IMG/VR virus record: IMGVR_UViG_3300020577_009322
Span: 91,464-155,463 of that record
Direction: 5' to 3' (one strand)
Length of the DNA stretch: 64,000 bases
Source: a virus
Lineage: Duplodnaviria > Caudoviricetes
In this document: positions 1 through 64,000 of the stretch, piece after piece
Position numbering within the stretch: position 1 is the stretch's first letter
Layout of the letters: each line of letters opens with the position of its first letter
Made by a program: the position numbers and the translations under genes
The notes under the pieces: generated by a model
The model's input: only the letters and a program-made list of their open reading frames with translations
Told to the model about the DNA's origin: nothing
Database searches by the model: none

Positions 1-2
1 AA

Positions 3-941
3 GGTGATGTTATTATCAGATATACTGGAGTATCAGAACCATTTATCAGAGTATCTGAAAGATCTGCAACAAAAGTAGGTGTTGATGGTGCAGGAAATCC
101 AAAACTGATATATAATACAGGTTTAAATCCTGAAAAAGTAGATTTTTATCAGTGGTATAATAATGAAGAGAAGAAGGCTGTAGTTAAGCAAATAAAGGAA
201 TTAAGACCAGAGATAGTAAAAGCATATGGTGGTGAGGATGTTATTAATGAAACAAATGCTTATTTCTGGGGAGAAACAAGAGATGTTAATAGATTATCTC
301 TTACTAATAACGATATGGATGTCTTTTATGACACTAAAATTCCTGTTCATGCATTATTATATTTATCAATAATTTCTGGAGCATTTGGAGAAATAGTTTC
401 TCCAACAAGAGATTGGGCTGAAAGACATCAGATACCACACTATCTGGCACTAGAAACTGAAGAATCATTTGATGAAGAAGATGGAATTAAGAGAAGTGAT
501 GCTCATGCTGCTTTAGCAGAATTGAGAAGAGATGAAACTCCAGAAGCACTATTTATATTAGCATGGTGTATTCAATATGATACAAATGCATTTGGTGCTT
601 ATCTTAAGAGTACTCCAATGAAAGATCTGATAAATTATCATATCAAATATATTGATGGTAAGTTAGTAACAAAGAGAAAGAAAGATACAGCAAGAGTATT
701 TATTGAATATGCTGAGAAATGGAAAGGGCAACAAACACGTCCAGCATTATATGTAGAAGCCTATGTTAAGGCAGGAGAATACTACAACTTTATAAATCAG
801 AGAGAAAAGAAATATGTGATGAATGATGGAACAGTTCTTGGAAATACAATAGAAGATGCTGTTGCAAATTTGATGAAACTTAAGTACACTCAGGATCTCG
901 AGAAATTGAGAAAGCAAGTGGAAGATAAATGGAAAGAATAA
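3..941 (+). CDS. crAss-like conserved structural-module protein (usually next to the major capsid gene), 5'-truncated
   Basis: Frame of ORF 315..941 is open back to position 3 (GDVIIRYTG...NAYFWGET...); first gene of the structural run. Confidence 0.6.
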   Translation, partial: GDVIIRYTGVSEPFIRVSERSATKVGVDGAGNPKLIYNTGLNPEKVDFYQWYNNEEKKAVVKQIKELRPEIVKAYGGEDVINETNAYFWGETRDVNRLSLTNNDMDVFYDTKIPVHALLYLSIISGAFGEIVSPTRDWAERHQIPHYLALETEESFDEEDGIKRSDAHAALAELRRDETPEALFILAWCIQYDTNAFGAYLKSTPMKDLINYHIKYIDGKLVTKRKKDTARVFIEYAEKWKGQQTRPALYVEAYVKAGEYYNFINQREKKYVMNDGTVLGNTIEDAVANLMKLKYTQDLEKLRKQVEDKWKE

Positions 942-1597
942 TGACTCTCAGAGATATATCAAAAAAAATAGATTTAAGATTAAATAAAGGTGCTTCTGGA
1001 GATTATGATAATATCTGGAATTACCAAAAAGAAGAAGCTCTTAATAAAGCTATTAATGAGTGGGTTAGAAGACAAAAGAGAGGAAAGAATAGTACTCAGG
1101 AAGGTGATGAAGAAACTGTAGACAGAATAGACGATTTACAGTTATTATTAAAAACTGAAGTTCTTACCACAAGAGATAAAGGTATATTCAATCAAACAAA
1201 TAAATTACCTATAGATTACTTGTACTTTAAGAGATTAAGTCCATTAGTTAGTAAAGGAATATGTAAAGGGATAAATATAAAATCTCATCTAAGAGAAGAG
1301 GCAAATGTTAACGATTTGATAACAATGCCATCATTTGAATTTGAAGAGACCTTTCATACAATAATAAATAATAAAATACATATCTATCATAATAAAGAAT
1401 TCTCAATAGATAAGGTAGAATTAACATACTATAGAAAACCTAAAGTATATTCCTTTAAGAAATTAGATACAGTATTAGAGTTTAAAGATGATGTTTGTGA
1501 GTTACTTGTAGACGATACATGTAAAATTTTATCATCAGATATTGAATCAATTAATCAAAAAAACTTGGCACAAGAACGAGCCGAATTCAATAATTAA
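941..1597 (+). CDS. crAss-like head-tail connector / ring protein
   Basis: TAATG stop/start overlap at 939-943 favours start 941; LRLNK...EALNKA...DDLQ...LPxDY...YYRKP pattern typical of crAss-like ring proteins. Confidence 0.55.
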   Translation: MTLRDISKKIDLRLNKGASGDYDNIWNYQKEEALNKAINEWVRRQKRGKNSTQEGDEETVDRIDDLQLLLKTEVLTTRDKGIFNQTNKLPIDYLYFKRLSPLVSKGICKGINIKSHLREEANVNDLITMPSFEFEETFHTIINNKIHIYHNKEFSIDKVELTYYRKPKVYSFKKLDTVLEFKDDVCELLVDDTCKILSSDIESINQKNLAQERAEFNN

Positions 1598-1619
1598 TAA
1601 CAAAAATAAATAGAAATTT

Positions 1620-3830
1620 ATGGAAAATTTTAGCTATCACGTACCCTTTTATGTGGTTACTGGTGGAATCGACACAGCGGGACATTCATCAGAATTAACA
1701 GCTGGTCAAGTTGGTCTGTTTGACAGAGCAACATTTAGTGTAGCAACAGCTGCAGGAAACGGTAAAGAGCTGTTTTTTGCTCAGGGTGCTATTGGAGGTA
1801 AAGATTGGTATGGTCAACCTGTTACCGAATCTCATAAATCTCCTTTCTTTTATGGTAAGGATGTTAGTAATATGTACTTATCCCTTCCACAAACTATTCA
1901 GAACGAAGAATGGGTTATTGGATTCAATGGTGCTGCGTCTTCTAAAAGCCTAAAATTTGAGAAAGGTAGAGCAACAAGAGTTAAATTCTTCTTCCACGGA
2001 AATCCTATTAATCGTTTCTTTGGAGGTCCAAAAGAGTATGTAGTATCATATACACCATCTGAAGATTGTAGTGATCCTTGTGATGGTAATGATTGTCCAG
2101 AAGGAATTACTGACTGTCTAACTCATACACAAACATTAATAGATAGTATTAATACACACACAGAATTAAAGAAATTTGGCGTAACGGCTAAGTTGGTTAA
2201 CACACCTTATTCTGCAGTAGCTACTAATATGACAAAATGGTGTCTTAATGTATGTGATAATGGGGATGTGCAGGCACTTCAGGCTGTAAAAGCTCAGTAT
2301 CCTTCTCTTTCTATTGTTAGAAAAAGTAGAGTTGGTTCAACATCAACTTATGAGTTTTGTCAACCAGATGCCCTGGCATGGGAACCAGCTGACTACCGTC
2401 AGTCAGGAAGTGTTTCTTTAGCAGTTTGTGGTGTGTGTCCAGCTGGATCTACATTAACTGCAGGGGCTGATACTTACTTTGTTGATAGAACTGTTACTCC
2501 ATCTACTGATTTATCAACAGGTGGTGCACAGCAAACTTATGCTGATTCAGTGGGTACTGCTTATGAAGCAAGCTTAGCTGCTACAATTGCTACAGCTGAT
2601 GTTAATACTACTACAGATGTTATTACAGAAACTGCTCATAATTTTGTTACTGGTCAACCAGTTACTTATGATGATGGTGGTGGTGCTGCAATGACTGGAT
2701 TAGTAGATAATGCTGTATACTACGTTATTAAATTAACAGCAAATACATTTAAGGTAGCTACCACTTTAGCTAATGCTTTAGCTGGAACAGCAATTAATAT
2801 CACAGGTACAGGTAATAATGCCCAGTCATTTACTCCAATCATTACTGCTTCTTTTGTAGCATTAAATGGTTCAGTAGCTCGTGTTAAATTATCAATTGCT
2901 CAAGGAGCAACACTTAATACATTACTTGCTGATGAAGTAAACTTTGAACAATCAGTTGGTGCAACTTGTGTTTTTTCTGCCCCTTCTGATATTGCATGGG
3001 TAACTTGTGGAACTGGTATCTCTTCAGAGAGAACAATGAAAATTGAAGCTCTTCAAAGAGAGGATTGTAATGGAGGTGATAGATTAGCTGATTTGACATC
3101 AATTTTATCAGGTGTTAAAGGAATTAAAATTAATACATTAACTAAAATTGCTGGAACAAATTGTGCTGATGATTATACAGTTGTTCAGTCTTCAATTGAC
3201 TGCTTAGCAGAAGATTGTTTGACAAACAATGTAACTTTTACTTATGATGAGTTACCAGCATTTGAAAGCAAATATTGGAAACTAGTTCCTCCAGCAGTAT
3301 CTGCAGATCCTACAAGAAAATGTGGTATTCGTGTTACAGCTGGTTATATTGATCCTCAATTTGGTAATTGTTCATTCCAACCAGATGATTTCTATGAAAC
3401 TGAACCAATTAAAATGGAAGTTTCATTACTTGGTGAGAATGATAGCAATTGTGATGTAGCTAACTGGCCTTCAGTTCAACAGACAAGAGTTGGTAGAACA
3501 GCAAGACAATCAGGTGAATGGGTAGTAAGAGAAGTTATCATGAAAACTGATGCCTATCTTAAACACATTAATCAATATTCTTCTGATCCAAGAATGAGAG
3601 AAGCATTTGATCAGAATTTGTTAGGAATGGTTGATAGAAAAGCTTTTTATAAACTATACTATATTACTTATTCTGCTAGTTATGGTCACTCTTTCAGAAA
3701 AAATGAGCAAGAGAAGTTTACTACTATCTTTGCTTTCAAAGAAACAGATCCAACCGTTGCTAGTTTTGAAACTAACATCATTGATGTTCTTACTGGAAAA
3801 TCTGGTGTAGTTCTTCACGTAAACAGTTAA
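1620..3830 (+). CDS. Large Cys-rich virion structural protein (auxiliary capsid-like) with internal FCCH-like beta domain
   Basis: 736 aa followed by a strong terminator; HNFVTGQPVTY...YYVIKLTANTFKVA segment resembles FCCH-like modules of phage structural proteins. Confidence 0.55.
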   Translation: MENFSYHVPFYVVTGGIDTAGHSSELTAGQVGLFDRATFSVATAAGNGKELFFAQGAIGGKDWYGQPVTESHKSPFFYGKDVSNMYLSLPQTIQNEEWVIGFNGAASSKSLKFEKGRATRVKFFFHGNPINRFFGGPKEYVVSYTPSEDCSDPCDGNDCPEGITDCLTHTQTLIDSINTHTELKKFGVTAKLVNTPYSAVATNMTKWCLNVCDNGDVQALQAVKAQYPSLSIVRKSRVGSTSTYEFCQPDALAWEPADYRQSGSVSLAVCGVCPAGSTLTAGADTYFVDRTVTPSTDLSTGGAQQTYADSVGTAYEASLAATIATADVNTTTDVITETAHNFVTGQPVTYDDGGGAAMTGLVDNAVYYVIKLTANTFKVATTLANALAGTAINITGTGNNAQSFTPIITASFVALNGSVARVKLSIAQGATLNTLLADEVNFEQSVGATCVFSAPSDIAWVTCGTGISSERTMKIEALQREDCNGGDRLADLTSILSGVKGIKINTLTKIAGTNCADDYTVVQSSIDCLAEDCLTNNVTFTYDELPAFESKYWKLVPPAVSADPTRKCGIRVTAGYIDPQFGNCSFQPDDFYETEPIKMEVSLLGENDSNCDVANWPSVQQTRVGRTARQSGEWVVREVIMKTDAYLKHINQYSSDPRMREAFDQNLLGMVDRKAFYKLYYITYSASYGHSFRKNEQEKFTTIFAFKETDPTVASFETNIIDVLTGKSGVVLHVNS

Positions 3831-3852
3831 TATCTAAAATAAAGAAAAGGTT

Positions 3853-3885
3853 GAGCGTGGTAGGCAGTAGTCTGCCACGCTTTTT
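3853..3885 (+). terminator. Intrinsic terminator
   Basis: agcgtggtaggc-agta-gtctgccacgct hairpin plus T-run. Confidence 0.85.
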
Positions 3886-3934
3886 AATTTAGAGAATTAT
3901 TTTAATTTATCATATTTTTTAACTATATTCTACT

Positions 3935-4498
3935 GTGAATAGAACTGAATTAAATTTAGATGTAGCTAAATCTTTTAATCTTAAGATTATGAGATTAGTA
4001 GATACATCTAATTATTTTGATGGAGAAGAAATAGATAACTATTTAATAGAAGTTTTACCAGTAAACAGATCAAAATGGGTAACTTTTAATGTTGCAAAAG
4101 ATTTTTCACTAGTATTAAATTCTTCTAACTTAGGATATCAAAAAGTAGATAAAAGCATAGGATTAGCTGATTTACCAGATGGAATATATGAAATAAAACA
4201 ATCATATAAACCAAATAGTCAAACGGTTGGTCACTATTATCATTTACGTACATCTTCATTAATTCTTAAATATATAGAAGTATTAGGAGAACATTTTTCA
4301 GAACAATGTGCCAAGGATAAAAGAACATATAGAGAGGAAGAAGATTTATTAGTATCTATTAGACAATATATAGAAGCTGCGGAATATATGGTTAGTGAAA
4401 AGTTAGATAAAGATTCTGGAATCAAATTTTATAATCAGGCAGTAGATTTAATAAAAAAACTAGAAGATGACTGTGGATGTAGACCTGTTAAAAGATAG
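3935..4498 (+). CDS. Hypothetical structural protein
   Basis: 187 aa ORF, LPDGIYEI motif, C-terminal CGC. Confidence 0.6.
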   Translation: MNRTELNLDVAKSFNLKIMRLVDTSNYFDGEEIDNYLIEVLPVNRSKWVTFNVAKDFSLVLNSSNLGYQKVDKSIGLADLPDGIYEIKQSYKPNSQTVGHYYHLRTSSLILKYIEVLGEHFSEQCAKDKRTYREEEDLLVSIRQYIEAAEYMVSEKLDKDSGIKFYNQAVDLIKKLEDDCGCRPVKR

Positions 4499-4694
4499 AT
4501 TTGTCACTGAAATGGCAAATAAATATAATCAAGAGATGTTTTTTATTGAAAGTTGCTTAAAGCACTCATCTCATGCAGATAACTCATTACGTATATTCTT
4601 TGAGGAAAATAATAAGATGATATCTTGTGGAAAAGAAATAAAATTCTATGATAAATGTCATCCACAGAAATTAACTCTTAATAAAATCCACTAA
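4467..4694 (+). CDS. Hypothetical protein
   Basis: 75 aa ORF filling the gap between co-oriented genes. Confidence 0.5.
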   Translation: MTVDVDLLKDRFVTEMANKYNQEMFFIESCLKHSSHADNSLRIFFEENNKMISCGKEIKFYDKCHPQKLTLNKIH

Positions 4695-4710
4695 GAGAAA
4701 AAAGTATTAA

Positions 4711-5922
4711 ATGAAAAAACTACAAAATTGTATTGTTGAAAACTGTATACCTACACCAACTTCTTGTAATGAATGGAATGGTGGAGAGATAACATATCTT
4801 GGTATATGTAATGGAGACTCTTTAAATAATGTAGTTTGGGAAATAGTTACTAAGCTACAAGCAATAGCAGGAGACGATTTATCTCAATTTGATTTAGATA
4901 GTTTACTTACAATATGTAATCAGCAAGCTCCATTAGAAGTTAATTTGATTAGTATTCTTAATTTGCTTAAGAACAATCAAATATGTCTTAAGGATTACAT
5001 TGATACATTAAATGAAAAATTATCTGAATTATCAGGAGCAGGATCTGTTAATGTTAACTTAAAATGTTTTGCTGATTTTGATAATCTAGGTAATTCTCTA
5101 TCAATAAATAGAGAGCAATTAGATCAGTTAGTTATTAATGCATTATGTGACAATAAAGATCGTATAGAAACATTAGAGGGAAAAGTAATATTATTACAAA
5201 AAGAGATAGATGATATTGAAAATAATACAACAATAGATGAATTATCTTTTGCTACTTGTATAGATCCAGGAATTAAGCCAACATCTTCTCAAGTTATAAT
5301 TACAGCTCAAGAAGTCTGTGATTTAGAAACTGCTACAGGTATACCTACTGATATAGCTTCCGCATTATCTAAAACTGCAACTGATCTTAATCCTGAATTT
5401 GGATTAATACCTGGTTGGAATTTAACTCCATCAAATTGGGCACAGAATTATGGTAATCTTCTATTAGAAGTAGAAGCCTTAAGAAAGCGTCTTATTTTTA
5501 TGGAGACTAACTGTTGTGCTATTACTTGTGATGATGTTAAGATTGGATTTACTGCAGTATTTAATGATGATATGACTAGTGTAATAATCAAATTTACTTC
5601 AGGTGCAGGAACAAATATACCTTCTGGATTCTTAGATATTGGCTCTACAATAACAATAACAGATGAACAGGGTAATATAGAAGAATTTAATACAGCTGCT
5701 CCAGATTTAATTGCTAATAATGCACAAATAGAAGTTCCAATATCTACATTGATGACAACAGGAGATGTTAATATAAATATTCAAAGTAATATAAGTAATG
5801 GTACACTAACATGTAGCAAATGTTCTAATAAGACTATAAAGAGACCTTCTTGCTCATTCTGTATATTAACTGCAACAGATACTGTAACAGTTGTTTATAA
5901 GGTTTGTACTATAAATTCATAA
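4711..5922 (+). CDS. Cys-rich coiled-coil structural protein (head/tail fibre-like)
   Basis: 403 aa, heptad segments, many Cys. Confidence 0.55.
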   Translation: MKKLQNCIVENCIPTPTSCNEWNGGEITYLGICNGDSLNNVVWEIVTKLQAIAGDDLSQFDLDSLLTICNQQAPLEVNLISILNLLKNNQICLKDYIDTLNEKLSELSGAGSVNVNLKCFADFDNLGNSLSINREQLDQLVINALCDNKDRIETLEGKVILLQKEIDDIENNTTIDELSFATCIDPGIKPTSSQVIITAQEVCDLETATGIPTDIASALSKTATDLNPEFGLIPGWNLTPSNWAQNYGNLLLEVEALRKRLIFMETNCCAITCDDVKIGFTAVFNDDMTSVIIKFTSGAGTNIPSGFLDIGSTITITDEQGNIEEFNTAAPDLIANNAQIEVPISTLMTTGDVNINIQSNISNGTLTCSKCSNKTIKRPSCSFCILTATDTVTVVYKVCTINS

Positions 5923-5931
5923 AATAATAAT

Positions 5932-6591
5932 ATGGCATCATTACCAAAATGTATATATAAAACAATAGTATTATCTGCAGGTGAGACGTTTGTACTACCG
6001 CCTGGTGCGGAGGTAGTAAGTGTATCAAATAGTTCAGCAATATCGTCAAGTTGTCCTGGAGATTTACCTGAAGTAGCAATAAAATGCTATAGAATTAGAT
6101 GGGTAGTAAATAAAGATCCGGAAGGAAGAATTACCTATATTAGTCCTTTTTTAGGACCACAGGGAATTAGTATACCTAATACAAATAATGCTTGGGAAGA
6201 TGATGATGATGATAGTTTACCAATAATAATTAACAAGGTTTATGTTGGTGGACAATTAGTTGATGCGGGATCTATAAATTGTAGAGATCTTGCTTCATTA
6301 GAAAGTGTAATTCATGGATCTAGTGGAGGTGGAGCAATAACTGAAAGAAAATATTTAACAGGAACTCAATTGGGTGCTCTAACAGTAGCGGAAACAGTCA
6401 GTTGGGGAAGTCGTTGGAAATCAGGTTATGTATGGTTTGAAATATACTTTAAGGCACCTGAAGAAATAGGAAAACAGGTATATTTAGAATTAGGTGGAGG
6501 TAATGGAAATATAGCAGACATACCTCGTTTGTTTGCAGCTGAAATTGATTGTACCGCATATCCAACAACAACAGTAGTAACTAGTTGTTAA
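5932..6591 (+). CDS. Hypothetical structural protein
   Basis: 219 aa ORF in operon; ends in Cys. Confidence 0.6.
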   Translation: MASLPKCIYKTIVLSAGETFVLPPGAEVVSVSNSSAISSSCPGDLPEVAIKCYRIRWVVNKDPEGRITYISPFLGPQGISIPNTNNAWEDDDDDSLPIIINKVYVGGQLVDAGSINCRDLASLESVIHGSSGGGAITERKYLTGTQLGALTVAETVSWGSRWKSGYVWFEIYFKAPEEIGKQVYLELGGGNGNIADIPRLFAAEIDCTAYPTTTVVTSC

Positions 6592-6606
6592 AAATAAAAT
6601 AATAAT

Positions 6607-7188
6607 ATGGCAGCTTGTTTAATAACAACAGGAGGGACTTCAGGAACTTTAAGAATTGACTATAAATTAGGATCTGATAGTAATACTATCTTCTCAAATT
6701 ATGGTGATATAATATATATTGATGATTCTGCTACAGATATAACATACACACGATTAAGTGGAGATGTTACTGCAGCTTCTGGATGTGTAACAATAACTGC
6801 ACGTCCACAAACATGTTATAAGTTTATATATGATACAGTTGATGGAACATCACTTCCAACCGATTCTACTATAGACGCTATAGTAGTTGGTACAACATAT
6901 ACATTCACAGAAGCTTCATACAGATTGTCTGGAACAGAGGCTATTATCTATGGTATAAATACCGAATTAAATAATGATAATATAAAAGTTACAGCAATCA
7001 AAGTTGATCAATTAACAGAACCATACTTTAATGTTTCTCTTATAGTAAAAATTATCGGGACAGATATTCCACGACTAAGAATTGTAACAACAAATGGTAA
7101 TTATGTTTATCTAATTGGAACAGTATCGGTAGATTGTGTACCGAGTGGATATATTGATTTAAACACTTCCTCTATACCAGTAATTTAA
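6607..7188 (+). CDS. Hypothetical structural protein (beta-rich)
   Basis: 193 aa Thr/Ser/Ile-rich ORF in operon. Confidence 0.6.
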   Translation: MAACLITTGGTSGTLRIDYKLGSDSNTIFSNYGDIIYIDDSATDITYTRLSGDVTAASGCVTITARPQTCYKFIYDTVDGTSLPTDSTIDAIVVGTTYTFTEASYRLSGTEAIIYGINTELNNDNIKVTAIKVDQLTEPYFNVSLIVKIIGTDIPRLRIVTTNGNYVYLIGTVSVDCVPSGYIDLNTSSIPVI

Positions 7189-7199
7189 AAAAATAAAAT

Positions 7200-8171
7200 A
7201 TGCCTTGTAATACAACACCTTGTGATGATAAATGTTTACCTTATAATCCATGTTATGATGATTGTGGTTGTTTAAACCCAACTACTTTTGAGTGTGTAAC
7301 AAAACCTGGAACATGGCCTGCATTAGGAATTACTAATGATATGAATGGGGTAGAGGCTTTAGAAGCCTTAAATACCGTTATTAATAATTTAACTATAACC
7401 CCGCCATCTCCTGGATCAGACGTTTATGTTAAAGCTACATCTGCAGATACAACTGCAAACTACCTTTCTAGTAAGTTAGTAGTTGGAGCATTTTTAACAA
7501 AAACAATAGTAAATCCGTCAGGAAATGAACAAATTCGTCTGAATGTTTCACCTGCAGCCTTGGTTTCTTCTGATTCTGGAAATATTCTAGATATAGGAAC
7601 TGATGGAAAATTACGTGCTATAGTTACTGTTCCTTTACCTGATATTTCAGTAGTTGGAGGAAGTGGTGTAACTGTTACAGGAACAGGTCCATCATCAGAT
7701 CCTTTTGTTGTATCAATAAATCCATCAATAGAAGTAGTAAGAAATTGCTTTGATAATGTATGGAGAGATGTTACATTAGTTGCTACAGGAAATGCTAATG
7801 TTGTTTATGTTAGTGGAATTCCAAAATATCGTTATCGTTTTGATGGAACAATAGAATTTAAAGGATCAGCAACTTATACTGTAGCTTTTGGAGCATATTC
7901 TACAGGAAATAGAAAATATACAATAACAATTGGGAATATTCCAACAACATGTGTAACATCAGGTGAGCAAGCGGGAGTATCTGACCTGAAGAATATCAAT
8001 TATATAGATGTACCACAAGCTGGTGCAGATCAAATAACGCAACAATATGGGTATATTATTAGAAAATCAACAGCCAATCTAATAGTAGAATTTCAGTCTT
8101 CTTTTACCTCATCAACAAGTAAAACAATTGTTGTTAACTTCGAGGGAGCTATATCATACCCATCTCTTTAA
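7200..8171 (+). CDS. Fibre-like structural protein with Cys-rich N-terminus
   Basis: 323 aa; MPCNTTPCDDKC start; VTGTGxxxDP and SSDSGNILDIGTDGKL fibre-type repeats. Confidence 0.55.
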   Translation: MPCNTTPCDDKCLPYNPCYDDCGCLNPTTFECVTKPGTWPALGITNDMNGVEALEALNTVINNLTITPPSPGSDVYVKATSADTTANYLSSKLVVGAFLTKTIVNPSGNEQIRLNVSPAALVSSDSGNILDIGTDGKLRAIVTVPLPDISVVGGSGVTVTGTGPSSDPFVVSINPSIEVVRNCFDNVWRDVTLVATGNANVVYVSGIPKYRYRFDGTIEFKGSATYTVAFGAYSTGNRKYTITIGNIPTTCVTSGEQAGVSDLKNINYIDVPQAGADQITQQYGYIIRKSTANLIVEFQSSFTSSTSKTIVVNFEGAISYPSL

Positions 8172-8207
8172 AAACTCGTGGTTAGTTGGTTCTCCACAAA
8201 ATGAGTT

Positions 8208-8234
8208 AACGATCCGTTTCTACGGGTCGTTTTT
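8208..8234 (+). terminator. Intrinsic terminator ending the structural operon
   Basis: aacgatccgt-ttct-acgggtcgtt plus T-run. Confidence 0.8.
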
Positions 8235-8247
8235 ACTTTAAAATAAA

Positions 8248-8279
8248 TTTGGTAAATTAAAAATAAAATCGTATATTTG
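8248..8279 (+). promoter_or_regulatory. Bacteroidota-type sigma70 promoter (tRNA block 1)
   Basis: TTTG 8248-8251 and TATATTTG 8272-8279. Confidence 0.8.
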
Positions 8280-8283
8280 CACT

Positions 8284-8361
8284 ATGAAAGCAGTAGAAAA
8301 ATTGTATGGCTGCGGTTGTGGTAAACCAAAACCAGTAGTGGTTAAACCACCTTCAAGATAA
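8284..8361 (+). CDS. 25-aa micro-protein MKAVEKLYGCGCGKPKPVVVKPPSR
   Basis: ATG 4 nt after the -7 element; GCGCGK motif; below ORF-track cutoff. Confidence 0.55.
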   Translation: MKAVEKLYGCGCGKPKPVVVKPPSR

Positions 8362-8372
8362 AAATAAAAACT

Positions 8373-8459
8373 ATGATAACAGTAAATCATGCATGGCCCA
8401 TCTTTACGCAATGTCCAACAGGACAATGTGAGGGACTGTGTACGTGTATTAAGAATTAA
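8373..8459 (+). promoter_or_regulatory. Attenuator leader peptide L1 MITVNHAWPIFTQCPTGQCEGLCTCIKN
   Basis: His/Trp/Pro/Phe/Thr/Gln/Cys codons match downstream tRNAs; followed by terminator. Confidence 0.8.
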
Positions 8460-8479
8460 CTCTTAACCACAACCGAACT

Positions 8480-8507
8480 AACCCCTCCATAAAAAGAGGG
8501 GTTTTTT
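8480..8507 (+). terminator. Attenuator terminator T1
   Basis: aacccctc-cataaaaa-gaggggtt plus T-run, just before tRNA-Pro. Confidence 0.85.
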
Positions 8508-8512
8508 ATTAT

Positions 8513-8587
8513 CTAGATGTTCCACAGTTGGTTATATGGGCTTGCCCTGGAAGCAAGTGTTCGTCAGTTCGAATCTGACCATCTAGA
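8513..8587 (+). tRNA. tRNA-Pro(TGG)
   Basis: ctagatg/catctag acceptor; cttgc-CCTGGAA-gcaag; TTCGAAT T-loop. Confidence 0.85.
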
Positions 8588-8590
8588 CAT

Positions 8591-8662
8591 GCTTTCTTAA
8601 TAGTAATGGTAGCTACTCTGTTTTGTAATCAGAAAGTGTCAGTTCGAGTCTGACAGAAAGCT
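8591..8662 (+). tRNA. tRNA-Thr(TGT)
   Basis: gctttct/agaaagc acceptor; tctgt-TTTGTAA-tcaga. Confidence 0.85.
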
Positions 8663-8670
8663 CTTAACTT

Positions 8671-8742
8671 GGTCCTTTGGGTGAGTGGTTTAACTATTAG
8701 TCTGCAAAACTAATTACAGCAGTTCGAATCTGCTAGGGACCT
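8671..8742 (+). tRNA. tRNA-Cys(GCA)
   Basis: ttagt-CTGCAAA-actaa; U73. Confidence 0.9.
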
Positions 8743-8811
8743 CAAAGGCTTGTCCTTGAAACAACCTTCCCGTGGAGGGAACTGTAAGACAGTTTAAATA
8801 AGAGGATAGCT

Positions 8812-8883
8812 GGAAATATAACTCAGTTGGTAGAGTGCCAGATTGAAGATCTGGTTGCATCAGTTCGATTCTGATTATTTCCA
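8812..8883 (+). tRNA. tRNA-Phe(GAA)
   Basis: ccaga-TTGAAGA-tctgg; canonical cloverleaf. Confidence 0.92.
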
Positions 8884-8888
8884 CATAT

Positions 8889-8960
8889 ACGTGTGTAGTG
8901 TAGTTGGTAACACAGCAGTCTCCAAAACTGTATTCACCTGTTCGAATCGGGTCATACGTG
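8889..8960 (+). tRNA. tRNA-Trp(CCA)
   Basis: gcagt-CTCCAAA-actgt; G73. Confidence 0.9.
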
Positions 8961-8965
8961 CTTAT

Positions 8966-9036
8966 TTTCTTGTAGTGTAATGGTAACACATGAGATTTTG
9001 GCTCTCATATTTTAGGTTCGAGTCCTAACAAGAAAA
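8966..9036 (+). tRNA. tRNA-Gln(TTG)
   Basis: tgaga-TTTTGGC-tctca. Confidence 0.9.
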
Positions 9037-9038
9037 CT

Positions 9039-9111
9039 GGTGATTATAGCATAATGGTAGTGCAAAAGTTTGTGAAGCTTACAGGTGGGAGTTCGAATCT
9101 CCTTAGTCACC
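9039..9111 (+). tRNA. tRNA-His(GTG)
   Basis: G-1:C73; loop TTGTGAA. Confidence 0.88.
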
Positions 9112-9118
9112 CTTATAA

Positions 9119-9194
9119 ACTCCGTTAGCTAAACTGGATACGGCACCAGAATACGAATCTGGAGATTTTGAGGGTTCGAATCCTTCACGGAGTA
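9119..9194 (+). tRNA. tRNA-Arg(ACG)
   Basis: ccaga-ATACGAA-tctgg. Confidence 0.88.
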
Positions 9195-9247
9195 CAATTT
9201 TAAATAATAATTTTCCTAAAATAAAATATATACTATATCTTTGTTCT

Positions 9248-9433
9248 ATGATAGGAAAAATAATAAAATCAGATATGAAATCTAGGATCAGTTATAATAT
9301 AACTGGTTTAGATAAGGGAATATTATTTGTTAATAAAAATACATCATCATTATCTCCAGATGGATATGAAGGAAAATGTCCACAAGGGGAACTATTTAAC
9401 AATAATGGAAATAGTTGGAGATCGAGTTGTTGA
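9248..9433 (+). CDS. Small hypothetical protein
   Basis: 61 aa; TATCTTTG at 9236-9243 just upstream. Confidence 0.35.
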   Translation: MIGKIIKSDMKSRISYNITGLDKGILFVNKNTSSLSPDGYEGKCPQGELFNNNGNSWRSSC

Positions 9434-9489
9434 TAGAGGGAGACTTTCTATAGAAGTAGATGAGAATGGATATGTTACTATAAAATAAA

Positions 9490-9521
9490 TTTGGTAATTG
9501 TTAAAAATAGTTGTATATTTG
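9490..9521 (+). promoter_or_regulatory. Bacteroidota-type promoter (upstream of tRNA block 2)
   Basis: TTTG 9490-9493 and TATATTTG 9514-9521. Confidence 0.8.
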
Positions 9522-9564
9522 TGCTGCACTGACCAAGTAGGCGTGTTACTAAAAATATACAAAC

Positions 9565-9870
9565 ATGAAGAGTACAATTAGAGTGGACTTTCAGGGTCCG
9601 GAGACATCGTCTCAAAATGGTTTTGAACCAGTTATTAGAGTAAATTTAGTAGAAAGTGATGACACACGAGATAAGTTACTAAAGACATTCTTTCAGTCAT
9701 TAGGTGGAGAAAGTTCCTGGCTACATGTAAAACATGTAAAAATTGATCAATCGTGTCATTCTGGATTAATTAATGATAGTATAGTAATTACTCCAGTAAA
9801 AGAGGCTGATATTGAGAACTTGAAGAAAGAGATAGAAGATAGAATAAATGATAAGAGAAATATTTTTTAA
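9565..9870 (+). CDS. Hypothetical protein
   Basis: 101 aa ORF after promoter. Confidence 0.65.
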   Translation: MKSTIRVDFQGPETSSQNGFEPVIRVNLVESDDTRDKLLKTFFQSLGGESSWLHVKHVKIDQSCHSGLINDSIVITPVKEADIENLKKEIEDRINDKRNIF

Positions 9871-9887
9871 ACCTTAAATATAATAAT

Positions 9888-9998
9888 ATGATAATAGGAT
9901 TAATTATTAGTGGAGTAGTGGGTTTCATAGTTGGAGCCTTGGTATTTAGAAATAATGCTAAAAAGGGAGAAGAAATTATTGATAATCTTAAAAAGTAA
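9888..9998 (+). CDS. 36-aa single-pass membrane protein MIIGLIISGVVGFIVGALVFRNNAKKGEEIIDNLKK
   Basis: Hydrophobic helix plus charged tail; A-rich upstream region. Confidence 0.65.
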   Translation: MIIGLIISGVVGFIVGALVFRNNAKKGEEIIDNLKK

Positions 9999-10010
9999 TA
10001 AAGACAACTA

Positions 10011-10079
10011 ATGCAACAATTTTATATGATAGTTAGAAATATTTTAGGGGCGGATGAAAAATCTGGCTCTAGGGAATAA
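10011..10079 (+). promoter_or_regulatory. Attenuator leader peptide L2 MQQFYMIVRNILGADEKSGSRE
   Basis: Codons 6-17 cover all 10 amino acids of block-2 tRNAs; gctctaggg complementary to terminator 5' arm. Confidence 0.85.
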
Positions 10080-10104
10080 TTTTACTATCTTATAATAGAA
10101 AGTT

Positions 10105-10141
10105 AACCCTGGAGCATATTAAGCTTCAGGGTTTTTCTTTT
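10105..10141 (+). terminator. Attenuator terminator T2
   Basis: aaccctggagc-atattaa-gcttcagggtt plus T-run. Confidence 0.88.
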
Positions 10142-10146
10142 AAAAT

Positions 10147-10221
10147 ACCTTCGTAGCAAAATGTGGCTTTGCTCCTGACTTTTAATCAGAACAAAAATGG
10201 GTTCGACTTCCTTCGAAGGTA
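10147..10221 (+). tRNA. tRNA-Lys(TTT), atypical
   Basis: accttcg/cgaaggt acceptor; loop CTTTTAA; mismatches in anticodon and T stems. Confidence 0.75.
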
Positions 10222-10224
10222 CTT

Positions 10225-10299
10225 GGGATCTTAGCAAAAATGATATTTCTTCAGCCTCTTAAGCTGAATAAAAGTAGAGTTCGATTCTCACAGATCCCA
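10225..10299 (+). tRNA. tRNA-Lys(CTT), atypical
   Basis: gggatct/agatccc; tcagc-CTCTTAA-gctga; weak D-arm lacking GG. Confidence 0.7.
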
Positions 10300-10309
10300 C
10301 ATAAGTATA

Positions 10310-10341
10310 TTTGGTGGTTCGAAAATTATTTCGTATATTTG
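10310..10341 (+). promoter_or_regulatory. Bacteroidota-type promoter of the HNH gene
   Basis: TTTG 10310-10313 and TATATTTG 10334-10341; ATG at 10346. Confidence 0.8.
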
Positions 10342-10345
10342 ATAT

Positions 10346-10876
10346 ATGAAAGAAAGAATAGAACAATTAAGAAAAGAAGGAAAAAGTTATAGTGAAATAT
10401 CAAAGATAACTGGATTAGTCAAATCTACAATATCATACTATGTAGGAAATAGAACTGGAAAAGGTAAGCTAACAGCTGAAAAAAGAAATTGTAGAAATTG
10501 TGAAAAAGAAATCAGTTCTCCAAAAGTTTTCTGTGATAAAAAATGTGATTTTGAATATAAACAGAAACTTAGGTTAGATAAATTTGAAAAAAGCAATTTG
10601 TGTACAAATAATTCTATTAGAAAAGCACTTATTTCTATAAATGGAAATAAATGCAGTATTTGTGAAATCTCTGAAATATGGAATGATAGGAAATTAACTA
10701 TGCATGTAGATCATATTGATGGAAATTCTGATAATAATGATAATAAAAATGTTAGATTAGTATGTCCTAATTGTCATTCTCAACTAGAAACATCTAAAAA
10801 TAAAGTTAAAAAACAAACAAAAAGAAATAAATACTTAAGAAAATACAAAGGTTATATAGATGCCCCTGTCGTATAG
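10346..10876 (+). CDS. Free-standing HNH homing endonuclease with N-terminal HTH and Zn-finger
   Basis: CxxC pairs; HVDHIDGNSDNNDNKNVRLVCPNCHS. Confidence 0.9.
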   Translation: MKERIEQLRKEGKSYSEISKITGLVKSTISYYVGNRTGKGKLTAEKRNCRNCEKEISSPKVFCDKKCDFEYKQKLRLDKFEKSNLCTNNSIRKALISINGNKCSICEISEIWNDRKLTMHVDHIDGNSDNNDNKNVRLVCPNCHSQLETSKNKVKKQTKRNKYLRKYKGYIDAPVV

Positions 10877-10934
10877 TGATTTAATATCTCTCTCTTACAA
10901 AGAGAAGACGGCAGTTTGATTCTGCACAGGGGTA
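10862..10934 (+). tRNA. tRNA-Val(TAC)
   Basis: tctct-CTTACAA-agaga; T-loop TTTGATT. Confidence 0.8.
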
Positions 10935-10939
10935 CAAAT

Positions 10940-11011
10940 GGTTCTATAGTGTAATGATTAGCACAACTCTCTTCTAAAGAGTTAGTATAAGTTTGACCCT
11001 TGTTAGGACTA
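10940..11011 (+). tRNA. tRNA-Arg(TCT)
   Basis: actct-CTTCTAA-agagt. Confidence 0.8.
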
Positions 11012-11051
11012 CAGATGAGTTACCCTTCTCCGTGTATTAAAAAGGGATAAT

Positions 11052-11126
11052 GTCTGAATAGCTGAGTTGGTTTCAAGCACTTGACTGTTAATCAAGAGTA
11101 GTTGGGTTCGATCCCCAAATCAGACG
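11052..11126 (+). tRNA. tRNA-Asn(GTT)
   Basis: cttga-CTGTTAA-tcaag; G73. Confidence 0.9.
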
Positions 11127-11132
11127 CTTTAT

Positions 11133-11203
11133 TGTGCGGTGGTGTAATGGTAGCATATTGGGCTCATAACCCAATGATGAAAGTTCGACTCTTTCCTGCG
11201 CAA
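11133..11203 (+). tRNA. tRNA-Met(CAT), initiator-like
   Basis: ttggg-CTCATAA-cccaa with three consecutive G-C pairs. Confidence 0.85.
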
Positions 11204-11206
11204 CTT

Positions 11207-11422
11207 ATGAAAAATTACATAGAAGATCAAATTAGAAAAGGTTACAGGGTATACGACCTTAAAGAAATACTCGGAGAAACACCAATGCAATCAGATATAG
11301 ATAATTTGATTGAAAAATTAGGTCCTAATAAGTTAGGTGAAGTTGATGAAAATGGTTATCTTTACGTGAAAACAGATCAATCGTGGAGAAATATTTTAGG
11401 ACAGCGGATGGAGAAATGGTGA
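11207..11422 (+). CDS. Hypothetical protein (71 aa)
   Basis: Start reassigned to ATG 11207 because the track's 11102 start lies inside tRNA genes. Confidence 0.55.
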   Translation: MKNYIEDQIRKGYRVYDLKEILGETPMQSDIDNLIEKLGPNKLGEVDENGYLYVKTDQSWRNILGQRMEKW

Positions 11423-11856
11423 ATATAATCTCTCACTGTAGAGAAATATTAGCAAAAGAACCAGATGCTAAGATATTAATTGGAACTGACTCACAGGATG
11501 AGGATGGAAAAAGTAAGTATTGTACTGTAATAGTATTTAGATATGGATTACGTGGTGCTCACTTTATCTACAGTAAGGATGATAGGAAAAAGATAAGAGA
11601 TATTTTCACTCGTTTATTTACTGAGTGTGAGTACTCACTAGAAATTGCTGAGCATATAACTAAGAATACTAGTTATAAAGTATCAACAATAGAGTTAGAT
11701 TTCAATGATTTCAAGAAGACAAAATCAACACCTTTAATATCAGCAACAAAGGGATGGTGTGAATCTTTAGGTTACTCAGCTACTCTAAAAAGTGGTGAAA
11801 TGTTTGCTTGTAAAGCAGCAGATCATATCCTAAGACATCCATCATTATATAAATAA
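11383..11856 (+). CDS. RNase H-like YkuK/DUF458 family protein
   Basis: ILIGTDSQ...IELDFN...KAADH acidic motif layout. Confidence 0.8.
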   Translation: MEKYFRTADGEMVNIISHCREILAKEPDAKILIGTDSQDEDGKSKYCTVIVFRYGLRGAHFIYSKDDRKKIRDIFTRLFTECEYSLEIAEHITKNTSYKVSTIELDFNDFKKTKSTPLISATKGWCESLGYSATLKSGEMFACKAADHILRHPSLYK

Positions 11857-11884
11857 TACTTTCAAACAAAAATAAATTTAGTAA

Positions 11885-11958
11885 GCAGTATACGCATAAA
11901 TGGTGGTGCACCAGTCTTCCAAATTGGAATAGAGTCAGTTCGATCCTGACATGCTGCA
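11885..11958 (+). tRNA. tRNA-Gly(TCC)
   Basis: ccagt-CTTCCAA-attgg. Confidence 0.85.
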
Positions 11959-12020
11959 CCCTTAAGAGAGATTAAATAAAGTCTGCAGCTTTTGGCCAAT
12001 ATTGGTTCTCTCTTTTGCAG

Positions 12021-12092
12021 GGCCCTTTCGTCTAATGTGTAGGACGACGCTCTTTCCAAGCGTAGATTTCGGTTCGAATCCGTGAGGGGCTA
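12021..12092 (+). tRNA. tRNA-Glu(TTC)
   Basis: Glu-type D arm gtct...ggac; acgct-CTTTCCA-agcgt. Confidence 0.78.
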
Positions 12093-12098
12093 CAATAA

Positions 12099-12172
12099 GG
12101 TCTATGGATGTGGCAGGGTGTGGCTACTGGATTGTCAATCCAGGGAGACGGGTTCGATCCCCGTATAGACCG
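12099..12172 (+). tRNA. tRNA-Asp(GTC)
   Basis: ctgga-TTGTCAA-tccag; G73; atypical D arm. Confidence 0.8.
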
Positions 12173-12229
12173 CAACGAGGAACATGGTAATTCATGTCTG
12201 AGGCTGAAAGAAGCAATCCCCTCGTCTAT

Positions 12230-12302
12230 GCTTCTATAGCTCAATGGTCAGAGCAGGACGCTTATATCGTCAAGGTTTCCAGTTCGAGTCTGGATAGAAG
12301 TA
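12230..12302 (+). tRNA. tRNA-Ile(TAT)
   Basis: Loop CTTATAT; canonical D and T arms. Confidence 0.85.
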
Positions 12303-12307
12303 CATAT

Positions 12308-12380
12308 TGGAGTGTAGCTCAAATGGTAGAGCGCCTGCCTGATACGCAGGAGGTACAGGGATCGTTACCCTGCATTCCAA
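12308..12380 (+). tRNA. tRNA-Ile(GAT)
   Basis: cctgc-CTGATAC-gcagg; T-loop ATCGTTA atypical. Confidence 0.85.
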
Positions 12381-12507
12381 CGGAGTGTTACGCATAGCCT
12401 CTCAACGATGTAGCGTTTCTCCTCGGTAGCCCGTCGACGTAATCCGAGACAGTTCATTACCTAATAAGAATGAGTTAGGGAGATATGGGAAACCTGCTCC
12501 CGATTTT

Positions 12508-12580
12508 GGGGATAAAGCTCTAGTGGATGAGCATCTGCCTTGCACGCAGAAGGTTAGGAATTCGAGTTTCCTTATCTCCA
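12508..12580 (+). tRNA. tRNA-Ala(TGC)
   Basis: G3:U70 pair; tctgc-CTTGCAC-gcaga. Confidence 0.92.
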
Positions 12581-12588
12581 CAAATAAA

Positions 12589-12620
12589 TTTGGTAAATAT
12601 AAATATTTGTAGTATTATAT
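12589..12620 (+). promoter_or_regulatory. Possible promoter for tRNA block 3
   Basis: aaataaaTTTGgtaaat matches the 8241-8257 context, but the -7 element is degenerate (tattatat). Confidence 0.45.
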
Positions 12621-12626
12621 AATATA

Positions 12627-12698
12627 ATGAAGAAACTATATACATATTATTCGTTAAGTCTCTTGTCCTTAAATGGACTAGCTAGGAATACTATGTGA
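12627..12698 (+). promoter_or_regulatory. Attenuator leader peptide L3 MKKLYTYYSLSLLSLNGLARNTM
   Basis: 11 of codons 4-15 are Leu/Ser/Tyr; downstream tRNAs are Leu, Leu, Ser, Ser, Tyr. Confidence 0.88.
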
Positions 12699-12729
12699 TA
12701 ACAGTGGGCAATCGTTAGATCATTCGTGT

Positions 12730-12760
12730 AAATCCTGGCTTTAATTAGTCAGGATTTTTT
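12730..12760 (+). terminator. Attenuator terminator T3
   Basis: aaatcctggct-ttaatt-agtcaggattt plus T-run, 4 nt before tRNA-Leu. Confidence 0.88.
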
Positions 12761-12764
12761 ATTT

Positions 12765-12838
12765 GTGGGTATGGCGGAATTGGAATACGCAACAGGTTTA
12801 GACCCTGAAATTTAAGAGTTCGAGTCTCTTTACCCATA
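12765..12838 (+). tRNA. tRNA-Leu(TAG), short variable arm
   Basis: Leu-type D loop gaattggaata; loop TTTAGAC; A73. Confidence 0.85.
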
Positions 12839-12844
12839 CTATAT

Positions 12845-12918
12845 GTCCTTGTGATGGAATTGGAATACATGTCAGACTTAAAATCTGAATTTTACGGGTT
12901 CGAGTCCCGTCTTGGACA
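12845..12918 (+). tRNA. tRNA-Leu(TAA), short variable arm
   Basis: tcaga-CTTAAAA-tctga; two T-T mismatches in acceptor stem. Confidence 0.8.
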
Positions 12919-12923
12919 CATAA

Positions 12924-13006
12924 GGAAGAGCGCATTGTGAGAGCTTATCCGTCCTGAAAACGGTGAAGGTGTAATAGCTGTGAGAGTTCGATTCTCTCCT
13001 CTTCCG
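12924..13006 (+). tRNA. tRNA-Ser(TGA)
   Basis: Loop CCTGAAA; long variable arm; G73; degenerate D arm. Confidence 0.75.
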
Positions 13007-13011
13007 CTTAT

Positions 13012-13094
13012 AGAGAAATGACAGAGTGGTAATGTAGCAGTTTGCTAAACTGTAGATGGTAACACATCCGTGAGTTCGATCCTCACTTTCTCTG
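13012..13094 (+). tRNA. tRNA-Ser(GCT)
   Basis: gcagt-TTGCTAA-actgt; long variable arm; G73. Confidence 0.9.
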
Positions 13095-13099
13095 CAGAT

Positions 13100-13183
13100 G
13101 GGTATGATGGTAAATGTGGTTAAATCAGGAGACTGTAAATCTCTCGTCATTAGACTGTTGGAGTTCGATTCTGTACATACCCA
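13100..13183 (+). tRNA. tRNA-Tyr(GTA)
   Basis: ggaga-CTGTAAA-tctct; long variable arm. Confidence 0.85.
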
Positions 13184-13200
13184 CAATTATTTTTTTATTT

Positions 13201-13243
13201 AAATGGAGTCTTGTACCTTTGTTGGGCTAAGACTCCATTTTTT
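13201..13243 (+). terminator. Terminator closing the tRNA cluster
   Basis: aaatggagtctt...aagactccattt plus T-run. Confidence 0.75.
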
Positions 13244-13359
13244 GTTCAGGCAGGAGGATACACTATGAAAATAGTGCTACTACGTCTAAGGATGCTTATG
13301 TCCCCTAAGTAGATTGGGAGGGGGCTGGGGGGTGGGTCAGAAAATAAATTAAAAATAAA

Positions 13360-13391
13360 TTTCGCTATATCAAATATTCATTGTAACTTTG
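13360..13391 (+). promoter_or_regulatory. Bacteroidota-type promoter
   Basis: TAACTTTG 13384-13391, with tttcg 24 nt upstream. Confidence 0.6.
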
Positions 13392-13411
13392 TGGAAACAA
13401 AACAGAAAAAT

Positions 13412-13573
13412 ATGACAAAGAAAATTACAGAACACTTGAAAAGAAACAACAGTTATTTTAAATGGTCAGCTAAAAGATTAGCAGATAAGTTTGGTTGTTC
13501 AGAAAGAACTATCACAAATATTATCAAGACTCTTGCACCAGTTAAGAGAACTTATTTAAATAACTTAAAGTAA
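13412..13573 (+). CDS. Small HTH DNA-binding protein
   Basis: SAKRLADKFGCSERTITNII helix-turn-helix; ATG 13412 preferred over GTG 13391. Confidence 0.7.
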   Translation: MTKKITEHLKRNNSYFKWSAKRLADKFGCSERTITNIIKTLAPVKRTYLNNLK

Positions 13574-13577
13574 GAGA

Positions 13578-14414
13578 ATGTTTAAGAAGGAAATAGAAGC
13601 TTTTTTACTAGAAAAAAGAGGATACTTGAAGAAGTCACCTTTACATGTGGCTAAAGCTATATGGAAATCTTCAATAAAACACAGTAAACCAAAGACTCAA
13701 GCAGATGTAGAGAAAGAATTAGAGGTAATCAAGGATGTTCAGGCCACAATGAGACTAGTAACTGTCCATCCACAGGATTCTGCAGATAACAGTATTTTGG
13801 AAGCTTACGAAAAGATAGTAGCTGAGAAAAATCGTCCAAGAAAAAAGTTATTCTTTGATCTAGAAGTATCAGCTAATATCGTATTCTCTTGGAGAATTGG
13901 TAAGGATGTAGATCTATCACCAGATAGTATTATTCAGGAACGAGCTATTATATGTGCTTGTTATAAGTGGGAAGGAGATGATAGAGTTTATTCTCTAAAG
14001 TGGAATAAAGGTGATGATAAAGATTTATTAGAAAAATTCTCAAAAATTATAGATTCAGCAGATGAGGTAGTTACCCAAAATGGGGATGCATTTGATATTA
14101 AGTGGTTAAGAACACGCTGTATCTATCATGGAATTCCAGTATCACCAAAGTTCAATTCAATTGATACTTTAAAAATGGCCAGAAGTGGGTTTAAATTTAA
14201 CTCCAATAAATTAGATTATATGGGAAAGTTTCTGTCACTTGGACAGAAAATAAAGACAGAATATAATTTATGGAAGGATATTACCTTAAATAACAGTAAG
14301 GTGGCTATGGATAAGATGGTTGAGTATTGCAAACAAGATGTTACACTGTTAGAACAGGTATATCAAAAATTACAGGCTTTCTCACCAGTTAAGAAGTTCA
14401 AATACAAACTGTAA
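13578..14414 (+). CDS. DnaQ/RNase H-like 3'-5' exonuclease
   Basis: Exo I FFDLE, Exo II QNGDAFD, Exo III YCKQD. Confidence 0.88.
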   Translation: MFKKEIEAFLLEKRGYLKKSPLHVAKAIWKSSIKHSKPKTQADVEKELEVIKDVQATMRLVTVHPQDSADNSILEAYEKIVAEKNRPRKKLFFDLEVSANIVFSWRIGKDVDLSPDSIIQERAIICACYKWEGDDRVYSLKWNKGDDKDLLEKFSKIIDSADEVVTQNGDAFDIKWLRTRCIYHGIPVSPKFNSIDTLKMARSGFKFNSNKLDYMGKFLSLGQKIKTEYNLWKDITLNNSKVAMDKMVEYCKQDVTLLEQVYQKLQAFSPVKKFKYKL

Positions 14415-14436
14415 TAAAAGTCCAAAACTACTGATT

Positions 14437-14459
14437 ACCCCTTATTCTTAAGGGGTTTT
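14437..14459 (+). terminator. Intrinsic terminator
   Basis: acccctta-ttct-taaggggt plus T-run. Confidence 0.75.
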
Positions 14460-14555
14460 CTGTTTTTAACATATGAGGTTAATTTGTGTTTCTTATTAAT
14501 TTTTAGTATATTGTAGTAGGAATAGTCCATAATTAAATAATTTTATAAGTGAAAT

Positions 14556-15077
14556 ATGTATTCAAATGATTTGAAAGCTCCAAGAATGAAAAAATCTAAG
14601 TATACAGAACATGTTGTTACTGAAGATTTATATAGAGCTTTTAAGAAGAAGTTTCCAGAATATAAGAGGATGAAATGGAGAGAATTTTCAGATAAGTGGA
14701 ATGATATAGCTGAGACTATTAGGCAGGAAGCCATTACTAATCCACTGGGAGTAAAGCTGGGAAGTTATACAGGTGAACTAAAATTACAGTTCCATAAACC
14801 TGACCAGAAGATGTTAAATATTCCTCTATCAATGAAGTTAGGAAAAGCTATAAATTATGTTAACTTATTAACTAGAGGAAAAACGGCATCAATACGATGG
14901 GAAAGAAGATGGGCTGTAAAATTTAATAAAATACTACAATTCTTTGCCTTCTCCCCTTGTAGGGAACTACATAAAATGGCCAAGAAACAAGTAGATACTA
15001 ATCCAGATCGGTTAAGAATGATACGCCCAACTACCGGAGGATTTCATGTCTGGACTGAAATAAAAAAGAAGCTATGA
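14556..15077 (+). CDS. crAss-like IHF/HU-like DNA-binding protein
   Basis: Basic protein; VKLGSYTGEL...FSPCR layout; position before tail genes. Confidence 0.55.
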   Translation: MYSNDLKAPRMKKSKYTEHVVTEDLYRAFKKKFPEYKRMKWREFSDKWNDIAETIRQEAITNPLGVKLGSYTGELKLQFHKPDQKMLNIPLSMKLGKAINYVNLLTRGKTASIRWERRWAVKFNKILQFFAFSPCRELHKMAKKQVDTNPDRLRMIRPTTGGFHVWTEIKKKL

Positions 15078-15748
15078 CAAAGCGTACAGCAATAGATTTA
15101 TTTAGGGAAGAATTAAGAGAAAGAAACGCTGATTCTAAATATAGTAATCAGTTTCTTTATAATGAGTTAATTAAACATTCTAGATGGCTAATTAAAAGAG
15201 AGGTATCTGGAGGACGTATTTATGTAAATAACTCATTCTTTCAGACCCTATCTTGTATAGAAGTAATAGAAACTTCTACAATAGATACATGTTGTCCAGT
15301 TAAGACAAATTGTAAAATATATCGTACAAAAAATAAGTTACCAGATATGTGGACTGATAATGGGGGACCTATTATCAAGGCTATAAACTCAGTTGATAAT
15401 ACTACTAAATTTATCTTTACTAATCCAACTACATGGCAAAGTAAGAGAAATGATCCATATTTAAAAATGGGAGATAATAAATATGTATTTTATAGTGATG
15501 GGTATTTATGGTTTCCTGAACATAATCCTCATCGTATTAATGTATATAGTTTCTTTACTGATGATATTTCAGATAAAAACGAATGTACAGAAAATAAGTC
15601 ATGTGTTCGTTTTTTAGATACTAAATTTATGTTACCAGATTGGTTAGAGGCAGAAATGTTTGCAAAAGCCTTAGAACAGGTAGCAGGAATAAGTAAGAAA
15701 TTGCCTGAAGATGAACAAATCGATAAGAATGTTAACAGAAAAAATTAA
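15074..15748 (+). CDS. Tail ring/tubular protein
   Basis: QTLSCIE...RTKNKLP...YSDGYLW pattern; crAss-like gene order. Confidence 0.6.
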   Translation: MTKRTAIDLFREELRERNADSKYSNQFLYNELIKHSRWLIKREVSGGRIYVNNSFFQTLSCIEVIETSTIDTCCPVKTNCKIYRTKNKLPDMWTDNGGPIIKAINSVDNTTKFIFTNPTTWQSKRNDPYLKMGDNKYVFYSDGYLWFPEHNPHRINVYSFFTDDISDKNECTENKSCVRFLDTKFMLPDWLEAEMFAKALEQVAGISKKLPEDEQIDKNVNRKN

Positions 15749-15876
15749 TATCTCAAGAATTAAAAGAAAGATGGAGTAAAATAAAATTGGGAAAGAAAAT
15801 ATCCAATGAAACCAAACTCAAAATGTCAGAAGCTGCAAAATCAGCATGGACAAAAAGGAGAAAAATATGTCTATAA
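15748..15876 (+). pseudogene. Relic of a homing endonuclease C-terminus (NUMOD3)
   Basis: Frame without upstream start: ISQELKERWSKIKLGKKISNETKLKMSEAAKSAWTKRRKICL*. Confidence 0.7.
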
Positions 15877-16712
15877 ATGATAAAACGTTTGATCATCGTC
15901 CAATAGAGGAACTGATGGCAATTGTTAAAAATGACTTTAGAAAATTTGATGCTGAAAATCTAATTGATGAAGGTAATCTTATCAAGACAGTAATGTATTG
16001 TAATGACAAGCTAGGTATCCCTATTAGGGAAGTTAGGGAAGTGGCTATTCCTGTAGAGGATTTTAAGGGAGAATTACCTAAAGATTTTGAGAAAATATAT
16101 TATGTGTGTGGACTACAATGTAGTAATACAGCTGTAAGAATAGATAAAAATCCATTTGATAATAATGTTGATCAGGATGTTATTTATAATGCGCACTTAA
16201 ATAGAGATCAATTAGGGTGTGTAGAAAATTATCAAGTTGTTGTTGAAAGAAAAAGTAAAGAAATTGTTTATAGATATGGAGAATGGACTACTTTAGAGGT
16301 ATCACCATCTTCTCATAAACACTGTCATATAGATTCACCGAATAAAAGGAAACATGGAAAATATCAGGTAGAAATAAATGATGATCATATAAAGACACCT
16401 TTTAGAAGCGGAATCCTATATATAATGTATATAGGAATGATGAAAGATGAGAATGGAAATATTACATTTCCTTTCCATCCTATGATTACACCTTACTACG
16501 AATGGACAATTAAGGAAAAAATCTTAATGGATATGATCTTTAATAGTGATGGAAATGTAGGTGATATGTTAAAGTTGGCTCAACAAGAACGTCTAAAAGC
16601 ATGGTTAGATGCATTTAATTTTACTACAGAGAAGGGTTATGGGGAGTTTGTACAATATCAGAAGAAAAAAGAATTAGGTTGGTACAATAGATGGTTTAAA
16701 TATTTACAATAA
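15867..16712 (+). CDS. Tail ring/tubular protein
   Basis: ELPKDF...YQVE...IKTPFRSG..Y.Y.G...DENG pattern; precedes muzzle gene; start 15867 or 15846. Confidence 0.6.
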   Translation: MSINDKTFDHRPIEELMAIVKNDFRKFDAENLIDEGNLIKTVMYCNDKLGIPIREVREVAIPVEDFKGELPKDFEKIYYVCGLQCSNTAVRIDKNPFDNNVDQDVIYNAHLNRDQLGCVENYQVVVERKSKEIVYRYGEWTTLEVSPSSHKHCHIDSPNKRKHGKYQVEINDDHIKTPFRSGILYIMYIGMMKDENGNITFPFHPMITPYYEWTIKEKILMDMIFNSDGNVGDMLKLAQQERLKAWLDAFNFTTEKGYGEFVQYQKKKELGWYNRWFKYLQ

Positions 16713-17194
16713 TGATATTACATTTATCAAAAGACGTTAATTATGAAACGTTTAATGCTTTAGTTAAAGCTTTTAACGCATTAACTACAAATGATTGTTT
16801 ACATATATACTTTACTTGTCCTGAAGGAGGATTAACAGATGTTTCCGAAGCTATAATAGATTTTATTAATAAAAATAAAGATTATATAGGAATGACTTTT
16901 TATGGTGAGTTGTTTTCATCAGGAATGGTAATTTTCTTATCAACACAATGTGAGAAGAAAATATTACCATTTACTAGAGGAATGTATCATTTAGCATGGC
17001 AACAAATGGATATAGCAGAGAATGGAAAACCGTCTTCAGAATATGATATATTTTCAATGAAGGAAATGAGAAAATCTAAAGAAAAGAATCTTTCTTTTCT
17101 TAAAACTACAAAATTATCAGAAAAAGAAATAAATGCTATTAGGAAAGGAAAAGATGTCTATTTTTCTTATGATCGTATGTTAGAATTATTATAA
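16712..17194 (+). CDS. ClpP-like protease
   Basis: TCPEGG, GELFSSG (Ser nucleophile), MYH, KDVYFS motifs. Confidence 0.7.
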   Translation: MILHLSKDVNYETFNALVKAFNALTTNDCLHIYFTCPEGGLTDVSEAIIDFINKNKDYIGMTFYGELFSSGMVIFLSTQCEKKILPFTRGMYHLAWQQMDIAENGKPSSEYDIFSMKEMRKSKEKNLSFLKTTKLSEKEINAIRKGKDVYFSYDRMLELL

Positions 17195-20100
17195 TGCCTG
17201 AACAAAATACTTCAGTAGTAAATACTACCACTACATCAAAAGCTGGATTAATAACAGATTTAAATGCTTCTTATATAAGTAAGGAGCAGTACAGTCATGC
17301 TAGAAATGCAGTAAGAAATAGTAAAGATGGTGATCTTGGAACTATTAGTAATGAACCTTCAACTTCTTTTTGTTTTCAAGCACCTTATGATATTGTAGGA
17401 CATGTTGATTTGCCAGATGATGAGGTAATGATATTTTCTGGAGATGGATCATCTTCAGAAATAGGAATTGGGAATATTAAAACATGTGTATATAGAAAGA
17501 TATTAGATTGGCCATGCTTAAATTTCTCTACTAAATTTCCAGTTACAGGAGTATCTAAAAAACATTTTAATAAAGGAACAGTTGTATATTTTACAGACAA
17601 GCATAATCATATAAGAAGAATAGATTTGAGTAAGATAAATAAAATCACATCATGTGATGATATTTTGTTATTCAAGAATATAGATTTACCATGTATTACC
17701 GTTAAAAAAGGACAAGTTGGTAATATACCAAATGGTATGTATTCTGTTGTAATGGCATATACTGTTGATAATCAATTATTTACAGATTGGTTTTCTATAA
17801 CTAATAGAGTACAATTATATTCAACAAATAATTCTAATTCATTAGAGGTTAAAATCTCAGGATTAGATAAAGAATTTGATAATTTTCAGTTAGCTGTGGT
17901 TGGAACTTATGTAGATCCAGTAACCAAAGGGGCAACTAAATTAGCAAAGATAGTAGGAACTTATTCCACAAAAATAGGTTCTATATCAATTACTGATTTT
18001 CTTAATACTACTTATAAAGAGATACAATTATCTGATTTAGTAATCAAAAAGAATACTTGGCAGAAAGCTGGTATTATTTCATCTAACTCTAATCACCTAA
18101 TGTTTGGTGATCTAGTTGGTAGAGATGAGGAGAATTATCAGTTAAAGGCAATGACAATTGAAAGTGAGTATGTAATTGAACAGGTTCCTGCAGATTATTA
18201 CGAAGTAGATGGAAGTGATGTTAGTTATTATGCAGATGAGAACTACGATTTTTATATAAATGGTGTGTATAGTTCCGGGGAAGAAACAGATAAATATCAT
18301 ATTCCTGGAAGAAAATCTACTAAGGATGATCGTTCACTAGTATCATCAAAAGATGTATACGAATATGATACAGATTTACAGGATTGTGACCCTGTTACAA
18401 AGATAGAGAAATGGCAAGTATATAATACTGCAGATGAGGTTACACCAACAAATGACAAATTTAAGTGTGATAGAAGAGTATGGGGAACTGGAAAAATGGG
18501 ATATTTTGAAAGTACAGATTTATATCCTGATAATAAGGATATGTTTGGAGAAGATGCCAATAAACCAATTCGTTATCATAAATTTCCTGATGAGTGTAAG
18601 ATATCTCGTTATTCAGTAATAGAGGGAAAAACTTATGTTAATATTAAAGGAGTTCGTTTTAAGAATATTCCAAAATTTGATAATCCTGATATTGTTGGTT
18701 ATAAAATAACTCGTTCAGATAGAAAAGGTGGAAATGGAACTGTTGGAGCAAGAGGATTAATGACAAATGTTCGTAGTTATTTCGATAGTACTACAAATCA
18801 GACTGTTATGTATAATAACTATACAGTTAATGATTTAAATCCAGATATTTATCTATCATCTAAACAAACATATTATAAAAATAATAGTGAGCACGATTTT
18901 GTTCCAGTAGAAGATTACTATAAGGATCGTTTTAACTTCTATTCACCTCACACTTCTTTTGAACCACGCTATACATTAGGTAGTGAAATTAAGATTGAAA
19001 GTGAGGAAATAGCTCAGGTAACCGGTAAATTTGAACCAGTATTTAATCACCCTCAACAAAAATTACTTAATCAGTTTGCCTTTTGGGTAGCCGCCTCTGT
19101 AGGATTTATTGAGGCAACATTAACATTATTAGGAAAAGGAAATGCCAGAGTTACAACTTCATCTGGTGAAGTATTGGGTCAACAAAATAATACACATTCA
19201 GATGTAACATCTACAATAGATTATAACTTATCTACAGTAGAGGACTTAATAAACTTTGATGTTATTGGATTTCTAACAGGGTCATTAGTATCAGTTACTG
19301 GAGTTCGTTCAGCAGCGGGAGGATTAAGTAAAGTAACTCAAATTGTTAAGGTTATTAAAGCCGCTCTTACTATAATAGCATCACTTGCTATTAAAGTTCC
19401 CTTTTCTATTTTAAATGGAATTCAAGAGGCGGATAAAATCTTTGATATTATCTATAAGTTTACCGGATATACCAATTATGTTTATCAATATAATGCTCAT
19501 GCCCTTTTTAATCAATCAATATGTGTAAATCCTGGAAACAAAAGAAGACGTCTTAAAAGAGATGCTTTATATATTCCATCCGATATAGTTACCATAGATG
19601 ATACAGTATATAATAATTTACTTAGAGAGAAAACAGTATATCTTCATTTAAATAATGAAGTTAAAAATCCTGTAAATAAAGATAATAGTAGATTAACTAT
19701 CTCATCAGCTAATATATGTGGAAAACCGGATACCCAAGTAACATCAACAGGATCAGCATTTTATGTAACAAGTAAGATTGTTAATCCTAATCAATATGGA
19801 AGTTTAGGTTCATCTTCTCCGGTATCAATGCATTCTTGCGTATTAAGATTTAATGAAGAAAAACCACAGCCAGGATTACCAAATCCTGAACCCATCTTGA
19901 CAACTTCACCCATTTTATATGGAGGTGATTGTATAATTACTCGTTTTCAATTTATGAAGAAAATGAGATTCTTTAATCAGGATTTATCTTCCGTAAATGA
20001 GGGAACAAATTCAGGATATCCAGATGGTACAGAATATGATTATAAATTATATAGAAATATAGCTTATCCACGTTACTGGATGGACACAACTAAATATGAT

Positions 20101-21861
20101 TTTGCAGAAATAGTAACTGGAAAATCATTATCTTTATCTAGCTTTTCACGTACGACTCAGAGTAGGCATAATTTAGATTGTAAGAAAAATAATGATGGAA
20201 AGGCTTTAACTCGTATAGATGATGCTTATATGTATCTATCTAATAATGTAGTTATGGACTTTTTTGTTGAATGTGATTATAATATTAACTTTAGAGATAA
20301 AACTGAACATCCTTTTTATTCAAAAAATAATACTAATATTTCTCAGATATTTCGTTCAGATAGATTAGGATTTGCAGAAGAATTTTCTATTAATAGAGCA
20401 TTTTCTGATATCTATACAACAGAAATATATCTTCAACAACAAAGAAGTGACTTTGATCCAACTAATCCAATACCAGTAATTCAAAAGAATTCTGTTATTT
20501 ATTCCCTTCCTTCATTTAATTTACAGAAGGCTGATAATTGGCAATACTTCTTACCTGCAAATTACTTCTCATTCAGTGAGACAGACTTTGGTAATTTAAC
20601 TAGTATGCATAAATTAGATGAAGATAGAGTAATATTCTTATTCTCTAAAGCCTCACCTTTTGTAACAATGGGAAGAAGTCTTCTTCAGTTAAGTGGTCAA
20701 ACTGTTACTATTGGTGATGGTGGATTATTTGCCCAGGATCCAAGAGAAATAATGCCAACAGATAATAACTATGCTGCATGTAATAGTAGATATGCTTTTT
20801 CTAATACTCATACAGGAAGATATTATCCATCAGAAAGACAAGGTCGTATAATAAATTATGGTCAATCGTTAGATGATATAACAAGAGAAGGAATAAGTTA
20901 TTGGTGTAAAAATTATATGCCAATCTTTTTATATAAGTACTTTCCTAATTATGAAGAGATAGAGAATCCTATATCAGGAGTTGGTTATTTAACATCTTTT
21001 GATTCATTTAACGAGACTATTTATATAATAAAAAGAGATTTCTCTCCAAAAAAGGAATATATAAAAGATATAACTTATAATAATGGAAATTTTTATTATA
21101 AAGATATGTTAATCTCATTAAGAGATTCATCCTATTTTAATGATATTTCTTGGACCCTATCATATTCTCCTGGAGATAAATCATTTGTTAGTTGGCACGA
21201 TTGGCATCCTGATTGGGTTATTCAAACTGATAACCATTTTATGTCAGTTAAAGGAAATAAAGTATGGAAACATAACGAAAGTTATGATTCATTCTGTAAT
21301 TTCTATGGTATAGATTGGCCATTTGAAATAGAGTTCTTAAGTAGTAGTGGACAACAAGTAGAGATAGTTAGAAGTATTGAATATATATTAGAAGCATATC
21401 ATTATAAAAATATGGGAAGGGATCGTTTTCATTTACTTAATGAAAATTTTGATAGACTAATAGTTAGTAATACTGAACAAATATCCCCATTATTAAACTT
21501 GGTACACGGATCTGCAGATCCATCTATCAATTTAGATTATCCTAAAATAAATATCTCTAATGCAATTAGCTATGATGTTATATTTTTTAAAGAGGAAAAC
21601 AAATATCGTATTAATCAATTTTGGGATTCTGTAAAAGATAGAGGAGAATTTACAACAACAGAAGTTCATTTATTTCCTACAGATGAAAGTGGATATAAGC
21701 AGATAATAAATCCTATGGCTATTGATATTAACAAACCAGAAGAAGAAAGAAAGAAATTTAGACATTATTATAATAAATTTCGTCTTATAAAGACTGTATC
21801 TGGTCCAACTAAATTTTTGAGTAAACTATTAAATATTAAAAAATTAATATCATTTAAGTAA
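17194..21861 (+). CDS. Tail stabilisation / muzzle protein (P22 gp10-like)
   Basis: 1555 aa; A.N...G...NE start, YFTD, IRYHKFP, YGGD, WTLSY, SWHDWHP motifs of crAss-like muzzle proteins. Confidence 0.8.
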   Translation: MPEQNTSVVNTTTTSKAGLITDLNASYISKEQYSHARNAVRNSKDGDLGTISNEPSTSFCFQAPYDIVGHVDLPDDEVMIFSGDGSSSEIGIGNIKTCVYRKILDWPCLNFSTKFPVTGVSKKHFNKGTVVYFTDKHNHIRRIDLSKINKITSCDDILLFKNIDLPCITVKKGQVGNIPNGMYSVVMAYTVDNQLFTDWFSITNRVQLYSTNNSNSLEVKISGLDKEFDNFQLAVVGTYVDPVTKGATKLAKIVGTYSTKIGSISITDFLNTTYKEIQLSDLVIKKNTWQKAGIISSNSNHLMFGDLVGRDEENYQLKAMTIESEYVIEQVPADYYEVDGSDVSYYADENYDFYINGVYSSGEETDKYHIPGRKSTKDDRSLVSSKDVYEYDTDLQDCDPVTKIEKWQVYNTADEVTPTNDKFKCDRRVWGTGKMGYFESTDLYPDNKDMFGEDANKPIRYHKFPDECKISRYSVIEGKTYVNIKGVRFKNIPKFDNPDIVGYKITRSDRKGGNGTVGARGLMTNVRSYFDSTTNQTVMYNNYTVNDLNPDIYLSSKQTYYKNNSEHDFVPVEDYYKDRFNFYSPHTSFEPRYTLGSEIKIESEEIAQVTGKFEPVFNHPQQKLLNQFAFWVAASVGFIEATLTLLGKGNARVTTSSGEVLGQQNNTHSDVTSTIDYNLSTVEDLINFDVIGFLTGSLVSVTGVRSAAGGLSKVTQIVKVIKAALTIIASLAIKVPFSILNGIQEADKIFDIIYKFTGYTNYVYQYNAHALFNQSICVNPGNKRRRLKRDALYIPSDIVTIDDTVYNNLLREKTVYLHLNNEVKNPVNKDNSRLTISSANICGKPDTQVTSTGSAFYVTSKIVNPNQYGSLGSSSPVSMHSCVLRFNEEKPQPGLPNPEPILTTSPILYGGDCIITRFQFMKKMRFFNQDLSSVNEGTNSGYPDGTEYDYKLYRNIAYPRYWMDTTKYDFAEIVTGKSLSLSSFSRTTQSRHNLDCKKNNDGKALTRIDDAYMYLSNNVVMDFFVECDYNINFRDKTEHPFYSKNNTNISQIFRSDRLGFAEEFSINRAFSDIYTTEIYLQQQRSDFDPTNPIPVIQKNSVIYSLPSFNLQKADNWQYFLPANYFSFSETDFGNLTSMHKLDEDRVIFLFSKASPFVTMGRSLLQLSGQTVTIGDGGLFAQDPREIMPTDNNYAACNSRYAFSNTHTGRYYPSERQGRIINYGQSLDDITREGISYWCKNYMPIFLYKYFPNYEEIENPISGVGYLTSFDSFNETIYIIKRDFSPKKEYIKDITYNNGNFYYKDMLISLRDSSYFNDISWTLSYSPGDKSFVSWHDWHPDWVIQTDNHFMSVKGNKVWKHNESYDSFCNFYGIDWPFEIEFLSSSGQQVEIVRSIEYILEAYHYKNMGRDRFHLLNENFDRLIVSNTEQISPLLNLVHGSADPSINLDYPKINISNAISYDVIFFKEENKYRINQFWDSVKDRGEFTTTEVHLFPTDESGYKQIINPMAIDINKPEEERKKFRHYYNKFRLIKTVSGPTKFLSKLLNIKKLISFK

Positions 21862-23339
21862 TGCCATTTTTATCAAAATCTCAATCAAAAGCATGTTTTG
21901 CTACACATGGATTTGGTCATAATGTGAATTGTGATGAATGGGCAAAATCTACTAATTATAAGAAGTTACCTAATAAAGTAAAGCATATGAAGCATAAATC
22001 GAAATATCGTAGTGCACAAATGGGAGGCGTTCCAATAGGACATTATGATAAAGTAACAGATAGTTGGCAAGAAGATGAAGTCGGACAAGACTTATTTGGT
22101 ATAAAGAAAATGCTTACTCCTCAATCTACACAAGAAGGGTGTCCACCAGGTTATTATTTTTCTTCCCCAGAAGGAAAATGTGTTCCAAATTTTACTAGTC
22201 AATCTATACCTTCTTTATTTCATCCAAATCCAGAATTTGAAGAAGGTTTATTAGCAAATAGAGAAAGTTCTACTATTTCTAATAAAGAAAATTCTATACC
22301 AAAACCTATTGGAAGCAGACCATCTTCTCCAAAGATCGATCCTTATTTTGCTTTACATGGAGTAACTACAGGTCTATCTTGGTTATCTGGAATTGTTGAT
22401 AGAAATAGACAAAATCAATATCAACAAAATCAATTCTCCTCCCTTGGCCAGAATAATCCATCTCCTGTAGAAAATTATCAACCAAACCCATTTTCCTTAT
22501 ATAGTAAATATGGAGGATCAATAAAGAAGTATCAACGGGGTGGACGTTCTCCTATTATGGTAAATAATCCTAATGATCCTCGTTTAAAAGCTTATAGTGA
22601 TAGTTTGAATTTGTATAATATGTCACAATATGATATAAATAATAATGATTTTGTTAATGATTGGAAAAAAAGAGAAGATATTAAAAATAAGACAGGTAAA
22701 GATGACGCTAATATTACTTTAAAATCTTTTATTAAGGCGTTTGATAATGGTTCAAATAAATTTTTACTTTCTCAAAAATCACAAATAAAACCAATAAAAC
22801 AAATTTTTGATGATGATGTGAATATTAGTAAAGGTAAAATCGAACCTTTACTTAAAGATGTATATAAAAAACCAGTACAACCAGTAGTATATCAGAAACC
22901 ACAATTAAAACTGATAGAACAACTTGAAAAGATATTTCCAAAACCAACCCCTGCACAGAGTAGACCAGCTCAAATTACTACTCCTCAACAGAGTGTAATA
23001 CCAGAACCTCAAGGAGATTATGTATATGGTCCAGCTAATAGTGTAATAGGTACAAATGTAAATGGTAAGTTTGTACCATATCAAGGTGAAAATACAGTTG
23101 GAGCTAATGGTAGTCAAAGAGGAAAAGTTAATAAAGCTGATTCAGATTTAATGAATGATACAGAAGCCCTTAAGAAGTATTTAAGAGGAAAGGGATTACA
23201 ATTTAAAAAAGGTGGAAGTTTTATGGGGATAAATCCTGATCATAAAGGGTACTGTACACCAATGTCGAAATCAACTTGTACACCTCGTAGAAAGGCATTA
23301 GCAATGACTTTAAAAAAACATCATGGATTTCATAAATAA
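21861..23339 (+). CDS. Low-complexity putative virion cargo protein
   Basis: 492 aa; repeated xxGG motifs; RRKALAMTLKK C-terminus. Confidence 0.55.
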   Translation: MPFLSKSQSKACFATHGFGHNVNCDEWAKSTNYKKLPNKVKHMKHKSKYRSAQMGGVPIGHYDKVTDSWQEDEVGQDLFGIKKMLTPQSTQEGCPPGYYFSSPEGKCVPNFTSQSIPSLFHPNPEFEEGLLANRESSTISNKENSIPKPIGSRPSSPKIDPYFALHGVTTGLSWLSGIVDRNRQNQYQQNQFSSLGQNNPSPVENYQPNPFSLYSKYGGSIKKYQRGGRSPIMVNNPNDPRLKAYSDSLNLYNMSQYDINNNDFVNDWKKREDIKNKTGKDDANITLKSFIKAFDNGSNKFLLSQKSQIKPIKQIFDDDVNISKGKIEPLLKDVYKKPVQPVVYQKPQLKLIEQLEKIFPKPTPAQSRPAQITTPQQSVIPEPQGDYVYGPANSVIGTNVNGKFVPYQGENTVGANGSQRGKVNKADSDLMNDTEALKKYLRGKGLQFKKGGSFMGINPDHKGYCTPMSKSTCTPRRKALAMTLKKHHGFHK

Positions 23340-23347
23340 TAACAAAA

Positions 23348-23866
23348 ATGGAAGTAATTAAAAGAATTAAAAGAAAAAATTCATTTGCTACTGATTCTGT
23401 TCTAAATATTCTAAATCTTAGAATAGAACAAGAAGAACAATCTTCTCGTCTATACCACTCTATGTCAATATGGCTTAATGATAAAGGATATATGGGAGCA
23501 TCAAAACGTTGGCAATCTGATGCTGATGGTGAAATGGAACATGCAAATTGGGCAAAAGAATATTTACTTGATTTAGGTGTTAAACCTATAATACCTGCAT
23601 TAAAACAACCTCCACAGGAATTTGAGGGATTGGCTGATATAATCAGAAAATCATTTGAACATGAAATTGTTGTTACTGAACAATGTAATGATTTAGCAAA
23701 TCAGGCACTTCGTACTAATGATAATCTTCTTTATCAATTAGCAAACAAGTTTCTACAAGAGCAGCAAGAAGAGTTAGGTAAACTTCAAACGCTTCTTGAT
23801 AAATTAGATGCATTTGGTGAAGATAAAATTGCAATGAGATTATTAGACAATGAATTAGGTTCTTAA
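23348..23866 (+). CDS. ftnA: Non-heme ferritin
   Basis: EEQSSRLY, EMEHA, FEHE, QEQQEE ferroxidase-centre motifs. Confidence 0.9.
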   Translation: MEVIKRIKRKNSFATDSVLNILNLRIEQEEQSSRLYHSMSIWLNDKGYMGASKRWQSDADGEMEHANWAKEYLLDLGVKPIIPALKQPPQEFEGLADIIRKSFEHEIVVTEQCNDLANQALRTNDNLLYQLANKFLQEQQEELGKLQTLLDKLDAFGEDKIAMRLLDNELGS

Positions 23867-23867
23867 T

Positions 23868-24689
23868 ATGGATTTACAATCAATACTAGGATATAGTAAA
23901 AATTCTCCCTATATTAATAATCCCTATCTGGATATTCATAGTCCAGAAGGATTAATTGATATGAGTAATACAGCTATTGATTTAATAGGAATAGATAATC
24001 AAGGGAATAAAAAGAAAATGAAGGCATTCAATAAAAATCCATATAAGTTTAATGGAGATGTAATAAGAGAAATTCCTTATCAAAGAGGAGGGAATGTCTA
24101 TGATTTCCTATTTAAAGATGATGAAGAAGATAATGATAAAAGTTTGGAGAAAGATGCTGATAAACCATCAGCACCATCTACTGCAGAAATACCTCAGATT
24201 AGTAATGATGAATATGAGAGTACATTAGCAATGGCTATGCAATCCTATAATGATCCATTTCTAAATAGAAGACAATTTCAATCTATTCCACACGGTTTAG
24301 ATGCTAATATTAGCAGTGAGGATATGAATATTGTTACTCAATCTGCACAGAAATATAATATACCGCCTGAAATATTAGCAGGAATATATGGAGCAGAAAC
24401 ATCATTTGGTAAAAATATACATCAATCTTCAGTTGGGGCACAGGGACCATTTCAATTTATGCCAGCAACAGCTAAGCAATATAATGTAAATCCATATGAT
24501 TTACAATCTTCTTCAGAAGGTGCTGCTCATTATTTAAGTAATTTATATAACCAATTTGGTAACTGGGAACAGGCTATAGGAGCTTATAATGCTGGACCAG
24601 GGAATATAAGAAAGGGAAGAATACCACAAGAAACAAGAAAGTATGTACCTAAAGTATTAGGATATGCTCAATCATTAAAAGGAAAATAA
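23868..24689 (+). CDS. Virion-associated lytic transglycosylase (SLT domain)
   Basis: AETSFG, GAQGPFQFMPATA, AYNAGPG, ETRKYV. Confidence 0.92.
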   Translation: MDLQSILGYSKNSPYINNPYLDIHSPEGLIDMSNTAIDLIGIDNQGNKKKMKAFNKNPYKFNGDVIREIPYQRGGNVYDFLFKDDEEDNDKSLEKDADKPSAPSTAEIPQISNDEYESTLAMAMQSYNDPFLNRRQFQSIPHGLDANISSEDMNIVTQSAQKYNIPPEILAGIYGAETSFGKNIHQSSVGAQGPFQFMPATAKQYNVNPYDLQSSSEGAAHYLSNLYNQFGNWEQAIGAYNAGPGNIRKGRIPQETRKYVPKVLGYAQSLKGK

Positions 24690-24690
24690 T

Positions 24691-26544
24691 ATGAATAAAG
24701 TACCAGGAGTAGGAGATAATAAGACATATAAGGATATGTATCCTTTTAATCAGACACGTTATTTTACAATAGATAAGAAAGCCTTATCTTCTGTTAATGC
24801 CAGTCCTGATATTAACAGTACTATTAAGGAAAATCCTTATCGCAGTAATGTTGAAATTGAAAAAGATGAGGTAGTATTACAACCAGATTTATCTGCTCTC
24901 TTTAAAGCTAAAGGGAAAACCCACAAGCAAGGTGGTATTGATGTTACATTAAGACCTGATTCTTTTGTTTTTTCTAATGATCCAACATTAGCATTTTCAG
25001 AGAGTGATCATAAATTATTTGAATTTAAAGAAGGTGGTACTTTTAAGAAGGATAAAAATACACCAGCTGATGTATTAAAGAGAAATATTGATGTTAAGCA
25101 TTATAATACTTTAATAGCTAATATAACTGATATAAAAAAGGATGACCTAGCTAAAAAATCATCTGCAATGATGCTTGAAAAATATATAAAAACATTAGGA
25201 GGGATAGCTTATCTACAAGAACAAAAGAAAAATTTTCCTCAGGGATTACCTGCATTTTCAGATGGAAGTGCTCCTGTATACAATAGTAATGTTAAAGAAA
25301 AAGTTATGGAACAAAAGCAATATGCTAAATATGGAGGAACAATTAATCCATATTCTGTAGGTGGGCCAATTCTACCATGTCCTTGTGGAAAGGATGCTAA
25401 TGGTAAATGTTTACCTTGTTCAGATGATGTGTATAATAGTATTCTTCCAAAAGCTAGGAAAGTTGATAAAGCACTACCAGGTTATGATCCACTTTATACA
25501 GCCCCTAATGGAACTAAATTATATGGTAAATTTGGAGAAAAAAATGTATCAACTCCTTATAATGGACCATTAATGTCAAATGATAAATGGAGGGCTTTTC
25601 TGGCTTCTCCACAAGGAATTAAATGGAAACAAACAAGAGCCACACAGGATACTGAAGATTATCTACGCATAGATCCATCTAATCCAAATCCTCCACAAGA
25701 TAATCCAGGAGGAATAGGGGGAAGACCATATCAAGTAACTCCACAAGTATCTATTATTCCAGGAGATGTTACAGGTGCTTCTATGCAGGGTAAAGATATT
25801 AATTGGCAATTTTCACCTTGGCAAAAAATAAGTCAAGGTTATAACTTGGCAAAATTAGCCTCTGTAAAGCGCTACATGCCTTATAGAAGTCATTTAAATG
25901 CTAGTTATATAGATCCTTCTCTTGTTAATTCAGAGCAAACTGTTGGGGATATGAAAGCTTCATTTAATCAAAATTTAAATGGAATTAATTCCCTTTCTCC
26001 TATTCTGAGAAATGCTCAGGCACAATCTACTTATGGTCAGTTACTTAACCAGATTCCAGGAGTTCGTTCTCAATATGATAATCAAAATGTTGGGATAATT
26101 AATCAGTTTAAACAATATAATAATCAGATAAAGAATAATGAAAGTGTCCAGAATATGCAAAATGACCAGAATTATTATCAACAAGTAGTTACTGGTAATG
26201 TTAATTTTGATAATATGAAAACATTCCTTGGAGATCAATACATGAACAATTTAATGGGAGATGTTCAAGATAATCAAGCACTGGCATATAACTTAGCTAC
26301 TCTTAAGAATCCTGCTTATGGATATAACTTTCGTTCTGGAAACTTTTATCGTAATCCAAAAAGTGTACTGGATGTTGATTCAACAAGTAATACACAAGAA
26401 AATTTGATAGAATTAGCCAAATCACTTAGATCGCAAGGATTTGGAGAAAAGTTAGTCGGAGATATAATAAAAAGTAAAGCCTTCCAGACATGGAATCCAA
26501 CTCAAAAAAAGGGTGGAAGAATAGGATATAATCCATATAAATGA
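24691..26544 (+). CDS. Putative virion cargo protein
   Basis: NVEIEKDE...GKTHKQGG motif; Gln/Asn-rich coiled C-terminus. Confidence 0.6.
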   Translation: MNKVPGVGDNKTYKDMYPFNQTRYFTIDKKALSSVNASPDINSTIKENPYRSNVEIEKDEVVLQPDLSALFKAKGKTHKQGGIDVTLRPDSFVFSNDPTLAFSESDHKLFEFKEGGTFKKDKNTPADVLKRNIDVKHYNTLIANITDIKKDDLAKKSSAMMLEKYIKTLGGIAYLQEQKKNFPQGLPAFSDGSAPVYNSNVKEKVMEQKQYAKYGGTINPYSVGGPILPCPCGKDANGKCLPCSDDVYNSILPKARKVDKALPGYDPLYTAPNGTKLYGKFGEKNVSTPYNGPLMSNDKWRAFLASPQGIKWKQTRATQDTEDYLRIDPSNPNPPQDNPGGIGGRPYQVTPQVSIIPGDVTGASMQGKDINWQFSPWQKISQGYNLAKLASVKRYMPYRSHLNASYIDPSLVNSEQTVGDMKASFNQNLNGINSLSPILRNAQAQSTYGQLLNQIPGVRSQYDNQNVGIINQFKQYNNQIKNNESVQNMQNDQNYYQQVVTGNVNFDNMKTFLGDQYMNNLMGDVQDNQALAYNLATLKNPAYGYNFRSGNFYRNPKSVLDVDSTSNTQENLIELAKSLRSQGFGEKLVGDIIKSKAFQTWNPTQKKGGRIGYNPYK

Positions 26545-26572
26545 CACTACCTGTAAATAACATTAAATATTA

Positions 26573-26604
26573 ATTGGTTTTCAATGAATTATATTGTATC
26601 TTTG
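26573..26604 (+). promoter_or_regulatory. Bacteroidota-type promoter of the LAGLIDADG gene
   Basis: attgg at 26573 and TATCTTTG 26597-26604; ATG at 26609. Confidence 0.7.
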
Positions 26605-26608
26605 TAAG

Positions 26609-27448
26609 ATGCAAAGAAGATTAAATAAAGAAGAAATAGAAAAATTATGTGAAATGTATGAAACTGGTAAATATACATTTTTAGATTTATCTTCATATTT
26701 TCCAGTAACAAAGGATGCTATTAGAGGTTTATTACTTAGAAGGGGATATAAGGCTAAGTCTCATTCTGAATTGAATAGAAAATATTCACTAAATGAAGAA
26801 TTTTTTGATGAAATAGACACTGAGGAAAAAGCCTATATGTTGGGATTTATATATGCTGATGGATGCAATTATCCTGAATCTACAAGAATTTTACTAGGTT
26901 TGGCAGAAAAAGATAAGGAAATATTAGACAAATTTTCTATTTTATTGGAATCTTCAAGACCATTACAGTATAGAAAATCTGTTGGAACAAGTGCGCCTCA
27001 ATATATCTTAAATATATCTAGCAAGCATATGTCTAATAAATTAATAGAATTAGGAGTTGTTAAAGCTAAATCTTTAATTTTGACTTTCCCTAAATGGTTA
27101 AATAAAGAATTATATCATCATTTCATAAGGGGTTATTTTGATGGAGATGGTTGCATTACTTCTTCATCTCCTAATAGAAATAAAGAAGGTAGAAAATCAG
27201 ATGTTAAATGGAGTATTGTAGGAACTGAAGATTTTGTAATTAACATTCAAAGAATAATGATTGATAAATTAAACTTTAATAAAACCAAAATTAGAAAGCA
27301 TAAAAGTGCATATTATTTGGAATATAAAGGTGGAAAACAAATAGAAACAATAAAAGAATGGTTGTATAAAGATGCAACTATTTTCCTAAAAAGGAAATAT
27401 AATAAATTTATAAATTATGCCAGCAACCTCGCCATTTCAGGGCAATGA
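26609..27448 (+). CDS. Free-standing LAGLIDADG homing endonuclease
   Basis: MLGFIYADGC and FIRGYFDGDGC motifs; overlaps next gene by 32 nt. Confidence 0.92.
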   Translation: MQRRLNKEEIEKLCEMYETGKYTFLDLSSYFPVTKDAIRGLLLRRGYKAKSHSELNRKYSLNEEFFDEIDTEEKAYMLGFIYADGCNYPESTRILLGLAEKDKEILDKFSILLESSRPLQYRKSVGTSAPQYILNISSKHMSNKLIELGVVKAKSLILTFPKWLNKELYHHFIRGYFDGDGCITSSSPNRNKEGRKSDVKWSIVGTEDFVINIQRIMIDKLNFNKTKIRKHKSAYYLEYKGGKQIETIKEWLYKDATIFLKRKYNKFINYASNLAISGQ

Positions 27449-30278
27449 TTATCAAGCTGTATCTCAGTATAGACCATATTCTTTAAGAGTTAACGATATC
27501 TTCAAAGCCAATTCAGCATTAGATGCTTATTGGGATGATGGGGCACGTTCTGTTAAGAAAGCTTATGAGAATGTTGTCGACTTGAAATTACATACGACTG
27601 AAAATAGACAGATAAGAGATCAATTTGTACAAGATGCACAAAAACAGATAACTAAAATATCTTCTATGAATTTAGCTGATCCATCTGTACAGAGACAGGG
27701 AATTGATATATTTAAGCCACTATATAAAGACCAGAATATAGTTGGTGAAGATTATGTTATAAGAAACGGAGAACAAGAGTTAGCTACAGGAGAAACATTT
27801 CGTACAAAGGATGGTGGTAAAAACTATAATCCTTTATCTATAGAAAATATTAAGTTTGAACAGAATTTACTATCTATTGATCCAGCTAAAGGTGGATTGA
27901 ATAAAAGAGATGGATGGAAAGCTATAGTTAATAATCAATCTACCTATACTCCATATACAGATATAAGTAAAGAATACAAGCAAATTCAGGATGCTGTTAA
28001 AGCAGAAGAGATCAAAAATGCATCCATTTCTGGAGATCAATGGTATATTGAGGAAGTTAGTAAGAAAGGTGTAAGTAAGGATAGAATGCAAGCCGCTATA
28101 GAAGAAATGGGAAGTCCTCAGTTAAAAGAACAAATGAGAGTAGAGGGAAGAAATATTTATTATAAGAAGTTATCTGCAGATCCTACGCAAGTTGATGGAT
28201 ATTTCCAGTCTCTTGCAGGTTCTTATTATGATACAAAAATTAATGAATTAAAAAATAGAAAAGCAGAGATAGAATATAATAATTATATGACTCCTGATAA
28301 ACCTGAATATGCAGCTAAGAAGCAATCATATAAGAATACATCAGAGGAGTTAGATAAAACTATTACTTCTCTTGAAACTAAATATAAGCCTGATTATATA
28401 AGAGAATTTAATGGATTATCCAATTTGGATAATCTATCATCTAATATCTCAAAAATAGAGCAGTTATGGCAACAGTCATCTATTGATAATTTATCAGGCA
28501 AGTTAGCTTATGAAACCTCTTCTAGAGAAATAAAAGCTAATCCTGCCAAAATAGCTAAGGAAAATCTGAATCTAGGAATGCAACGTTTACAGGAGACTAA
28601 ACGTCATAATTTGTCTACTGAACAAATTGATCTTCTTAAGAATATAAATAAATCTACAGGTAGTGCTGGAGGTGGAAATAGTAATTTCCTTTTACCTGGA
28701 GGAAATGGAACAGCAAATGTTCCCGTAAATTATAATACACCTTCTCAAAAAGATCTTGATACCTTTAGAAAGGTAGCAGATACAATGCAGAAAGAGTTCG
28801 ATAATAATGATGAACCAATAAGAGAGGCTGCTGTAACAAATATTGTTGGTAATCAAGCCTGGAATTCTATTCAGGATCCGGCAAATGTTGGTAAGAAAAC
28901 AAGTGATGTTTTAGTGGATACTGAAATACAGAAAGCTGCTGAATTCTTAAAAGCGTATAGTGACAAGCATACAGCAGAAGAATTACAAGTTGGTAGAATT
29001 CCTATACTTAATAAACCTATTTTAGTACCAAAAGGATTATCAATTGATCAATATAAAGAGTATTTAGGAAATTTGTCAGCAGCCGGATTTAAAAATATAG
29101 TAGGAAAGCTAGTAAAATCTGATGTAGATTTAACCAGTGATTTAATTGGAAAACTAGCTACAGAAAATGGAGTAGACAAAGCAGCTAATTTTAGAAACAC
29201 ATATAACAATACTTTAAGAAATCAAATGAATTTATCTGCTAATATAACAAATCAAGTAGCGGAAAAATTAGGAGATTATGCATCACTTTTTCGTAATAAC
29301 GGTAAAGTAAACTTAACAGATAGTGAAATTGCAGATGCATACAATAAAGGCATTCAATCTAATAAATTAATTGCTCATTATAATGTAGTAATAACACACC
29401 CTTCAAGTAACCCAAATACAACGGAAGAAAAATATATTCCTCTTACAGAAAAAGAATTTAATGATTATAAGTCTGGAAAAGTAAAAAATTATGACGGGTA
29501 CGTAGTTAGTCGTGTACCATCATTAAGTGAATTTTCTTCTACCATAAGAAGAAAAACGGATCCAGTATATTATCGTCTTAAGATGGAAAATAATCAAGCT
29601 GGAAATCAATATACTTATAATGATAAGAATAATGAAGAGAAGATTGCTGCATTAAATCGTTTTGAGACAATTTCTCCAGATGTACAAGGAACAGATGCTA
29701 CTCCTGATAATAAGGAAATATTTAGTTTTTTAAAGAGTAATGCAAAACATTTGATTGCACAAGAAATAAAGACACCTGGTCCGGATGAAACTTTACCATC
29801 AGTTAAATTTACTATGGAAAACTTTGGAACAGGTAAAGAACAAGAGGAATTAAAGAAAATGGTTGATAAAGTTAACTCTACATGGTTCAGAACTACCGAT
29901 GTTCCTGCAGATTATTTCTCTAAAGGAAACTCTTCGGGATCTGTAAGATACAGGGGAGCCTATGTTTCTTATATTCCATCTAAAATGCCAAATGGTCAAG
30001 AGGCAGGAATATTTATAAGAAATTTATCTACTAGTCCTGCTACTATTGAACCTGATATCCAGGTTAAGAATTTATATGTACTGAGAGATATTAATAAAGG
30101 TCCAGTAGAAGAAAATAAACTATACATAACAAAAGATCTAGTAAAGAAACAATTTCAAGATAGTCATAATAATACTCCTATAGAAGTATATATGCAAAAT
30201 GATGTTGATGAAGTTAATCGTTTTTTATCAGCATTAGTAACCAACATTGAGCAGAAAAATAAAGTAAAAGAAAAGTAA
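27417..30278 (+). CDS. Virion cargo (ejected) protein
   Basis: 953 aa helical protein directly upstream of giant cargo genes. Confidence 0.6.
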   Translation: MPATSPFQGNDYQAVSQYRPYSLRVNDIFKANSALDAYWDDGARSVKKAYENVVDLKLHTTENRQIRDQFVQDAQKQITKISSMNLADPSVQRQGIDIFKPLYKDQNIVGEDYVIRNGEQELATGETFRTKDGGKNYNPLSIENIKFEQNLLSIDPAKGGLNKRDGWKAIVNNQSTYTPYTDISKEYKQIQDAVKAEEIKNASISGDQWYIEEVSKKGVSKDRMQAAIEEMGSPQLKEQMRVEGRNIYYKKLSADPTQVDGYFQSLAGSYYDTKINELKNRKAEIEYNNYMTPDKPEYAAKKQSYKNTSEELDKTITSLETKYKPDYIREFNGLSNLDNLSSNISKIEQLWQQSSIDNLSGKLAYETSSREIKANPAKIAKENLNLGMQRLQETKRHNLSTEQIDLLKNINKSTGSAGGGNSNFLLPGGNGTANVPVNYNTPSQKDLDTFRKVADTMQKEFDNNDEPIREAAVTNIVGNQAWNSIQDPANVGKKTSDVLVDTEIQKAAEFLKAYSDKHTAEELQVGRIPILNKPILVPKGLSIDQYKEYLGNLSAAGFKNIVGKLVKSDVDLTSDLIGKLATENGVDKAANFRNTYNNTLRNQMNLSANITNQVAEKLGDYASLFRNNGKVNLTDSEIADAYNKGIQSNKLIAHYNVVITHPSSNPNTTEEKYIPLTEKEFNDYKSGKVKNYDGYVVSRVPSLSEFSSTIRRKTDPVYYRLKMENNQAGNQYTYNDKNNEEKIAALNRFETISPDVQGTDATPDNKEIFSFLKSNAKHLIAQEIKTPGPDETLPSVKFTMENFGTGKEQEELKKMVDKVNSTWFRTTDVPADYFSKGNSSGSVRYRGAYVSYIPSKMPNGQEAGIFIRNLSTSPATIEPDIQVKNLYVLRDINKGPVEENKLYITKDLVKKQFQDSHNNTPIEVYMQNDVDEVNRFLSALVTNIEQKNKVKEK

Positions 30279-33200
30279 TGCCAGATTTAATAAATCCCAC
30301 ATTTGATACTAAGATAGATCAGCCAGATATTCCAGTAGTTGTTGATACTCAATGGAATAGACCAACTGTTCAAATACCAGATTCTTTAAAACAATCTCAA
30401 GCGTTGTTTCAGGAACCAGGTGATGTATCTTTAATGGACTTTACTAACAAGGTAAATAATCACTTAACTCCAGATCAAGTAAAGAGAAATAATGAAGATG
30501 CTAATATTATGGCATCTCTTACACCTAAAATTACTACTCCATCAAAAGAAGTCCCTTTCAGATATTTCTCATCTATTGATGCGATGCGCTATAAGCAGAA
30601 TAGTAGATTATGGAATACTCAAGGATACAATCCTGAAGTTCCATCTGATATTACAGATGCTATCTATGATTTTCATGAGACTAAATGGGAGTCTATTAAG
30701 AATATTTTACCAAAATTATGGTCAACAACTGCCTTTTCCTTTAAGAATTATTTTGCAGAATATGCAGATACAGCTCGTGCTATTTCACAATTAGATGCTA
30801 ATTTATTACATGATAGTCAGCGTTTTGAAGATTATCAAAACGACCAAAATGAATTAGAAGCATTAAATCCTGACTATAAAACTGATAAAGAAGTTAAATG
30901 GTGGCAGTTAGGTAGAGGGGATTATTGGGAACAATCGGCTTCATCTTTAGGATTTACTATTGGTACAATAGCTGCAGCGGTAACAGAAAATGTTGGTATT
31001 ACACTGGCAACAGGAGGATTAGGAGAATTTGGTGAATTATATAATTCACCTCGTAAAATATATAAAGCAATTTCAGATTATTATTCTTTAAAAAGAGCCT
31101 ATTCTTTAGTAAAAGGTGCCCTAGGTGCTAAGTCACTTGTTGGTAGATTAGGTAATGCAGCTAATATTTGGAGATTAACAAATGGTGCACTATCAGAAGC
31201 TGCTTTTGAAGGAGCAACAATTGCTTATGATTATTTACAATCATATAAACAGAATTACATAGATAAATATGGCAGAAATCCTTCTGAAGAAGAAATGAAG
31301 GGTGCAAAAATGGCAGCTAATTCTATGGCTAATGCCACCATCTTATTTGAGACCCCTTTCTTAATGGCTAGTAATGCTGTTCAGTTTGGTAACTTAATTG
31401 CTCCAAAGACAATTGGAAAATTAGCTAAATTGGGAGAAAAGGGAGCCTTTAAGTTAGGTACCGAGTTGATAGATGGATTACCAAAGACAATAGTACAATC
31501 AACAGAAAATCAAGCAAAAAATATATTCACTAAATATGGAGAGAAAGGATTACATGCTATAAAAAATGCTACATGGGAAGGTACTGAAGAAAGTTATCAA
31601 GCATTGGTAACTACTTCCACTCAAAAGTATTATGGAGATAAGTATAAGAATGGAGATGATGGAGATATAATGAAAGCTCTCGGAGCAGGATATGATTATA
31701 TTACTTCTAATCAAGGTCTAATAGAGTTTTCTGCGGGATTTGCTACAGGAGAAATTTTTCATTTAGCTGGAGTACCTCTACATATATTTGCTAAACCTTC
31801 AGTAAGAACTGCTGAAGAACAAGCTACTTATAAGAAAGCTAATCCAGATGCTACAGATATTGATGCTAAATACAAAACTAATGTATTAAACAATGTCTTT
31901 GGATATGGAATGGATAAGATAAATAAAGAGAGAGAAAAAGCTAATCTGGAAGAAATAGCTAAAAAGCTCAATTCAGTTGATCTTGAGAAATTCTTAAAAG
32001 AAGAAGGATTTTTATCATTAGTAAAAGATAAACAAACTCAGTTTGCTTTAGCAAAGTATTTACAAAATAATGATCAATTTAATATGCAGAATGCTCAAAA
32101 TCTGCAGTTAAATCGTTACTTATATGCTGGTTTGACTACAGGTAAAATTGATTTACAAATAGATAAATTAAAACAATTTGCTAGTCAAGATTTTCATACC
32201 TTGAGTGAATTTTTTGGGTTAGATGAAAATGATTATTCTACTCAGGAAGATAAAGATAAATTTATTAACGGATTTAGAGCATGGACGGCTGAATTAGGTA
32301 ATAAAACTAAAGAATTTGAAAGAATTTTTAATCAACAAAAGGATTCATTTTCTTCTATTATATCTGCAGCAGCTAAGGAACATGATAAAAATTTATCAAT
32401 CAAGAATAGTTTTCTGACCGATCTACAAAGAAAATATTCAGAAGATAATATAGAAAATCTAAGTAAGAAAATATCATCTGATGAGATCACTCAGTTAAAT
32501 GATATGAATGTAGCTACTGTCGCATCACATTTTCGTTTCTATGCTGTAAATGAAGCTGTAAAAGCCTCTGTATTTTCTCAAGTTGGTATGGATGATGCTG
32601 CTAATCGTGCTAAAGATATTGTTAGACAATTAGTTAAGAATGATTCTACTCATACCTTCTATCATGAATTAGGAAGTTTCTTTGATATTGGTTATAGAGA
32701 AAATCGCCTTAAGGACTTACAAAGTAAAGTAGATTTAGCCAAATCATCTAATGATGAAAATTTATCATTATATGAACAGCAGTTAAATTCTTTTAAAAGT
32801 ATGACCAAGAAATTAGATGGTCAATTTAATAGAGCTTCTAACTATAATATAGATAGTGTTGCTAATAGTATTCTTGATTATTTACACAATACTCAAAGAG
32901 AATTAAACAACTTAGATAATTCTACTTCATTAGAGGATCGTATAGCCAATCAAGAAGTGGGACAATATTCTCTTCTTAAAGAATTTGTTAAGTTACAAAA
33001 ATCTCATCAAGAGAATCTTAACCTATATAATTATTTATCTTCTCAGGCTAATAGAGAAGATTATACCCGTTTCCAGTCAAGAAAATTAACAGACTTCTTC
33101 TCTAAAGCTGTAGAGTTAACTGATAATGAGGAAAAAGATAAGCAAGTTAAAGAAGCTGTTGATAATAATGGAGTTCAGGAAGCTGAAGTAGTGAAATCTT

Positions 33201-34213
33201 ATGTTAAAAAGACTGAAGAACCTATTCAAGTTTCTAACACTTTATCAGAAAATACAAAAGTAGAAAGTAAACCTAAATATAATATTGATAATGTTAATGC
33301 ATTAATATTAGCTATTATACAAAAAAACTTTCAGAAGATTTCTGATTTAAAATCAGAGATAGCAAAAATTCCAAAAGATTTAGTAGAAGAAAGAGTTAAT
33401 TTACTTATCTCAAGAGTTGCTACATATAAGAAACCAGAGAATGCTAATAAAATAAAAGAAGAATTTAGAAGGATTTTTGGTGAAGATTTCTTACAGAATT
33501 CTCCTACTCCAAAAGTAGAGGAAAAACCAGCGGTTAAACAACCATCTACTAATCCTTTAGATAAGATTAAGATAACCTTAACTCCACAAGAAGATAAGAG
33601 AGCTGATATAGAAAGAAGAAGACAAGAAGAACTAAATCAAAAAACTGATGCAGGGTATTCAATTATTGCATTGGACTATTTATTTACAGGAGGTAGAGAT
33701 GTAATACAATCTACTGATTATTTATTACAGGCTTTAGTTGGAGGATTTACAAGTGCAGCTAAAGAAATAAATGATATTAGAAATAAATATGCTGATAAGT
33801 TAGGTAATATTAAAGATGATATTAACTCTGATGTTTATAATCAAATGATGTTAGAAATTAGGGATGTTATAAATAAAAATTATAATGACCCTAAAGCAAA
33901 TGAAATTTTTGATAAAATATTAAAAAATGCAACAGGATTTACAACTAGAGAAGGAAATCAAACAAGTATTGAATTAGATAAATTAAATGAACAAAATGAT
34001 TCTAAAATCAATGCTAAATATTATGCAGAATTAGCTGCTTTAGGAGCTACTACAACCACTTCAATTAAACCCGGAGTAGAAGAATTATTCGATGAAAACC
34101 CTGAATTAGCTAATGCTGTATATTCAAAAATATTAACTAATTCTGGACTTTCTTCTGAAAATTTATTATCTTTGCTATTGAAAGATAACTTAATAGAAAA
34201 ACAATGTCCATAA
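30278..34213 (+). CDS. Giant cargo/RNAP polyprotein fragment 1 (Gly/Ala-rich membrane-inserting N-terminal region)
   Basis: SASSLGFTIGTIAAAV, EGTEESYQ; ends ...LLLKDNLIEKQCP*. Confidence 0.7.
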   Translation: MPDLINPTFDTKIDQPDIPVVVDTQWNRPTVQIPDSLKQSQALFQEPGDVSLMDFTNKVNNHLTPDQVKRNNEDANIMASLTPKITTPSKEVPFRYFSSIDAMRYKQNSRLWNTQGYNPEVPSDITDAIYDFHETKWESIKNILPKLWSTTAFSFKNYFAEYADTARAISQLDANLLHDSQRFEDYQNDQNELEALNPDYKTDKEVKWWQLGRGDYWEQSASSLGFTIGTIAAAVTENVGITLATGGLGEFGELYNSPRKIYKAISDYYSLKRAYSLVKGALGAKSLVGRLGNAANIWRLTNGALSEAAFEGATIAYDYLQSYKQNYIDKYGRNPSEEEMKGAKMAANSMANATILFETPFLMASNAVQFGNLIAPKTIGKLAKLGEKGAFKLGTELIDGLPKTIVQSTENQAKNIFTKYGEKGLHAIKNATWEGTEESYQALVTTSTQKYYGDKYKNGDDGDIMKALGAGYDYITSNQGLIEFSAGFATGEIFHLAGVPLHIFAKPSVRTAEEQATYKKANPDATDIDAKYKTNVLNNVFGYGMDKINKEREKANLEEIAKKLNSVDLEKFLKEEGFLSLVKDKQTQFALAKYLQNNDQFNMQNAQNLQLNRYLYAGLTTGKIDLQIDKLKQFASQDFHTLSEFFGLDENDYSTQEDKDKFINGFRAWTAELGNKTKEFERIFNQQKDSFSSIISAAAKEHDKNLSIKNSFLTDLQRKYSEDNIENLSKKISSDEITQLNDMNVATVASHFRFYAVNEAVKASVFSQVGMDDAANRAKDIVRQLVKNDSTHTFYHELGSFFDIGYRENRLKDLQSKVDLAKSSNDENLSLYEQQLNSFKSMTKKLDGQFNRASNYNIDSVANSILDYLHNTQRELNNLDNSTSLEDRIANQEVGQYSLLKEFVKLQKSHQENLNLYNYLSSQANREDYTRFQSRKLTDFFSKAVELTDNEEKDKQVKEAVDNNGVQEAEVVKSYVKKTEEPIQVSNTLSENTKVESKPKYNIDNVNALILAIIQKNFQKISDLKSEIAKIPKDLVEERVNLLISRVATYKKPENANKIKEEFRRIFGEDFLQNSPTPKVEEKPAVKQPSTNPLDKIKITLTPQEDKRADIERRRQEELNQKTDAGYSIIALDYLFTGGRDVIQSTDYLLQALVGGFTSAAKEINDIRNKYADKLGNIKDDINSDVYNQMMLEIRDVINKNYNDPKANEIFDKILKNATGFTTREGNQTSIELDKLNEQNDSKINAKYYAELAALGATTTTSIKPGVEELFDENPELANAVYSKILTNSGLSSENLLSLLLKDNLIEKQCP
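34003..34043 (+). repeat. 41-bp direct repeat, copy 1 (KINAKYxAELAAL)
   Basis: taaaatcaatgctaaatattatgcagaattagctgctttag; 39/41 identical to 38948-38988. Confidence 0.9.
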
Positions 34214-34818
34214 GCGGTATATATAAAATAACAAATATAATAACTCAAGATAGTTATGTTGGTTCTGCTGTAAATTTAAATAGCAGAAAAAGAACTCATT
34301 TTGCCAACATGAATTTGTCAAAACATCCTAATAAACATCTACAAGCATCTTGTAATAAGTACGGTATTGATAATTTTCAGTTTGAAATTTTAGCTAATTG
34401 TCCTAAAGAATATTTATTAAAACTTGAACAGTTTTTTATAGATAGTTTAAAACCTACTTTCAATAAAAGAAAAGAAGTTAATAGTAATTTAGGAATGATA
34501 TTAACAGAAGAACATAAACAAAAGATTTCTGAAAGTAATACTAATAATCCTAAAAGAGTTGGTAGAAAGTTATCTGATGAACATAAAGAAAGTATTAGAA
34601 AATCTCACTTAGGTAAAAGTCTTTCGGAAGAAACCAAACAAAAAATATCTGAAAAGTTTAAAGGTGAAAATCATCCAATGGCTAAACTTAACCAAGAAAA
34701 AGCTAATGAAATTAGAACTTTATTTGGTAAAATGAAAATAAAAGAAATAGCTTCTAAATATAATATTTGTGTAGGAACAGTAGAAAAAATTAAAAGTAAT
34801 AAAATATGGGTTGCATAA
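34204..34818 (+). mobile_element. GIY-YIG homing endonuclease gene with NUMOD3 repeats, splitting the cargo gene
   Basis: SGIYKITN...YVGSA; EEHKQKISE, SEETKQKISE repeats; overlaps both flanking ORFs. Confidence 0.9.
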
Positions 34819-36881
34819 TAAAATATAAAAAACAATCAATACCAGAAGAACAATTTCTTCAATATCTTAATAAGCAAATTGCTATTAATAATTTATTTGA
34901 AACAAATGGTGATTTTGCTTCTAAAATTTATGAAGCTTTAGGGTTTAATAAACAAATAAATGAAATAGCAGATACTAAAAAAGTAGATGAATTTATTAAA
35001 AAATATAAAGATGCTTTACCAAATATTAAAGATGGTAAAACGTTAATATCTCATTTGCAAACTGTTTCTAATAGGAATACAGGAACAACTAAACAGTTTG
35101 CAGATTTAATAATTAAACTATCTAAATCAAATAAAGGATTAGAAAAATTATTAAATAATCCTAATTTATATGCTAAACCAAACAGTGTAGGAGATGAAGG
35201 AGCTTTTCATTGGTCATTGTTTAATAATTTATCTGTTAACAAAATTGTTTTAGAATTAGACCATTTTAAAACTAATACTTATGATGATGTTTTTTTACAT
35301 GAGTTAATTCATAATTTAACCACTCAATTTATTGTAAAAGATTCTGATTTATTTAATCAAAATTTTTATAATAAAGTAAAAGAACTATATTCTGTTTTTG
35401 ATAACCATCTTGAAGCTAACAAAAAAGTAAATGAACCTTTACTTAAATCTACAAAAGATGATGTTAAAAACCTTAAAAGGCTAAAAGAATATTTTGAATT
35501 CTTACCCTCAGATGCTATTCAGCAAGAATTATTGTTTGGTAAAATAGGTAGTCTATCTACCGTTAAAGATGTAAAACTTGATTATAAGTCATTAGAAAAT
35601 AAGTCTAAACAAGATGTTATAAAAGAATTAGAAAGATTATTATCTTTTAAAGAAAGTAGAATACAAGAAATAGAAAAAGGAGATAAAGATTACTATTATT
35701 TTAATTCTAAAACATTTAAACAAGAAAATGTTCTATCTGAATTTTTAGCAACTTTTATAAATGATGCTAACTTTAGGGAACAACTTAAAAACATAGACTA
35801 TAAAAACAATAAATCTATTTTTCAAGCTATTATTGATTTAATATCTGAATTTATAGGATTAACTAAAAATGATAGTTTGTATAATGAATTTGTTTTAAAT
35901 CTTACAAACTTTATTAATAATAATGATTATTCTACAATAGCTGAACAAACACAAAAAACAGCTTATCAAAATAGAATAAATTTACTTGAACAACAAAAAC
36001 AACAAGCTCAACAACTATATTCTCAATATCTACAACAAAATCCTAATGGTAGTATAGAACAGTTTAAAAGTTGGATTAGTAATAGAAACACTTTTGATAA
36101 AGAACTTGCTCAAAAAATACAAGATAAACTTCAAAGACTATATCCTGAAATTAAATTAAATATTACTAATAATCCTATTTGGGAAAAAGGTGATAATGTA
36201 TTTAATCAAGAAGAATATAACAATCAAGTTAATTATAGATTGAAAGCTACTGAAAAAGTATTAGATAATTTAGCTAAAATTAAACAATGGGAGTCTAATA
36301 AATCTATTGATAAAAATACTTTATGGAAAAAAATAGGGGAATTGGGTATTTCTAAACAACAATTAGAATTACTAAAAGAATCTGAAGGAAACACTATAGA
36401 AGAAAAGTTAACAAATTTTGTAGCTAATTATAGTTATACTGTAGAGATTAATACTGCTAAAGAAAATCTTAAAATACCTAAAGTTGATTATCCAAATGTT
36501 AATTCAATATTTATCAATGGAAAAGAATATAAAAAAATAGGAAAAAATAAATATACTTTAGATGGAAATACTATAAACTACGAAAGTCTTCCTGTTTCAG
36601 TTAAAGAATATTTAGATAATATTGAAGTTGAAGAACTTGTTGAGCCAATACTTACTCAACATTACTCTAATCTAACAGTTCCAGGAGGTACTAATTATAC
36701 AGAGAATGAAATAGCTACTCCTGGAATTACACCTTCTATTAAAGGTCATGCTCAATTTGCTACTGATAAAGGATTGATGTGGAGTAGAACAGATGAAAAA
36801 ATACAATATCAAGAACAAGACATTGATAACTTGTTGAAAATTATGGAAAATAGTAAAATTCTTCAAATAAAATGCTCTTAA
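34806..36881 (+). CDS. Polyprotein fragment 2 with zincin metallopeptidase domain
   Basis: HELIH...SEFLA; starts MGC, ends QIKCS*. Confidence 0.75.
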   Translation: MGCIIKYKKQSIPEEQFLQYLNKQIAINNLFETNGDFASKIYEALGFNKQINEIADTKKVDEFIKKYKDALPNIKDGKTLISHLQTVSNRNTGTTKQFADLIIKLSKSNKGLEKLLNNPNLYAKPNSVGDEGAFHWSLFNNLSVNKIVLELDHFKTNTYDDVFLHELIHNLTTQFIVKDSDLFNQNFYNKVKELYSVFDNHLEANKKVNEPLLKSTKDDVKNLKRLKEYFEFLPSDAIQQELLFGKIGSLSTVKDVKLDYKSLENKSKQDVIKELERLLSFKESRIQEIEKGDKDYYYFNSKTFKQENVLSEFLATFINDANFREQLKNIDYKNNKSIFQAIIDLISEFIGLTKNDSLYNEFVLNLTNFINNNDYSTIAEQTQKTAYQNRINLLEQQKQQAQQLYSQYLQQNPNGSIEQFKSWISNRNTFDKELAQKIQDKLQRLYPEIKLNITNNPIWEKGDNVFNQEEYNNQVNYRLKATEKVLDNLAKIKQWESNKSIDKNTLWKKIGELGISKQQLELLKESEGNTIEEKLTNFVANYSYTVEINTAKENLKIPKVDYPNVNSIFINGKEYKKIGKNKYTLDGNTINYESLPVSVKEYLDNIEVEELVEPILTQHYSNLTVPGGTNYTENEIATPGITPSIKGHAQFATDKGLMWSRTDEKIQYQEQDIDNLLKIMENSKILQIKCS

Positions 36882-36882
36882 A

Positions 36883-36914
36883 TTTGGTACATTCAGAATT
36901 TTGTTGTATATTTG
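36883..36914 (+). promoter_or_regulatory. Bacteroidota-type promoter of second GIY-YIG gene
   Basis: TTTG 36883-36886 and TATATTTG 36907-36914; ATG at 36920. Confidence 0.82.
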
Positions 36915-36919
36915 TAACT

Positions 36920-37657
36920 ATGGAGAAATCAGGAATATATCAAATAAGAAATAAAGTAAACGGAAAATCTTATATAGGAAGTTCTACAAGACTTAATAAA
37001 AGATGGAAAAGACATTTAACAGATTTAAAATGTAATGTTCATCATTCTTTAGCTTTACAAAGAGCTTTTCACAAATATGGTTATGATAACTTTGAATTTA
37101 TTATACTAGAAAATTGTGAAGAAAATTTACTCTTGGAAAGAGAGCAATATTATTTAGATAATTTAAAACCTGAATATAATATTTGTAGTATAGCAGGTAA
37201 TTGTTTAGGTATAAAACAATCTGAGGAAACAAAAGAAAAAAGAAAACTATCTAATTCTAAGTATTGGGATTCTGTAGGAAGAAAACATAAAGATAAAATT
37301 AAAGTTATTAGAGAACAAAACTTTTTAATTAAACAACAAAGAGAGCAAAGAAATATACAAATAGTAGAAGATTTAAAATCTGGTATTAGGCAAGATGTAA
37401 TTGCTGAAAAATATAATTTATCTCCTTCAGTAATAACTCAACTTAAAAAGAAACACAATGTTGTAACAAATATTATTTCTAAAGGTAGTAATAATGGATT
37501 TTCTAAACTTACAGAAGAACAAGTAAAAGAAATTAAGCATCTTTTAAAAGATAAAGTAAAGCAGCAAACTATTGCTGATAAATATAACGTAAAACTTAGG
37601 ACAATTAAGGCTATTCAATCTGGTCAAAATTGGAATCATATTAAAATAGAAGAATAA
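36920..37657 (+). mobile_element. GIY-YIG homing endonuclease gene splitting the cargo gene
   Basis: SGIYQIRN...YIGSS; SEETKEKRK; C-terminal HTHs; start reassigned from 36872 to 36920. Confidence 0.9.
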
Positions 37658-37658
37658 A

Positions 37659-40600
37659 ATGGCATGTAAATATATATTTAACGGTATTGAATATAAGGAT
37701 AAACAAACTTTTATAGAAGAGTTTGTAAAACCTAATTTTATAAATCAACCTAAAACTCTTAGGGTTCAAGAATACCAAAGTGATTATTTTCAAAAATTAA
37801 GAAATGATTTTACTTTTAATGGAGAAAAACATTTTATTATCATTGATTCAACTGGTAAGAAACATTATTATATAAATAAAGAAGGAAAAAAAGCTACTCC
37901 TGATAAATACGAAGTCTCTTCTAATGAATATAATAAAGCCTTTGATGCTTTTATAGATGCGGGTGGGGATAACCAATTTCTAGCATTATTACATAAAAAT
38001 GATAATTGGATTACTTTTGGAATTAAAGCTATTATTCAAAATGCAGCAAAGCAAGGTTTTTCTAAAATACTCTTCCCTACTGGTAATACTGCTAGTAAAG
38101 TTGAAGGTCATACTACTTTAGAAGAGTTTAAAAAACAGAAAGAAGATAGAATTAAAGAACTTGAAAATAAACTTAAAGAAATATCTACTGATGAATTTTT
38201 TAATAAAACTTATAAAATAGTTGATAATCAAATTCACAAAAAAGAATCAACTAAAGAATATCCTAATTTAGCATTTACTACAAAAGTTTATAGTGAAAAA
38301 GAAGCTAAAGAAGTGGCTTATGAGTTTATGAGTAAATCTTCTAAACAAGAAATAGCTCAACTTAAACAAGAACTTGAAAGAGTTGAAACAGAAGGATTTG
38401 CTGCATTAAAACCTATTTATAATTTCTATGAAAATACTGTATCTAATATTCTTAAAAAACAAGGATATAATACTAAAGTAGTTACTGATGAATATGGTAA
38501 TACTTGGAATGAGGTGAATATTAATCAAGTAAGAGATTTAGCAGAAGTTTTATTACAACGTAATGAAGCTAATCAAATAATAGGTCAAGCTAATATTAAA
38601 GCTATGACTGTGTTAATTGATGCTATTAATCAGAAACAAGATACTTTACCACATGAATATGCACATCATTATATAGCTTGGTTTAGAAATACACCTATTG
38701 TTCAAGAAGCTATTAAAAAATGGGGTAGTGAGGAAGCATTGGTACAATCTATAGGTGAACAAGTAATTAAACAAAAAGGAGAAGCTTATAATTGGTGGAA
38801 TAATTTTGTTAAGTGGGTAATGAATCAATTTAATTCTTTATCTAAATTACAAAAAGAAGAATTAACTCAAATACTTACCGATGCTTTTTTAACAAGACAA
38901 GATTTAGGTTCTAAACAAGATATAGAAGGATTTAAAACCTTTGTAGATAAAATCAATGCTAAATATGATGCAGAATTAGCTGCATTAGATAAGGAAGAAA
39001 AGAAACCAGTAGGAAAAGAGTTAACCAAGGAAGAAAAAAACTTTATTGATTCAATTAAAGGATTGGATACTAGTAAATTAGGAGTATTTAAAGTATTAGT
39101 AGATACCTTAAATGACCCAGATTCTACTATAGAAGATAAGCAACAGACAATAAAAGAATTGGCTGAACAATTAGCTGATAAAAGAAGTGAAGAGTCTCTT
39201 GGATCAGCTTTAGGACAAAAGGCTTCAGATGCTCTATATAACTATATAGATAAAAATAACATAAAGGTAGAGCCAGTTGTAATTAAAAGTGAACCTCAGG
39301 AATTTGATGAAACAATACCACCTACTACACCAAAAAGACAGGAGGTTGTAGGATATGGTCCTATTGGAGAAAATCTTATATCTATCTTAATTGATAAAGC
39401 CAGAGAGAGTGGTTTATTTACGTTTGATAGTACTAATCCAGAAGAAATAGATAAGATTGAAGATGATCATATGATATTAAAGACAGCTAGTGATCCACTA
39501 GCTCTAAGACACCATATGATCATGGAGAAGTTGGATAGTATTTTTGCTAAAGATACTACTGATAAAGATAACTTTAAAGTTAAATTAGAGTTTATTAATG
39601 ATAATAATAAGGATTGGTTTTATAAGAAAGATGATAGAAAGAGAAATGAAGAAGCTATTATTGCCGTAATAGTAGATAATGATGGAAATTATCATTATTT
39701 TGATAAGATGGGAAATCTAACTACAAAAGAGTTAGGTTCACCATTTGCTGTAGAATATAGGGATCTTTTCTATACTTCAGAGTACTTAACATCCTCTAGA
39801 AACAATCTGGGTGATAAGACTTTAACAACTATTACCCCTAATTATAAAGGAGATAAACATCCTCTTTCTAAGATTTATACATTAATAGGTAATAATATTC
39901 CAGTATATGGTTCTATAAAAGGAATTACAGCTGGAGTATTATCATCACTTAATGCAACTAATTCTTTTAACAATACAACGAAATCCTCCTATAAGACTCG
40001 TCCTTTACAAGAATTATTCGATAAAGGTGAGTTAGATGAACAATTAATATCAGTTAAAGTAGATAAGGGTTTCTATTTAGATTACTCACCGACTAGTGAT
40101 AATCAGATGATTAAAGTTGGTCGTCCTACCGTTATTGATTATAAAACAGGTTTATCTATTCCTCTTATTGGTAGAAAAGTAAAAGATTTAACGTTTAATG
40201 GTCAGAAGATAGATAAATCTTCTCAAATGTATGAGGTTATTGATTGGTTAGATAAAAAGGGAAAAATATCCTTAGATAGTCTACGTCCAGACAAAACTCG
40301 TATTATTGCTACACTTGATGATATAGATAATATTTATCATTTCTTAAGAGAGTTATTATATAGTAAATTATTCTATGTTTCTCAATCTTCACCAGATACT
40401 ATTGAAATAAAGAGAAATATGAATAAAGATAAATCTGCTGTATCTTTATGGGATGCAGAGATTAATTATGTAGATAAGAGAGGTCCACTTATTAGTATTC
40501 CATTTACATCAGCTATAGACGAAAGTGGTAATACTGTTGGTGGTAAAATGGATTATGAGGATTTTCTTAGAGAGAACTTTGAAACAGGTGCTATACAAGC

Positions 40601-43600
40601 TACTATATCAAGTAATGATAAACGTTTTACTAAATTAAATAAAAGAGTAATATTTGGGTTAGATGATAGTTATTCTGATATGTTAAATAAACTGGATAAT
40701 AAAACTATCAGAACAGAGGATATTAAAGTAGGTGATAGATTTTCTCCAAATAAAGACTTAAGTAGACAATATGAGGTTATAGAAGTAGATGAAGATCGTA
40801 TTACATTACATGATGAAGTAAATGATGAAGATAAATCTATTAACGCAAAGGATTTAGTTAAATCTTGGCAGAAAGTTGAAAAGATAGTTGAGCCAGAACC
40901 AATTGTTTATAATGATTCACAAAAAGCAACTATTAAGAAAATAAAGGAATTATCTGTTCCAAAGGAAAAATCTACATATAGAGTTACTACCTTAGCTAGA
41001 CCATCCCAGGTAAAGAAAACATCAGGTTCTTCTTCAACTGTTATGGGAAATGTTATTGATTATATTGCAAAGAATATTTTCTCAGGAAATAAAGTAACTG
41101 CAGAAGATGATATTAGCATGTTAGATCAAAATGGTAGCAAGATCACTGGAAAATTAGGAAGTTATTTCCTTGGAAAAACTAATCTAGAAGATACTATTTC
41201 TAAATTAGTTTCTATTAAAGAATCTCTGGAGAAAGAATATGCATTTGTATCAGGAGTTAGAGTAAGAGATGAAGAAACAAATACAGGTGGTGAAATTGAT
41301 TTGGTATTAATCAATAATAAAGGAGAAGCTATTATTGCTGATTTCAAAACCGCTGGTCAATTATTTGATGATGCTCATTTAGAGCAACATTATAATACAG
41401 GAGTTACTGATAAAGAATATTTTGCTACTCAGGCTTATCTTTATGGATTAATGCTAGAGAAGCAAACTGGTATTAAAGTTCTATCAGAAAAAATTGTTAT
41501 TGGATTACCTATAAGTTTTTCAGAAGGAAAAAATAATATCTATGAAAGCAAGATAAAGGAAATAAAAAAGAAGGATAATTATATAGTCAGTTTATCAGAT
41601 GCTAATATATCTGGTTACTATAAAGTTGATAATAAACCATTTACATCTGTTAAAAAAATTGTTGATAAATATAATGAAGTAATTAAACAAAATGCTATCA
41701 CTCCAGAAGAAGGGTTAGATGCATTAACTGGAAAGAAAAAGAGAGGAAAGCCTTTAGAAATGAACATTAAAGGTATAATGGGAATAACTGCTTCAAATGA
41801 AGCTTTACAGAGAGCTATTGATCATATGTCTTCGATGTTTGGAGAGGAATTTATTGTTACATTTTCTAATACTATGAATAAATTTAAGTATGGTGAATGG
41901 ACAACTAATGGAACTATTCTTTACAAAAATGCAATCATTGATACACCTTATCACGAAGGATGGCATCAATTTAGTCAGCTTTTTCTTACTCGTGCAGAAA
42001 AATTAAAGATGTATAAATCTTTAAGGGATCAGGCTATTTCGTATATAGATAGAGATGGAGAAAAAAGAAATACATCTGATCATTATGATCTGGAAATAGA
42101 AGAATTTTTAGCTGATGAATGGGTAAAGTATGTAAAATCACCATCATCTTATAAATTTCCTGGAAAATATAAAGGAATTCTAGGATTCTTTAGAGATCTA
42201 TGGAGATTAATAAAAAACTTCTTCTCCTCTACCCATTCACCAGAAATATTGTTTAAGGATTTATATAATGGTAATCTGACAAATTATACCAAGGATATTA
42301 ATAATGCTTTATGGGGTAATCTTACTTCATCTATTTTAGATAGTGAGGGTAATGAAATATTAAATCATGTTCGTACAAACTTATATATACAAACTACTTC
42401 TTATTTTATTGGAGAAGTATTGAGAGAAAATAATAAATCATTCTCTTGGTTAAGACAGAATAGTAAAAATGAGTATATAAAAGATAATATTTTTGATAAA
42501 TTTGTTGATTTACAGGCTGATAGATTATCTAAATTATCACAGGAATCAAATTTATTACATAAAGTTTTAACAGATCCAGATAGTGTTCTACAAAAAACTG
42601 TTAAGGAAAAGAATATTCCAGAACAGGAGGTTACCAGATATATTGCTCAAATACAAGAAATAGAAAATTTATTAGCTGATGAAAATAATGCCTTTAATAG
42701 GTTTTATGATTATTATCTAAAGAACTCTGATATCGATACCTTAAGAGAAGGTAATGATAGAGAAGAAATATTAGATCCTCTTGATACTGAAGAAATTAGA
42801 GAAATACTAGAAGAGGATGGAGAAACAGAAGCACAAGAATACGATGAAGATACACCTTATCAAAAAGGATATAATGAAGGACCTAATGAGAAAAATCCTT
42901 TTACAAAAGCTAGTAAGGAAGTACAGGATTTTCATAGAACTATGCCTATAGTAATAGGTTATGATGAAGATAATAATCCTACTTACTTGACAAATGAATT
43001 AGGAATTCCATTAACTTATGATTATGCTAGCATTTTTAATATGACCAAAAGTATATTATCCGGAAAAGATAATATAGAAGATATTATAGCAAAATTAAGT
43101 GATCCTTATGTAATTAAAGTATTCCCACAAGCTAGATATATTAAGGAAAAACTACAAGGGTACATAACAAACACTACTCCAGAAAACTTCTCATTTCTAC
43201 AGAGATATGTGAAGATCATGGGAATGCCGGAAGTTGATAATAAGAAACTAACTGTTAATGAGGATGCTTTTAAATATGAAGGTTTAGATAAAACCTTAGT
43301 GAAAGTTAGAAGTTTATCACGTACAGGAGAGATATCTGATATAAATCAATGGACATATCAATTCAAACGTCCATCTGACGAAAGAGAAGCTATTAAATTA
43401 GATGATACATTATCCCCATATGATATATTTTCTTCTAACAATATCCTGTTTAATGTAGAAGGTCAATTATGGCTTAATCCATTTGTAGATTATTCAGTGA
43501 TTAAAGCCAATATGACAAGTAAGAAATTCTTATCATTAATGGGAATAGAATTAAATGATACGTTTTGGGATAATCCTTATTCAACACCATTTGCTGATAA

Positions 43601-46600
43601 GGTTGTTAGTTATCTATTAAATGATTTAATAACATATAGAGAATACTTAGGATCTCTTTTACAGAGAGATAAGGGTAGTATGTCAGATGAAGAATTAGAT
43701 GAGTTTTTAGTTTCTAAGAATCCTAATCCGATGGCTGTTAAAGCTATTATTAAGGATTACTTTATTAATAATCCAATACAACAATTTCGTGAAAGAAAAA
43801 CGTATAAGTATGGTGATAAGATTTTGGAAACTTTTTCTATCCATACATTACTGGAAGATTTGAGTAGACAAAACTCACTTTATTCACTTAATGCACCTTC
43901 TCGTTCATTTACAGATGGTGGTGGAAAAACCAAATGGCCTTATTATGAGCCATCATTAATAACTCGTAGAACTCAGTTATTAAATAATATAGAAAATATA
44001 GGACAATTTGATAACAATTTAGAAATGTTATCACTTAATCCAAATAAGAATCCTTGGTTAAAGAATACCCTTTTCTATAAAGTAATGTTTGACAGTGAAG
44101 GTAATAGAGCATATGTTAGTAAGAAGAATAAAACAGGTATATATGATGATGAAAAGATCAGAATAGATTTAGCTGATCTCTCTTGTTATGAGAATATATC
44201 AGAAGGATTCTATACAAGAAAGCATCCAAAGGACCTATCTGCTGTAGATAAACTGTTTTTTGATACTGTAACATTAATAACTGATGGATGGTTAGAAGTG
44301 CCTCGTGCGGCCACTTCCTCTTCTATTTTTGCTATAAAATTGAATAGTTATAACTCTGTTCCAAAAGGAACTGGGGTAGTTTCCCAATATCTTCCAATCA
44401 ACGTAACATCCTCTGCAGTATTTAGTGGTGAACGTTTCCGTGGAATAATGAGGGGTTATTTAACAGGAGAACTGCAGAAATTAAAGTGGTATTTTGATAA
44501 TAATCCTAATGCAGAGGATCTATCTAAGAAGATGGATGATCCTTCCCGTAACTATTTTGCTCATAATCTTAATGTATTTAAAGATATATTATCTCCAGAA
44601 TTAGCTAAAACTCTAATTGAAGCTACTCAAAATATGTCTGGAAAGAATAAGTATGATAATATTAAACAATTAGTTGAAGATAATAAGGATGCCTTTCATA
44701 CTGATTTAAGTAAATACTTTGTTAAGTATGTTGCTGATTTAATGAATAGTAAGGAGAATGCTAATTATAATGCAATGTCTAATAAACAAAAGAAGGTATT
44801 AAGAAATATACTTTCTTTATATCAGGACAAATCTAAATCTCAAGATATACAGGATGTAGAAAGAGATAAACAAATTGCTAGTATTCTACAGGAAACTGGA
44901 GGAAAATCATCAGCCTTGTCTTCCAAAGAATCAGCTAAGGGTAAGATTGATTCAGCTATGAATATTGTAGCAGCTATTTTTGCTACAAACCAGTTTATCT
45001 TAAATATTGAATACCATAACTGGTATATGGGTGATAATTATCTCTTTGCTAATCCATTTAAAAGAGGTAACTTAACAACAAATACTGGAACAATGGCTAT
45101 TGTTTCTCCACATGTTAATGAGATATTAAACAGTCTGAAGGAGAATACAATGCATTATATTTATACAGGAAATAAAGAAGGAAGAGATTATCGTATATTG
45201 AATACTATTCCATTAAAAGAAATGGTTGTGGAAAGTAAATATTATGATATGATGATTAATGATGTTATTAATTGGGAAAAGATGTTTAATCCTTTTCTTA
45301 ATATTTCCAATAGAAAAATTGAGTTGGAGAAAGCATATTCTGCCTATAAAGATATAAAAGCTGCTGATGGTCAAGCCAAGATAGGATTGGATGCTTATCG
45401 TAGATTACGTATTATCTATGGTAATTGGGATAATTCTACTGACGAGAAGGAATATATGAGACAGTTAGCTATTTTAAGAGTTAGAAAAAATCTATATTTT
45501 GATGAGAAGAGAAATCCGCTTACTGCAGATGCTAGAGAAGAGGCTATTAAAAGAGATCAGAAATTAATAGATGCTGGACCCCATAGTAGTTTTAATCCTC
45601 AAAAATTTGCTTATACAGGTCCTGAAATAATAAAAGATAGTAAGGGAAACCCTATTAGTGCTCCAATGCGTACTAAGTTTGATAAGACATCTCTTCATCC
45701 ACTTTTACCAGAAGTATTAGCTGGATCAGGGTTAGGTGATGAACACTTGATGAATGAAATGGCTAAAAATGATATTGATTATGCTAAGTTTGAGAGTGCT
45801 TCTAAAGGTGTTAAACATAACGATATTGTAGATTTTTACACAGAAGAAGGAATGGCTCAACCTAATATCAAGTTAGAAGACCATACTCCTGAATTTTTAT
45901 TATCTTCATTTTTGAAGAATCAGTTATCTACAGATGGTATGTATACTGAAAATACATTTGGTAGTCAACAACGTGTTATGTTCTTTGATGTTATCTATCA
46001 AGCGGAAGTACAAGGAAATCCTGCATTGCTAAAGAAATTAACTAGCTTACAGAATAAATTTTTACAGTCTGTTAATAATATTATGGATTATCAACGTGCT
46101 CAATTCTTGAATAGATTTGGTATGGAAGAGAGTGGTAGTGGTCAATCTTATAAAGTTGATATTATTGATAATGAACGTTTTGCAGCTGCTGTTAATTCAT
46201 TAGCTAAAACTAATAATTTTCCTGATAACATGATGGAATACTTAAAGTTTGATCCATCTACATCAACATATACATTTGATCCTTCTCTTGTTTTTAATAG
46301 AAAAGTTCTTATTGATACTATTGGTGGATTATTAGATGGTGAATTAAGACGTCTTAAGACTAAAGGGGCTGCGGCCATTCAGGTTACTTCTGGAGGTAAT
46401 ACATATAATAGATTTACTAATCCAACAGAGGAACAAATTAAGAAATTCGGAACAAATGGATTACACTATTATCATATAAAAAATGATGACAAAGGAAATC
46501 CATTACGCATCTCAACAATGGGTGTTAAATTAACATTACAGGGAGATTTTAAGAATTTACTTAATTTAAATTGGAACGGAAAGCAAATTAAGACTTTAAA

Positions 46601-49385
46601 GAACTTAAATAGAGCTTTAGCTGACGAAGCATGGAAAAATCAACATATTGATAAATTAACTTTTGTTTCTTATCGTATTCCAACAAATAATAACAACTTT
46701 ATTGATCATGTAGAAATTATGGAATTTTTACCTGAATCTGCAGGTAATATTATTATTGCACCACCTGAACATATTATTAAGACAGGTAGTGACTTTGATG
46801 TGGATAAAAGTAATTTAATATTTCCATCTATAGATAGTAAAGGTAATTTAGTATCCTTACCTACACGCTCTATTAAAGAGATTCAGGAGGAAATTAATAA
46901 AATTACGTACTCTCAGAAGGATTATAAGAAGTTACAAAGAGATATTAGAAATGACTTAGCTAATATCAAAAGTAGACATGATAAAGCAGAAAATAAATGG
47001 AATAAATTACAAAATACATTAAGAGATATTTATTTTAATATAGATGGAACTGGATATAGTGGATTAGTATCAGCTGGAAAAACTATATATGAAATAAATA
47101 AAGAATTTGAGAATTCCCTGGATGAAGGATCTGCTAAATTATTGGCACAATTTGAAAAATTAGACGAGTCATTAAAAGATGCTGGATATATTACTTATCC
47201 AAAAATAGATCATAACTTTGAAAGTTTATTTAGAGAATTGACTTCTTACAAGGATTATTATACTAATGAGATGCTTTCTTCTATGAAAGAAACATTACAG
47301 GATCCTGCTTATTTTAGAATGTTAACTACTCCTTCCAACGCTGATTATCTTTTAGATGAAGCAAAAAAAATAGGAGAATTAACAGGAAGAAAAACAAAAG
47401 ATGGATTATCTTCTTCAGATAATACTAAACAAACTACTGTAAATACAAAAGGTGAAGAATATTTAGGAGCTAATATTGGTCCATATTCTATTCAAAGAAG
47501 ATGGTTTTCTCTTCTTAACTTCTCTAAAATGGAGTTAAATAGACAGTGGAGTTATAAGACAGCTGCTAAAGAATATGCTATGAGAATAGTTACTCCCTTA
47601 GCAGGAAATGTTAATGAAAGAGAACAGTTAGGAACTAATGAAAATATAAGAATGTATGGAGATAACTTAGATGGTATTTCTCCTAGAGATCTATGGGATC
47701 AAATGATGACATTGACTATTGATCTACCTTCTAATACATCTTATGTATTATTTGGAATTAATAACTCTAACAAGAAAGTTGTTCAATATTTAATGGCTTC
47801 AAGATATAGTTTTCCAAAAATTATGAAGTTTATTAACCAACCTGTTTTACAAGAAGTATATAAATTATATGATAAAAGATCTAAAGAATTACCTACTTAT
47901 TCCTTAAAGAATGCTCTAGTAGAAGTATCTAAAAAATATGATGTTACAGAAGGGAATTTTATAGATTTACAAGATAAAAATATTATAAAAGACACAGAAG
48001 GAAATGAGATATCTGGTAATGCTTACTTACAAAATCCTGGTGTTTTTGCTAGTAAATTACTTAATGATGATATAACATTCTCTGAAGACGATATGAAAGA
48101 GGATATAATTAATCCACTTCGTACTAAAGATTTTATTCAGAGACAGAAAAATATTTTACTATATTTTATGACGGCTCATCTTGAAGCTAGCCAATTTACT
48201 TCTATGCAGTTTGCCTTCTCTGAAGACAGAAATAAGAATACTAACTATTTTACTATTAGAGAAAATGATAAAGCTAAAGATAGAATAAGAGGAAATGAGG
48301 ATGATATATCAGAAAATGATAGTATGTTTAGTAAACAAGCCCTGATAAAGTTAGAGAAACAATCTATTTATGCTCCATTTACTTATTCTAAGATAGCAAA
48401 ATTATTCTATAGACAATATGCTAAAGAGTTTACTAACTTGGATGTCTCTCTGCCTATAGAGAAATTATTAGCACAAACTAATACCTGGGGTATAGATAAA
48501 CAATTACTAGCCACTCGTATTGAGGGTGATTTTATTGAATTTATATATAAGAACTTTGCACAATTTGATATTGATATATATAATCCTTATAGTGATAAGA
48601 TAGAAAGAAGTGATAAGAAATTTAGTGATTTCTTTATGCAGAATATCTTTAATACAGAAGTAGATCCTGAGTTTAGAAGTTATAGTGATAAATTGATAAA
48701 GTTCCTGGAGAAATATCCAGAATTAAATCATATTCAGTTTGTACAAAAAATCTATCCTGAGGGACAACCTGCAAGAGAAGTTAATGAAAATTCCAATCCT
48801 TTAGATAAATACTCTTCTTCTACTATTAGATTTAGAAGAAGTCAGGATAATACTATTACTGAAAGAAATCACTTTTCTAATGAATTAGAGAATTTGATGG
48901 TATTTAATCCAGAACTATTTCAATTAAAAGAAAGATATACTGAACAGGATAGAAAGAATATATCTTCTTTCTTTACTGAACTAGCTTATCTTACCCTTTA
49001 TCAAAGTGGTCCGACAAATATTGCTGATAACTTCTCAGATTTATTACCAGCTAATTTCTGGAAAGATTTTTCAGGAAAGGCATTTGAGAATTATCATAAA
49101 GCAATTACTGATGGAACAGTTACTCATAAAACCCTTATGAAATTATTCAGTATGTTATATACTGAAAATAATCCAAAAGTTCCTTGGAAATCAGCTAAAA
49201 TGGTTTATGATATTAGATATTATGGTGAACAGTTATCAACTGAAGTTAAACAAAGTATGTATAGAAACAAAAAAATATATAAATTTACAAATTATTTTCT
49301 TAACTTTAGGGCTGGAAAAATGTATGATTTTAACAGATTTATAAAAAATAATCAATTCTTGGGAATCAAGGAGATTAAATGCTAA
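37659..49385 (+). CDS. Giant virion RNA polymerase polyprotein (fragment 3) with zincin and PD-(D/E)xK domains
   Basis: GSDFDVDK catalytic loop (46791-46805), RIP and ADGQ motifs; HEYAH and HEGWH...EEFLAD zincins; GEIDLVL...IADFKT nuclease. Confidence 0.88.
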   Translation: MACKYIFNGIEYKDKQTFIEEFVKPNFINQPKTLRVQEYQSDYFQKLRNDFTFNGEKHFIIIDSTGKKHYYINKEGKKATPDKYEVSSNEYNKAFDAFIDAGGDNQFLALLHKNDNWITFGIKAIIQNAAKQGFSKILFPTGNTASKVEGHTTLEEFKKQKEDRIKELENKLKEISTDEFFNKTYKIVDNQIHKKESTKEYPNLAFTTKVYSEKEAKEVAYEFMSKSSKQEIAQLKQELERVETEGFAALKPIYNFYENTVSNILKKQGYNTKVVTDEYGNTWNEVNINQVRDLAEVLLQRNEANQIIGQANIKAMTVLIDAINQKQDTLPHEYAHHYIAWFRNTPIVQEAIKKWGSEEALVQSIGEQVIKQKGEAYNWWNNFVKWVMNQFNSLSKLQKEELTQILTDAFLTRQDLGSKQDIEGFKTFVDKINAKYDAELAALDKEEKKPVGKELTKEEKNFIDSIKGLDTSKLGVFKVLVDTLNDPDSTIEDKQQTIKELAEQLADKRSEESLGSALGQKASDALYNYIDKNNIKVEPVVIKSEPQEFDETIPPTTPKRQEVVGYGPIGENLISILIDKARESGLFTFDSTNPEEIDKIEDDHMILKTASDPLALRHHMIMEKLDSIFAKDTTDKDNFKVKLEFINDNNKDWFYKKDDRKRNEEAIIAVIVDNDGNYHYFDKMGNLTTKELGSPFAVEYRDLFYTSEYLTSSRNNLGDKTLTTITPNYKGDKHPLSKIYTLIGNNIPVYGSIKGITAGVLSSLNATNSFNNTTKSSYKTRPLQELFDKGELDEQLISVKVDKGFYLDYSPTSDNQMIKVGRPTVIDYKTGLSIPLIGRKVKDLTFNGQKIDKSSQMYEVIDWLDKKGKISLDSLRPDKTRIIATLDDIDNIYHFLRELLYSKLFYVSQSSPDTIEIKRNMNKDKSAVSLWDAEINYVDKRGPLISIPFTSAIDESGNTVGGKMDYEDFLRENFETGAIQATISSNDKRFTKLNKRVIFGLDDSYSDMLNKLDNKTIRTEDIKVGDRFSPNKDLSRQYEVIEVDEDRITLHDEVNDEDKSINAKDLVKSWQKVEKIVEPEPIVYNDSQKATIKKIKELSVPKEKSTYRVTTLARPSQVKKTSGSSSTVMGNVIDYIAKNIFSGNKVTAEDDISMLDQNGSKITGKLGSYFLGKTNLEDTISKLVSIKESLEKEYAFVSGVRVRDEETNTGGEIDLVLINNKGEAIIADFKTAGQLFDDAHLEQHYNTGVTDKEYFATQAYLYGLMLEKQTGIKVLSEKIVIGLPISFSEGKNNIYESKIKEIKKKDNYIVSLSDANISGYYKVDNKPFTSVKKIVDKYNEVIKQNAITPEEGLDALTGKKKRGKPLEMNIKGIMGITASNEALQRAIDHMSSMFGEEFIVTFSNTMNKFKYGEWTTNGTILYKNAIIDTPYHEGWHQFSQLFLTRAEKLKMYKSLRDQAISYIDRDGEKRNTSDHYDLEIEEFLADEWVKYVKSPSSYKFPGKYKGILGFFRDLWRLIKNFFSSTHSPEILFKDLYNGNLTNYTKDINNALWGNLTSSILDSEGNEILNHVRTNLYIQTTSYFIGEVLRENNKSFSWLRQNSKNEYIKDNIFDKFVDLQADRLSKLSQESNLLHKVLTDPDSVLQKTVKEKNIPEQEVTRYIAQIQEIENLLADENNAFNRFYDYYLKNSDIDTLREGNDREEILDPLDTEEIREILEEDGETEAQEYDEDTPYQKGYNEGPNEKNPFTKASKEVQDFHRTMPIVIGYDEDNNPTYLTNELGIPLTYDYASIFNMTKSILSGKDNIEDIIAKLSDPYVIKVFPQARYIKEKLQGYITNTTPENFSFLQRYVKIMGMPEVDNKKLTVNEDAFKYEGLDKTLVKVRSLSRTGEISDINQWTYQFKRPSDEREAIKLDDTLSPYDIFSSNNILFNVEGQLWLNPFVDYSVIKANMTSKKFLSLMGIELNDTFWDNPYSTPFADKVVSYLLNDLITYREYLGSLLQRDKGSMSDEELDEFLVSKNPNPMAVKAIIKDYFINNPIQQFRERKTYKYGDKILETFSIHTLLEDLSRQNSLYSLNAPSRSFTDGGGKTKWPYYEPSLITRRTQLLNNIENIGQFDNNLEMLSLNPNKNPWLKNTLFYKVMFDSEGNRAYVSKKNKTGIYDDEKIRIDLADLSCYENISEGFYTRKHPKDLSAVDKLFFDTVTLITDGWLEVPRAATSSSIFAIKLNSYNSVPKGTGVVSQYLPINVTSSAVFSGERFRGIMRGYLTGELQKLKWYFDNNPNAEDLSKKMDDPSRNYFAHNLNVFKDILSPELAKTLIEATQNMSGKNKYDNIKQLVEDNKDAFHTDLSKYFVKYVADLMNSKENANYNAMSNKQKKVLRNILSLYQDKSKSQDIQDVERDKQIASILQETGGKSSALSSKESAKGKIDSAMNIVAAIFATNQFILNIEYHNWYMGDNYLFANPFKRGNLTTNTGTMAIVSPHVNEILNSLKENTMHYIYTGNKEGRDYRILNTIPLKEMVVESKYYDMMINDVINWEKMFNPFLNISNRKIELEKAYSAYKDIKAADGQAKIGLDAYRRLRIIYGNWDNSTDEKEYMRQLAILRVRKNLYFDEKRNPLTADAREEAIKRDQKLIDAGPHSSFNPQKFAYTGPEIIKDSKGNPISAPMRTKFDKTSLHPLLPEVLAGSGLGDEHLMNEMAKNDIDYAKFESASKGVKHNDIVDFYTEEGMAQPNIKLEDHTPEFLLSSFLKNQLSTDGMYTENTFGSQQRVMFFDVIYQAEVQGNPALLKKLTSLQNKFLQSVNNIMDYQRAQFLNRFGMEESGSGQSYKVDIIDNERFAAAVNSLAKTNNFPDNMMEYLKFDPSTSTYTFDPSLVFNRKVLIDTIGGLLDGELRRLKTKGAAAIQVTSGGNTYNRFTNPTEEQIKKFGTNGLHYYHIKNDDKGNPLRISTMGVKLTLQGDFKNLLNLNWNGKQIKTLKNLNRALADEAWKNQHIDKLTFVSYRIPTNNNNFIDHVEIMEFLPESAGNIIIAPPEHIIKTGSDFDVDKSNLIFPSIDSKGNLVSLPTRSIKEIQEEINKITYSQKDYKKLQRDIRNDLANIKSRHDKAENKWNKLQNTLRDIYFNIDGTGYSGLVSAGKTIYEINKEFENSLDEGSAKLLAQFEKLDESLKDAGYITYPKIDHNFESLFRELTSYKDYYTNEMLSSMKETLQDPAYFRMLTTPSNADYLLDEAKKIGELTGRKTKDGLSSSDNTKQTTVNTKGEEYLGANIGPYSIQRRWFSLLNFSKMELNRQWSYKTAAKEYAMRIVTPLAGNVNEREQLGTNENIRMYGDNLDGISPRDLWDQMMTLTIDLPSNTSYVLFGINNSNKKVVQYLMASRYSFPKIMKFINQPVLQEVYKLYDKRSKELPTYSLKNALVEVSKKYDVTEGNFIDLQDKNIIKDTEGNEISGNAYLQNPGVFASKLLNDDITFSEDDMKEDIINPLRTKDFIQRQKNILLYFMTAHLEASQFTSMQFAFSEDRNKNTNYFTIRENDKAKDRIRGNEDDISENDSMFSKQALIKLEKQSIYAPFTYSKIAKLFYRQYAKEFTNLDVSLPIEKLLAQTNTWGIDKQLLATRIEGDFIEFIYKNFAQFDIDIYNPYSDKIERSDKKFSDFFMQNIFNTEVDPEFRSYSDKLIKFLEKYPELNHIQFVQKIYPEGQPAREVNENSNPLDKYSSSTIRFRRSQDNTITERNHFSNELENLMVFNPELFQLKERYTEQDRKNISSFFTELAYLTLYQSGPTNIADNFSDLLPANFWKDFSGKAFENYHKAITDGTVTHKTLMKLFSMLYTENNPKVPWKSAKMVYDIRYYGEQLSTEVKQSMYRNKKIYKFTNYFLNFRAGKMYDFNRFIKNNQFLGIKEIKC
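38948..38988 (+). repeat. 41-bp direct repeat, copy 2
   Basis: taaaatcaatgctaaatatgatgcagaattagctgcattag. Confidence 0.9.
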
Positions 49386-49388
49386 TTT

Positions 49389-52300
49389 ATGGCTTATTGT
49401 AATATAGAAAATTACTTCCTTGGAAGGAAATTAGATAGTATGTTTTCTGAACATAACAGAAACATTATATCAAACATAATTGCTTCTGAAGATTTTAAGA
49501 AATGGTTTGGTAAAGGAAAAGTAGATATTGATGGTAATCCATTGATAGACAATATGTTATCTTTTACTAATGAGAAGGGAGAGAAAAGAACGCTATTTGA
49601 TTTAGATATTCAATTTGAGGGGAAGGGGGAAGTATATAAATTTGTTTCTTCTCTACCAGGAGTTCGTTTATATAACAGTACTTTATTTATAAATAATACA
49701 GTAAAAGGGACCGATGGTCATTTTTTAGCTAAAGATGCTGCAAAATCTATTAATGTAATTAATTATTACTATCCAAATCTACTATCTGTAGATATATATC
49801 AAAGACAAGGATTATCACAATTCTCAAAAGACAAAAGTATACCTTTACCAATAATAACTGTTAATGAAATAAATAGAACTGGTACCTTATTCTCTATTCA
49901 TGAGACAATGGTACCAGCTGAGTCTAAAAGTAATGAGCAAGTATTTTCTCAAATAAAATCTATAGATGAGTTAAAAGCTATTCAGAATACTCTTGATGAA
50001 TACAGACAATATGGTATTACTGAAGCAAACTATATGAATCTTGTTGAAAATAACAAAATCTCTGAGAAAACATATAATAAATTAAGAGATTTCCTTATTA
50101 AATTAAATCCATCTTTTAAGATAGAGGAAATGGATAATTTATCTGAAAATGGTAAAGCTTATATATCTCAATTCTTAATTCAGATCGATAGTGAGGCTAA
50201 GTATGAAGCTATGCCTGAAGAAGTAGCCCACTTCTTCGTTGAGCTATTGCCACAGGATAGTAAGTTAAGAATGGATATGATGGATAATATTACAGCTTTT
50301 GCTATATATCCAATTACATTAAATACATATAAGGAAAAGAAAGAATACCAAAAAGATAATGGTCAACCAGATTATGATAAGATAAAAAGAGAAGCTTCTG
50401 CAAAATTAATAGCAGAATATATCAAAAATCTATCTGAAGGCGACATGGCCTCTGCCAACCTTCTTCTGAAGACTAAAGATAATTTTATTAAAAGATGGTG
50501 GGATTCATTCATTAATTGGTTAAAGGATACTTTAAATCTAACTAGAAAAGAACGTTTTCATTCATATATGGAAGCAGCATCTGCTATTTTAGAAGGTAAT
50601 ATTGATTACTTAACAATGGATAATATTACAGAAAGTGCTAATAATGATGTCTTTTTTAGTTTGAGTGACAAAACTAAGATGGATATAGAGATGGGAAAGC
50701 ATATTCTAGATAATCTGACTAAACAGGGAAAGATTGGACATCTCCAAACTATTATTGATAAATTTAGAAGAGAATTACGTACAAACTTTATTAAGATAGT
50801 TAAAGAAGAAGGTTTTCAAGAATTAAATAATAAACTGTCTGACAAAGATACAGAAGTAAACTATCTTTCTGAATTATATGATATTATTAAGAAGGTTGAT
50901 GTTAGGGAAAGTAAATTAGACGATCTTGTTGCTTCTGATAGTCAAGTATTAAATTTCTCTCAATTTTTACATGTTATCCAACATATGGATAATGTAGCTC
51001 ATGCTATTGATGGATTAGTTGATCAATATACTGCAGATGGTAAGATGGAAAGTATTGCAGAATTACAATCCTTTATGGATATTTACTCAAATTTTAAATC
51101 TTTTGTTGATACTGATTTTGCTTCTTTATTAGCAGGAAGTGATGTTGAGTTAGAAGTAATTGCTCGTATTAAAAGTTCTATGGTTACATTCTCTGCCTTA
51201 CAAGATAAGATAATAAATAAATTAAGAGACACATTTACTGTATTCTATTCTAAATTATTAAAGCCTTATAACCAGGTAATATTAGATAAATTCTCAGAGG
51301 AAATTAAAAAGTCCTTTCTTTTCCAAGAAAGAAGAAATCCTGCACACGAACAAGCCATTATCTCTTCTGTAGAGAAATTTAGAAAGAATTTAATAGATAA
51401 TATGGATCTTTTTAAAGCCAAAGAAATTTTACTTTTAGAACTAAAAAGTGGTGGAATATCTGATAAAGTATTAAATTCAGCTTTAATATCCGAATTATTA
51501 AATCAAATTAATAATTTACATACTCCGGATAGTATGGTTCGAGATTTTATGAAAGGTTTAGGAAAACCTATTGATTTGACTAGTGAAGCTTTACATATGG
51601 TTTCAGCAGCTATTAAAAATCATGATATGATGGTTTCTAGTGCAGCAAATTTTATAGTAGAAAAGAGAACAGAGGGTCAACAGCTGGCCTTATATGCAAC
51701 AAAAGCATTTGCGCATACAGTAGCTCCTACACTAGAAAGACTTAATCAGTTAGGATTTGATGAATATAAAAGTGGAGAAGCTATTACATATATTGATTAT
51801 ATAACAGATATGTCTGTAGATGAAAAAACAGGAAAACCTAAATATAAAGATAACAAGAGACCAGTTGTAAAATTCTTAAGTCCAACATTAAATTCTGCAT
51901 ATATAGAGCAAGAGAGATTATTAAAGATTAAGAATGATTTATATACAGAATATTTAAAAGATCCTAATAGTGAAGAGGGTAAAAGATTAAAAGAAGAAGT
52001 TGCTAAGGCCAGAAGGGAATATATTAACTTTAATGATAACTATATGAATAGTCCTTTCACTAAAGAATATACTGATTTTCAGAAGACTTGGGCTAGTAAT
52101 GACAAATTTCTAGAAATAAAAGAAAGATATAATAAGCTAAGTAATGAGATTAGAGAATTACAAAATTTCTTTGAGAATGATAAGAGAGATGATCAAGCTT
52201 ATAAAGCTTGGGTAAATAAAATAAGAGAAAGGGGACAATTACTTGATATAAAAGGAAAGAGTGATGAAGAGGTAGAAAGTATTAACTTACTTAAGCAATT

Positions 52301-55300
52301 CTTTGAGGAATCTAGTAAATTTAGAATTACTGATGATAGACAAACAGCAAGAAATTTCAATGTTGCTTTAAGTAACTATGATGCTCGTCTGGATACTGCT
52401 ATTGGGGAGTTCTTAAGAGAAGGAAAGAGAACCGGTAACTATGGATTAGATAATCTGGAAAGAATTATGCAGGAAAAGATGAAAGATAATACTCTACGTA
52501 TTAAGTTTCCTTATCTTCTGCAGATAAGGGATGAAGAGGAAAATCTATCCCCTGATCAGGTATTTACAGATGATGAAGTAGCATTAGTAAAGAAAATACT
52601 AATGGACAAATTTGAGAGTAGAAATAGAGTAAAAGTAAGAACTGATCACTATTATAAGATTAGAGATGGCATTTTAAAGGAAATTGAAGACTTAAAGGCA
52701 AAGAATGGTCTATCTGAGATAGACTTAATGATTACTGATTTATGGAAGGAAATGCAAGATTTAATGGTTAGTAAAAGTGATTTATATGGACAAAAGAATC
52801 CAGAATTACTCAGTGATGATCAATTAGCTAGAGTAGATGAATTAGAAGATAAAATTGATAATTTAAAGAAATATACAAGTAAAGAATACAAAATATATCA
52901 AATATTAGATAGTGTAAAAGAAAATCCTTCTTTTATTCCATATAAAGCATATATGGATGAGTATGAACAGTTAGCAAAGGATATTCAAGATTACATATTA
53001 GAGAGAAGTTCTATTAGTGAAAAGGATTTTAATAAGAAGGCTGAACGTCTGGCTTATTTAAATGAAGGATTAGAAGCTGAAGGTATAATAACTCCTGAAC
53101 AGAAAAAATCTGTTAAAGATATTCAATTAGCTTACTCGGATTTAGCTGCTCTATCGGAGAAGAAACCAACTGAAGCATATTGGGAGATTATGGATACTGC
53201 TATTCCAGCCTTTGAAAATATGCTTGAAAGAGAATTGAATAATAAAGATGCTGGTAATAAATATAGTCAATCAGAGATTGAAAATTTACAGTACTTATTG
53301 GATGGCCTAATAGAAGCAATTCATGGTAAAAATCATGAGTTACTTGATGAAATCATCAATGACGAATATTATGTTACTATTCAAAAACAAGGAAAAGCAC
53401 CTTCATATAGAAAGATAGAATTTATTAAATATTTGCAGTCATATATAGAGGATATTGATTCACCAATGGATATAGAAGCAGGAGATTTCTCTAACTGGTT
53501 TCTTTCCTCTCATAAAGAAGGAAAAGTATGGGTTAAACAATATGATGAGGAAGGAAATCAAATAAAACCTGCTCCAAGGGAACGTATCTTTAATAGAAGA
53601 ATGTATTATAATTATTCCGATCCTACTATGAGAGTAGATCCTACTGGTGGAATATTATATGAAAACAAAGAAGCAAAGAGATATAGAGCTACAAAAATAA
53701 ATGATGGTCCTATCTATAATGAAGATGGATCATTAAAATCAGAGACAGGATATAGAAAGAAACAGATATCTTGGAAAGATACAGATAATATGGAGGACTG
53801 GACTGTAGATAATAAATCTAACACTACTACTTATTTACCATTATCTAGAAAACAATTACAAGAGAATGGTAAAACTGATACTAAATACACAAATAATGAT
53901 TATTATAATTTAATTAATGCAAAAGATGAAAAAGGTCTTCTTCTACAAAAATATTTAACTGATTCTGTCAAGACATTTATGGAAGAACAAGAGAATAAAC
54001 CAGATAGAATTAAGAGCGGTCTAAATTTACCTGTAACTAATCTAGATGAATATCAAAGAATGAAGGAAGATCTTATTCATACTCAAGATAGAGTAAAAAG
54101 GGCTGGTCAAACTATTCAGTCATTATTTACTAAGAATGATGCTATTATGGCAGAGGATCAGATATCAGGAATTCAGCAAAAAAGAGATGTAGACGAATAT
54201 TCTCAATCTATAATTAACGAGAAGTTACCAGCTATGGGAATGAATGCTAAGTTACCTGTAGAGAGAGTAAATAGAAATGTATTACATGCAATAAATCAGT
54301 ATATTATTCATTCTAAAGATTTTGATGTCAGAAGTGATTTAAATCCATTTGTTAGAGCTCTAATAGAAGTAATGAAAAAGAATGAAGAACAAGGACATAG
54401 AAGTCAAGAAAAAACTAGAAAAATTTACGAGAAGATCTATAGTCAAATGATATTAGAAGAAATGCCTAGCAATGTTACTAATAATGCTCAGTTCAGAAAA
54501 GCTGTTAGTATTCTTCTAAAAATGACTGGTGTAAAGTTAGTAGCAGATGGTATTGGTGGTGGTATTAACTATCTACAAGCAAATATAAACAATATAATAG
54601 AGTCATTTGCCAGTGAACATGCTACACTAAGAAGTTATGGAGTAGGATATACTAAAGCTTCAGTTATGATGGGAGATTTATTTCAAGATTTCTCAAAGAA
54701 AGATAATTTTCACTATTGGACAATGATGTATCAAACCTTTGATTTTATTCAAGGAGAATGGGAAGAAGATATAACGGAAAGGGCATCTTCTAAAGATAAA
54801 AAATTTAACTATAAGAAGATCTTAATGTATCCTAGAAAGAATGGAGAATTACATGCCCAATCTGCTATGGCTATAGCTATATTAGATAATAATAAGATAA
54901 AGAATCAGATAGATGGTAAATTATATCCAATGTGGGATATATATAAGAAGGATGGAAATAATTTAGTAGTAAAAGATGGTTTCTGGAAAGATGAACAAAA
55001 TGAAGACGGTACAATAACCAGAACATACCCATATGATCCTCTAACTGGTTCAGAATTTAAAAGGGTAAAAGCTCTTATTCATAGTGTTAATATGGATCTA
55101 CATGGTAACTATGCTAAACTAAACCAAACAGAAGCATCACGTTATTCTATAGGTAAGTTGGCTGAGAATATGAAGAGATGGTTTGTTAGTAATCTACAGA
55201 GGAGATTTGGTAGAGAGGGTATTGATGTTGGTAAAGGGGATCTTGATCAGGGTTATTATTTAACTCCAGTAGTTGCTATCACTTCTATAGTAAAACAATT

Positions 55301-55901
55301 ATGGAAAAAGAATACTACAGAAGCCAATAACTACTTTAATTACTACTGGACAACTCCTAGAAAAAGAGAAAACCTTAAGCGCTTCTCTGCAGATATGACT
55401 TTAGCTATTGGATTATTTATGTTAACTACGTTAGGTTTTGGATACGATAATGATGATCCTGATAAAAATAAAAAATTGACCAATTCATCATGGTTATATA
55501 ATGAGTCCCTTCTACTATTTTTAAGGACATATGCTGAACATACTGCATTTATTCCAGTTCCTCCGTTCGGATTTACTGAAATGACAAGAAATCTACTAGA
55601 TCCCTTCTCTGTAGTTAAAGGTTCTGTTGGTAACGCAGCTGGTGCTATATCCTTAACAATGTTTACTTTACTATATAAGTTAGGATTTGATTCATTCAAA
55701 AATAACTCTATCTATAGTAAAGATACGGGAGCAGGAAAAGGTCCAACTATACCACTTTTGGATGATATATTTATTCATGGTAAAGAAGGTGATTATAAAT
55801 TAGCTAACTATATAGCTAAGTTATTTGGTTATAATGGATCACAAGTGGATCCTGTATTCTATATTAAAAACTTTGAAAACTTACAAAATCGTCTTAAGTA
55901 A
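49389..55901 (+). CDS. Giant virion cargo protein (degenerate zincin, hydrophobic C-terminus)
   Basis: 2170 aa; PEEVAHF; LHGNY...RW...QRRF; TM-like C-terminal helices. Confidence 0.75.
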   Translation: MAYCNIENYFLGRKLDSMFSEHNRNIISNIIASEDFKKWFGKGKVDIDGNPLIDNMLSFTNEKGEKRTLFDLDIQFEGKGEVYKFVSSLPGVRLYNSTLFINNTVKGTDGHFLAKDAAKSINVINYYYPNLLSVDIYQRQGLSQFSKDKSIPLPIITVNEINRTGTLFSIHETMVPAESKSNEQVFSQIKSIDELKAIQNTLDEYRQYGITEANYMNLVENNKISEKTYNKLRDFLIKLNPSFKIEEMDNLSENGKAYISQFLIQIDSEAKYEAMPEEVAHFFVELLPQDSKLRMDMMDNITAFAIYPITLNTYKEKKEYQKDNGQPDYDKIKREASAKLIAEYIKNLSEGDMASANLLLKTKDNFIKRWWDSFINWLKDTLNLTRKERFHSYMEAASAILEGNIDYLTMDNITESANNDVFFSLSDKTKMDIEMGKHILDNLTKQGKIGHLQTIIDKFRRELRTNFIKIVKEEGFQELNNKLSDKDTEVNYLSELYDIIKKVDVRESKLDDLVASDSQVLNFSQFLHVIQHMDNVAHAIDGLVDQYTADGKMESIAELQSFMDIYSNFKSFVDTDFASLLAGSDVELEVIARIKSSMVTFSALQDKIINKLRDTFTVFYSKLLKPYNQVILDKFSEEIKKSFLFQERRNPAHEQAIISSVEKFRKNLIDNMDLFKAKEILLLELKSGGISDKVLNSALISELLNQINNLHTPDSMVRDFMKGLGKPIDLTSEALHMVSAAIKNHDMMVSSAANFIVEKRTEGQQLALYATKAFAHTVAPTLERLNQLGFDEYKSGEAITYIDYITDMSVDEKTGKPKYKDNKRPVVKFLSPTLNSAYIEQERLLKIKNDLYTEYLKDPNSEEGKRLKEEVAKARREYINFNDNYMNSPFTKEYTDFQKTWASNDKFLEIKERYNKLSNEIRELQNFFENDKRDDQAYKAWVNKIRERGQLLDIKGKSDEEVESINLLKQFFEESSKFRITDDRQTARNFNVALSNYDARLDTAIGEFLREGKRTGNYGLDNLERIMQEKMKDNTLRIKFPYLLQIRDEEENLSPDQVFTDDEVALVKKILMDKFESRNRVKVRTDHYYKIRDGILKEIEDLKAKNGLSEIDLMITDLWKEMQDLMVSKSDLYGQKNPELLSDDQLARVDELEDKIDNLKKYTSKEYKIYQILDSVKENPSFIPYKAYMDEYEQLAKDIQDYILERSSISEKDFNKKAERLAYLNEGLEAEGIITPEQKKSVKDIQLAYSDLAALSEKKPTEAYWEIMDTAIPAFENMLERELNNKDAGNKYSQSEIENLQYLLDGLIEAIHGKNHELLDEIINDEYYVTIQKQGKAPSYRKIEFIKYLQSYIEDIDSPMDIEAGDFSNWFLSSHKEGKVWVKQYDEEGNQIKPAPRERIFNRRMYYNYSDPTMRVDPTGGILYENKEAKRYRATKINDGPIYNEDGSLKSETGYRKKQISWKDTDNMEDWTVDNKSNTTTYLPLSRKQLQENGKTDTKYTNNDYYNLINAKDEKGLLLQKYLTDSVKTFMEEQENKPDRIKSGLNLPVTNLDEYQRMKEDLIHTQDRVKRAGQTIQSLFTKNDAIMAEDQISGIQQKRDVDEYSQSIINEKLPAMGMNAKLPVERVNRNVLHAINQYIIHSKDFDVRSDLNPFVRALIEVMKKNEEQGHRSQEKTRKIYEKIYSQMILEEMPSNVTNNAQFRKAVSILLKMTGVKLVADGIGGGINYLQANINNIIESFASEHATLRSYGVGYTKASVMMGDLFQDFSKKDNFHYWTMMYQTFDFIQGEWEEDITERASSKDKKFNYKKILMYPRKNGELHAQSAMAIAILDNNKIKNQIDGKLYPMWDIYKKDGNNLVVKDGFWKDEQNEDGTITRTYPYDPLTGSEFKRVKALIHSVNMDLHGNYAKLNQTEASRYSIGKLAENMKRWFVSNLQRRFGREGIDVGKGDLDQGYYLTPVVAITSIVKQLWKKNTTEANNYFNYYWTTPRKRENLKRFSADMTLAIGLFMLTTLGFGYDNDDPDKNKKLTNSSWLYNESLLLFLRTYAEHTAFIPVPPFGFTEMTRNLLDPFSVVKGSVGNAAGAISLTMFTLLYKLGFDSFKNNSIYSKDTGAGKGPTIPLLDDIFIHGKEGDYKLANYIAKLFGYNGSQVDPVFYIKNFENLQNRLK

Positions 55902-56104
55902 TGAATATCCAGTTGCCAACCGGAAATACTATATCTGTATCTGCTTATGAATATTACTTTATCCTAAAAGAAGATGAGGTGGATCTATTTTATCAATCCT
56001 GTATAGCAGATGATCTAGGAACTTATATTGATAACCCCTTCTCCAATAAAAGCTACTCCTCAAAGTTAGAAGTAGATGAAGAAGACATAAAAGACATATT
56101 ATAA
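55901..56104 (+). CDS. Small acidic hypothetical protein
   Basis: 67 aa, TAATG-coupled on both sides. Confidence 0.65.
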   Translation: MNIQLPTGNTISVSAYEYYFILKEDEVDLFYQSCIADDLGTYIDNPFSNKSYSSKLEVDEEDIKDIL

Positions 56105-56874
56105 TGAGCACACTATGCCAAAATTGTGATGAACAATTACAAGTATTACTAAAATGCATTCCTAAAAAATGGAGAGATCAGATAGTATATAGTATCTGTC
56201 AGTTAAATAATACCCCCCCTAATCATTGTGAAATAGATGTAGCTGCTTGGTTATGTCAATTACCTTCACAGTGGAAAAAGGAGATGATTGCAGCTATTTG
56301 TACAGGCTTTACTTTGTCAGCATGTACTACAGATTGCGCACGTTGTAGAAGGGTATATAGTACATATTTATTATCTTTTCCTGAAGATTGGAGAGATCTA
56401 ATAATTACAGCTATATGTAATATTATAGATTGTAAAGGATGTCCAACTCCTGTTAATTGTGTTACATACGTAATAACACCTTCTATTTTAATTAATGAAG
56501 ATCATCCATTTACTTATAGAGACTGTGAAGGAGTTCTTCAGAGTGGAATAATCTCTACATCTGATCCACTAACTATATGTGCTGATGAAGGATCTGTGGA
56601 AATAGACAATATATTTATTGTTACTCAGATAGATGATAATTGTAATATAACTACAGATAAATGTTATTGCTTTACTATAACTAATATAGAAGTAAGTTAT
56701 GGATTAGTTGCTTATAGATTTTCATATGAGGATTGTAATGGTGGAATATTTACTACCCAGACCCAATTAACTGATCCGGGATCATCTACAGTTATATGTG
56801 CTCGCCCATCAAGTATTGATTGTAATTTTGCCTTCTCTTTAGTTAGTAATGGAGAATGTCAAGATACTTGTTAA
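56104..56874 (+). CDS. Cys-rich structural protein with internal repeats
   Basis: Three PxxW(R/K)xx(I/M)..IC repeats and two YxDCxG...ICA modules. Confidence 0.65.
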   Translation: MSTLCQNCDEQLQVLLKCIPKKWRDQIVYSICQLNNTPPNHCEIDVAAWLCQLPSQWKKEMIAAICTGFTLSACTTDCARCRRVYSTYLLSFPEDWRDLIITAICNIIDCKGCPTPVNCVTYVITPSILINEDHPFTYRDCEGVLQSGIISTSDPLTICADEGSVEIDNIFIVTQIDDNCNITTDKCYCFTITNIEVSYGLVAYRFSYEDCNGGIFTTQTQLTDPGSSTVICARPSSIDCNFAFSLVSNGECQDTC

Positions 56875-56964
56875 AAATAACTTACAATATTATTTTTATA
56901 TTAGCTAATTTTTGACTATATTACTATTGCGAACAGGCTATAAAAAGCGTTAAATTTTTAAGAA

Positions 56965-57501
56965 ATGGCACAAAGTCAACAAGAATTGCTATCAGAGATA
57001 GCAAAGAAACTACGTATCTTAGAGTGTATTTGTAAAAATACAGCTTCTTCAGGTGGGGCAATAGTAAAAGATTATCAACCTTTAGATTGTAATGGGGATC
57101 CTGTTGGAACCCCTTTAGACGTTATGGCTACTATCTCTGTAGCCATACAAGATGTTTCAGTATGTAACTATCAACAATTAGCAGATGCTATAAATTTAGG
57201 TCAAACAAATCCCTACAATGTCCCTTTTATGACAATAGTAGGAGAATCTTCTGAGTTTAATTTAATAGTAGATGGTGGTTTAGATGTAACAAAACTACAT
57301 TCTGTATCATTTAGTGTATTGGGTACTACAGGTACTGTAGATATTAGTGGAGATTTGGGTGCCGGTAATCAAAATGGAACATTAATTCCAGTAGGTGCAT
57401 CTTCTGGATGGACAGCTACCACTACATTTGGTAGTGGTACTCTTAATTTTACTACTACAGCAAATGCTCGTGTTTTAATAACAGCAACATTATCAGCATA
57501 A
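56965..57501 (+). CDS. Putative tail/fibre protein
   Basis: 178 aa, beta-rich C-terminus. Confidence 0.55.
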   Translation: MAQSQQELLSEIAKKLRILECICKNTASSGGAIVKDYQPLDCNGDPVGTPLDVMATISVAIQDVSVCNYQQLADAINLGQTNPYNVPFMTIVGESSEFNLIVDGGLDVTKLHSVSFSVLGTTGTVDISGDLGAGNQNGTLIPVGASSGWTATTTFGSGTLNFTTTANARVLITATLSA

Positions 57502-57502
57502 T

Positions 57503-57862
57503 ATGGAAGCAACACACAGTCAATATACTCCCCCACAATCTTCATTATTACTTAGTGAACCTGAATATTCTTTAAGTGATGCAGAAAGATATACTTTAAG
57601 TAATAAATATTGTTATATTTTTTTATGCGTAAACCCTAATATAGCAGAAGTTAGACTTCCCGATTCAAGTTTAAATAATGGAGTTAGTTATTGTATTAAA
57701 ATAAGTTCTAACTCTACAGGAAATATTACTTTAAAAGCAGTTGGTGTAGGACAAATTGAAGGTGAAAACGGAATATATCAAAATGCTCATACACTTCTTG
57801 CTACCCGTAGATATATTTTCTTATCAGATGGAAGTAATTGGAGATTAATATCATTTAACTAA
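57503..57862 (+). CDS. Putative tail accessory protein
   Basis: LP...G...IK...SDGSNW fibre C-terminal motif. Confidence 0.55.
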   Translation: MEATHSQYTPPQSSLLLSEPEYSLSDAERYTLSNKYCYIFLCVNPNIAEVRLPDSSLNNGVSYCIKISSNSTGNITLKAVGVGQIEGENGIYQNAHTLLATRRYIFLSDGSNWRLISFN

Positions 57863-57872
57863 ATAAAAATTA

Positions 57873-58481
57873 ATGAAATACATAAAATATTTAACACTTA
57901 TATTATCTTTATTATTTATAAGTTGTACGAAAATTTCAACAGATAGTCCAGAAACGATAAAAATTTCTGAAAATTCTTTTCAATCTACAAGTAATTTTGT
58001 TGACCAAAGGATGTATTTGGATTTATATCGTTCTATAGACTCAGGGAAAAACTTTTATCTGGTAAGTAGTGTATTATTACGCTATCAAAATGGTTGGTGT
58101 ACTTGTGTTATTCCTAATACAGAAGATATAATAGCAATAAGTAGTGGTATAAATAGTTATAGAGAAGGATATCATATCATATCTGAAAGAAGACCTGTTA
58201 TAGGTTCTTCTGATACAACATTTTTATGGATAGACGGTCTTGGTAATTGGGGAACATATCCCACAGTTCAGTTTAGATTAGTATCAACCACTTATAATTG
58301 GGAATATCCACAAGTTAGTGCCATGCTTTGGGATAGCTATACAAACACAGCTAATACTAATTTTGGATTACCGGGTGGAGCTATAGCAACAATTTATGTA
58401 ACTTCTGACCCTAGAACTTTTGACCCACAAAGATTTCAAATTAGATTTTATAGAATAGGAATAGGAAGTGGAACATTTTAA
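57873..58481 (+). CDS. Lipoprotein
   Basis: MKYIKYLTLILSLLFIS-C signal peptide II / lipobox. Confidence 0.7.
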   Translation: MKYIKYLTLILSLLFISCTKISTDSPETIKISENSFQSTSNFVDQRMYLDLYRSIDSGKNFYLVSSVLLRYQNGWCTCVIPNTEDIIAISSGINSYREGYHIISERRPVIGSSDTTFLWIDGLGNWGTYPTVQFRLVSTTYNWEYPQVSAMLWDSYTNTANTNFGLPGGAIATIYVTSDPRTFDPQRFQIRFYRIGIGSGTF

Positions 58482-58484
58482 ATT

Positions 58485-58727
58485 ATGTCACAAGAACTAT
58501 CTAACGAATTAAAAAATTACTTAATATGCTGCGATTGTGTTTGGTATACACTTCATGGTCCAGATGATATTGGGGATTGGAGATTTTATTATCAAAAATG
58601 TAATGGGGAAATGAGCGAGTCTATACCATTAAGTCCTCTAGAGTGCATGAGTGTTCTGGCCAGAAGGAATCAGATTTTTGATGAGAGTAACGGATTTATT
58701 ACATTTCAAGAAGGAAAATTTTGTTAA
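58485..58727 (+). CDS. Small Cys-rich tail module protein A1
   Basis: Close paralogue of 60631..60870. Confidence 0.7.
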   Translation: MSQELSNELKNYLICCDCVWYTLHGPDDIGDWRFYYQKCNGEMSESIPLSPLECMSVLARRNQIFDESNGFITFQEGKFC

Positions 58728-58731
58728 AATC

Positions 58732-58869
58732 ATGCCACAAGAATTATCACAAGAACTAATAGACTATTTAGATAGTAAGTGTTGTATACCCCCTGAAACT
58801 TTTTATATACTAACAGAATTAGGTGAACCCCTAATGACTGAATTAGACGAACATTTAATAACAGAATAA
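58732..58869 (+). CDS. 45-aa tail module protein B1
   Basis: ATG 58732; YILTELGEPLMTE motif. Confidence 0.65.
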   Translation: MPQELSQELIDYLDSKCCIPPETFYILTELGEPLMTELDEHLITE

Positions 58870-58870
58870 T

Positions 58871-60628
58871 ATGGCAAATAAAAAAATATCTGCTTTACCA
58901 GTAGCTTCCCCATTAACAGGTATTGAATTAATACCTATTGTTCAAAGTGGTATTACCAAATATTGTACATCTGATGACTTAGGTACGGTTAATAGTTGGA
59001 AATTAAATGGAAATAGTGGCACATCTGCAGGAGTTAATTTTATTGGTACTGTTGATGATGTTGATTTAGTTTTTAGAAGAAATAATATTCAAAATGGAGT
59101 ATTAGGGGTTGAAAATATAGGTTTTGGACGTTTAGCACTATTTAATCGAACTTCAGGAACAAGTAACAGTGCTTTTGGAAATGATGCTTTGGTTGCGTTA
59201 ACTACAGGAAACTATAATGTTTCTATGGGAAATGCAACTCTTAATTTTTTATCTACTGGAGACTACAATACGGCAATTGGATATGGAGCATTAAATCTAA
59301 CAAATGCAGCTTCTAGTAATACAGCAATAGGATATGGTGCACTTGGAATATTAAGTGGAACTAATAATAATTTAGCAATTGGATTCAAATCAGGAGCATA
59401 TAATTTATCTGATTCAAATAGAATTTTTATTAATTCTATAGATAGAATTACATATACTGGAGATAAGACCGCCTCTCCTATATACATAGAACAAAATAGT
59501 ACAGTAGCTAGTCAAAAAATATTTTTGAATGGTTCTGTATCTAATTTAAGTGGAACTACTCGTAATATTACTACATCTACAGCAGGGAGTATTATTAATG
59601 GTGAAACTCAGAGCACATCCACAATCACTACATCAGCAATAGGTACATTAATAAGTGGACAAATTACTGGTTTAGGTGGAGCATTTTTAGCAAGTGGAAT
59701 AGGTTCTACAATATTAGCAAATGGTGCTCTTAGTGGTACAACAAACACTGCTGCTTTTTGTACAACTTCTGGAAATGGTAGTGCTATAATTGGAAGTAAT
59801 TCGGGAAGCATTATGACAGCTTCTGGTCAAGGTTCTATTATACTTGGAGTTGGTTCTCGTAATTCTACAATGACTGCAACTAATGTTGGTTCTAGTGTTA
59901 TAGGTTATGCAACTGCTACAAATGCATTATCTGGCTCTGGTGTAATGACTTCTTCTGGATTAGGTTCTATGGCAAGAGGTTCTTCTCAAGATACGGGGGT
60001 AATTTTAGCTTCTGGACAAGGTAGTTTTGCTTCTGGCCGAGCCTCTGGACCAAACGTAGGTACTTCTAATTTAACGGCCACAGCCCAAGGTTCTCATACT
60101 TTTGGTAATGCTGAACTTGGTGGGGACATTATAAATGCTGGTGCTGGTAGTTTAGTAAGCGGTCAGGCTGAAAATGATGCTACTTTATCAATTACAGGTA
60201 ATCATGGTAGTTTTGTAATGGGTTGGTCAACAGGGGGTGGTACTATAACAAACAGTGCAAATGCATCATTTGTTGGTGGTTATTCTTCAGCAGATACTCT
60301 TTCAAATAGTGGAGATAATTCTTTCTTGTGGGGTAAAGGGTTTACTAATAGTACAGCTAGTATGTTTAAAGTAGGCTGGGGTGCTGCAACATTTACAGTT
60401 AGTGGAACAAATTCTAATGTTGGGATAGGCAATCCTACACCTGATGCATCCTCAATATTAGATTTGACATCTACTACAAAAGGTCTTCTTTTACCAAGAA
60501 TGACAAAAGTTCAAAGAAATGCTATTTCATCACCCCCACAAGGATTACTCGTTTTTGTAAACGATAATGGCGGGTACCTATCTTGGTATAACTCTGGATG
60601 GCAGAAAATAACAAGCTCAGCTGATTAA
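58871..60628 (+). CDS. Tail fibre/spike protein (YadA-head-like beta-roll repeats)
   Basis: KKISALP..SPLTG.ELIPIVQ anchor; NTAIGYGAL repeats; STTKGLLLPRMT. Confidence 0.8.
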   Translation: MANKKISALPVASPLTGIELIPIVQSGITKYCTSDDLGTVNSWKLNGNSGTSAGVNFIGTVDDVDLVFRRNNIQNGVLGVENIGFGRLALFNRTSGTSNSAFGNDALVALTTGNYNVSMGNATLNFLSTGDYNTAIGYGALNLTNAASSNTAIGYGALGILSGTNNNLAIGFKSGAYNLSDSNRIFINSIDRITYTGDKTASPIYIEQNSTVASQKIFLNGSVSNLSGTTRNITTSTAGSIINGETQSTSTITTSAIGTLISGQITGLGGAFLASGIGSTILANGALSGTTNTAAFCTTSGNGSAIIGSNSGSIMTASGQGSIILGVGSRNSTMTATNVGSSVIGYATATNALSGSGVMTSSGLGSMARGSSQDTGVILASGQGSFASGRASGPNVGTSNLTATAQGSHTFGNAELGGDIINAGAGSLVSGQAENDATLSITGNHGSFVMGWSTGGGTITNSANASFVGGYSSADTLSNSGDNSFLWGKGFTNSTASMFKVGWGAATFTVSGTNSNVGIGNPTPDASSILDLTSTTKGLLLPRMTKVQRNAISSPPQGLLVFVNDNGGYLSWYNSGWQKITSSAD

Positions 60629-60630
60629 TT

Positions 60631-60870
60631 ATGTCAATACTATCTAATGAATTAAAAAGTTATTTAATATGTTGTGATTGTATATGGTATACAGTTTACG
60701 GTCCAGATGATATTGGAGATTGGAGATTTCAATATCAAAAGTGTAATGGAAAAATGAGTGGACATATTACATTAGCTCCTCTGCAATGTATGACTGTTAT
60801 GGCTAGAAGAGACCAGATTTTTGATGAGAGTAATGGATTTATTACTATCCAAGAAGGAAAATTTTGTTAA
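60631..60870 (+). CDS. Small Cys-rich tail module protein A2
   Basis: Paralogue of 58485..58727. Confidence 0.7.
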   Translation: MSILSNELKSYLICCDCIWYTVYGPDDIGDWRFQYQKCNGKMSGHITLAPLQCMTVMARRDQIFDESNGFITIQEGKFC

Positions 60871-60874
60871 AATT

Positions 60875-61012
60875 ATGTCACAAGAATTACCTGTTGCTTT
60901 AAAGAATTATATAAATAAAAGGTGTTGTTTTCCACCCTTACCTCCGCCATATTTACTAATAAATCCTTTTAAATATATCTTAATTAATTCATCTTATAGA
61001 CTTTTATTATAA
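60875..61012 (+). CDS. 45-aa tail module protein B2
   Basis: ATG 60875; same length and N-terminal motif as B1. Confidence 0.6.
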   Translation: MSQELPVALKNYINKRCCFPPLPPPYLLINPFKYILINSSYRLLL

Positions 61013-61380
61013 TGGCATACACATCTGATAAACAAATTTACGAACTTAATTCTGCAGCTCCTTTAACTGGAAGTGAATTAGTTCCTATTGCCTCTAACGG
61101 ACAAGAAGCAAAAATGACAACAACACAAGCAATAGCTGACTTGGCTACAAATAATACATATGTAGCAACAAAATTTCATACTGTTTCTGATTTATCGGCT
61201 TCTGGAACAACCATTACTCATAATCTGAATTTAGTAGATTATGATTCTTTTTTAATTCAAGTATTAACTTCTAACGATAGTCAAATATCAGTTGGTCTAT
61301 CAGAATTTAGTGCAAATTCTGTTAAAATAACTTCCCCTGGTGCATCCAGGTCTGGTTGTAAAATAACTATTATTGGGTAA
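61012..61380 (+). CDS. Short tail fibre protein
   Basis: KQIYEL..APLTGSELVPI anchor; TITHNL. Confidence 0.65.
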   Translation: MAYTSDKQIYELNSAAPLTGSELVPIASNGQEAKMTTTQAIADLATNNTYVATKFHTVSDLSASGTTITHNLNLVDYDSFLIQVLTSNDSQISVGLSEFSANSVKITSPGASRSGCKITIIG

Positions 61381-61384
61381 TTTA

Positions 61385-62023
61385 ATGAATAAGATAATAG
61401 ATAATTATATTTTTAATAGCAAAAAAAAAACTATTACCTTAACCGATTATCAATTAGTTAAGTTAGCTAGAATAGTATCTATTAAAAATGTAACGAAAAA
61501 TCTAATAATTTATGAGGTAGGTAAAAATATTCTATCAATATCAGGAAATGTAATAAATATCTCTTCTACAGATAAGATGGAAAGTTCTGATGAATTACAA
61601 ATTATCTATTATGATGATCCCTCTAATCAAGATATAGTTATTCATAATAATATTAGCACAGGTGGTGGATCTACTGTACGAAGAAGTTTTACTGCAGGTG
61701 CTATAATTAATGGAGGAAAGGCAGTATGGGTTGATACAGATGGATTATTATATCCATTTAATATAACAACCACATCTCAGTTTGGTAGATGTATTGGAAT
61801 AGCGGAATCTTCAACAGTAATAGGAGATTCTTGTTCAGTAGTATTATCAGGGGAATCAAATTTAGTAGGAAGTGGTTGGGTAGCTGGAGAACTTTACTAT
61901 ATATCTTCTACAGGATTTTTATCAACAACTCCCCCTACAAGTGGATGGTGTCAGGTAGTAGGGGCGGGTATAGATAATGAAAAAATATGTGTTAGCTTAC
62001 AATTGGGATTACAAATAATATAA
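61385..62023 (+). CDS. Putative tail/decoration protein
   Basis: IGIA...G..YYISSTG..STTPP motif; ATG 61385. Confidence 0.6.
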   Translation: MNKIIDNYIFNSKKKTITLTDYQLVKLARIVSIKNVTKNLIIYEVGKNILSISGNVINISSTDKMESSDELQIIYYDDPSNQDIVIHNNISTGGGSTVRRSFTAGAIINGGKAVWVDTDGLLYPFNITTTSQFGRCIGIAESSTVIGDSCSVVLSGESNLVGSGWVAGELYYISSTGFLSTTPPTSGWCQVVGAGIDNEKICVSLQLGLQII

Positions 62024-62033
62024 ATATAAAGAC

Positions 62034-62549
62034 ATGGCAGGAAATAAATACATTGCTAACTCTTCAGGGAAATTAAAAGAAGTAGTAGCAATTCAATCTT
62101 CAACAGGTGTAAGTGATGCAGGAAAAATACCAGCTCTAGATAGCTCTGGTTTATTTGATATATCATTAATGCCAGCAGGTGTGGGTGCAGAAATTGTAGT
62201 AGCTGCATCATCTGAAAATTTAACAGCTGGAGATTTTGTTAACTTGTATAATAATACAGGAACTATTAATGTACGAAAAGCAGATGCTTCAAATAATACG
62301 AAACCAGCTGATGGCTTTGTATTAGTAAATGTTACATCACCAGCAAATGCTACAGTATACCTTATTTCTGCTAAAAATACAGCGGTTTCAGGCTTAACTG
62401 TAGGAGCAGATTATTGGTTATCAACTACCCCCGGTGCTATAACGGCTACAGCTCCTTCTAGTACTGGAAATATTGTCCAAAGACTTGGAAAAGCTAAGTC
62501 TGCTACAGAATTTGTATTTGAAAATCAAGACTATTACGAATTAGCATAA
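62034..62549 (+). CDS. Putative tail/decoration protein
   Basis: ASSENL.AGD.V...KADA...GL..G..Y.LS..PG...QRLG motif. Confidence 0.65.
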   Translation: MAGNKYIANSSGKLKEVVAIQSSTGVSDAGKIPALDSSGLFDISLMPAGVGAEIVVAASSENLTAGDFVNLYNNTGTINVRKADASNNTKPADGFVLVNVTSPANATVYLISAKNTAVSGLTVGADYWLSTTPGAITATAPSSTGNIVQRLGKAKSATEFVFENQDYYELA

Positions 62550-62893
62550 TGGCAATTAAAAAACCTTTAGTAAATTATGGTGGAAGAATAAAAGAACTTA
62601 CCTCTGGAGATTCTATCTCTGGTGCATCTTCTAATATTACTGAAGTGGAAATTGATTTTGGTTCTATCCCCACTACAAGTAAGAAGTTTACTATAACTGA
62701 TGCTGGAGTAACTATCTCAAACAAAGTTTTAGTTTATGAGTCTGGAAATCCAGCAACAAATCGAGGTTCAGATGACTATCTTTGGGATAGTATTTCCTTT
62801 GCTGCTAGTGCAGGTACAGGCAGTTTTACATTGTATGCTAAAGCATCGGGTAGAATTAAAGGAAAAAGAAATATTTTGTATACAATAAATTAA
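62549..62893 (+). CDS. Putative tail protein
   Basis: 114 aa beta-rich ORF, TAATG-coupled. Confidence 0.6.
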   Translation: MAIKKPLVNYGGRIKELTSGDSISGASSNITEVEIDFGSIPTTSKKFTITDAGVTISNKVLVYESGNPATNRGSDDYLWDSISFAASAGTGSFTLYAKASGRIKGKRNILYTIN

Positions 62894-62897
62894 TAAC

Positions 62898-64000
62898 ATG
62901 GCAGCAATAGAAACGGGTTCATCACAAGCAGGTGTAGCCAATGTGGATAGTAATTATAATTTACAAGTAAATTTACCAACAACAGGATCTCAGGCAGGTT
63001 TTGCTAGACAGACCTATGTTCCAGCAACGGGAATAAATAAAGATATGCAGATAACTGAAGATGGTGCTGGCATGGTAGCTGCTATTGTTCCTATTTGGGA
63101 AATATCTTTTAATGGAACAGGTTCTACAACATGGGCACCTAAATTAGGAACTGTTGCTACAACTATGACCAAAGCTGTTACAAACGGTTTTATGCAGTTG
63201 AACTCTGGTTCTTCTGTTACAACTACACAAGGTATAGCAATCTATAGTAACTTAGTATTTAACTTATTTCAAAATAATGAGTTACGTATTAAAATGAATA
63301 TTAAGCCAAATAACCAAGCTGGTACTAATAAACAGATGGAATGGGGAATGGGCTATTATAACTTTGCTTCTGGACAAGCCAATGCCATGAATGAGTTTAT
63401 TGGATTCAGAGTTACTGCAGGTGGTGTATTACATGGTGTATTAGCATATTCTACTGGTGGTGCTCCAACTGAAACTAACGTAAATATCAATGGTGGTACC
63501 CCTTTTACAGATAATCAATCAAAAGAGTATGAATTAAGAATTTCAAATAGAAAAGTAGAGTATTGGGCAGCTGGTATTTATCAGAACAAAATAGATATTG
63601 CTACTGATGTATATGGATTATTAAAGGCTATTGCATATCCATTTATAGCCAGAGTATTTAACTCTGGCACGGCTTCAGCAGCACCTATATTATATGTTGG
63701 TTCTGTTCAAGTATCAAGAGTAGGTGATGATGGTATTATTGATTTACCTACTTCTAAATCCAGGATGGATAAAGCAAGCCATTATTTTCAACCAGATTTA
63801 CTTACAGGTGCTGGTACTAACCCATTCAACTTTCCAGCTTCTGGTTCTGCTCCTACAGCAGCCACAGGTTCAAATACTGCTTCTGTATTAAATAATGCTG
63901 CCCAATTAGGTGGCTTTTATTCGATGAATGCTGCTTCATTTTTAACAACAAACAACTCAAATATACTTGTTTCTGCATACTTAAATCCAGCAATTCCTCA
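62898..64000 (+). CDS. Tail-associated protein, 3'-truncated
   Basis: ATG 62898 (MAAIETGSSQAGVANVD...); frame appears open to window end; lectin-like beta-rich content. Confidence 0.6.
   Translation, partial: MAAIETGSSQAGVANVDSNYNLQVNLPTTGSQAGFARQTYVPATGINKDMQITEDGAGMVAAIVPIWEISFNGTGSTTWAPKLGTVATTMTKAVTNGFMQLNSGSSVTTTQGIAIYSNLVFNLFQNNELRIKMNIKPNNQAGTNKQMEWGMGYYNFASGQANAMNEFIGFRVTAGGVLHGVLAYSTGGAPTETNVNINGGTPFTDNQSKEYELRISNRKVEYWAAGIYQNKIDIATDVYGLLKAIAYPFIARVFNSGTASAAPILYVGSVQVSRVGDDGIIDLPTSKSRMDKASHYFQPDLLTGAGTNPFNFPASGSAPTAATGSNTASVLNNAAQLGGFYSMNAASFLTTNNSNILVSAYLNPAIP

Follow-up and report, generated by a model that had tools for sequence, protein, structure and literature searches.

The leader-peptide attenuators of the enterobacteria consist of a translated short open reading frame (ORF) with regulatory codons, followed by an intrinsic terminator and an antiterminator; the latter overlaps the 5' arm of the former, and the two are mutually exclusive. 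The regulatory codons specify Leu, Val, and Ile in ilvGMEDA, Thr and Ile in thr, and a single amino acid in each of trp, his, leu, and pheA. Leader-peptide attenuation also acts on a gene of the translation apparatus, E. coli pheST (phenylalanyl-tRNA synthetase). T-box riboswitches sense tRNA supply upstream of translation-related genes and likewise set a terminator against an antiterminator. In mycobacteria, polycysteine leaderless short ORFs are reported to be cysteine-responsive attenuators (bioRxiv 10.1101/834739), and in Flavobacterium, attenuation by leader peptides has been inferred (PMC9723704). The tRNA genes of phages have been explained as compensation for codon usage or as a counter-defence against immune systems that cleave tRNAs, such as PARIS AriB (PMC12409363). 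We searched the literature for transcriptional regulation of phage tRNA genes and found no published account of it, or of such control of tRNA genes as is proposed here.

We analyzed a window of 64,000 nt (positions 91,464 to 155,463 of the IMG/VR record IMGVR_UViG_3300020577_009322) that carries three blocks of tRNA genes. The best explanation of this locus, to which we assign a probability of roughly 80%, is that it contains three ribosome-mediated (leader-peptide) transcription attenuators, one per phage tRNA block; no expression or ribosome-profiling evidence is at hand. The phage has a genome of ~155 kb and a Bacteroidota-type host. Its assignment to the Crassvirales in an initial annotation is unsupported, as the DNA polymerase exonuclease, the sole taxonomic marker searched, had its best match in Flavobacterium phages.

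Organization of the tRNA locus

The initial annotation, made from the sequence alone, had described a leader ORF and a terminator before each of the three tRNA blocks, and we recovered these at the same positions (Table 1), with terminators starting 107, 94, and 103 nt after the leader ATGs. The strands complementary to the terminator 5' arms were found 52–56 nt after the ATG in all three leaders, and the blocks do partition the 20 amino acids, Arg alone being in two. The start proposed for leader 2 (10026) was not upheld, as relatives place it at 10011. Of the 25 tRNAs listed, 24 were called by ARAGORN and Rfam; the other, at 12924–13006, was called by neither, yet it is homologous to the tRNA-Ser(TGA) of relatives, and it has a C in place of U at position 33.

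Table 1. Features of the three leader–terminator–tRNA units and their surroundings in the window.
Feature	Position (nt)	Strand	Remarks
Promoter-like site, Bacteroidota sigma-A-type, heading unit 1	8246–8279	+	Two elements at the family's fixed spacing
Small conserved ORF between promoter and leader 1	8284–8361	+	25 codons; Gly-Cys-Gly-Cys-Gly motif; no Pfam family matched; context only, not sensor
Leader ORF 1	8373–8459	+	28 codons; run 8388–8429 with His, Trp, Pro, Phe, Thr, Gln, Cys codons; homologous leaders in 12 other loci
Antiterminator strand, unit 1	8429–8435	+	Predicted duplex with terminator 5' arm (RNAduplex) −8.5 kcal/mol; weakest of the three
Intrinsic terminator 1	8480–8507	+	Stem 8480–8503 plus T-run; −12.5 kcal/mol
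tRNA block 1	8513–9195	+	Pro, Thr, Cys, Phe, Trp, Gln, His, Arg(ACG)
Promoter-like site of unit 2	9488–9521	+	Unit carries small ORFs 9565–9870 and 9888–9998 plus leader 2
Leader ORF 2	10011–10079	+	22 codons; internal ATG 10026; run 10026–10061 with Met, Ile(ATA), Val, Arg(AGA), Asn, Ile(ATT), Gly, Ala, Asp, Glu, Lys
Antiterminator strand, unit 2	10065–10087	+	Predicted duplex with terminator 5' arm −19.5 kcal/mol, z = −5.0; covariation in alignment A4
Intrinsic terminator 2	10097–10141	+	Core stem 10105–10133 plus T-run, extendable to 10097–10138; −19.3 kcal/mol; covariation
tRNA block 2	10147–12581	+	Lys (two), Val, Arg(TCT), Asn, Met, Gly, Glu, Asp, Ile(TAT), Ile(GAT), Ala; protein ORFs interspersed; no terminators predicted in interior
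Internal promoter-like site in block 2	10308–10341	+	Upstream of HNH endonuclease ORF 10346–10876
Promoter-like site heading unit 3	12583–12618	+	Copy of conserved upstream motif, read directly; sigma-70-like match 12590–12618; not flagged by stricter Bacteroidota-type promoter scan
Leader ORF 3	12627–12698	+	23 codons; run 12636–12671 with Leu, Ser, or Tyr in 11/12 codons; boxes CTN, TTR, TCN, AGY, TAY sampled
Antiterminator strand, unit 3	12679–12688	+	Predicted duplex −12.3 kcal/mol, z = −3.2
Intrinsic terminator 3	12730–12760	+	Stem 12730–12757; −13.9 kcal/mol
tRNA block 3	12765–13184	+	Leu(TAG), Leu(TAA), probable Ser(TGA) homologue, Ser(GCT), Tyr(GTA)
Hairpin closing the tRNA array	13203–13244	+	Strong, with T-run; read directly from sequence

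In the window, the leader stop codons lie 17–31 nt upstream of the terminators, and the T-runs end 4–5 nt upstream of tRNA-Pro (8513), tRNA-Lys (10147), and tRNA-Leu (12765), a gap too short to hold a promoter. The motif of the promoter-like site heading unit 1 recurs in relatives 5–32 nt upstream of leader ATGs, and in several units the −7 box (consensus in PMC9723704) ends 4 nt upstream of the ATG. Routes that bypass attenuation exist: the internal promoter of block 2 could drive Val through Ala without passing attenuator 2, and in two relatives (L003 and L012) HNH genes with their own promoters have been inserted between the attenuator and the first tRNA.

Leader codons match the downstream tRNAs

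The proposal that leader codons index the tRNA genes downstream was supported in every comparative test that we could apply. Nearly all run codons are decodable by a tRNA of their own block, and a permutation test of leader codon content against block tRNAs, with random partitions of the amino acids as the null, gave p < 1e-4 per genome. In comparison to the genome background, defined as all 160-nt windows in three frames, the coverage of 7/8 amino acids for block 1 (p = 0.024) and of 10/10 for block 2 (p = 0.003), and the run of 9 for block 3 (p = 0.004), were all unusual. With a plain run-length statistic block 2 was not significant (p = 0.4–0.56), since the amino acids of that block are common in a genome rich in AT. 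The assignment of leaders to their own blocks was the unique best in 13/13 multi-unit genomes, and all 30 units fetched after the statistic had been fixed passed; their median background fraction was 0.003. Pooled p-values ignore kinship and so overstate independence, because the genomes are related. Rare G/C-ending synonymous codons were enriched in the runs (0.295 vs 0.196 expected). There are gaps in the matching: leader 1 of the window and of L003 has no Arg codon despite an Arg-ACG gene in the block, and one relative (L011) retains Val, Arg, and Asn codons after loss of those tRNAs.

Comparison with related phages

Units of this kind, 52 of them non-redundant, were collected from 29 related phage loci, and the ORF–terminator–tRNA layout, described earlier as conserved in geometry, was borne out in the 52 units. 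The stop codon is 17–41 nt upstream of the terminator in the three window units and in 21 units from the first ten loci; the T-run in these units ends 2–7 nt before the first tRNA, except where an HNH gene is inserted. Among metagenome loci, 35 of 41 tRNA-adjoining terminators have such an ORF, as do 22% of random positions. In a distant clade there is a single block with a single leader, which holds all 20 amino acids inside 31–45 codons; a complete set has a background expectation of 1.6e-4 for 32 residues and of 5e-3 for 45.

The leader codons also co-vary with the tRNAs. In two relatives (L101 and L102) tRNA-Cys is in the Lys block, not the Pro block; leader 2 has gained a Cys codon and the run of leader 1 has lost all of its Cys codons. 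Tabulated overall, Cys codons against tRNA-Cys position gave counts of 13/0/0/14. Where neither block 1 nor block 2 has an Arg tRNA (L014), neither run has an Arg codon. The choice of Arg codon follows as well, with CGY before Arg-ACG and AGA before Arg-TCT, CGY being only ~19% of Arg codons genome-wide. In two relatives (L005 and L006) the sole tRNA is tRNA-Cys, and it stands behind a leader with five Cys codons and no His, Trp, or Phe.

These data bear on a different reading, in which the short ORFs encode small functional proteins, such as the Cys-rich peptide of leader 1, the terminators are the ordinary ones of these small genes, the tRNAs are expressed by constitutive leaky read-through, and the codon match is a coincidence or the result of compositional bias. 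The C-terminal half of leader 1 is indeed conserved in amino acids, including across distant relatives, but its conserved Glu-Gly codons are those that form the antiterminator strand. Leader 1 of L005 and L006 does retain Pro, Gln, and Thr codons for which these loci have no tRNA, and two tRNA-like genes elsewhere in the phage genome directly adjoin terminators without a matched leader. Coding for a protein is difficult to reconcile with runs whose composition is kept across relatives while residue order varies, with Cys and Arg codons that follow their tRNAs when blocks change, and with the absence of any Pfam match. In addition, the tRNA-less relative (L015) has no leaders, yet it retains the neighbouring small ORF (8284–8361 in the window). 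We consider this reading improbable.

Alternative pairing and a model for its use

A pairing alternative to the terminator was predicted in each unit type, as the initial annotation had anticipated. The antiterminator strand lies inside the ORF, and in units of the leader 1 and leader 3 types it follows the run by 0–9 nt; the duplexes had a mean of −13.8 kcal/mol (z = −3.4). The strand co-evolves with its own terminator arm: in alignment A4, 6 of 12 antiterminator pairs have changes on both sides, and leaders pair better with their own terminator arm than same-type leaders of other units do (rank-sum z −3.0 to −4.2). When a ribosome footprint with its A site in the run was masked, the terminator 5' arm stayed paired upstream, and with the ribosome past the run this pairing dropped in 50/52 units. 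This result is partly circular: the antiterminator strand had been chosen as the sequence that pairs best with the arm. For window unit 2, a ribosome stalled within the run was predicted to abolish the terminator even at equilibrium; in units 1 and 3 the terminator was still dominant at equilibrium, and kinetic trapping must therefore be assumed.

Ribosome-mediated attenuation would use this switch as follows. Host RNA polymerase would initiate at the Bacteroidota-type promoter and transcribe the short ORF, whose central run would be read by the tRNAs encoded downstream. If a ribosome were slow anywhere in the run, the strand after it, within the ORF, would be free to capture the terminator 5' arm as it emerges; the terminator, ending a few nt before the first tRNA, could then not form and polymerase would enter the tRNA genes. 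If decoding were fast, the ribosome would cover the strand, the terminator would form, and transcription would stop. The tRNAs that serve the sensed codons are themselves products of the operon, so the circuit would be a negative-feedback homeostat for phage tRNA supply, and it would respond also to host tRNA depletion or amino-acid starvation. Given matched leader codons and a switchable stop, the phage probably tunes its tRNA output to the decoding speed of ribosomes at those codons. With only one or two copies of each regulatory codon, a leader may respond weakly to any one tRNA species, and a sensor of summed decoding speed is as likely as a stall-only OR gate. The anatomy, codon-to-tRNA matching, co-variation, and predicted alternative pairing are supported at the level of sequence; that the leaders are translated, that this is coupled to transcription, which way the switch responds, and what biological purpose it has, including the counter-defence suggested in the initial annotation, are inferred.

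The antiterminator is also predicted to form without any ribosome in many units (mean probability 0.62), and hence the anti-antiterminator of the trp model is not general here. Read-through may then be the default state, which leaves room for translation-coupled control of another or opposite logic: leader translation could protect the transcript against Rho or nucleases, or the functional product could be the terminated leader itself, as a small RNA, with read-through into the tRNAs incidental. Other bacteria are reported to make small RNAs from attenuators (PMC6614838). Such schemes leave unexplained why the codons track the downstream tRNAs, and the stop codon, 17 nt or more upstream of the terminator, is too far away for a ribosome terminating there to open the hairpin directly; we give them little credence. 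The least plausible explanation is a translation-independent RNA switch, in which, as in a T-box, leader triplets would bind directly to tRNA anticodons and so set the terminator/antiterminator choice: the triplets do match the anticodons and the pair of structures exists, but 7500–14000 had no T-box or other Rfam cis-regulatory match even at E = 0.1, a conserved specifier-loop or acceptor-binding structure was not seen, all matching triplets in the 52 units are in frame within an ATG-to-stop ORF, and we know of no precedent for eight to twenty tandem specifiers.

Comparison with known systems

The proposed ribosome-mediated attenuation of phage tRNA genes has points in common with each of the systems outlined above. 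The work on codon compensation and counter-defence gives a reason for a full phage tRNA set and describes tRNA action, not control of tRNA transcription. The mycobacterial polycysteine ORFs are, like the phage leaders, short and Cys-rich, some of them leaderless, and regulate downstream genes, the Cys-only units of L005 and L006 being nearest to them; they are reported to serve cysteine-metabolism operons of the bacterium, not a tRNA-Cys gene of a phage. T-box riboswitches bind uncharged tRNA directly, without translation, through a conserved structure, whereas the sensor of the phage units is an ORF.

The phage units share the short ORF with regulatory codons and the mutually exclusive pairing of the enterobacterial leader attenuators, and rare synonymous codons are a trait that they have in common with the leu leader. 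The enterobacterial attenuators regulate biosynthetic enzymes and repeat their regulatory codons, whereas the phage leaders are followed by tRNA genes and sample up to 10 amino acids (all 20 in the related clade) once or twice each. The phage units differ further in being phage-borne and in having their first regulated gene 4–5 nt past the terminator. In pheST, as is proposed for the phage units, the feedback is on decoding capacity; the target of that attenuator is a protein, an enzyme that serves one amino acid, and the phage units would control the tRNAs themselves.

Organization of the tRNA Units

The 155,463-bp IMG/VR record has direct terminal repeats, and the window comprises its final 64 kb. 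Within the window, ARAGORN called 24 tRNA genes between 8513 and 13184, every one on the plus strand, and 23 of these were also matched by Rfam. The genes form three blocks, each preceded by a short leader ORF and an intrinsic terminator (a "unit"; see table). The initial annotation had counted 25 tRNAs, and the twenty-fifth was recovered only as an uncalled homologue: the stretch 12924-13006, lying in a 92-nt gap (12920-13011), can be aligned with relatives' tRNA-Ser(TGA) and was missed by both ARAGORN and Rfam. Its position 33 is occupied by C rather than U, and its D-arm is odd. The partition of the 20 amino acids among the blocks was as annotated, with all of them covered and Arg alone occurring twice. 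The annotated coordinates and distances were likewise correct, apart from the start of leader ORF 2, which comparison with relatives places at 10011.

The leader ORFs of the window are 22-28 codons long, with start and stop codons. Each terminator stem (-12.5 to -19.3 kcal/mol) is followed by a T-run, and only 4-5 nt separate the end of the T-run from the first tRNA gene of the block (tRNA-Pro, tRNA-Lys, and tRNA-Leu, respectively).

Features of the three units, and tRNA or tRNA-like genes of the same genome (G000) outside the window
Feature	Position	Strand	Description
Leader ORF 1	8373-8459	+	Short ORF upstream of block 1
Antiterminator strand, unit 1	8429-8435	+	Duplex weak, -8.5 kcal/mol
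Terminator 1 stem	8480-8503	+	Hairpin then T-run
Block 1 tRNAs	from 8513	+	Pro, Thr, Cys, Phe, Trp, Gln, His, Arg(ACG)
Leader ORF 2	10011-10079	+	Short ORF upstream of block 2; start from relatives
Antiterminator strand, unit 2	10065-10087	+	Complementary to terminator 5' arm
Terminator 2 stem	10105-10133	+	Hairpin then T-run
Block 2 tRNAs	from 10147	+	Lys x2, Val, Arg(TCT), Asn, Met, Gly, Glu, Asp, Ile x2, Ala
Leader ORF 3	12627-12698	+	Short ORF upstream of block 3
Antiterminator strand, unit 3	12679-12688	+	Complementary to terminator 5' arm
Terminator 3 stem	12730-12757	+	Hairpin then T-run
Block 3 tRNAs	from 12765	+	Leu x2, Ser x2, Tyr
Genes outside the window	C1:34043-34131, 62894-62968, 66038-66109	-	Three further genes

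Two of the three genes outside the window, an 89-nt "Leu-GAG" and a 72-nt "Ser-TGA", start no more than ~10 nt downstream of a strong hairpin with its T-run, and no codon-matched leader was found for either. In this phage the juxtaposition of terminator and tRNA is thus more general than the attenuators considered here. An Arg-rich leader was also sought before these three genes and before the isolated tRNA-Arg(TCT) of the related locus L014, and the search turned up either no clear ORF or nothing beyond a terminator that follows an ordinary gene.

Other small genes accompany the array. A 145-residue RNase H-like protein (11419-11856; Pfam PF04308, E = 6e-19) is encoded within block 2, and its homologues were found in 71 metagenome loci (L097-L167), most of them flanked by tRNA genes. 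One possibility is that this protein processes or repairs tRNAs and moves together with phage tRNA arrays. Upstream of leader 1 is a small ORF (8284-8361) with a conserved Gly-Cys-Gly-Cys-Gly-Lys-Pro motif. This ORF follows tRNA-Cys in loci L005 and L006, is found at 11070-11135 in the tRNA-less L015, and in L126 (1103-1213) is joined to the C-terminal end of leader 2. It may represent an RNA element rather than a peptide, and its function is unknown.

Conservation of the Leaders in Related Phages

Relatives were fetched from IMG/VR and metagenomes using as anchors a neighbouring 323-residue protein and the embedded RNase H-like protein, and the non-redundant set comprised 52 leader-terminator-tRNA units from 29 loci. 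An exonuclease anchor gave 80 loci, of which only four had tRNA calls and one (L017, the same record as L004) an array. No cultured close relative was found, as 50,697 phage records searched by megablast with this region yielded tRNA-sized matches only.

The initial annotation had proposed that the leaders are attenuators whose codons index the tRNA genes downstream. In the relatives the leaders are conserved as ORFs (52 units), and the spacing is constant, with 17-41 nt from stop codon to terminator and 2-7 nt from the end of the T-run to the first tRNA. Among the metagenome loci, 35 of 41 terminators abutting a tRNA had an ATG ORF of 12-60 codons ending 10-50 nt upstream, compared to 22% of random positions. 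In every unit, a strand within the ORF, straight after the central regulatory codons (the "run"), is complementary to the 5' arm of the terminator; we refer to it as the antiterminator strand. The order of residues in the run varies widely among relatives while their composition is kept, an indication that selection acts on codon content and not on the peptide sequence.

Match Between Leader Codons and tRNA Blocks

Nearly all run codons of each window leader can be decoded by tRNAs of its own block. In the run of leader 2, for example, the two Ile tRNAs are represented by ATA and ATT, and Arg(TCT) by AGA. The match proposed in the initial annotation withstood permutation, in that random amino-acid partitions of the same size reached the observed score in <1/10,000 trials per genome, and in all 13 genomes with two or three units the assignment of leaders to their own blocks was better than every alternative.

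A stricter background was provided by every 160-nt window of the genome, on both strands and in three frames. Against it, the coverage of 7/8 amino acids in block 1 had p = 0.024, the coverage of 10/10 in block 2 had p = 0.003, and the run of nine in block 3 had p = 0.004. The plain run-length statistic was not significant for block 2 against the genome background, because the amino acids of that block are the common ones in a genome of 32% G+C. It was replaced by coverage of distinct amino acids, a change fixed before further relatives were fetched. In the loci fetched afterwards, 30/30 units passed, with a median background fraction of 0.003. Run codons were also enriched in rare, G/C-ending synonymous codons (0.295 vs 0.196 expected, p < 3e-4), an enrichment expected to make decoding slower and a speed sensor sharper.

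Co-Variation of Leader Codons with tRNA Content

The strongest evidence for a linkage between codons and tRNAs is their co-variation. The initial annotation had proposed checking whether leader codons follow tRNA gain, loss, and shuffling in relatives, and this was borne out for Cys and Arg. In loci L101 and L102 the block order is altered and tRNA-Cys lies in the Lys/Val/Arg block; the leader 2 runs of these loci contain a Cys codon and their leader 1 runs none, whereas all other leader 1 runs have four or five. Over all leader 1- and leader 2-type units, cross-tabulating the presence of Cys codons in the run with that of tRNA-Cys in the block gave a two-by-two table of 13/0/0/14. In L014, neither block 1 nor block 2 has an Arg tRNA, and neither run has an Arg codon (the Thr, His, and Trp tRNAs of its block 1 are present but divergent or with insertions, and were not called but identified by eye). 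In runs that include Arg, the choice of codon also follows the anticodon: seven leader 1 units ahead of Arg(ACG) use CGY, and 14/14 cases ahead of Arg(TCT) alone use AGA, with CGY making up only ~19% of the Arg codons of the genome.

More extreme arrays were found as well. The sole tRNA of L005 and L006 is tRNA-Cys, behind a leader 1 homologue that has five Cys codons and lacks His, Trp, and Phe. A relative of 63% identity, L015, is devoid of tRNAs and of all three leaders, and retains the small Gly-Cys-rich ORF. In a distant clade, in which the embedded protein is ~30-33% identical, there is a single block of 16-24 tRNAs behind a single leader of 40-53 codons. That leader encodes all 20 amino acids upstream of the antiterminator strand, and three different leaders do so within 31-32 codons; among 32-residue windows of the phages' own proteins, a fraction of 1.6e-4 contains all 20.

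The correspondence has exceptions. Leader 1 of the window and of the related locus L003 lacks an Arg codon despite Arg(ACG) in the block, L005 and L006 retain Pro, Gln, and Thr codons without cognate tRNAs, and L011 lacks Val, Arg(TCT), and Asn tRNAs yet retains the codons. The last case looks like a recent deletion to which the leader has not yet adjusted: a near-twin, L012 (13939-14361, compared to 13891-13981 in L011), keeps the three tRNAs, and the leader 2 ORFs of the two are identical.

Co-variation is left unexplained by other kinds of translation coupling, and equally if the short ORFs encode independent micro-proteins. A T-box-like RNA binding tRNAs directly likewise leaves the co-variation unexplained and has no Rfam T-box match: neither a Stem I specifier loop nor a T-box sequence was detected by the Rfam covariance model in 7500-14000, where Rfam searches with E up to 0.1 returned tRNAs and two weak plastid-UTR matches.

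Folding of the Terminator and Antiterminator

Antiterminator duplexes had a mean of -13.8 kcal/mol (z = -3.4 vs shuffles). In an alignment of seven leader 2 units, changes on both sides were seen at 6/12 antiterminator pairs and 5/16 terminator pairs. An alignment-free comparison showed that a terminator arm is paired better by its own leader than by other leaders of the same type (rank-sum z of -3.2, -4.2, -3.7, and -3.0 for the four types).

Folding was also modelled with the transcript truncated before the terminator 3' arm and a 28-nt ribosome footprint masked. With the A site in the run, the terminator 5' arm was predicted to be still paired upstream with a mean probability of 0.74, and this pairing dropped in 50/52 units when the modelled ribosome moved onto the codons after the run. 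The result is partly circular, since the antiterminator strand was defined as the best partner of the arm. Its informative part is the position of the strand, always inside the ORF between run and stop codon. The maximal-segment definition over-extends the runs of block 2, and run-to-strand gaps for leader 2 are not meaningful.

The initial annotation had proposed folding the terminator and antiterminator states. A stalled ribosome removed the terminator at equilibrium in most leader 2 units, including that of the window, but not in window units 1 and 3, for which kinetic competition must be assumed. Without any ribosome, the antiterminator had a mean probability of 0.62 over the 52 units (0.13, 0.88, and 0.75 for window units 1, 2, and 3, respectively). 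In the trp model a 1:2 anti-antiterminator, or pause hairpin, provides termination in the absence of translation. As the antiterminator forms without a ribosome in many of our units, though it is suppressed in window unit 1, an arrangement of that type does not appear to be general here.

Promoters, Bypass Routes, and Phage Identity

Promoter-like sites of the Bacteroidota sigma-A type, with a -7 box, lie 5-32 nt upstream of the leader ATGs. In this promoter class the -7 box is positioned at -12 to -5 (PMC9723704). Some sites leave only four nt ahead of the ATG, which implies leaderless transcripts. That study also reported strong signs of leader-peptide attenuation ahead of operons for amino-acid biosynthesis in Flavobacterium psychrophilum (PMC9723704). 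In a related locus, L007 (12912-13095), a 14-codon ORF with a promoter and strong terminator stands before a protein-coding ORF rather than a tRNA, possibly as a different type of attenuator.

The arrays repeatedly contain HNH homing-endonuclease genes that bring their own promoters, and such insertions would uncouple tRNAs from the attenuator. Two bypass routes were observed. In block 2 of the window, an internal promoter (10308-10341) lies ahead of an HNH gene (10346-10876) whose end falls inside tRNA-Val, and in relatives HNH genes with their own promoters sit exactly between the attenuator terminator and the first tRNA (L003, ~11455-11925; L012, 16909-17340).

The initial annotation had labelled the phage a member of Crassvirales. 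Nothing in the PHROGs search (generic structural matches only), the exonuclease match, or the promoter type supported this placement, although no crAss marker was searched for directly. The exonuclease gene adjoining the array is closest to exonucleases of Flavobacterium siphoviruses, at 48% identity. Four related loci carry a tRNA with anticodon CTA, labelled "Pyl" by ARAGORN (L099, 2103; L103, 12020; L105, 5439; L162, 13348); this possible amber suppressor hints at reassignment of TAG in part of the phage group.

Proposed Mechanism and Relation to Known Systems

Several features of a leader-peptide attenuator are present: a leader ORF, cognate codons, an intrinsic terminator, a co-varying antiterminator, and, from in silico and partly circular analysis, the ribosome geometry. 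We therefore interpret the units as ribosome-mediated transcription attenuation of tRNA operons, that is, as negative feedback of the phage on its own tRNA supply, and assign this reading a probability of roughly 80%. The response of read-through to charged tRNA is inferred, with no expression evidence. Slow decoding of the run would spare the antiterminator strand, and a ribosome that has moved past the run would disrupt the antiterminator; the default state may be read-through, shut off by fast translation. Since each codon occurs only once or twice, the sensor may sum decoding time across the listed codon families instead of behaving like a sharp OR gate.

Roles discussed for phage tRNA genes include aiding codon usage and, more recently, counter-defence. 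It is plausible, and untested, that the units sense host defences that cleave tRNAs. A far-reaching version, which we put forward only tentatively and consider rather unlikely, is that large phages have a general, self-contained tRNA homeostat. In it, translated "inventory" leaders, up to one sampling 20 amino acids, would gauge the decoding speed of every supplied codon family and open the operon when any such tRNA is limiting, having been selected chiefly as a sensor of, and counter-measure to, host immunity that cleaves or depletes tRNAs.

The hypothesis is directly testable, because the block that a given tRNA shortage should open can be predicted from the codon content of each leader. A further use of the modules could be as compact, programmable reporters of tRNA availability. 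Co-variation such as that of Cys codons with tRNA-Cys, or a 20-amino-acid leader ahead of a 20-amino-acid block, is the type of evidence that usually precedes experimental confirmation.

To our knowledge, the control of phage tRNA gene expression is essentially undescribed and attenuation has barely been studied in Bacteroidota. A full-text literature search found no publication describing tRNA genes, of phages or of other origin, under leader-peptide control. A leader that lists its downstream tRNAs would have no known precedent as an attenuator of tRNA genes and would also be a multi-input sensor of decoding capacity, extending a textbook mechanism to a new class of targets in the phylum Bacteroidota. 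Relative to published knowledge, the anatomy of the units is that of an attenuator, a known mechanism, and what is new is the tRNA-gene target and the inventory-like leader.

Follow-up and report, generated by a model that had tools for sequence, protein, structure and literature searches.

The stretch of DNA analysed here (the window) comprises the final 64 kb of a complete phage record of 155,463 bp with direct terminal repeats. It contains an array of 24 tRNA genes (8513-13184; identified with ARAGORN and Rfam) arranged in three blocks, each of which is preceded by a short ORF followed by an intrinsic terminator, and in all three units the gap between the end of the terminator and the first tRNA of the block is 2-13 nt. 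A promoter-like motif in which a spacer separates a TTTG box from a TATATTTG box, and which we take to be the pattern known from Bacteroidota, occurs at 8246, 9488, and 36881, that is, in three copies where 0.06 would be expected in the window, and two of these copies precede tRNA units 1 and 2. The motif is also kept ahead of every unit in the relatives described below. The host is unidentified and probably belongs to the Bacteroidota. DNA and protein searches of phage records revealed no cultured relatives, and near-identical DNA is present in river, digester, and wastewater metagenomes; among the sequencing runs listed for this sequence none is an RNA run. The metagenome contigs, which come from four DNA runs, represent near-identical strains with no variants in 8373-8512, and hence they offer no micro-covariation. 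None of six large ORFs was named by Pfam, and two adjacent giant ORFs of 3,908 and 2,170 aa occupy 37659-55901 of the window.

Unit 1, which like its sister units lies on the plus strand, begins with a promoter-like site (8246-8279; TTTG box, 17-nt spacer, and TATATTTG box) whose promoter function is inferred. It is followed on the same predicted transcript by a conserved 25-codon micro-ORF with a G-C-G-C-G-K-P core (8284-8361), which lies outside the switch, and then by the leader ORF of 28 codons (8373-8459), for which translation is inferred and of which the frame and regulatory residues are kept in 10 relatives. Codons 3-16 of the leader (8379-8420) form the regulatory window, in that the antiterminator stays free when the A site of a modelled ribosome lies within it, and codons 7-10 (8391-8402) constitute region 1, an anti-antiterminator predicted to pair with region 2 when the ribosome is absent. 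Region 2 (8426-8441), with its GAGGG core at 8430-8434, has as its partner either region 1 or the 5' arm of the terminator, and a small hairpin inside the antiterminator (8444-8470) spans the stop codon of the leader. The intrinsic terminator (8480-8510) is made up of a 5' arm (region 3, 8480-8487), a loop, a 3' arm (region 4, 8496-8503), and a T run. Its stem (8480-8503) and T run stop 2 nt short of tRNA-Pro, which leaves no room for a second promoter ahead of block 1 (8513-9195), where tRNAs Pro(UGG), Thr(UGU), Cys(GCA), Phe(GAA), Trp(CCA), Gln(UUG), His(GUG), and Arg(ACG) are encoded. Sister unit 2 (10011-10146) has its leader ORF at 10011-10079, region 2 at 10066-10074, and the terminator at 10105-10133, with block 2 (Lys through Ala, 10147-12581) downstream, and sister unit 3 (12627-12764) has its leader ORF, rich in Leu, Ser, and Tyr, at 12627-12698, region 2 at 12680-12687, and the terminator at 12730-12757, with block 3 (Leu, Leu, Ser, and Tyr, 12765-13184) downstream.

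Several further features of the array are recorded here. Spacers of 68 nt (8744-8811, which carries a small GC hairpin) and 126 nt (12382-12507) within the tRNA blocks contain no recognised gene. The spacer between tRNA-Leu(UAA) and tRNA-Ser(GCU) at 12924-13005 resembles a non-canonical tRNA-Ser(UGA), with an acceptor stem and a UGA anticodon loop recognisable by eye and a weak match to the tRNA-Sec model (24.8 bits); relatives carry a tRNA-Ser(UGA) in the same place, and the putative tRNA of the window would match the TCN Ser codons of leader 3. HNH homing-endonuclease genes with their own promoters lie at 10346-10876 of the window and in the relatives L083 (9455-9925), L118 (8178-8644), and L119 (6632-6782 and 10240-10668), inserted either within tRNA blocks or precisely at the boundary of an attenuator terminator with the first tRNA. 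In unit 2 of L119 the insertion has replaced the 3' arm of the terminator, and the new sequence together with the old 5' arm again forms a hairpin. One metagenome contig (run X3) joins 11205 to 11882 and thus lacks 676 bp with two ORFs, one of them RNase H-like (PF04308), which identifies the ORFs inside tRNA block 2 as an insertion/deletion polymorphism. The 25-codon micro-ORF at 8284-8361 has an invariant core and occurs in every relative, the tRNA-less L114 and L138 among them; it is placed after the tRNA with its own promoter in the phages that carry only tRNA-Cys, and outside the attenuator transcript in some relatives.

The codons of each leader correspond to the tRNAs of the block that follows it, as judged against a chance background taken from the codon usage of the long ORFs of the same phage. 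The original prediction had 11 of the 14 leader codons from 6 to 19 cognate to block tRNAs (using CAT, TGG, CCC/CCA, TTT, ACG/ACA, CAA, and TGT), and had seven of the 8 block tRNAs represented and Arg(ACG) without a leader codon; both statements agree with the tRNA list, and the ORF itself (8373-8459) has 28 codons. Specifically, codons 6-14 of unit 1 include one codon each for His, Trp, Pro, Phe, Thr, Gln, and Cys, and 9 of the 14 ribosome-sensitive codons are cognate to block 1 against a background of 0.22 (p = 8.5e-4). The same 14 codons are not enriched for the other two blocks, to which 5/14 (background 0.58) and 0/14 are cognate. Nine consecutive leader codons cover 7/8 of the block-1 tRNA classes, which none of 16,649 random windows from the long ORFs of the phage matched, and in unit 2 all 10 tRNA classes fall inside 12 consecutive codons (0/16,928 random windows). 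It should be noted that the nine- and twelve-codon spans were picked after seeing the data. The unit 3 leader has 8/13 cognate codons against a background of 0.15 (p = 1.7e-4). For unit 2 the cognate count is uninformative because block 2 covers more than half of all codons, and the leader covers all ten tRNA classes of its block (p = 0.008). The correspondence is incomplete in unit 1, where 5/14 regulatory codons are non-cognate, CCC matches tRNA-Pro(UGG) at the level of the four-codon box only, and the leader of the window has no CGN codon for tRNA-Arg(ACG), CGN accounting for 23% of the Arg codons in the phage.

Syntenic arrays were recovered from viral and metagenome collections with an upstream 323-aa protein as anchor, and in these the promoter, leader, terminator, and tRNAs of the three units are kept, although the units are homologous and the relatives are not independent samples. 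The frame and regulatory residues of the unit 1 leader persist in L083, L117, L118, L120, L132, L135, L137, L085, L086, and L126. Where only tRNA-Cys lies downstream (L085 and L086), five Cys are present in the homologous leader, and His, Trp, and Phe are missing from it. L114 and L138 have no tRNAs at the syntenic site, and there the leader peptide was not found within 20 kb. The Arg codons bear on a suggestion in the original prediction that relatives might lack Arg(ACG) or add a CGN codon to the leader, and instances of both were recovered. Five relatives (L117, L118, L120, L132, and L135) have an early CGA, CGT, or CGC codon in leader 1 that matches tRNA-Arg(ACG), and one (L137) has a block 1 of Pro, Thr, Phe, Gln, His, Trp, and Cys without tRNA-Arg(ACG) and a leader with 12 consecutive cognate codons and no Arg codon. 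In the window phage and L083 the tRNA is present but the CGN codon is absent. The unit 2 leaders of relatives encode the same ten amino acids in reshuffled order; their Arg codon is AGA in six regulatory windows, matching tRNA-Arg(UCU), and unit 2 of L137 has neither this tRNA in its block nor Arg in the regulatory window of its leader. A counter-example is L133, a recent deletion variant from which tRNAs Val, Arg, and Asn are gone while the codons of leader 2 are unchanged. L126 is ambiguous, as its leader matches but the tRNAs behind it are hard to recognise and the contig breaks off shortly afterwards.

Some tRNAs of the relatives are structurally odd and were missed by ARAGORN, namely Thr, His, and Trp in L137 (11806-11894, 12124-12196, and 12205-12280) and Trp in L119 (5822-5903). 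They were identified from the anticodon loop and the acceptor stem, and only the His gene has a weak Rfam score. Two other anchors were dropped, a downstream exonuclease gene, whose relatives have no nearby tRNAs, and the RNase H-like ORF inside the array, which has no relatives in the viral collection; a search with the DNA pattern of the leader tail yielded only four relatives that were already known.

The 140-nt leader of unit 1 folds far better than its shuffles (z = -4.3), and it accommodates three structures, a region 1:2 hairpin (8388-8445, -19.9 kcal/mol, z = -2.2), an antiterminator (8422-8495, -15.6 kcal/mol, z = -2.9), and the terminator (-13 kcal/mol, z = -2.9). Without a ribosome, 8391-8402 is predicted to pair with 8430-8441, leaving the terminator free to form. 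The ribosome was modelled by masking all RNA up to 12 nt beyond the A-site codon, with the 3' arm of the terminator removed as not yet transcribed. Under this model the terminator 5' arm of unit 1 is paired with a probability of 0.07 without a ribosome, of 0.55-0.83 when codons 3-16 occupy the A site, and of at most 0.02 from codon 17 on, the partner of the 5' arm being 8426-8434. Folding thus bears out the antiterminator of the original prediction, formed by 8426-8434 and 8483-8490 with a single bulge and enclosing a hairpin at 8450-8467, and the ribosome-masked folding proposed there as a check yields a competing antiterminator that depends on ribosome position and has a core that covaries with the terminator. 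The same on/off profile was obtained for all 25 units examined, from 11 phages. Dinucleotide shuffles matched the sequestration of the 5' arm in 4/200 cases for unit 1, 1/200 for unit 2, and 9/200 for unit 3. The antiterminator helix of unit 1 is weak, with only 8 bp and one bulge, and in equilibrium folding with the complete terminator the terminator wins at every ribosome position (P = 1.00), so that the switch, if it works, must be kinetic. Classical attenuators also decide kinetically.

The units differ in their predicted behaviour when translation is absent. The region 1:2 helix is present in unit 1 of the window and of L117 (P of 5' arm pairing without ribosome 0.07 and 0.06, respectively) and is absent or weak in most other units, and in units 2 and 3 of the window, L085, and unit 2 of L137 the 5' arm is paired without a ribosome with P = 0.65-1.0. 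From the modelled folds, untranslated RNA would terminate in unit 1 and be read through in units 2 and 3. This opens the possibility that the switch exists but responds to overall translation capacity or to amino-acid starvation instead of to the supply of these tRNAs in particular, such that any slow or absent translation of the leader turns the tRNAs on, and for the many units that sequester the 5' arm without a ribosome only efficient translation would terminate. We regard this as unlikely, because block-specific codons would then be needless, yet every leader draws its codons from its own block and avoids the other two, and the leaders follow the gain and loss of individual tRNAs.

Leader and terminator covary between phages. 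Each of the 25 leader ORFs has, close to its 3' end, a stretch that can base-pair with the 5' arm of the terminator in the same unit, and the two sides change together, as GAGGG/CCCTC, TGAAGGCT/AGCCTTCA, and TGTGAGG/CCTCACA for regions 2 and 3 of unit 1 and as GGCTCCGGG/CCCGGAGCC and GGCTCTGGG/CCCAGAGCC for those of unit 2. Alignments made with MAFFT put regions 2 and 3 out of register, and per-sequence folds and a swap test were used instead. In the swap test the mean duplex energy of cognate leader-terminator pairs is -14.8 kcal/mol versus -9.5 for all pairings, the cognate mean was reached in 0/20,000 permutations, and for 18/25 units the cognate terminator is a better partner than any from another unit type. 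These statistics overstate independence since the units are homologous, a problem from which the comparison among the three units of one phage is free. In that 3x3 table each row has its best value at the cognate pairing, with a margin for unit 1 of only ~2 kcal/mol, and the duplex energies agree with the original prediction that the pairing in unit 1 is the weakest of the three.

The covariation also bears on the idea that the ORF encodes a small functional Cys-rich peptide with an ordinary terminator behind it, the tRNAs being expressed by leaky read-through and the codon match being due to coincidence or shared ancestry. All the unit 1 peptides of relatives have at least four Cys and keep a C-terminal E-G-x-C-x-C-I at the amino-acid level, and terminators do occur ahead of tRNAs without any leader. 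Specifically, three isolated tRNAs, Leu-GAG, Arg-UCU, and Ser-UGA, lie outside the window on the other strand (genome positions 34043-34131, 62894-62968, and 66038-66109), and two of the three are located directly behind terminator-like hairpins without a leader ORF; leaders are likewise absent from the isolated tRNAs of relatives. Hence a terminator ahead of a tRNA is not by itself diagnostic of regulation. The original prediction would have been refuted by a peptide conserved as a Cys-metal-binding protein independently of the tRNAs. This does not apply, in that the tRNA-less L114 and L138 show no such peptide within 20 kb, the spacing of the Cys residues differs between lineages, and His, Trp, and Phe are lost where tRNA-Cys alone follows. 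Moreover, two unrelated leaders of the same array match their own blocks, the Arg codon family follows the Arg isoacceptor, and region 2 covaries with the terminator. We thus give a functional peptide as the sole explanation very little credence. For the conserved E-G-x-C-x-C-I tail, its overlap with RNA helices is the likelier reason, and a function of the peptide is not excluded. That the element is an untranslated structured RNA, acting in processing or stability or as a tRNA- or protein-binding riboswitch, with an incidental ORF, is highly improbable despite its strong structure (z = -4.3) and the many conserved codons within helices, as no Rfam family, T-box included, matches at E <= 1, the frame, start, and stop are preserved in all relatives despite indels, and substitutions preserve amino-acid classes (the CGA/CGT/CGC series and the reshuffled residues of unit 2).

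Based on these results, we consider it likely, with some reservation, that unit 1 attenuates the transcription of eight phage tRNA genes by a ribosome-mediated leader-peptide mechanism and is one of three such units in the array. This interpretation is supported by the anatomy, the codon match, the alternative folds with a modelled ribosome, the conservation, and the covariation, without transcript, ribosome, or reporter data. Translation of the ORF, coupling of transcription and translation in the host, kinetic switching, and the physiological signal are all inferred. In the proposed mechanism, transcription would begin at the promoter near 8246-8279 and enter the 28-codon leader ORF. If decoding is fast, the ribosome would cover or pass region 2 (8430-8434) while the polymerase makes the terminator, so that the hairpin at 8480-8503 could form and transcription would end 2 nt ahead of tRNA-Pro. 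A shortage of charged tRNA for any of His, Trp, Pro, Phe, Thr, Gln, or Cys would be expected to stall the ribosome within codons 3-16, where it would disrupt the region 1:2 helix, and the freed region 2 would capture the 5' arm of the terminator upon its emergence. The terminator would thereby be blocked and the polymerase would read through into the tRNA genes, and the fresh tRNAs may then relieve the stall, which would amount to a negative feedback loop on tRNA supply.

A more speculative extension, which we put forward only tentatively and think more apt to fail than to hold, is that tRNA-rich phages widely use codon-matched leader attenuators as a demand-driven circuit of tRNA supply and that the leaders serve them as built-in sensors of tRNA-targeting immunity. 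Each block would be turned on only if the decoding of its own codons slows, and the slowing could be caused by degradation of host tRNAs at shut-off or by their cleavage by anticodon-nuclease defence systems. In Cellulophaga phage phi10:1 (L129 2202-2333; KC821618.1, about 31467-31598), an ORF of 21 codons that is missing from the annotation and alternates between Tyr and Phe codons lies, with a terminator behind it, directly ahead of tRNA-Tyr and tRNA-Phe, and a matching antiterminator is present. The case is statistically weak alone, and phi10:1 is a cultured system in which the attenuator hypothesis is testable. In Bacteroides phage DAC15, no ORF of at least 8 codons was found upstream of the first tRNA, in an inspection limited to 2370-2610 and 4040-4075. 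To our knowledge, the regulation of phage tRNA genes has hardly been studied, and why large phages carry tRNA arrays is an open question. If the proposed mechanism is true, classical attenuation extends from amino-acid supply to the decoding machinery, and the leaders constitute a compact natural design of a multi-input sensor of translation speed. The leader codons would then reveal which shortages the phage monitors, the timing of its need for tRNAs would become testable, and the succession of promoter, codon-matched mini-ORF, terminator, and tRNAs would serve as a signature for annotating missed micro-ORFs and odd tRNAs in phages.

Decoding components that are regulated by the state of their cognate tRNA are known from other systems, and this much the phage units, as interpreted here, would share with them. 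The pheM leader attenuates pheST, which encodes a synthetase, and senses one amino acid, and T-box riboswitches bind uncharged tRNA directly and need no ORF. In the region 7800-13600, the Rfam leader families and the T-box (RF00230) were searched at E <= 1 and only tRNA matches were returned. The Bacteroid-trp leader motif of Rfam is a predicted Trp attenuator located upstream of trp biosynthesis genes in Bacteroidota, which makes leader-peptide attenuation plausible in the presumed host phylum; the motif itself has no match in the window (Rfam, 7800-13600, E <= 1). Leader-peptide attenuation is known for amino-acid genes, and a full-text search of the literature did not find it described for tRNA genes. 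The closest comparison is with the enterobacterial leader-peptide attenuators of amino-acid operons, trpL, hisL, leuL, thrL, pheL, and ilvL, which are textbook examples (e.g. PMC1183508). In common with them, the phage units have regulatory codons in a short leader ORF, an intrinsic terminator, and a predicted antiterminator that is exclusive with it and depends on ribosome position, and for unit 1, though hardly for most other units, folding also predicts a region 1:2 helix that would give termination without translation. The thr and ilv leaders are also multivalent, with codons for several amino acids mixed. The phage units differ from the amino-acid operon attenuators in that the genes they would regulate encode tRNAs rather than enzymes, such that the molecule sensed would be the product itself, and in their setting, a phage with a Bacteroidota-type promoter. 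Their leaders have no runs of a single codon and instead carry about one codon per downstream tRNA, which, if our interpretation is correct, makes each a 7- to 10-input OR gate.

Follow-up and report, generated by a model that had tools for sequence, protein, structure and literature searches.

A leader ORF with codons for all ten amino acids of a phage tRNA block resembles a ribosome-mediated transcription attenuator

We consider it likely that the second of three tRNA blocks in a phage genome is gated by a leader-peptide transcription attenuator, that is, by a ribosome-mediated switch of the trp/his type. The first-pass annotation had proposed this for the unit in front of the block (unit 2) and, in the absence of transcript, ribosome or 3′-end data, the proposal now draws its support from the conserved anatomy of the unit, from covariation in the antiterminator, and from a leader amino acid set that follows the gain and loss of tRNA genes among relatives. 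The window, by which we mean the whole 64,000-nucleotide stretch of DNA that was analysed, belongs to a complete 155-kb phage genome with promoters of the Bacteroidota type. It contains 24 tRNA genes in three blocks, each of which begins 7-13 nt downstream of an intrinsic terminator that is itself preceded by a short ORF. The parts of unit 2 are as follows.

10011-10079, + strand: leader ORF, 22 codons if counted from the upstream ATG and 17 if counted from the one at 10026, with the stop codon TAA at 10077-10079
10026-10061, + strand: sensor run, 12 codons comprising all ten block-2 amino acids and one Leu codon
10042-10065, + strand: region 1, a possible anti-antiterminator or pause hairpin in the full-length MFE (tentative)
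10066-10074, + strand: antiterminator 5′ arm (region 2), within the last leader codons
10077-10105, + strand: inner hairpin, stacked on the helix of the antiterminator and containing the stop codon
10105-10133, + strand: intrinsic terminator, 11-bp stem and 7-nt loop, ΔG -17.2
10134-10142, + strand: T-run of the terminator, ending before the tRNA-Lys start at 10147

The terminator and the antiterminator have an arm in common. As the annotation had it, GCTCTAGGG (10066-10074) pairs with CCCTGGAGC (10107-10115) at all nine positions, with one G:U pair, and the second of these segments falls within the terminator 5′ arm (10105-10115, region 3). The further claim that this helix is lengthened by an inner hairpin is borne out by fold prediction. 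The duplex between the arms is computed at -16.7 kcal/mol, compared with -8.3 ± 1.9 for 300 dinucleotide shuffles (z -4.4). The terminator stem ends 13 nt 5′ of tRNA-Lys, and the position of that gene leaves no space for a promoter after the T-run.

Predicted folds also indicate where a stalled ribosome would matter. A stall scan predicted the antiterminator for a ribosome at any codon through the final one of the sensor but not past it, and in 7 of the 7 unit-2 leaders scanned the sensor run ends at this same boundary. When the terminator 3′ arm is included, the MFE is still the terminator with the ribosome on AAA, and a GAA stall has the same outcome if the ribosome covers 13 nt downstream. 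Lys, the amino acid carried by the first two tRNAs, is thus the weakest sensor. A warning in the annotation that ribosomes stalled on the Glu or Lys codon might still mask the antiterminator is, on these stall folds, fair for Lys and less so for Glu. The state that an untranslated leader RNA would adopt by default is unclear from the models, because in many relatives folding yields the antiterminator with no ribosome present and the hairpin between regions 1 and 2 is not conserved. In the present leader, 10042-10049 can pair with 10067-10074 to enclose a small hairpin (10051-10055/10061-10065), and the resulting 1:2 hairpin is part of its full-length MFE; in relatives, its prediction is inconsistent.

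These parts suggest how the switch may operate. A polymerase arriving from the promoter at 9490-9521 would transcribe the leader ORF as its translation by a ribosome proceeds. Fast decoding of every sensor codon would bring the ribosome to the end of the ORF, where it would cover 10066-10074, so that the terminator at 10105-10133 folds and transcription ends 13 nt before tRNA-Lys. If a cognate charged tRNA were scarce, the ribosome would instead stall in the sensor run and leave 10066-10074 free to pair with 10107-10115; no terminator would form, and the polymerase would continue into the tRNA genes. Because the gene products are the very tRNAs being sensed, the circuit would act by negative feedback and adjust the supply of phage tRNAs to the demand of decoding. 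That the leader is translated, that ribosomes stall on it, that stalling is coupled to the polymerase and that read-through responds to starvation are all inferred here. So is the physiological signal, for which a codon-usage mismatch, the loss or cleavage of host tRNAs, and starvation are candidates.

Block 2 occupies 10147-12581. Its contents, the promoter elements around it and the two sister units are as follows.

8373-8503, + strand: sister unit 1, with leader ORF 8373-8459 and terminator 8480-8503, preceding tRNAs for Pro, Thr, Cys, Phe, Trp, Gln, His and Arg(acg)
9490-9521, + strand: Bacteroidota-type promoter (TTTG, about 20 nt, TAnnTTTG), identified by pattern match
10147-10300, + strand: tRNA-Lys(ttt) and tRNA-Lys(ctt), the genes with sole dependence on read-through
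10310-10341, + strand: promoter-like internal site (pattern match), 5′ of an inserted HNH endonuclease gene (10346-10876)
10862-11204, + strand: tRNA-Val(tac), Arg(tct), Asn(gtt) and Met(cat)
11207-11856, + strand: two ORFs within the block, the second of which (11383-11856) encodes a PF04308 RNaseH-like protein
11885-12581, + strand: tRNA-Gly(tcc), Glu(ttc), Asp(gtc), Ile(tat), Ile(gat) and Ala(tgc), with which block 2 closes
12627-12757, + strand: sister unit 3, with leader ORF 12627-12698 and terminator 12730-12757, preceding tRNAs for Leu, Leu, Ser and Tyr

The unit-2 leader has no dedicated promoter in this genome. The closest one upstream, at 9490-9521, serves ORFs 9565-9870 and 9888-9998, so that the leader is reached through two small ORFs; in relatives, the same promoter motif stands immediately 5′ of the homologous leaders. 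Since the internal site at 10310-10341 can feed the genes from Val through Ala independently, only Lys-ttt and Lys-ctt would depend solely on the switch in this genome. A similar promoter-like site is found downstream of tRNA-Met in three relatives (L005, L007 and L018). The RNaseH-like protein is kept inside such tRNA clusters; a search with the single protein was empty, and its assignment required an alignment of homologues.

The sensor run lies where the annotation had placed it, from the ATG at 10026 to the AAA at 10059-10061, in a frame that stays open for five further codons up to the TAA. An in-frame ATG at 10011, five codons 5′ of the one at 10026, is probably the translation start, judging from sequence comparison: it is kept in all relatives, and the second ATG is absent from two of them (L001 and L005). 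A start at 10011 would make the ATG at 10026 an internal Met codon and so available for sensing. Eleven of the 12 codons are indeed cognate in amino acid to block-2 tRNAs, the exception being a TTA (Leu) codon that corresponds to block 3. Standard wobble would allow block-2 tRNAs to read 10 of the 12, with GTT requiring U34:U reading. As noted at the outset, both Ile codons (ATA and ATT) are in the run and Arg is encoded by AGA. The description of the run as sampling all ten amino acids therefore stands, but its extension "down to isoacceptor" is true only in part, because AAG, the codon of Lys-ctt, is missing.

Such complete coverage is rare. In the six frames of the 155-kb genome, all ten amino acids occur in only 2 of 145,153 stop-free 12-codon windows, one of which is this run, and the multinomial probability is 3.1 × 10^-5 per window. 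The overall composition of unit 2 is not enriched, because these ten already account for 59% of residues in the proteome; we have accordingly judged the unit by coverage and run statistics. This modest composition, together with the internal promoter-like site, is what could be said for a chance ORF beside an ordinary operon terminator, with the tRNAs expressed through leaky read-through or from internal promoters. We find that account scarcely credible, given the rarity of complete coverage and its recurrence in every relative with the residues in a different order, and given the absence of the module from a relative without tRNA genes (L010). A conserved micro-ORF with the motif G-C-G-C-G-K-P was also considered as a part of the switch and was rejected, since it is still present in L010.

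The anatomy of the unit is conserved. Homologous leader ORFs with an open frame occur at 12 other loci (L001, L005-L009, L015, L018, L029-L031 and L053), and all metagenomic relatives with a tRNA cluster keep this ORF together with its terminator and antiterminator. The terminator lies 20-30 nt past the leader stop in 23/23 units examined in relatives, and is separated from the first tRNA by 6-13 nt, or by about 510-570 nt where an ORF has been inserted. The antiterminator duplex is stronger than in shuffles at p ≤ 0.013 in 17 of these 23 units. When the sequences were aligned by MAFFT without reference to a structure, 88% of cells pair, and both partners have changed in 7 of the 13 antiterminator pairs; no shuffle out of 500 did as well, slid controls reached 61% or less, and RNAalifold predicted the helix unprompted. 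The comparative alignment of the leader that the annotation had suggested as a check thus finds the element kept, with compensatory changes in the antiterminator, and with an amino acid set that follows tRNA content. Relatives share ancestry, and statistics over units are not independent for that reason. Close relatives among cultured phages did not emerge: a near-identity search returned nothing beyond stray tRNA matches, and an upstream structural protein had no tblastn match in this group. An affinity with Flavobacterium phages is suggested by the exonuclease gene.

The leaders match the tRNAs that they precede. Each of the three fits its own block and not the other two, with binomial p values for the own-block match of 1 × 10^-4 to 1 × 10^-6 in unit-1 leaders and 2 × 10^-4 to 9 × 10^-3 in unit-3 leaders. 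Over 32 distinct units, the sensor contains 215 of the 223 classes present in the block as against 133 of the 449 absent from it (odds ratio 64), and 395 of 573 sensor codons fit their own block, compared with 190 ± 26 under block permutation (p ≤ 2 × 10^-4; 32 units). The match also shifts with tRNA content. In L009, block 2 is without Arg-tct, even at relaxed ARAGORN thresholds, and the sensor run is without Arg. In L030 and L053, tRNA-Cys has moved into block 2, and a Cys codon has been gained in the sensor and is absent from the leader of the Pro block. L003 and L004, with tRNA-Cys only, have a leader rich in Cys and without His, Trp or Phe. L006 is a counterexample, as its tRNAs for Val, Arg-tct and Asn are missing but the corresponding codons are retained.

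L009 also carries a lone tRNA-Arg 7 nt past an ordinary gene terminator and without a leader, so that adjacency of terminator and tRNA is by itself no proof of attenuation. This arrangement would suit a phage or host antitermination factor that overcomes the terminators as a timing device, with the small ORFs as bystanders or micro-proteins, and temporal control by antitermination is common in phages. Such a factor nevertheless seems to us quite improbable as the explanation. It does not account for an arm inside the ORF that competes with the terminator and covaries with it, for a leader composition that follows tRNA content, or for peptide replacements that are non-conservative yet confined to the amino acid set of the block.

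Alternatively, the switch may be real but respond only to translation of the leader, as a measure of general capacity or of transcription-translation coupling, with codon identity irrelevant. The geometry of the terminator and antiterminator would function with any codons, and most amino acids are represented in the sensor by just one codon each, which would make each signal weak. We regard this as unlikely, because it leaves unexplained why three leaders each carry the amino acid set of their own block, why that set follows tRNA gain and loss, and why the Arg codon family differs between units. Unit-2 leaders use AGA, matching Arg-tct, and unit-1 leaders use CGN, matching Arg-acg, in a genome where CGN accounts for only 24% of Arg codons.

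A codon-sensing attenuator on tRNA genes may not be confined to one lineage. The Caulobacter phage phiCbK, whose lineage and leader are unrelated to those described here, has the same design of promoter, leader, terminator and tRNA block; in the one phiCbK unit examined, 31 of 44 leader residues fall within the five-amino-acid set of the block that follows the terminator (p 2 × 10^-6). Whether several unrelated phage lineages operate their tRNA genes in this way, as on-demand homeostats with a closed loop, is a question on which we are evenly divided. If they do, each block would be transcribed only upon slow decoding of any codon on its checklist, and the phage would compensate automatically for a codon-usage mismatch, for the shut-off of host tRNAs, or for their cleavage by host anticodon nucleases. 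The conflict between phage and host over translation would then have a further layer, general in extent and not described before. Why phages carry tRNA genes and how these are controlled are open questions, and a leader that lists codons would show that tRNA supply is gauged at the ribosome and corrected by feedback. The arrangement also suggests a simple sequence signature by which further cases may be found, and a compact natural reporter of the availability of chosen tRNAs.

Our literature search found no report of attenuators on phage or cellular tRNA genes, and we know from it of no earlier description of leader-peptide attenuation applied to tRNA genes; nor did it return anything on Bacteroidetes attenuators from the collection searched. 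The Bacteroid-trp leader (Rfam RF01692), from the phylum of the likely host, attenuates through a leader peptide and lies 5′ of Trp biosynthesis genes. This model (Rfam 15) had no match across the phage genome, and a Bacteroides thetaiotaomicron control was matched. T-box riboswitches share with unit 2 the sensing of tRNA status and a terminator/antiterminator switch before translation-related genes but, unlike unit 2, they recognise uncharged tRNA by direct binding and do so without an ORF. We rejected T-boxes and other known riboswitches as an identity for the unit, since Rfam matches in 7500-14000 were tRNAs only, even at E ≤ 1.

The closest parallels are the leader-peptide attenuators of amino acid biosynthetic operons, such as trpL, hisL, leuL and pheL of E. 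coli and Salmonella, and the multivalent thrL and ilvL. Unit 2 shares with them a short leader ORF (translated in those systems), regulatory codons, and an intrinsic terminator overlapped by an antiterminator with its 5′ arm so placed that a ribosome would cover it or leave it free; like the ilv and thr leaders, it samples several amino acids. It differs from them in being phage-borne, in lacking a conserved 1:2 hairpin, and in presenting a checklist of ten amino acids, mostly as single codons, where they repeat one or a few. It would also regulate tRNAs and not enzymes, so that the product itself would relieve the stall. Another parallel is the E. coli pheST attenuator, in which the pheM leader controls an aminoacyl-tRNA synthetase and senses a single amino acid. 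Both would place a component of the translation apparatus under leader-peptide control for the amino acid sensed, but unit 2 would control tRNA genes instead of a synthetase and respond to ten amino acids instead of one, thereby extending classical attenuation from amino acid metabolism to the decoding machinery.

The 24 tRNA genes of this phage (ARAGORN), which all lie on the + strand and jointly serve all 20 amino acids, fall into three blocks, and an intrinsic terminator stands 7-13 nt ahead of the first tRNA in each, a gap too short for a promoter between terminator and block. All three units share one layout, in which a leader is followed by 20-30 nt, the terminator and the tRNAs. The virus record is complete (155,463 bp, direct terminal repeats, 31.6% G+C), and the window is its right-hand 64 kb; the phage's promoters match the Bacteroidota pattern (TTTG, ~20 nt, TAnnTTTG), and its exonuclease gene has its nearest counterparts in Flavobacterium phages.

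tRNA blocks of the window
8513-9195, + strand: block 1, Pro, Thr, Cys, Phe, Trp, Gln, His, Arg-acg
10147-12581, + strand: block 2, Lys x2, Val, Arg-tct, Asn, Met, Gly, Glu, Asp, Ile x2, Ala, with protein genes in between
12765-13184, + strand: block 3, Leu x2, Ser, Tyr

Block 3 is made up of precisely those tRNA types that belong to class II (long variable arm), so the array seems to be ordered by tRNA type in addition to control unit. The segment 12924-13005 weakly matches the Rfam tRNA-Sec model (24.8 bits) and shows a TGA anticodon loop by eye, without an ARAGORN call; relatives carry tRNA-Ser(tga) at the corresponding place. It is probably a divergent tRNA-Ser, which would account for the TCG and TCC codons of the unit-3 leader. 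Spacers of 56-126 nt inside the array remain without assignment (8744-8811, 11961-12020, 12174-12229, 12382-12507). A 60-nt gap of the window, between Gly(tcc) and Glu, is occupied in relatives by tRNA-Gly(gcc), and in the array of one relative (L031, ~9056) ARAGORN calls a tRNA with the amber-reading anticodon CTA, labelled Pyl.

The leader of unit 2 contains a 12-codon sensor run (10026-10061), 121 nt upstream of block 2, in a frame that closes at TAA 10077-10079. The first-pass annotation had proposed that this run samples the ten amino acids of block 2 down to the isoacceptor, and that 10066-10074 pairs with 10107-10115 as an antiterminator. Both proposals hold up, the isoacceptor match only in part, as AAG for Lys-ctt is missing from the run: 11 of the 12 codons fall within the block's set, TTA being the exception, with both Ile codons (ATA and ATT) and AGA for Arg, and the arms pair at 9/9 positions, lengthened by a hairpin at 10077-10105. 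Of the 145,153 stop-free 12-codon windows that the complete genome offers in its six frames, just two hold all ten amino acids, one of them the sensor run, and the arm duplex outscores dinucleotide shuffles of the leader by 4.4 sd; by these two controls, codon run and arm pairing exceed chance. The sister leaders of unit 1 (8373-8459) and unit 3 (12627-12698) are enriched in their own sets, the latter in Leu, Ser and Tyr, and not in the others.

The rare G-ending codons GCG, GTG and GGG, which make up 3%, 6% and 7% of their codon families in this genome and are read by the phage's U34 tRNAs only through wobble, recur in sensor runs (10047-10052 and relatives' unit-2 leaders) and may reflect sensitivity tuning or RNA structure. 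Directly past the first promoter lies a conserved micro-ORF with a G-C-G-C-G-K-P-K-P core, whose function is unknown.

Occurrences of the micro-ORF (L-handles other than L027 are loci of metagenomic relatives)
8284-8361: window
L001 11095-11139
L003 11501-11599 and L004 11496-11587: downstream of tRNA-Cys
L010 ~11071-11135: in a relative without tRNAs
L029 3477-3617: fused in frame with the unit-1 leader

The strongest evidence for the proposed control is the co-variation of leader with tRNA content among relatives, which were recovered from metagenomes with two conserved neighbour proteins as queries (33-68% identity in those proteins). All three units occur in every relative carrying the tRNA cluster, and the tRNA-less L010 has none. 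The unit-2 leaders are homologous and differ in residue order, their replacements being chemically non-conservative yet inside the block's amino-acid set, and in L001, L005, L006/L007/L015, L008, L018, L029 and L031 the complete set is contained in a sensor run of 11-15 codons. In L009, the block 2 counterpart has no tRNA-Arg(tct), even when thresholds are relaxed, and Arg is missing from the sensor run. Where tRNA-Cys has moved into block 2 (L030, L053), a Cys codon is present in the unit-2 run, and the Pro-block leader has zero Cys codons in its run versus at least four in Pro-block leaders elsewhere; where tRNA-Cys stands alone behind the homologous leader (L003, L004), that leader is rich in Cys and has no His, Trp or Phe. 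Arg codons are AGA in unit-2 leaders (Arg-tct) versus CGC, CGT or CGA in unit-1 leaders (Arg-acg), CGN being only 24% of the genome's Arg codons. Over 32 distinct units, the part of the leader ahead of the arm contains 215 of the 223 amino-acid classes that have a tRNA in the block, against 133 of the 449 that lack one. Of 573 sensor codons, 395 fit the block behind them, where permuting the blocks gives 190 +/- 26; these units are related by ancestry, so that p-values overstate their independence. Two caveats are that L006 has lost three tRNAs and retained their codons in the leader, and that L009 has a solitary tRNA-Arg(tct) (16882-16990) with neither leader nor intervening promoter, 7 nt past the terminator that ends an ordinary gene of 54 codons.

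A further in-frame ATG lies upstream of the run, at 10011. Its counterpart is kept in all relatives, and the second ATG is absent in L001 and L005, which have Met elsewhere in their runs; from this conservation we infer that translation probably starts at 10011, leaving Met as a sensed internal codon.

The antiterminator and its inner hairpin total -22.7 kcal/mol versus -17.2 kcal/mol for the competing terminator (10105-10133). In a plain MAFFT alignment of nine unit-2 leaders, 88% of cells in the antiterminator helix pair and 7 of 13 pairs are altered on both sides, values matched by zero shuffles, with slid controls at 61% or less; RNAalifold also called the helix without prompting. We scanned ribosome stalls by removing the covered RNA (A-site codon to 9, 11 or 13 nt downstream) and folding only what is present before the terminator 3' arm emerges. 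The antiterminator formed with the ribosome at any codon through the last one of the sensor run but not past it; in 7/7 unit-2 leaders scanned, this boundary coincides with the run's end. With the 3' arm included, a stall at Lys gave the terminator and one at Glu was borderline, so the earlier caveat that a ribosome on these codons, close to the antiterminator, might mask it applies to Lys and less to Glu. A 1:2 hairpin (10042-10049 with 10067-10074) is in the window's MFE and is not conserved.

As a caveat, Val through Ala can also be supplied independently of the switch, from a promoter-like site (10310-10341) that precedes an inserted HNH gene; some relatives have comparable sites after tRNA-Met. 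The homing-endonuclease gene with this site (10310-10876) lies between tRNA-Lys(ctt) and tRNA-Val, whose start its 3' end overlaps, and relatives carry similar inserted ORFs elsewhere in the array (for example L001 11453-12016, between unit-1 terminator and tRNA-Pro). A PF04308 RNaseH-like protein (11383-11856; E 6e-19) is conserved within the array; an alignment of its homologues as query retrieved 45 viral contigs, many with tRNA clusters, and the protein may take part in tRNA processing.

Unit 2 is best explained as a trp/his-type attenuator whose output is the very tRNAs sensed by its leader, forming a negative feedback loop on decoding capacity, for which there is no expression evidence. 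The natural trigger is a matter of inference, with mismatched codon usage, host tRNAs being lost or cleaved, and starvation as candidates.

We rejected T-box and Bacteroid-trp leader identities for unit 2 on Rfam searches (nothing but tRNAs in 7500-14000 at E <= 1, and no RF01692 match in the phage genome), and the literature searched yielded no account of attenuators that control tRNA genes. In Caulobacter phage phiCbK (L027 2541-2792; record 49541-49792), a 45-codon ORF draws 31 of its 44 residues from the set Pro, Lys, Leu, Ala, Ser, and a strong terminator and the tRNAs for Pro, Pro, Lys, Lys, Leu x3, Ala and Ser x2 come after it in that order; this single unit held on re-checking and suggests that the design recurs in an unrelated phage lineage. 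Unit 2 matches the defining anatomy of leader-peptide attenuators, with the pause hairpin only tentative and the physiological response inferred.

Follow-up and report, generated by a model that had tools for sequence, protein, structure and literature searches.

The 64-kb window analyzed here is the final part of a complete phage record in IMG/VR (155,463 bp, 31.6% GC), which carries terminal repeats. Distant relatives of a large structural protein of the phage occur solely in phages of Flavobacterium and Cellulophaga and in "Leptolyngbya phage Lbo-JY46", and promoters of the genome take the form TTTG...TAnnTTTG, as known from Bacteroidota. Based on these two observations, the host of the phage is likely to belong to the Bacteroidota. 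The region 8500-13200 carries 24 tRNA genes recognized by ARAGORN and one weak Ser(TGA)-like gene, distributed over three blocks, each with a small ORF and an intrinsic terminator ahead of it. The Leu/Ser/Tyr block belongs to the third of these units (U3), and the two sister units and the blocks behind them are as follows:

8373-8501, + strand: sister unit 1 (U1), with leader ORF 8373-8459 and terminator 8482-8501; the block behind it encodes Pro, Thr, Cys, Phe, Trp, Gln, His and Arg(ACG) tRNAs
10011-10131, + strand: sister unit 2 (U2), with leader ORF 10011-10079 and terminator 10107-10131; the block behind it encodes Lys, Lys, Val, Arg(TCT), Asn, Met, Gly, Glu, Asp, Ile, Ile and Ala tRNAs

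Small conserved ORFs are also present in the array, for example the Cys/Gly-rich ORF at 8284-8361. A search of viral contigs yielded no relatives of an RNase H-like ORF located inside the array, and the protein of the neighbour gene had no match among GenBank phages. Unit 3 and its block comprise the following features:

12589-12620, + strand: promoter-like site of the Bacteroidota type (TTTGG at 12589-12593, 19 nt, and the -7 box TATTATAT at 12613-12620)
12627-12698, + strand: leader ORF of 23 codons, starting with Met-Lys-Lys
12636-12671, + strand: sensor run of 12 codons (codons 4-15), 11 of them for Leu, Ser or Tyr, LYTYYSLSLLSL
12637-12668, + strand: region 1, comprising sensor codons that pair with region 2 as the 5' strand of a long imperfect hairpin in the ribosome-free minimum free energy (MFE) fold
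12675-12700, + strand: region 2, able to pair with region 1 or with the 5' arm of the terminator; the antiterminator core is 12680-12687
12701-12729, + strand: spacer hairpin between the stop codon and the terminator, from the MFE fold
12733-12754, + strand: intrinsic terminator stem-loop (region 3, 12733-12740; region 4, 12747-12754), -11.0 kcal/mol as folded
12755-12762, + strand: T tract of the terminator, ending about 3 nt ahead of tRNA-Leu
12765-12839, + strand: tRNA-Leu(TAG), 75 nt, short variable loop (ARAGORN, Rfam)
12845-12919, + strand: tRNA-Leu(TAA), 75 nt, short variable loop (ARAGORN, Rfam)
12924-13006, + strand: non-canonical tRNA-Ser(TGA)-like gene with C33 and an unclear D arm
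13012-13095, + strand: tRNA-Ser(GCT), long variable arm (ARAGORN, Rfam)
13100-13184, + strand: tRNA-Tyr(GTA), long variable arm (ARAGORN, Rfam)
13203-13244, + strand: hairpin and T tract, read from the sequence (13203-13212 pairs with 13229-13238)

The first-pass annotation had placed five isoacceptor genes downstream of the leader. ARAGORN and Rfam agree on four of them, Leu(TAG), Leu(TAA), Ser(GCT) and Tyr(GTA), but the Ser(TGA) gene did not receive an ARAGORN call even with relaxed thresholds and reaches only 24.8 bits against the tRNA-Sec model. An acceptor stem, a T arm and the UGA anticodon can be recognized in this gene, but it carries C33 and lacks a clear D arm, and may be defective. 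Both tRNA-Leu genes have a variable loop of 4-5 nt and are thus class I-shaped, lacking the long variable arm.

The anatomy of the unit could be established in silico. The -7 box ends 6 nt ahead of the leader ATG, and the mRNA of unit 3 is therefore predicted, from the sequence, to be leaderless or nearly so. Among the seven U3 units examined, the -7 box of the window is off-consensus relative to TAnnTTTG, and the leaders of the other six have a consensus -7 box 4-7 nt ahead of the ATG. Thus, a short ORF with a usable start codon lies at the predicted 5' end of the transcript, although its translation itself has not been shown. The terminator was also recovered by a terminator scan, at 12730-12757. 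With tRNA-Leu starting at 12763-12765, the gap between the T tract and the tRNA leaves no space for a further promoter. The spacer hairpin at 12701-12729 is not kept in sequence among relatives. The hairpin and T tract at 13203-13244 likely mark the end of the transcription unit; they are absent from the terminator scan list because the loop exceeds 8 nt.

Codons 4-15 of the leader are CTA, TAT, ACA, TAT, TAT, TCG, TTA, AGT, CTC, TTG, TCC and TTA, with 11 of the 12 specifying Leu, Ser or Tyr, and all five boxes, CTN, TTR, TCN, AGY and TAY, are represented among them, as had been read at first pass. We compared the leader with all ATG-initiated ORFs of 15-40 amino acids in the whole 155-kb genome. 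None of the other ORFs among these 833 combines 11 or more cognate codons with all 5 anticodons inside a 12-codon window, as the leader does, and this combination was reached by none of 30,000 random codon strings. Coverage of the five boxes alone is not significant for a single leader, being matched by 29 of the 833 small ORFs and by 476 of the 30,000 random strings, and becomes significant only jointly with the run of cognate codons. By the same 833-ORF statistic, the leaders of the sister units are equally unique for their own blocks. The three leaders of the window cover 5/5, 11/12 and 7/8 of the anticodons of their own blocks and cover the other blocks poorly. The match between leader codons and tRNAs is thereby demonstrated computationally.

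The complementarity between agctagga (12680-12687) and tcctggct (12733-12740) pointed out by the first-pass annotation was borne out: the two strands form 8 bp, one of them G:U, and constitute the core of the predicted antiterminator. The upstream strand is the best duplex partner of the 5' arm of the terminator (-12.3 kcal/mol), a result equalled by 2-5 of 300 dinucleotide shuffles. The sensor run is followed, in order, by 7 nt, the antiterminator strand, a further 7 nt and the stop codon. To follow the RNA under translation, MFE and partition-function folds were calculated with a ribosome footprint spanning -15 to +12 nt around the A site. In the fold without a ribosome, 12637-12668 pairs with 12675-12700 and the terminator forms (P = 0.96), and with the ribosome at the stop codon the terminator again forms with P = 0.96. 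When the A site is placed on sensor codon 12, P(terminator) drops to 0.11 and the helix between regions 2 and 3 (2:3) is the minimum-energy structure. The resulting switch score was 0.85, compared to 0.04 +/- 0.12 in 150 shuffles, none of which scored as high. The modelled switch of unit 3 in the window is only partial: P(terminator) stays at 0.4-0.7 for most stall positions and reaches 0.11 at a single one. A switch could be modelled in most units of all three kinds, and for L002, L006 and L098 none of 60 shuffles each reproduced it; the footprint model gave no switch for U3 of L008 or for U1 of the window and of L010. The 1:2, 2:3 and 3:4 structures are mutually exclusive in these computed folds, with evolutionary support coming from covariation of the 2:3 helix and from the comparison of same-phage with swapped duplexes described below.

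Syntenic arrays were retrieved from viral and metagenome contigs through alignment of the upstream neighbour gene, and a pattern scan added three further relatives. A 15-base pattern of the sensor run was too unspecific, matching at least 120 loci; among the matches listed, four had a Leu, Ser or Tyr tRNA downstream and three proved to be real units (L044, L098 and L130). A second sequence pattern recovered only relatives that were already known. In total, a unit lies ahead of the Leu block in ten phages, namely the phage of the window and nine related or more distant ones, among them Lbo-JY46 and Cellulophaga phi4:1 from GenBank. Between the terminator and the tRNAs, some relatives carry an HNH gene that has a promoter of its own (U3 of L008, L017 and L018; U1 of L002, L007 and L008), so that the tRNAs there can be made without read-through.

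The U3 peptides of the ten phages contain 9-12 consecutive Leu/Ser/Tyr residues, the order of which is scrambled while the composition is kept. Conservation extends to the reading frame, to the spacing of 4-7 nt between the -7 box and the AUG and to the Lys-rich codons 2-3, but not to the nucleotide sequence of the run. In all ten units, the antiterminator strand lies inside the last part of the ORF; the distance from its end to the stop codon is 0-26 nt, with 7 of the 10 units falling within 0-10 nt. In the six U3 units that were measured, 1-9 nt separate the run from the antiterminator strand and 0-10 nt separate this strand from the stop codon. The stop codon in these six units lies 25-34 nt ahead of the terminator stem, which rules out direct melting of the terminator by the ribosome.

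In 9 of the 10 U3 units, the 5' arm of the terminator finds its best duplex partner in the antiterminator, with 0-8 of 300 shuffles performing equally; the antiterminator of L044 is weak. Antiterminator sequences differ between phages, and duplexes formed by strands of the same phage beat swapped ones (permutation counts of 66 in 20,000 for U3, 6 for U2 and 7 for U1). In an 8-sequence alignment of the core helix, 48/48 cells are paired and 5 of the 6 pairs have changed on both sides, a result found in none of 500 shuffles, and helices in slid registers are only 29-58% paired. Whole-unit MAFFT alignments (A2, A4) lose the register of the terminator arm, and covariation was therefore counted on duplex-bounded segments (A5). 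Because the ends of these segments were chosen from predicted duplexes, the count leans toward structure, and significance values obtained from pooled relatives are inflated by shared ancestry. Within these bounds, covariation of the antiterminator helix is established in silico.

These alternative structures exist irrespective of whether the ORF is translated, and T-box elements are known to sense tRNAs, which leaves room for an RNA-only switch in which a tRNA, a protein or a small molecule binds the leader, as in T-box or TRAP control, and the ORF remains untranslated. However, no Rfam family, T-box included, matched 12582-12764 even at E = 1, and a cmscan of 7500-14500 with E up to 1, covering stem I and the conserved sequence of the T-box (RF00230), returned tRNA-type matches only. 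Untranslated RNA would also not account for conservation of the frame, the AUG position and the Lys-rich codons 2-3 without conservation of the nucleotide sequence of the run. Moreover, a single specifier cannot explain 5-12 different tRNAs, and the modelled switch requires a footprint exactly on the sensor codons. We consider RNA-only control highly improbable.

Comparison across the three units and between phages revealed that leaders follow their tRNA blocks. In the seven phages that carry the complete set of three units, 76%, 79% and 63% of residues 2-17 find a matching tRNA in the leader's own block, compared to 1-25% for the other blocks, and anticodon coverage displays the same own-block diagonal pattern. 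The unit-1 leaders share a conserved Cys-rich C-terminal part. Three relatives with tRNA-Cys only have a leader homologous to that of unit 1, with five Cys codons but without His, Trp and Phe. In L010, neither block 1 nor block 2 contains an Arg tRNA, and the sensor runs of both are likewise free of Arg. A relative without tRNAs (63% identity in the neighbour gene) has no leaders. In Lbo-JY46 (PP438436.1), tRNA-Cys resides in the Lys/Asn/Gly block, the leader of which has six Cys codons, and the leader for Pro/Thr/Phe/Gln/His/Arg/Trp has none; as a counter-example, a leader of this phage retains Tyr codons although no tRNA-Tyr was found in its block. In phi4:1 (NC_021788.1), Leu(TAG) and Leu(TAA) are grouped with Pro, Glu, Gln, His and Arg(ACG) behind a leader with 11/11 cognate residues, including TTA and CTA, and the sensor run ahead of the Tyr/Ser/Asn/Trp/Phe block is devoid of Leu. 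In both phages, the units are built from a promoter, a mini-ORF that spells the block and harbours the antiterminator, and a terminator directly adjoining the first tRNA; the leader ORFs are unannotated or hypothetical in the GenBank records. From these natural swaps it follows that the leader tracks the block rather than a fixed peptide.

The Leu/Ser/Tyr grouping itself is, judging from the genome comparison, specific to the lineage of the window phage. This bears on the earlier proposal that the block is exactly the class II tRNA families: Leu, Ser and Tyr do represent these families, but the short variable loops of both tRNA-Leu genes and the lineage-specific grouping speak against such a definition. 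Class II tRNAs as the organizing principle of the block are ruled out by the short-armed tRNA-Leu genes together with the phi4:1 partition.

The same comparisons bear on the possibility that the small ORF encodes a functional micro-protein, with the hairpin merely ending a transcript, the tRNAs being produced by unregulated read-through or upstream transcription and the codon match being incidental. Small conserved ORFs do occur in the array (that at 8284-8361 among them), and the Cys-rich C-terminal part of the unit-1 leaders could be viewed in the same light. However, the U3 peptides retain composition and not order, the match between leader and block is significant and follows changes of the block, relatives without tRNAs lack the ORFs, and a co-varying antiterminator within the ORF would have no role. 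A micro-protein thus has very little to recommend it as the explanation of the locus.

The first-pass annotation had inferred selection on codon identity from the diverse synonymous codons of the leader in an AT-rich genome. The window leader alone does not sustain this inference, but a comparison of synonymous codons across relatives does: in the pooled distinct leaders, the codons of four-fold boxes served by U34 tRNAs are non-random, with NNT avoided (16 T-ending codons observed versus 78 expected) and C- and G-ending codons favoured (47 versus 10 and 37 versus 9, respectively). TCT accounts for 0 of 18 Ser TCN codons and CTT for 1 of 16 Leu CTN codons. The inflation by shared ancestry noted above applies to these P values as well. 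No enrichment of C was detected in the two-fold NNY boxes of the leaders, which rules out general GC enrichment as the source of the C- and G-ending codons. Modelling has indicated that attenuators become more sensitive (hypersensitive) when built with rare synonymous codons (PMC1183508), and codon choice in the leaders fits this expectation. The further suggestion that the leader senses each phage isoacceptor could not be substantiated: CTC and TCC, which are found in all five leaders first compared, are not cognate to U34 tRNAs under ordinary wobble, and could instead be a readout of host tRNAs.

Codon choice is also relevant to what an attenuator at this locus would sense. The attenuator could be real and yet respond to a general slowdown of translation or to amino-acid starvation rather than to the size of the tRNA pool, acting as a timer that would, for example, activate the tRNA genes late in infection, when translation has slowed after host shut-off. 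A stalled ribosome is indeed blind to the difference between a missing and an uncharged tRNA, as in the trp and his attenuators (PMC1183508), and the leader codons CTC and TCC, not being cognate to the U34 tRNAs of the phage, are compatible with such a signal. Against this, leaders are limited to the amino acids of their own block and change with the block, neither of which a general sensor needs, and the codon choice is specific to U34-served boxes. A general signal therefore appears unlikely, though it retains more credit than either the micro-protein or the RNA-only switch.

Collectively, the results make it likely that unit 3 is a ribosome-mediated leader-peptide transcription attenuator of a five-gene tRNA operon in a Bacteroidota phage, a conclusion for which all evidence is computational. 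Every computable prediction of the attenuator proposed at first pass is met, namely the layout, the RNA switch, conservation, co-variation of leader and tRNAs and codon identity, with no transcript or translation data at hand. Under attenuation, transcription would start a few nucleotides before the AUG and a ribosome would load immediately. When Leu, Ser and Tyr aminoacyl-tRNAs are plentiful, the ribosome would reach the stop codon and mask region 2 (12675-12700), leaving regions 3 and 4 to form the terminator, and RNA polymerase would halt at the T tract before tRNA-Leu. Slow reading of any sensor codon would instead leave the ribosome stalled on region 1 and permit 2:3 pairing (12680-12687 with 12733-12740), so that no terminator forms and the Leu, Leu, Ser, Ser and Tyr genes are transcribed. 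Without translation, 1:2 pairing would allow the terminator to form. Since the tRNA products would speed up reading of the leader, unit 3 would operate as a negative-feedback homeostat, and sister units 1 and 2 may exert equivalent control over the remaining 20 tRNAs. That the ORF is translated, that the host couples transcription to translation, which way the unit responds and what triggers it physiologically are all inferences. With these inferences, the phage would probably make the tRNAs of the Leu/Ser/Tyr block only when ribosomes read the corresponding codons slowly.

A broader, more tentative proposal, which we regard as possible but do not favour outright, is that the three units together constitute a codon-resolved homeostat, a widespread design that senses depletion or cleavage of host tRNAs and induces only the block that is needed. 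The depletion could be caused by host shut-off, by anticodon-nuclease defences or by a mismatch between phage and host codon usage. Sensor codons would, under this proposal, be picked per isoacceptor and for rarity, as exemplified by ATA/ATT for the two Ile tRNAs, AGA for Arg(TCT) and the avoidance of NNT in U34 boxes.

Leader-peptide attenuators are well known from amino-acid operons of enterobacteria (trpL, hisL, leuL, thrL, ilvL and pheL). The phage units resemble trp-type attenuators in having a short leader, presumed to be translated, with regulatory codons, in the 1:2, 2:3 (antiterminator) and 3:4 (terminator) pairings, in a stop codon placed such that the finishing ribosome covers region 2, and in the preference for rare synonymous codons; multivalent leaders are also familiar from thr (Thr/Ile) and ilv (Ile/Val/Leu). 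Unlike trp-type attenuators, the phage units regulate tRNAs rather than enzymes, so that the sensor would read the product itself and feedback would be direct. In addition, a single phage leader enumerates 3 to 10 amino acids at the level of individual codon boxes, and the units are phage-borne, with Bacteroidota-type promoters, apparently leaderless mRNA and no sequence homology to the trp type. Leader-peptide control of the translation apparatus is exemplified by pheST of Escherichia coli, which is controlled via pheM. A His leader likewise precedes hisS/hisZ paralogs in bacilli (PMC2965389). These synthetase-gene leaders share with the phage units attenuation of a translation-apparatus gene through sensor codons matching the tRNA or amino acid, but control a protein enzyme for one amino acid, whereas the phage units control whole tRNA blocks. 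T-box riboswitches, which control aminoacylation genes, also decide between terminator and antiterminator depending on the state of a tRNA, but bind one uncharged tRNA directly and without translation, whereas each phage unit has many tRNAs. In the genome-wide survey of attenuators (PMC2965389), the phrases "tRNA gene" and "tRNA operon" are absent, and no description of tRNA genes under the control of a leader peptide emerged from full-text literature searches. Thus, the mechanism is of a known kind, and the tRNA target, the checklist-like sensor and the phage setting are new.

Proposed roles of phage tRNAs include compensation for codon usage and replacement of degraded host tRNAs; to our knowledge, regulation of their expression has remained essentially unaddressed. 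The roles are still debated, and escape from tRNA-cleaving defences has also been proposed (10.1101/2025.02.04.636281). Cellulophaga phage phi4:1 and Lbo-JY46 are cultured phages carrying this design, which makes it directly testable, and the units are small, naturally occurring elements from which synthetic sensors of tRNA availability could be built. If the attenuator is real, classical attenuation would reach from enzymes to RNA products under direct feedback, and leader sequences would provide a readable signature of which tRNAs a phage treats as one regulatory group. Such phages would gauge decoding capacity codon by codon and dose their tRNAs to match; should the homeostat formed by the three units also hold, phage tRNA arrays would be regulated, self-limiting counter-measures rather than constitutive cargo.

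Codon choice in the leaders follows the type of codon box. Across the leaders of all units, in the window and in loci L002-L130 of related phages, the sensor codons (those cognate to the tRNAs of the unit's own block) avoid T-ending forms and favour C- or G-ending ones in four-fold boxes; in two-fold NNY boxes, T-ending codons are retained in the same set of leaders. At three of the related loci, the unit opens with a leader that contains five Cys codons; an antiterminator/terminator follows, and tRNA-Cys is the only tRNA behind it:

L004, 11224-11441: single-tRNA unit
L005, 11219-11434: single-tRNA unit
L021, 11219-11434: single-tRNA unit

In Cellulophaga phage phi4:1 (L152, NC_021788.1), the annotated start of gp075, a hypothetical protein (1690-1809), falls within the promoter box; the true leader probably begins inside the annotated gene, near 1720-1726, with ATA or GTG as its first codon.

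A Gly/Cys-rich tiny ORF in the array has counterparts in the relatives:

Window, 8284-8361: Gly/Cys-rich tiny ORF
L002, 11094-11138: Gly/Cys-rich tiny ORF
L004, about 11500-11600: Gly/Cys-rich tiny ORF
L011, 11070-11135: Gly/Cys-rich tiny ORF

These ORFs keep the motif Gly-Cys-Gly-Cys-Gly-Lys/Gly and have a Lys/Pro-rich tail. Since the ORF lies behind a promoter in all relatives, including the tRNA-less one, it looks like a true micro-protein rather than a leader.

Several tRNA genes of window unit 3 are atypical. Both tRNA-Leu genes (12765-12839 and 12845-12919) are 75 nt long with a variable loop of 4-5 nt, and therefore do not have the long arm that is usual in tRNA-Leu of bacteria. The Leu(TAA) gene of L002 is likewise 75 nt, but its Leu(TAG) gene is 87 nt. 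In the Ser(UGA)-like gene (12924-13006), which was not called by ARAGORN, the acceptor and T arms are good, but the anticodon loop carries C33 and a D arm is not clearly present; the gene may be decaying or atypical.

Four spacers between tRNA genes in the window (55-126 nt) contain neither tRNA nor ORF and exceed their surroundings in G+C; comparison with Rfam, with E values up to 1 allowed, gave no match for them. The positions of these spacers, and of protein ORFs within the arrays, are:

Window, 12382-12507, 8744-8811, 11961-12020 and 12174-12229: spacers between tRNA genes
Window, 11383-11856: RNase H-like ORF (PF04308, E = 6e-19)
L002, about 13484-13957: RNase H-like ORF
Window, 10346-10876: HNH-type endonuclease ORF
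L008, about 16909-17340: HNH-type endonuclease ORF
L002, about 11455-11924: HNH-type endonuclease ORF

The RNase H-like ORF, conserved between the window and L002, may have a role in processing of the tRNA array. The HNH-type ORFs dot the arrays, each with its own promoter, and in some relatives one is placed exactly between the attenuator terminator and the first tRNA, an arrangement that would bypass the attenuator.
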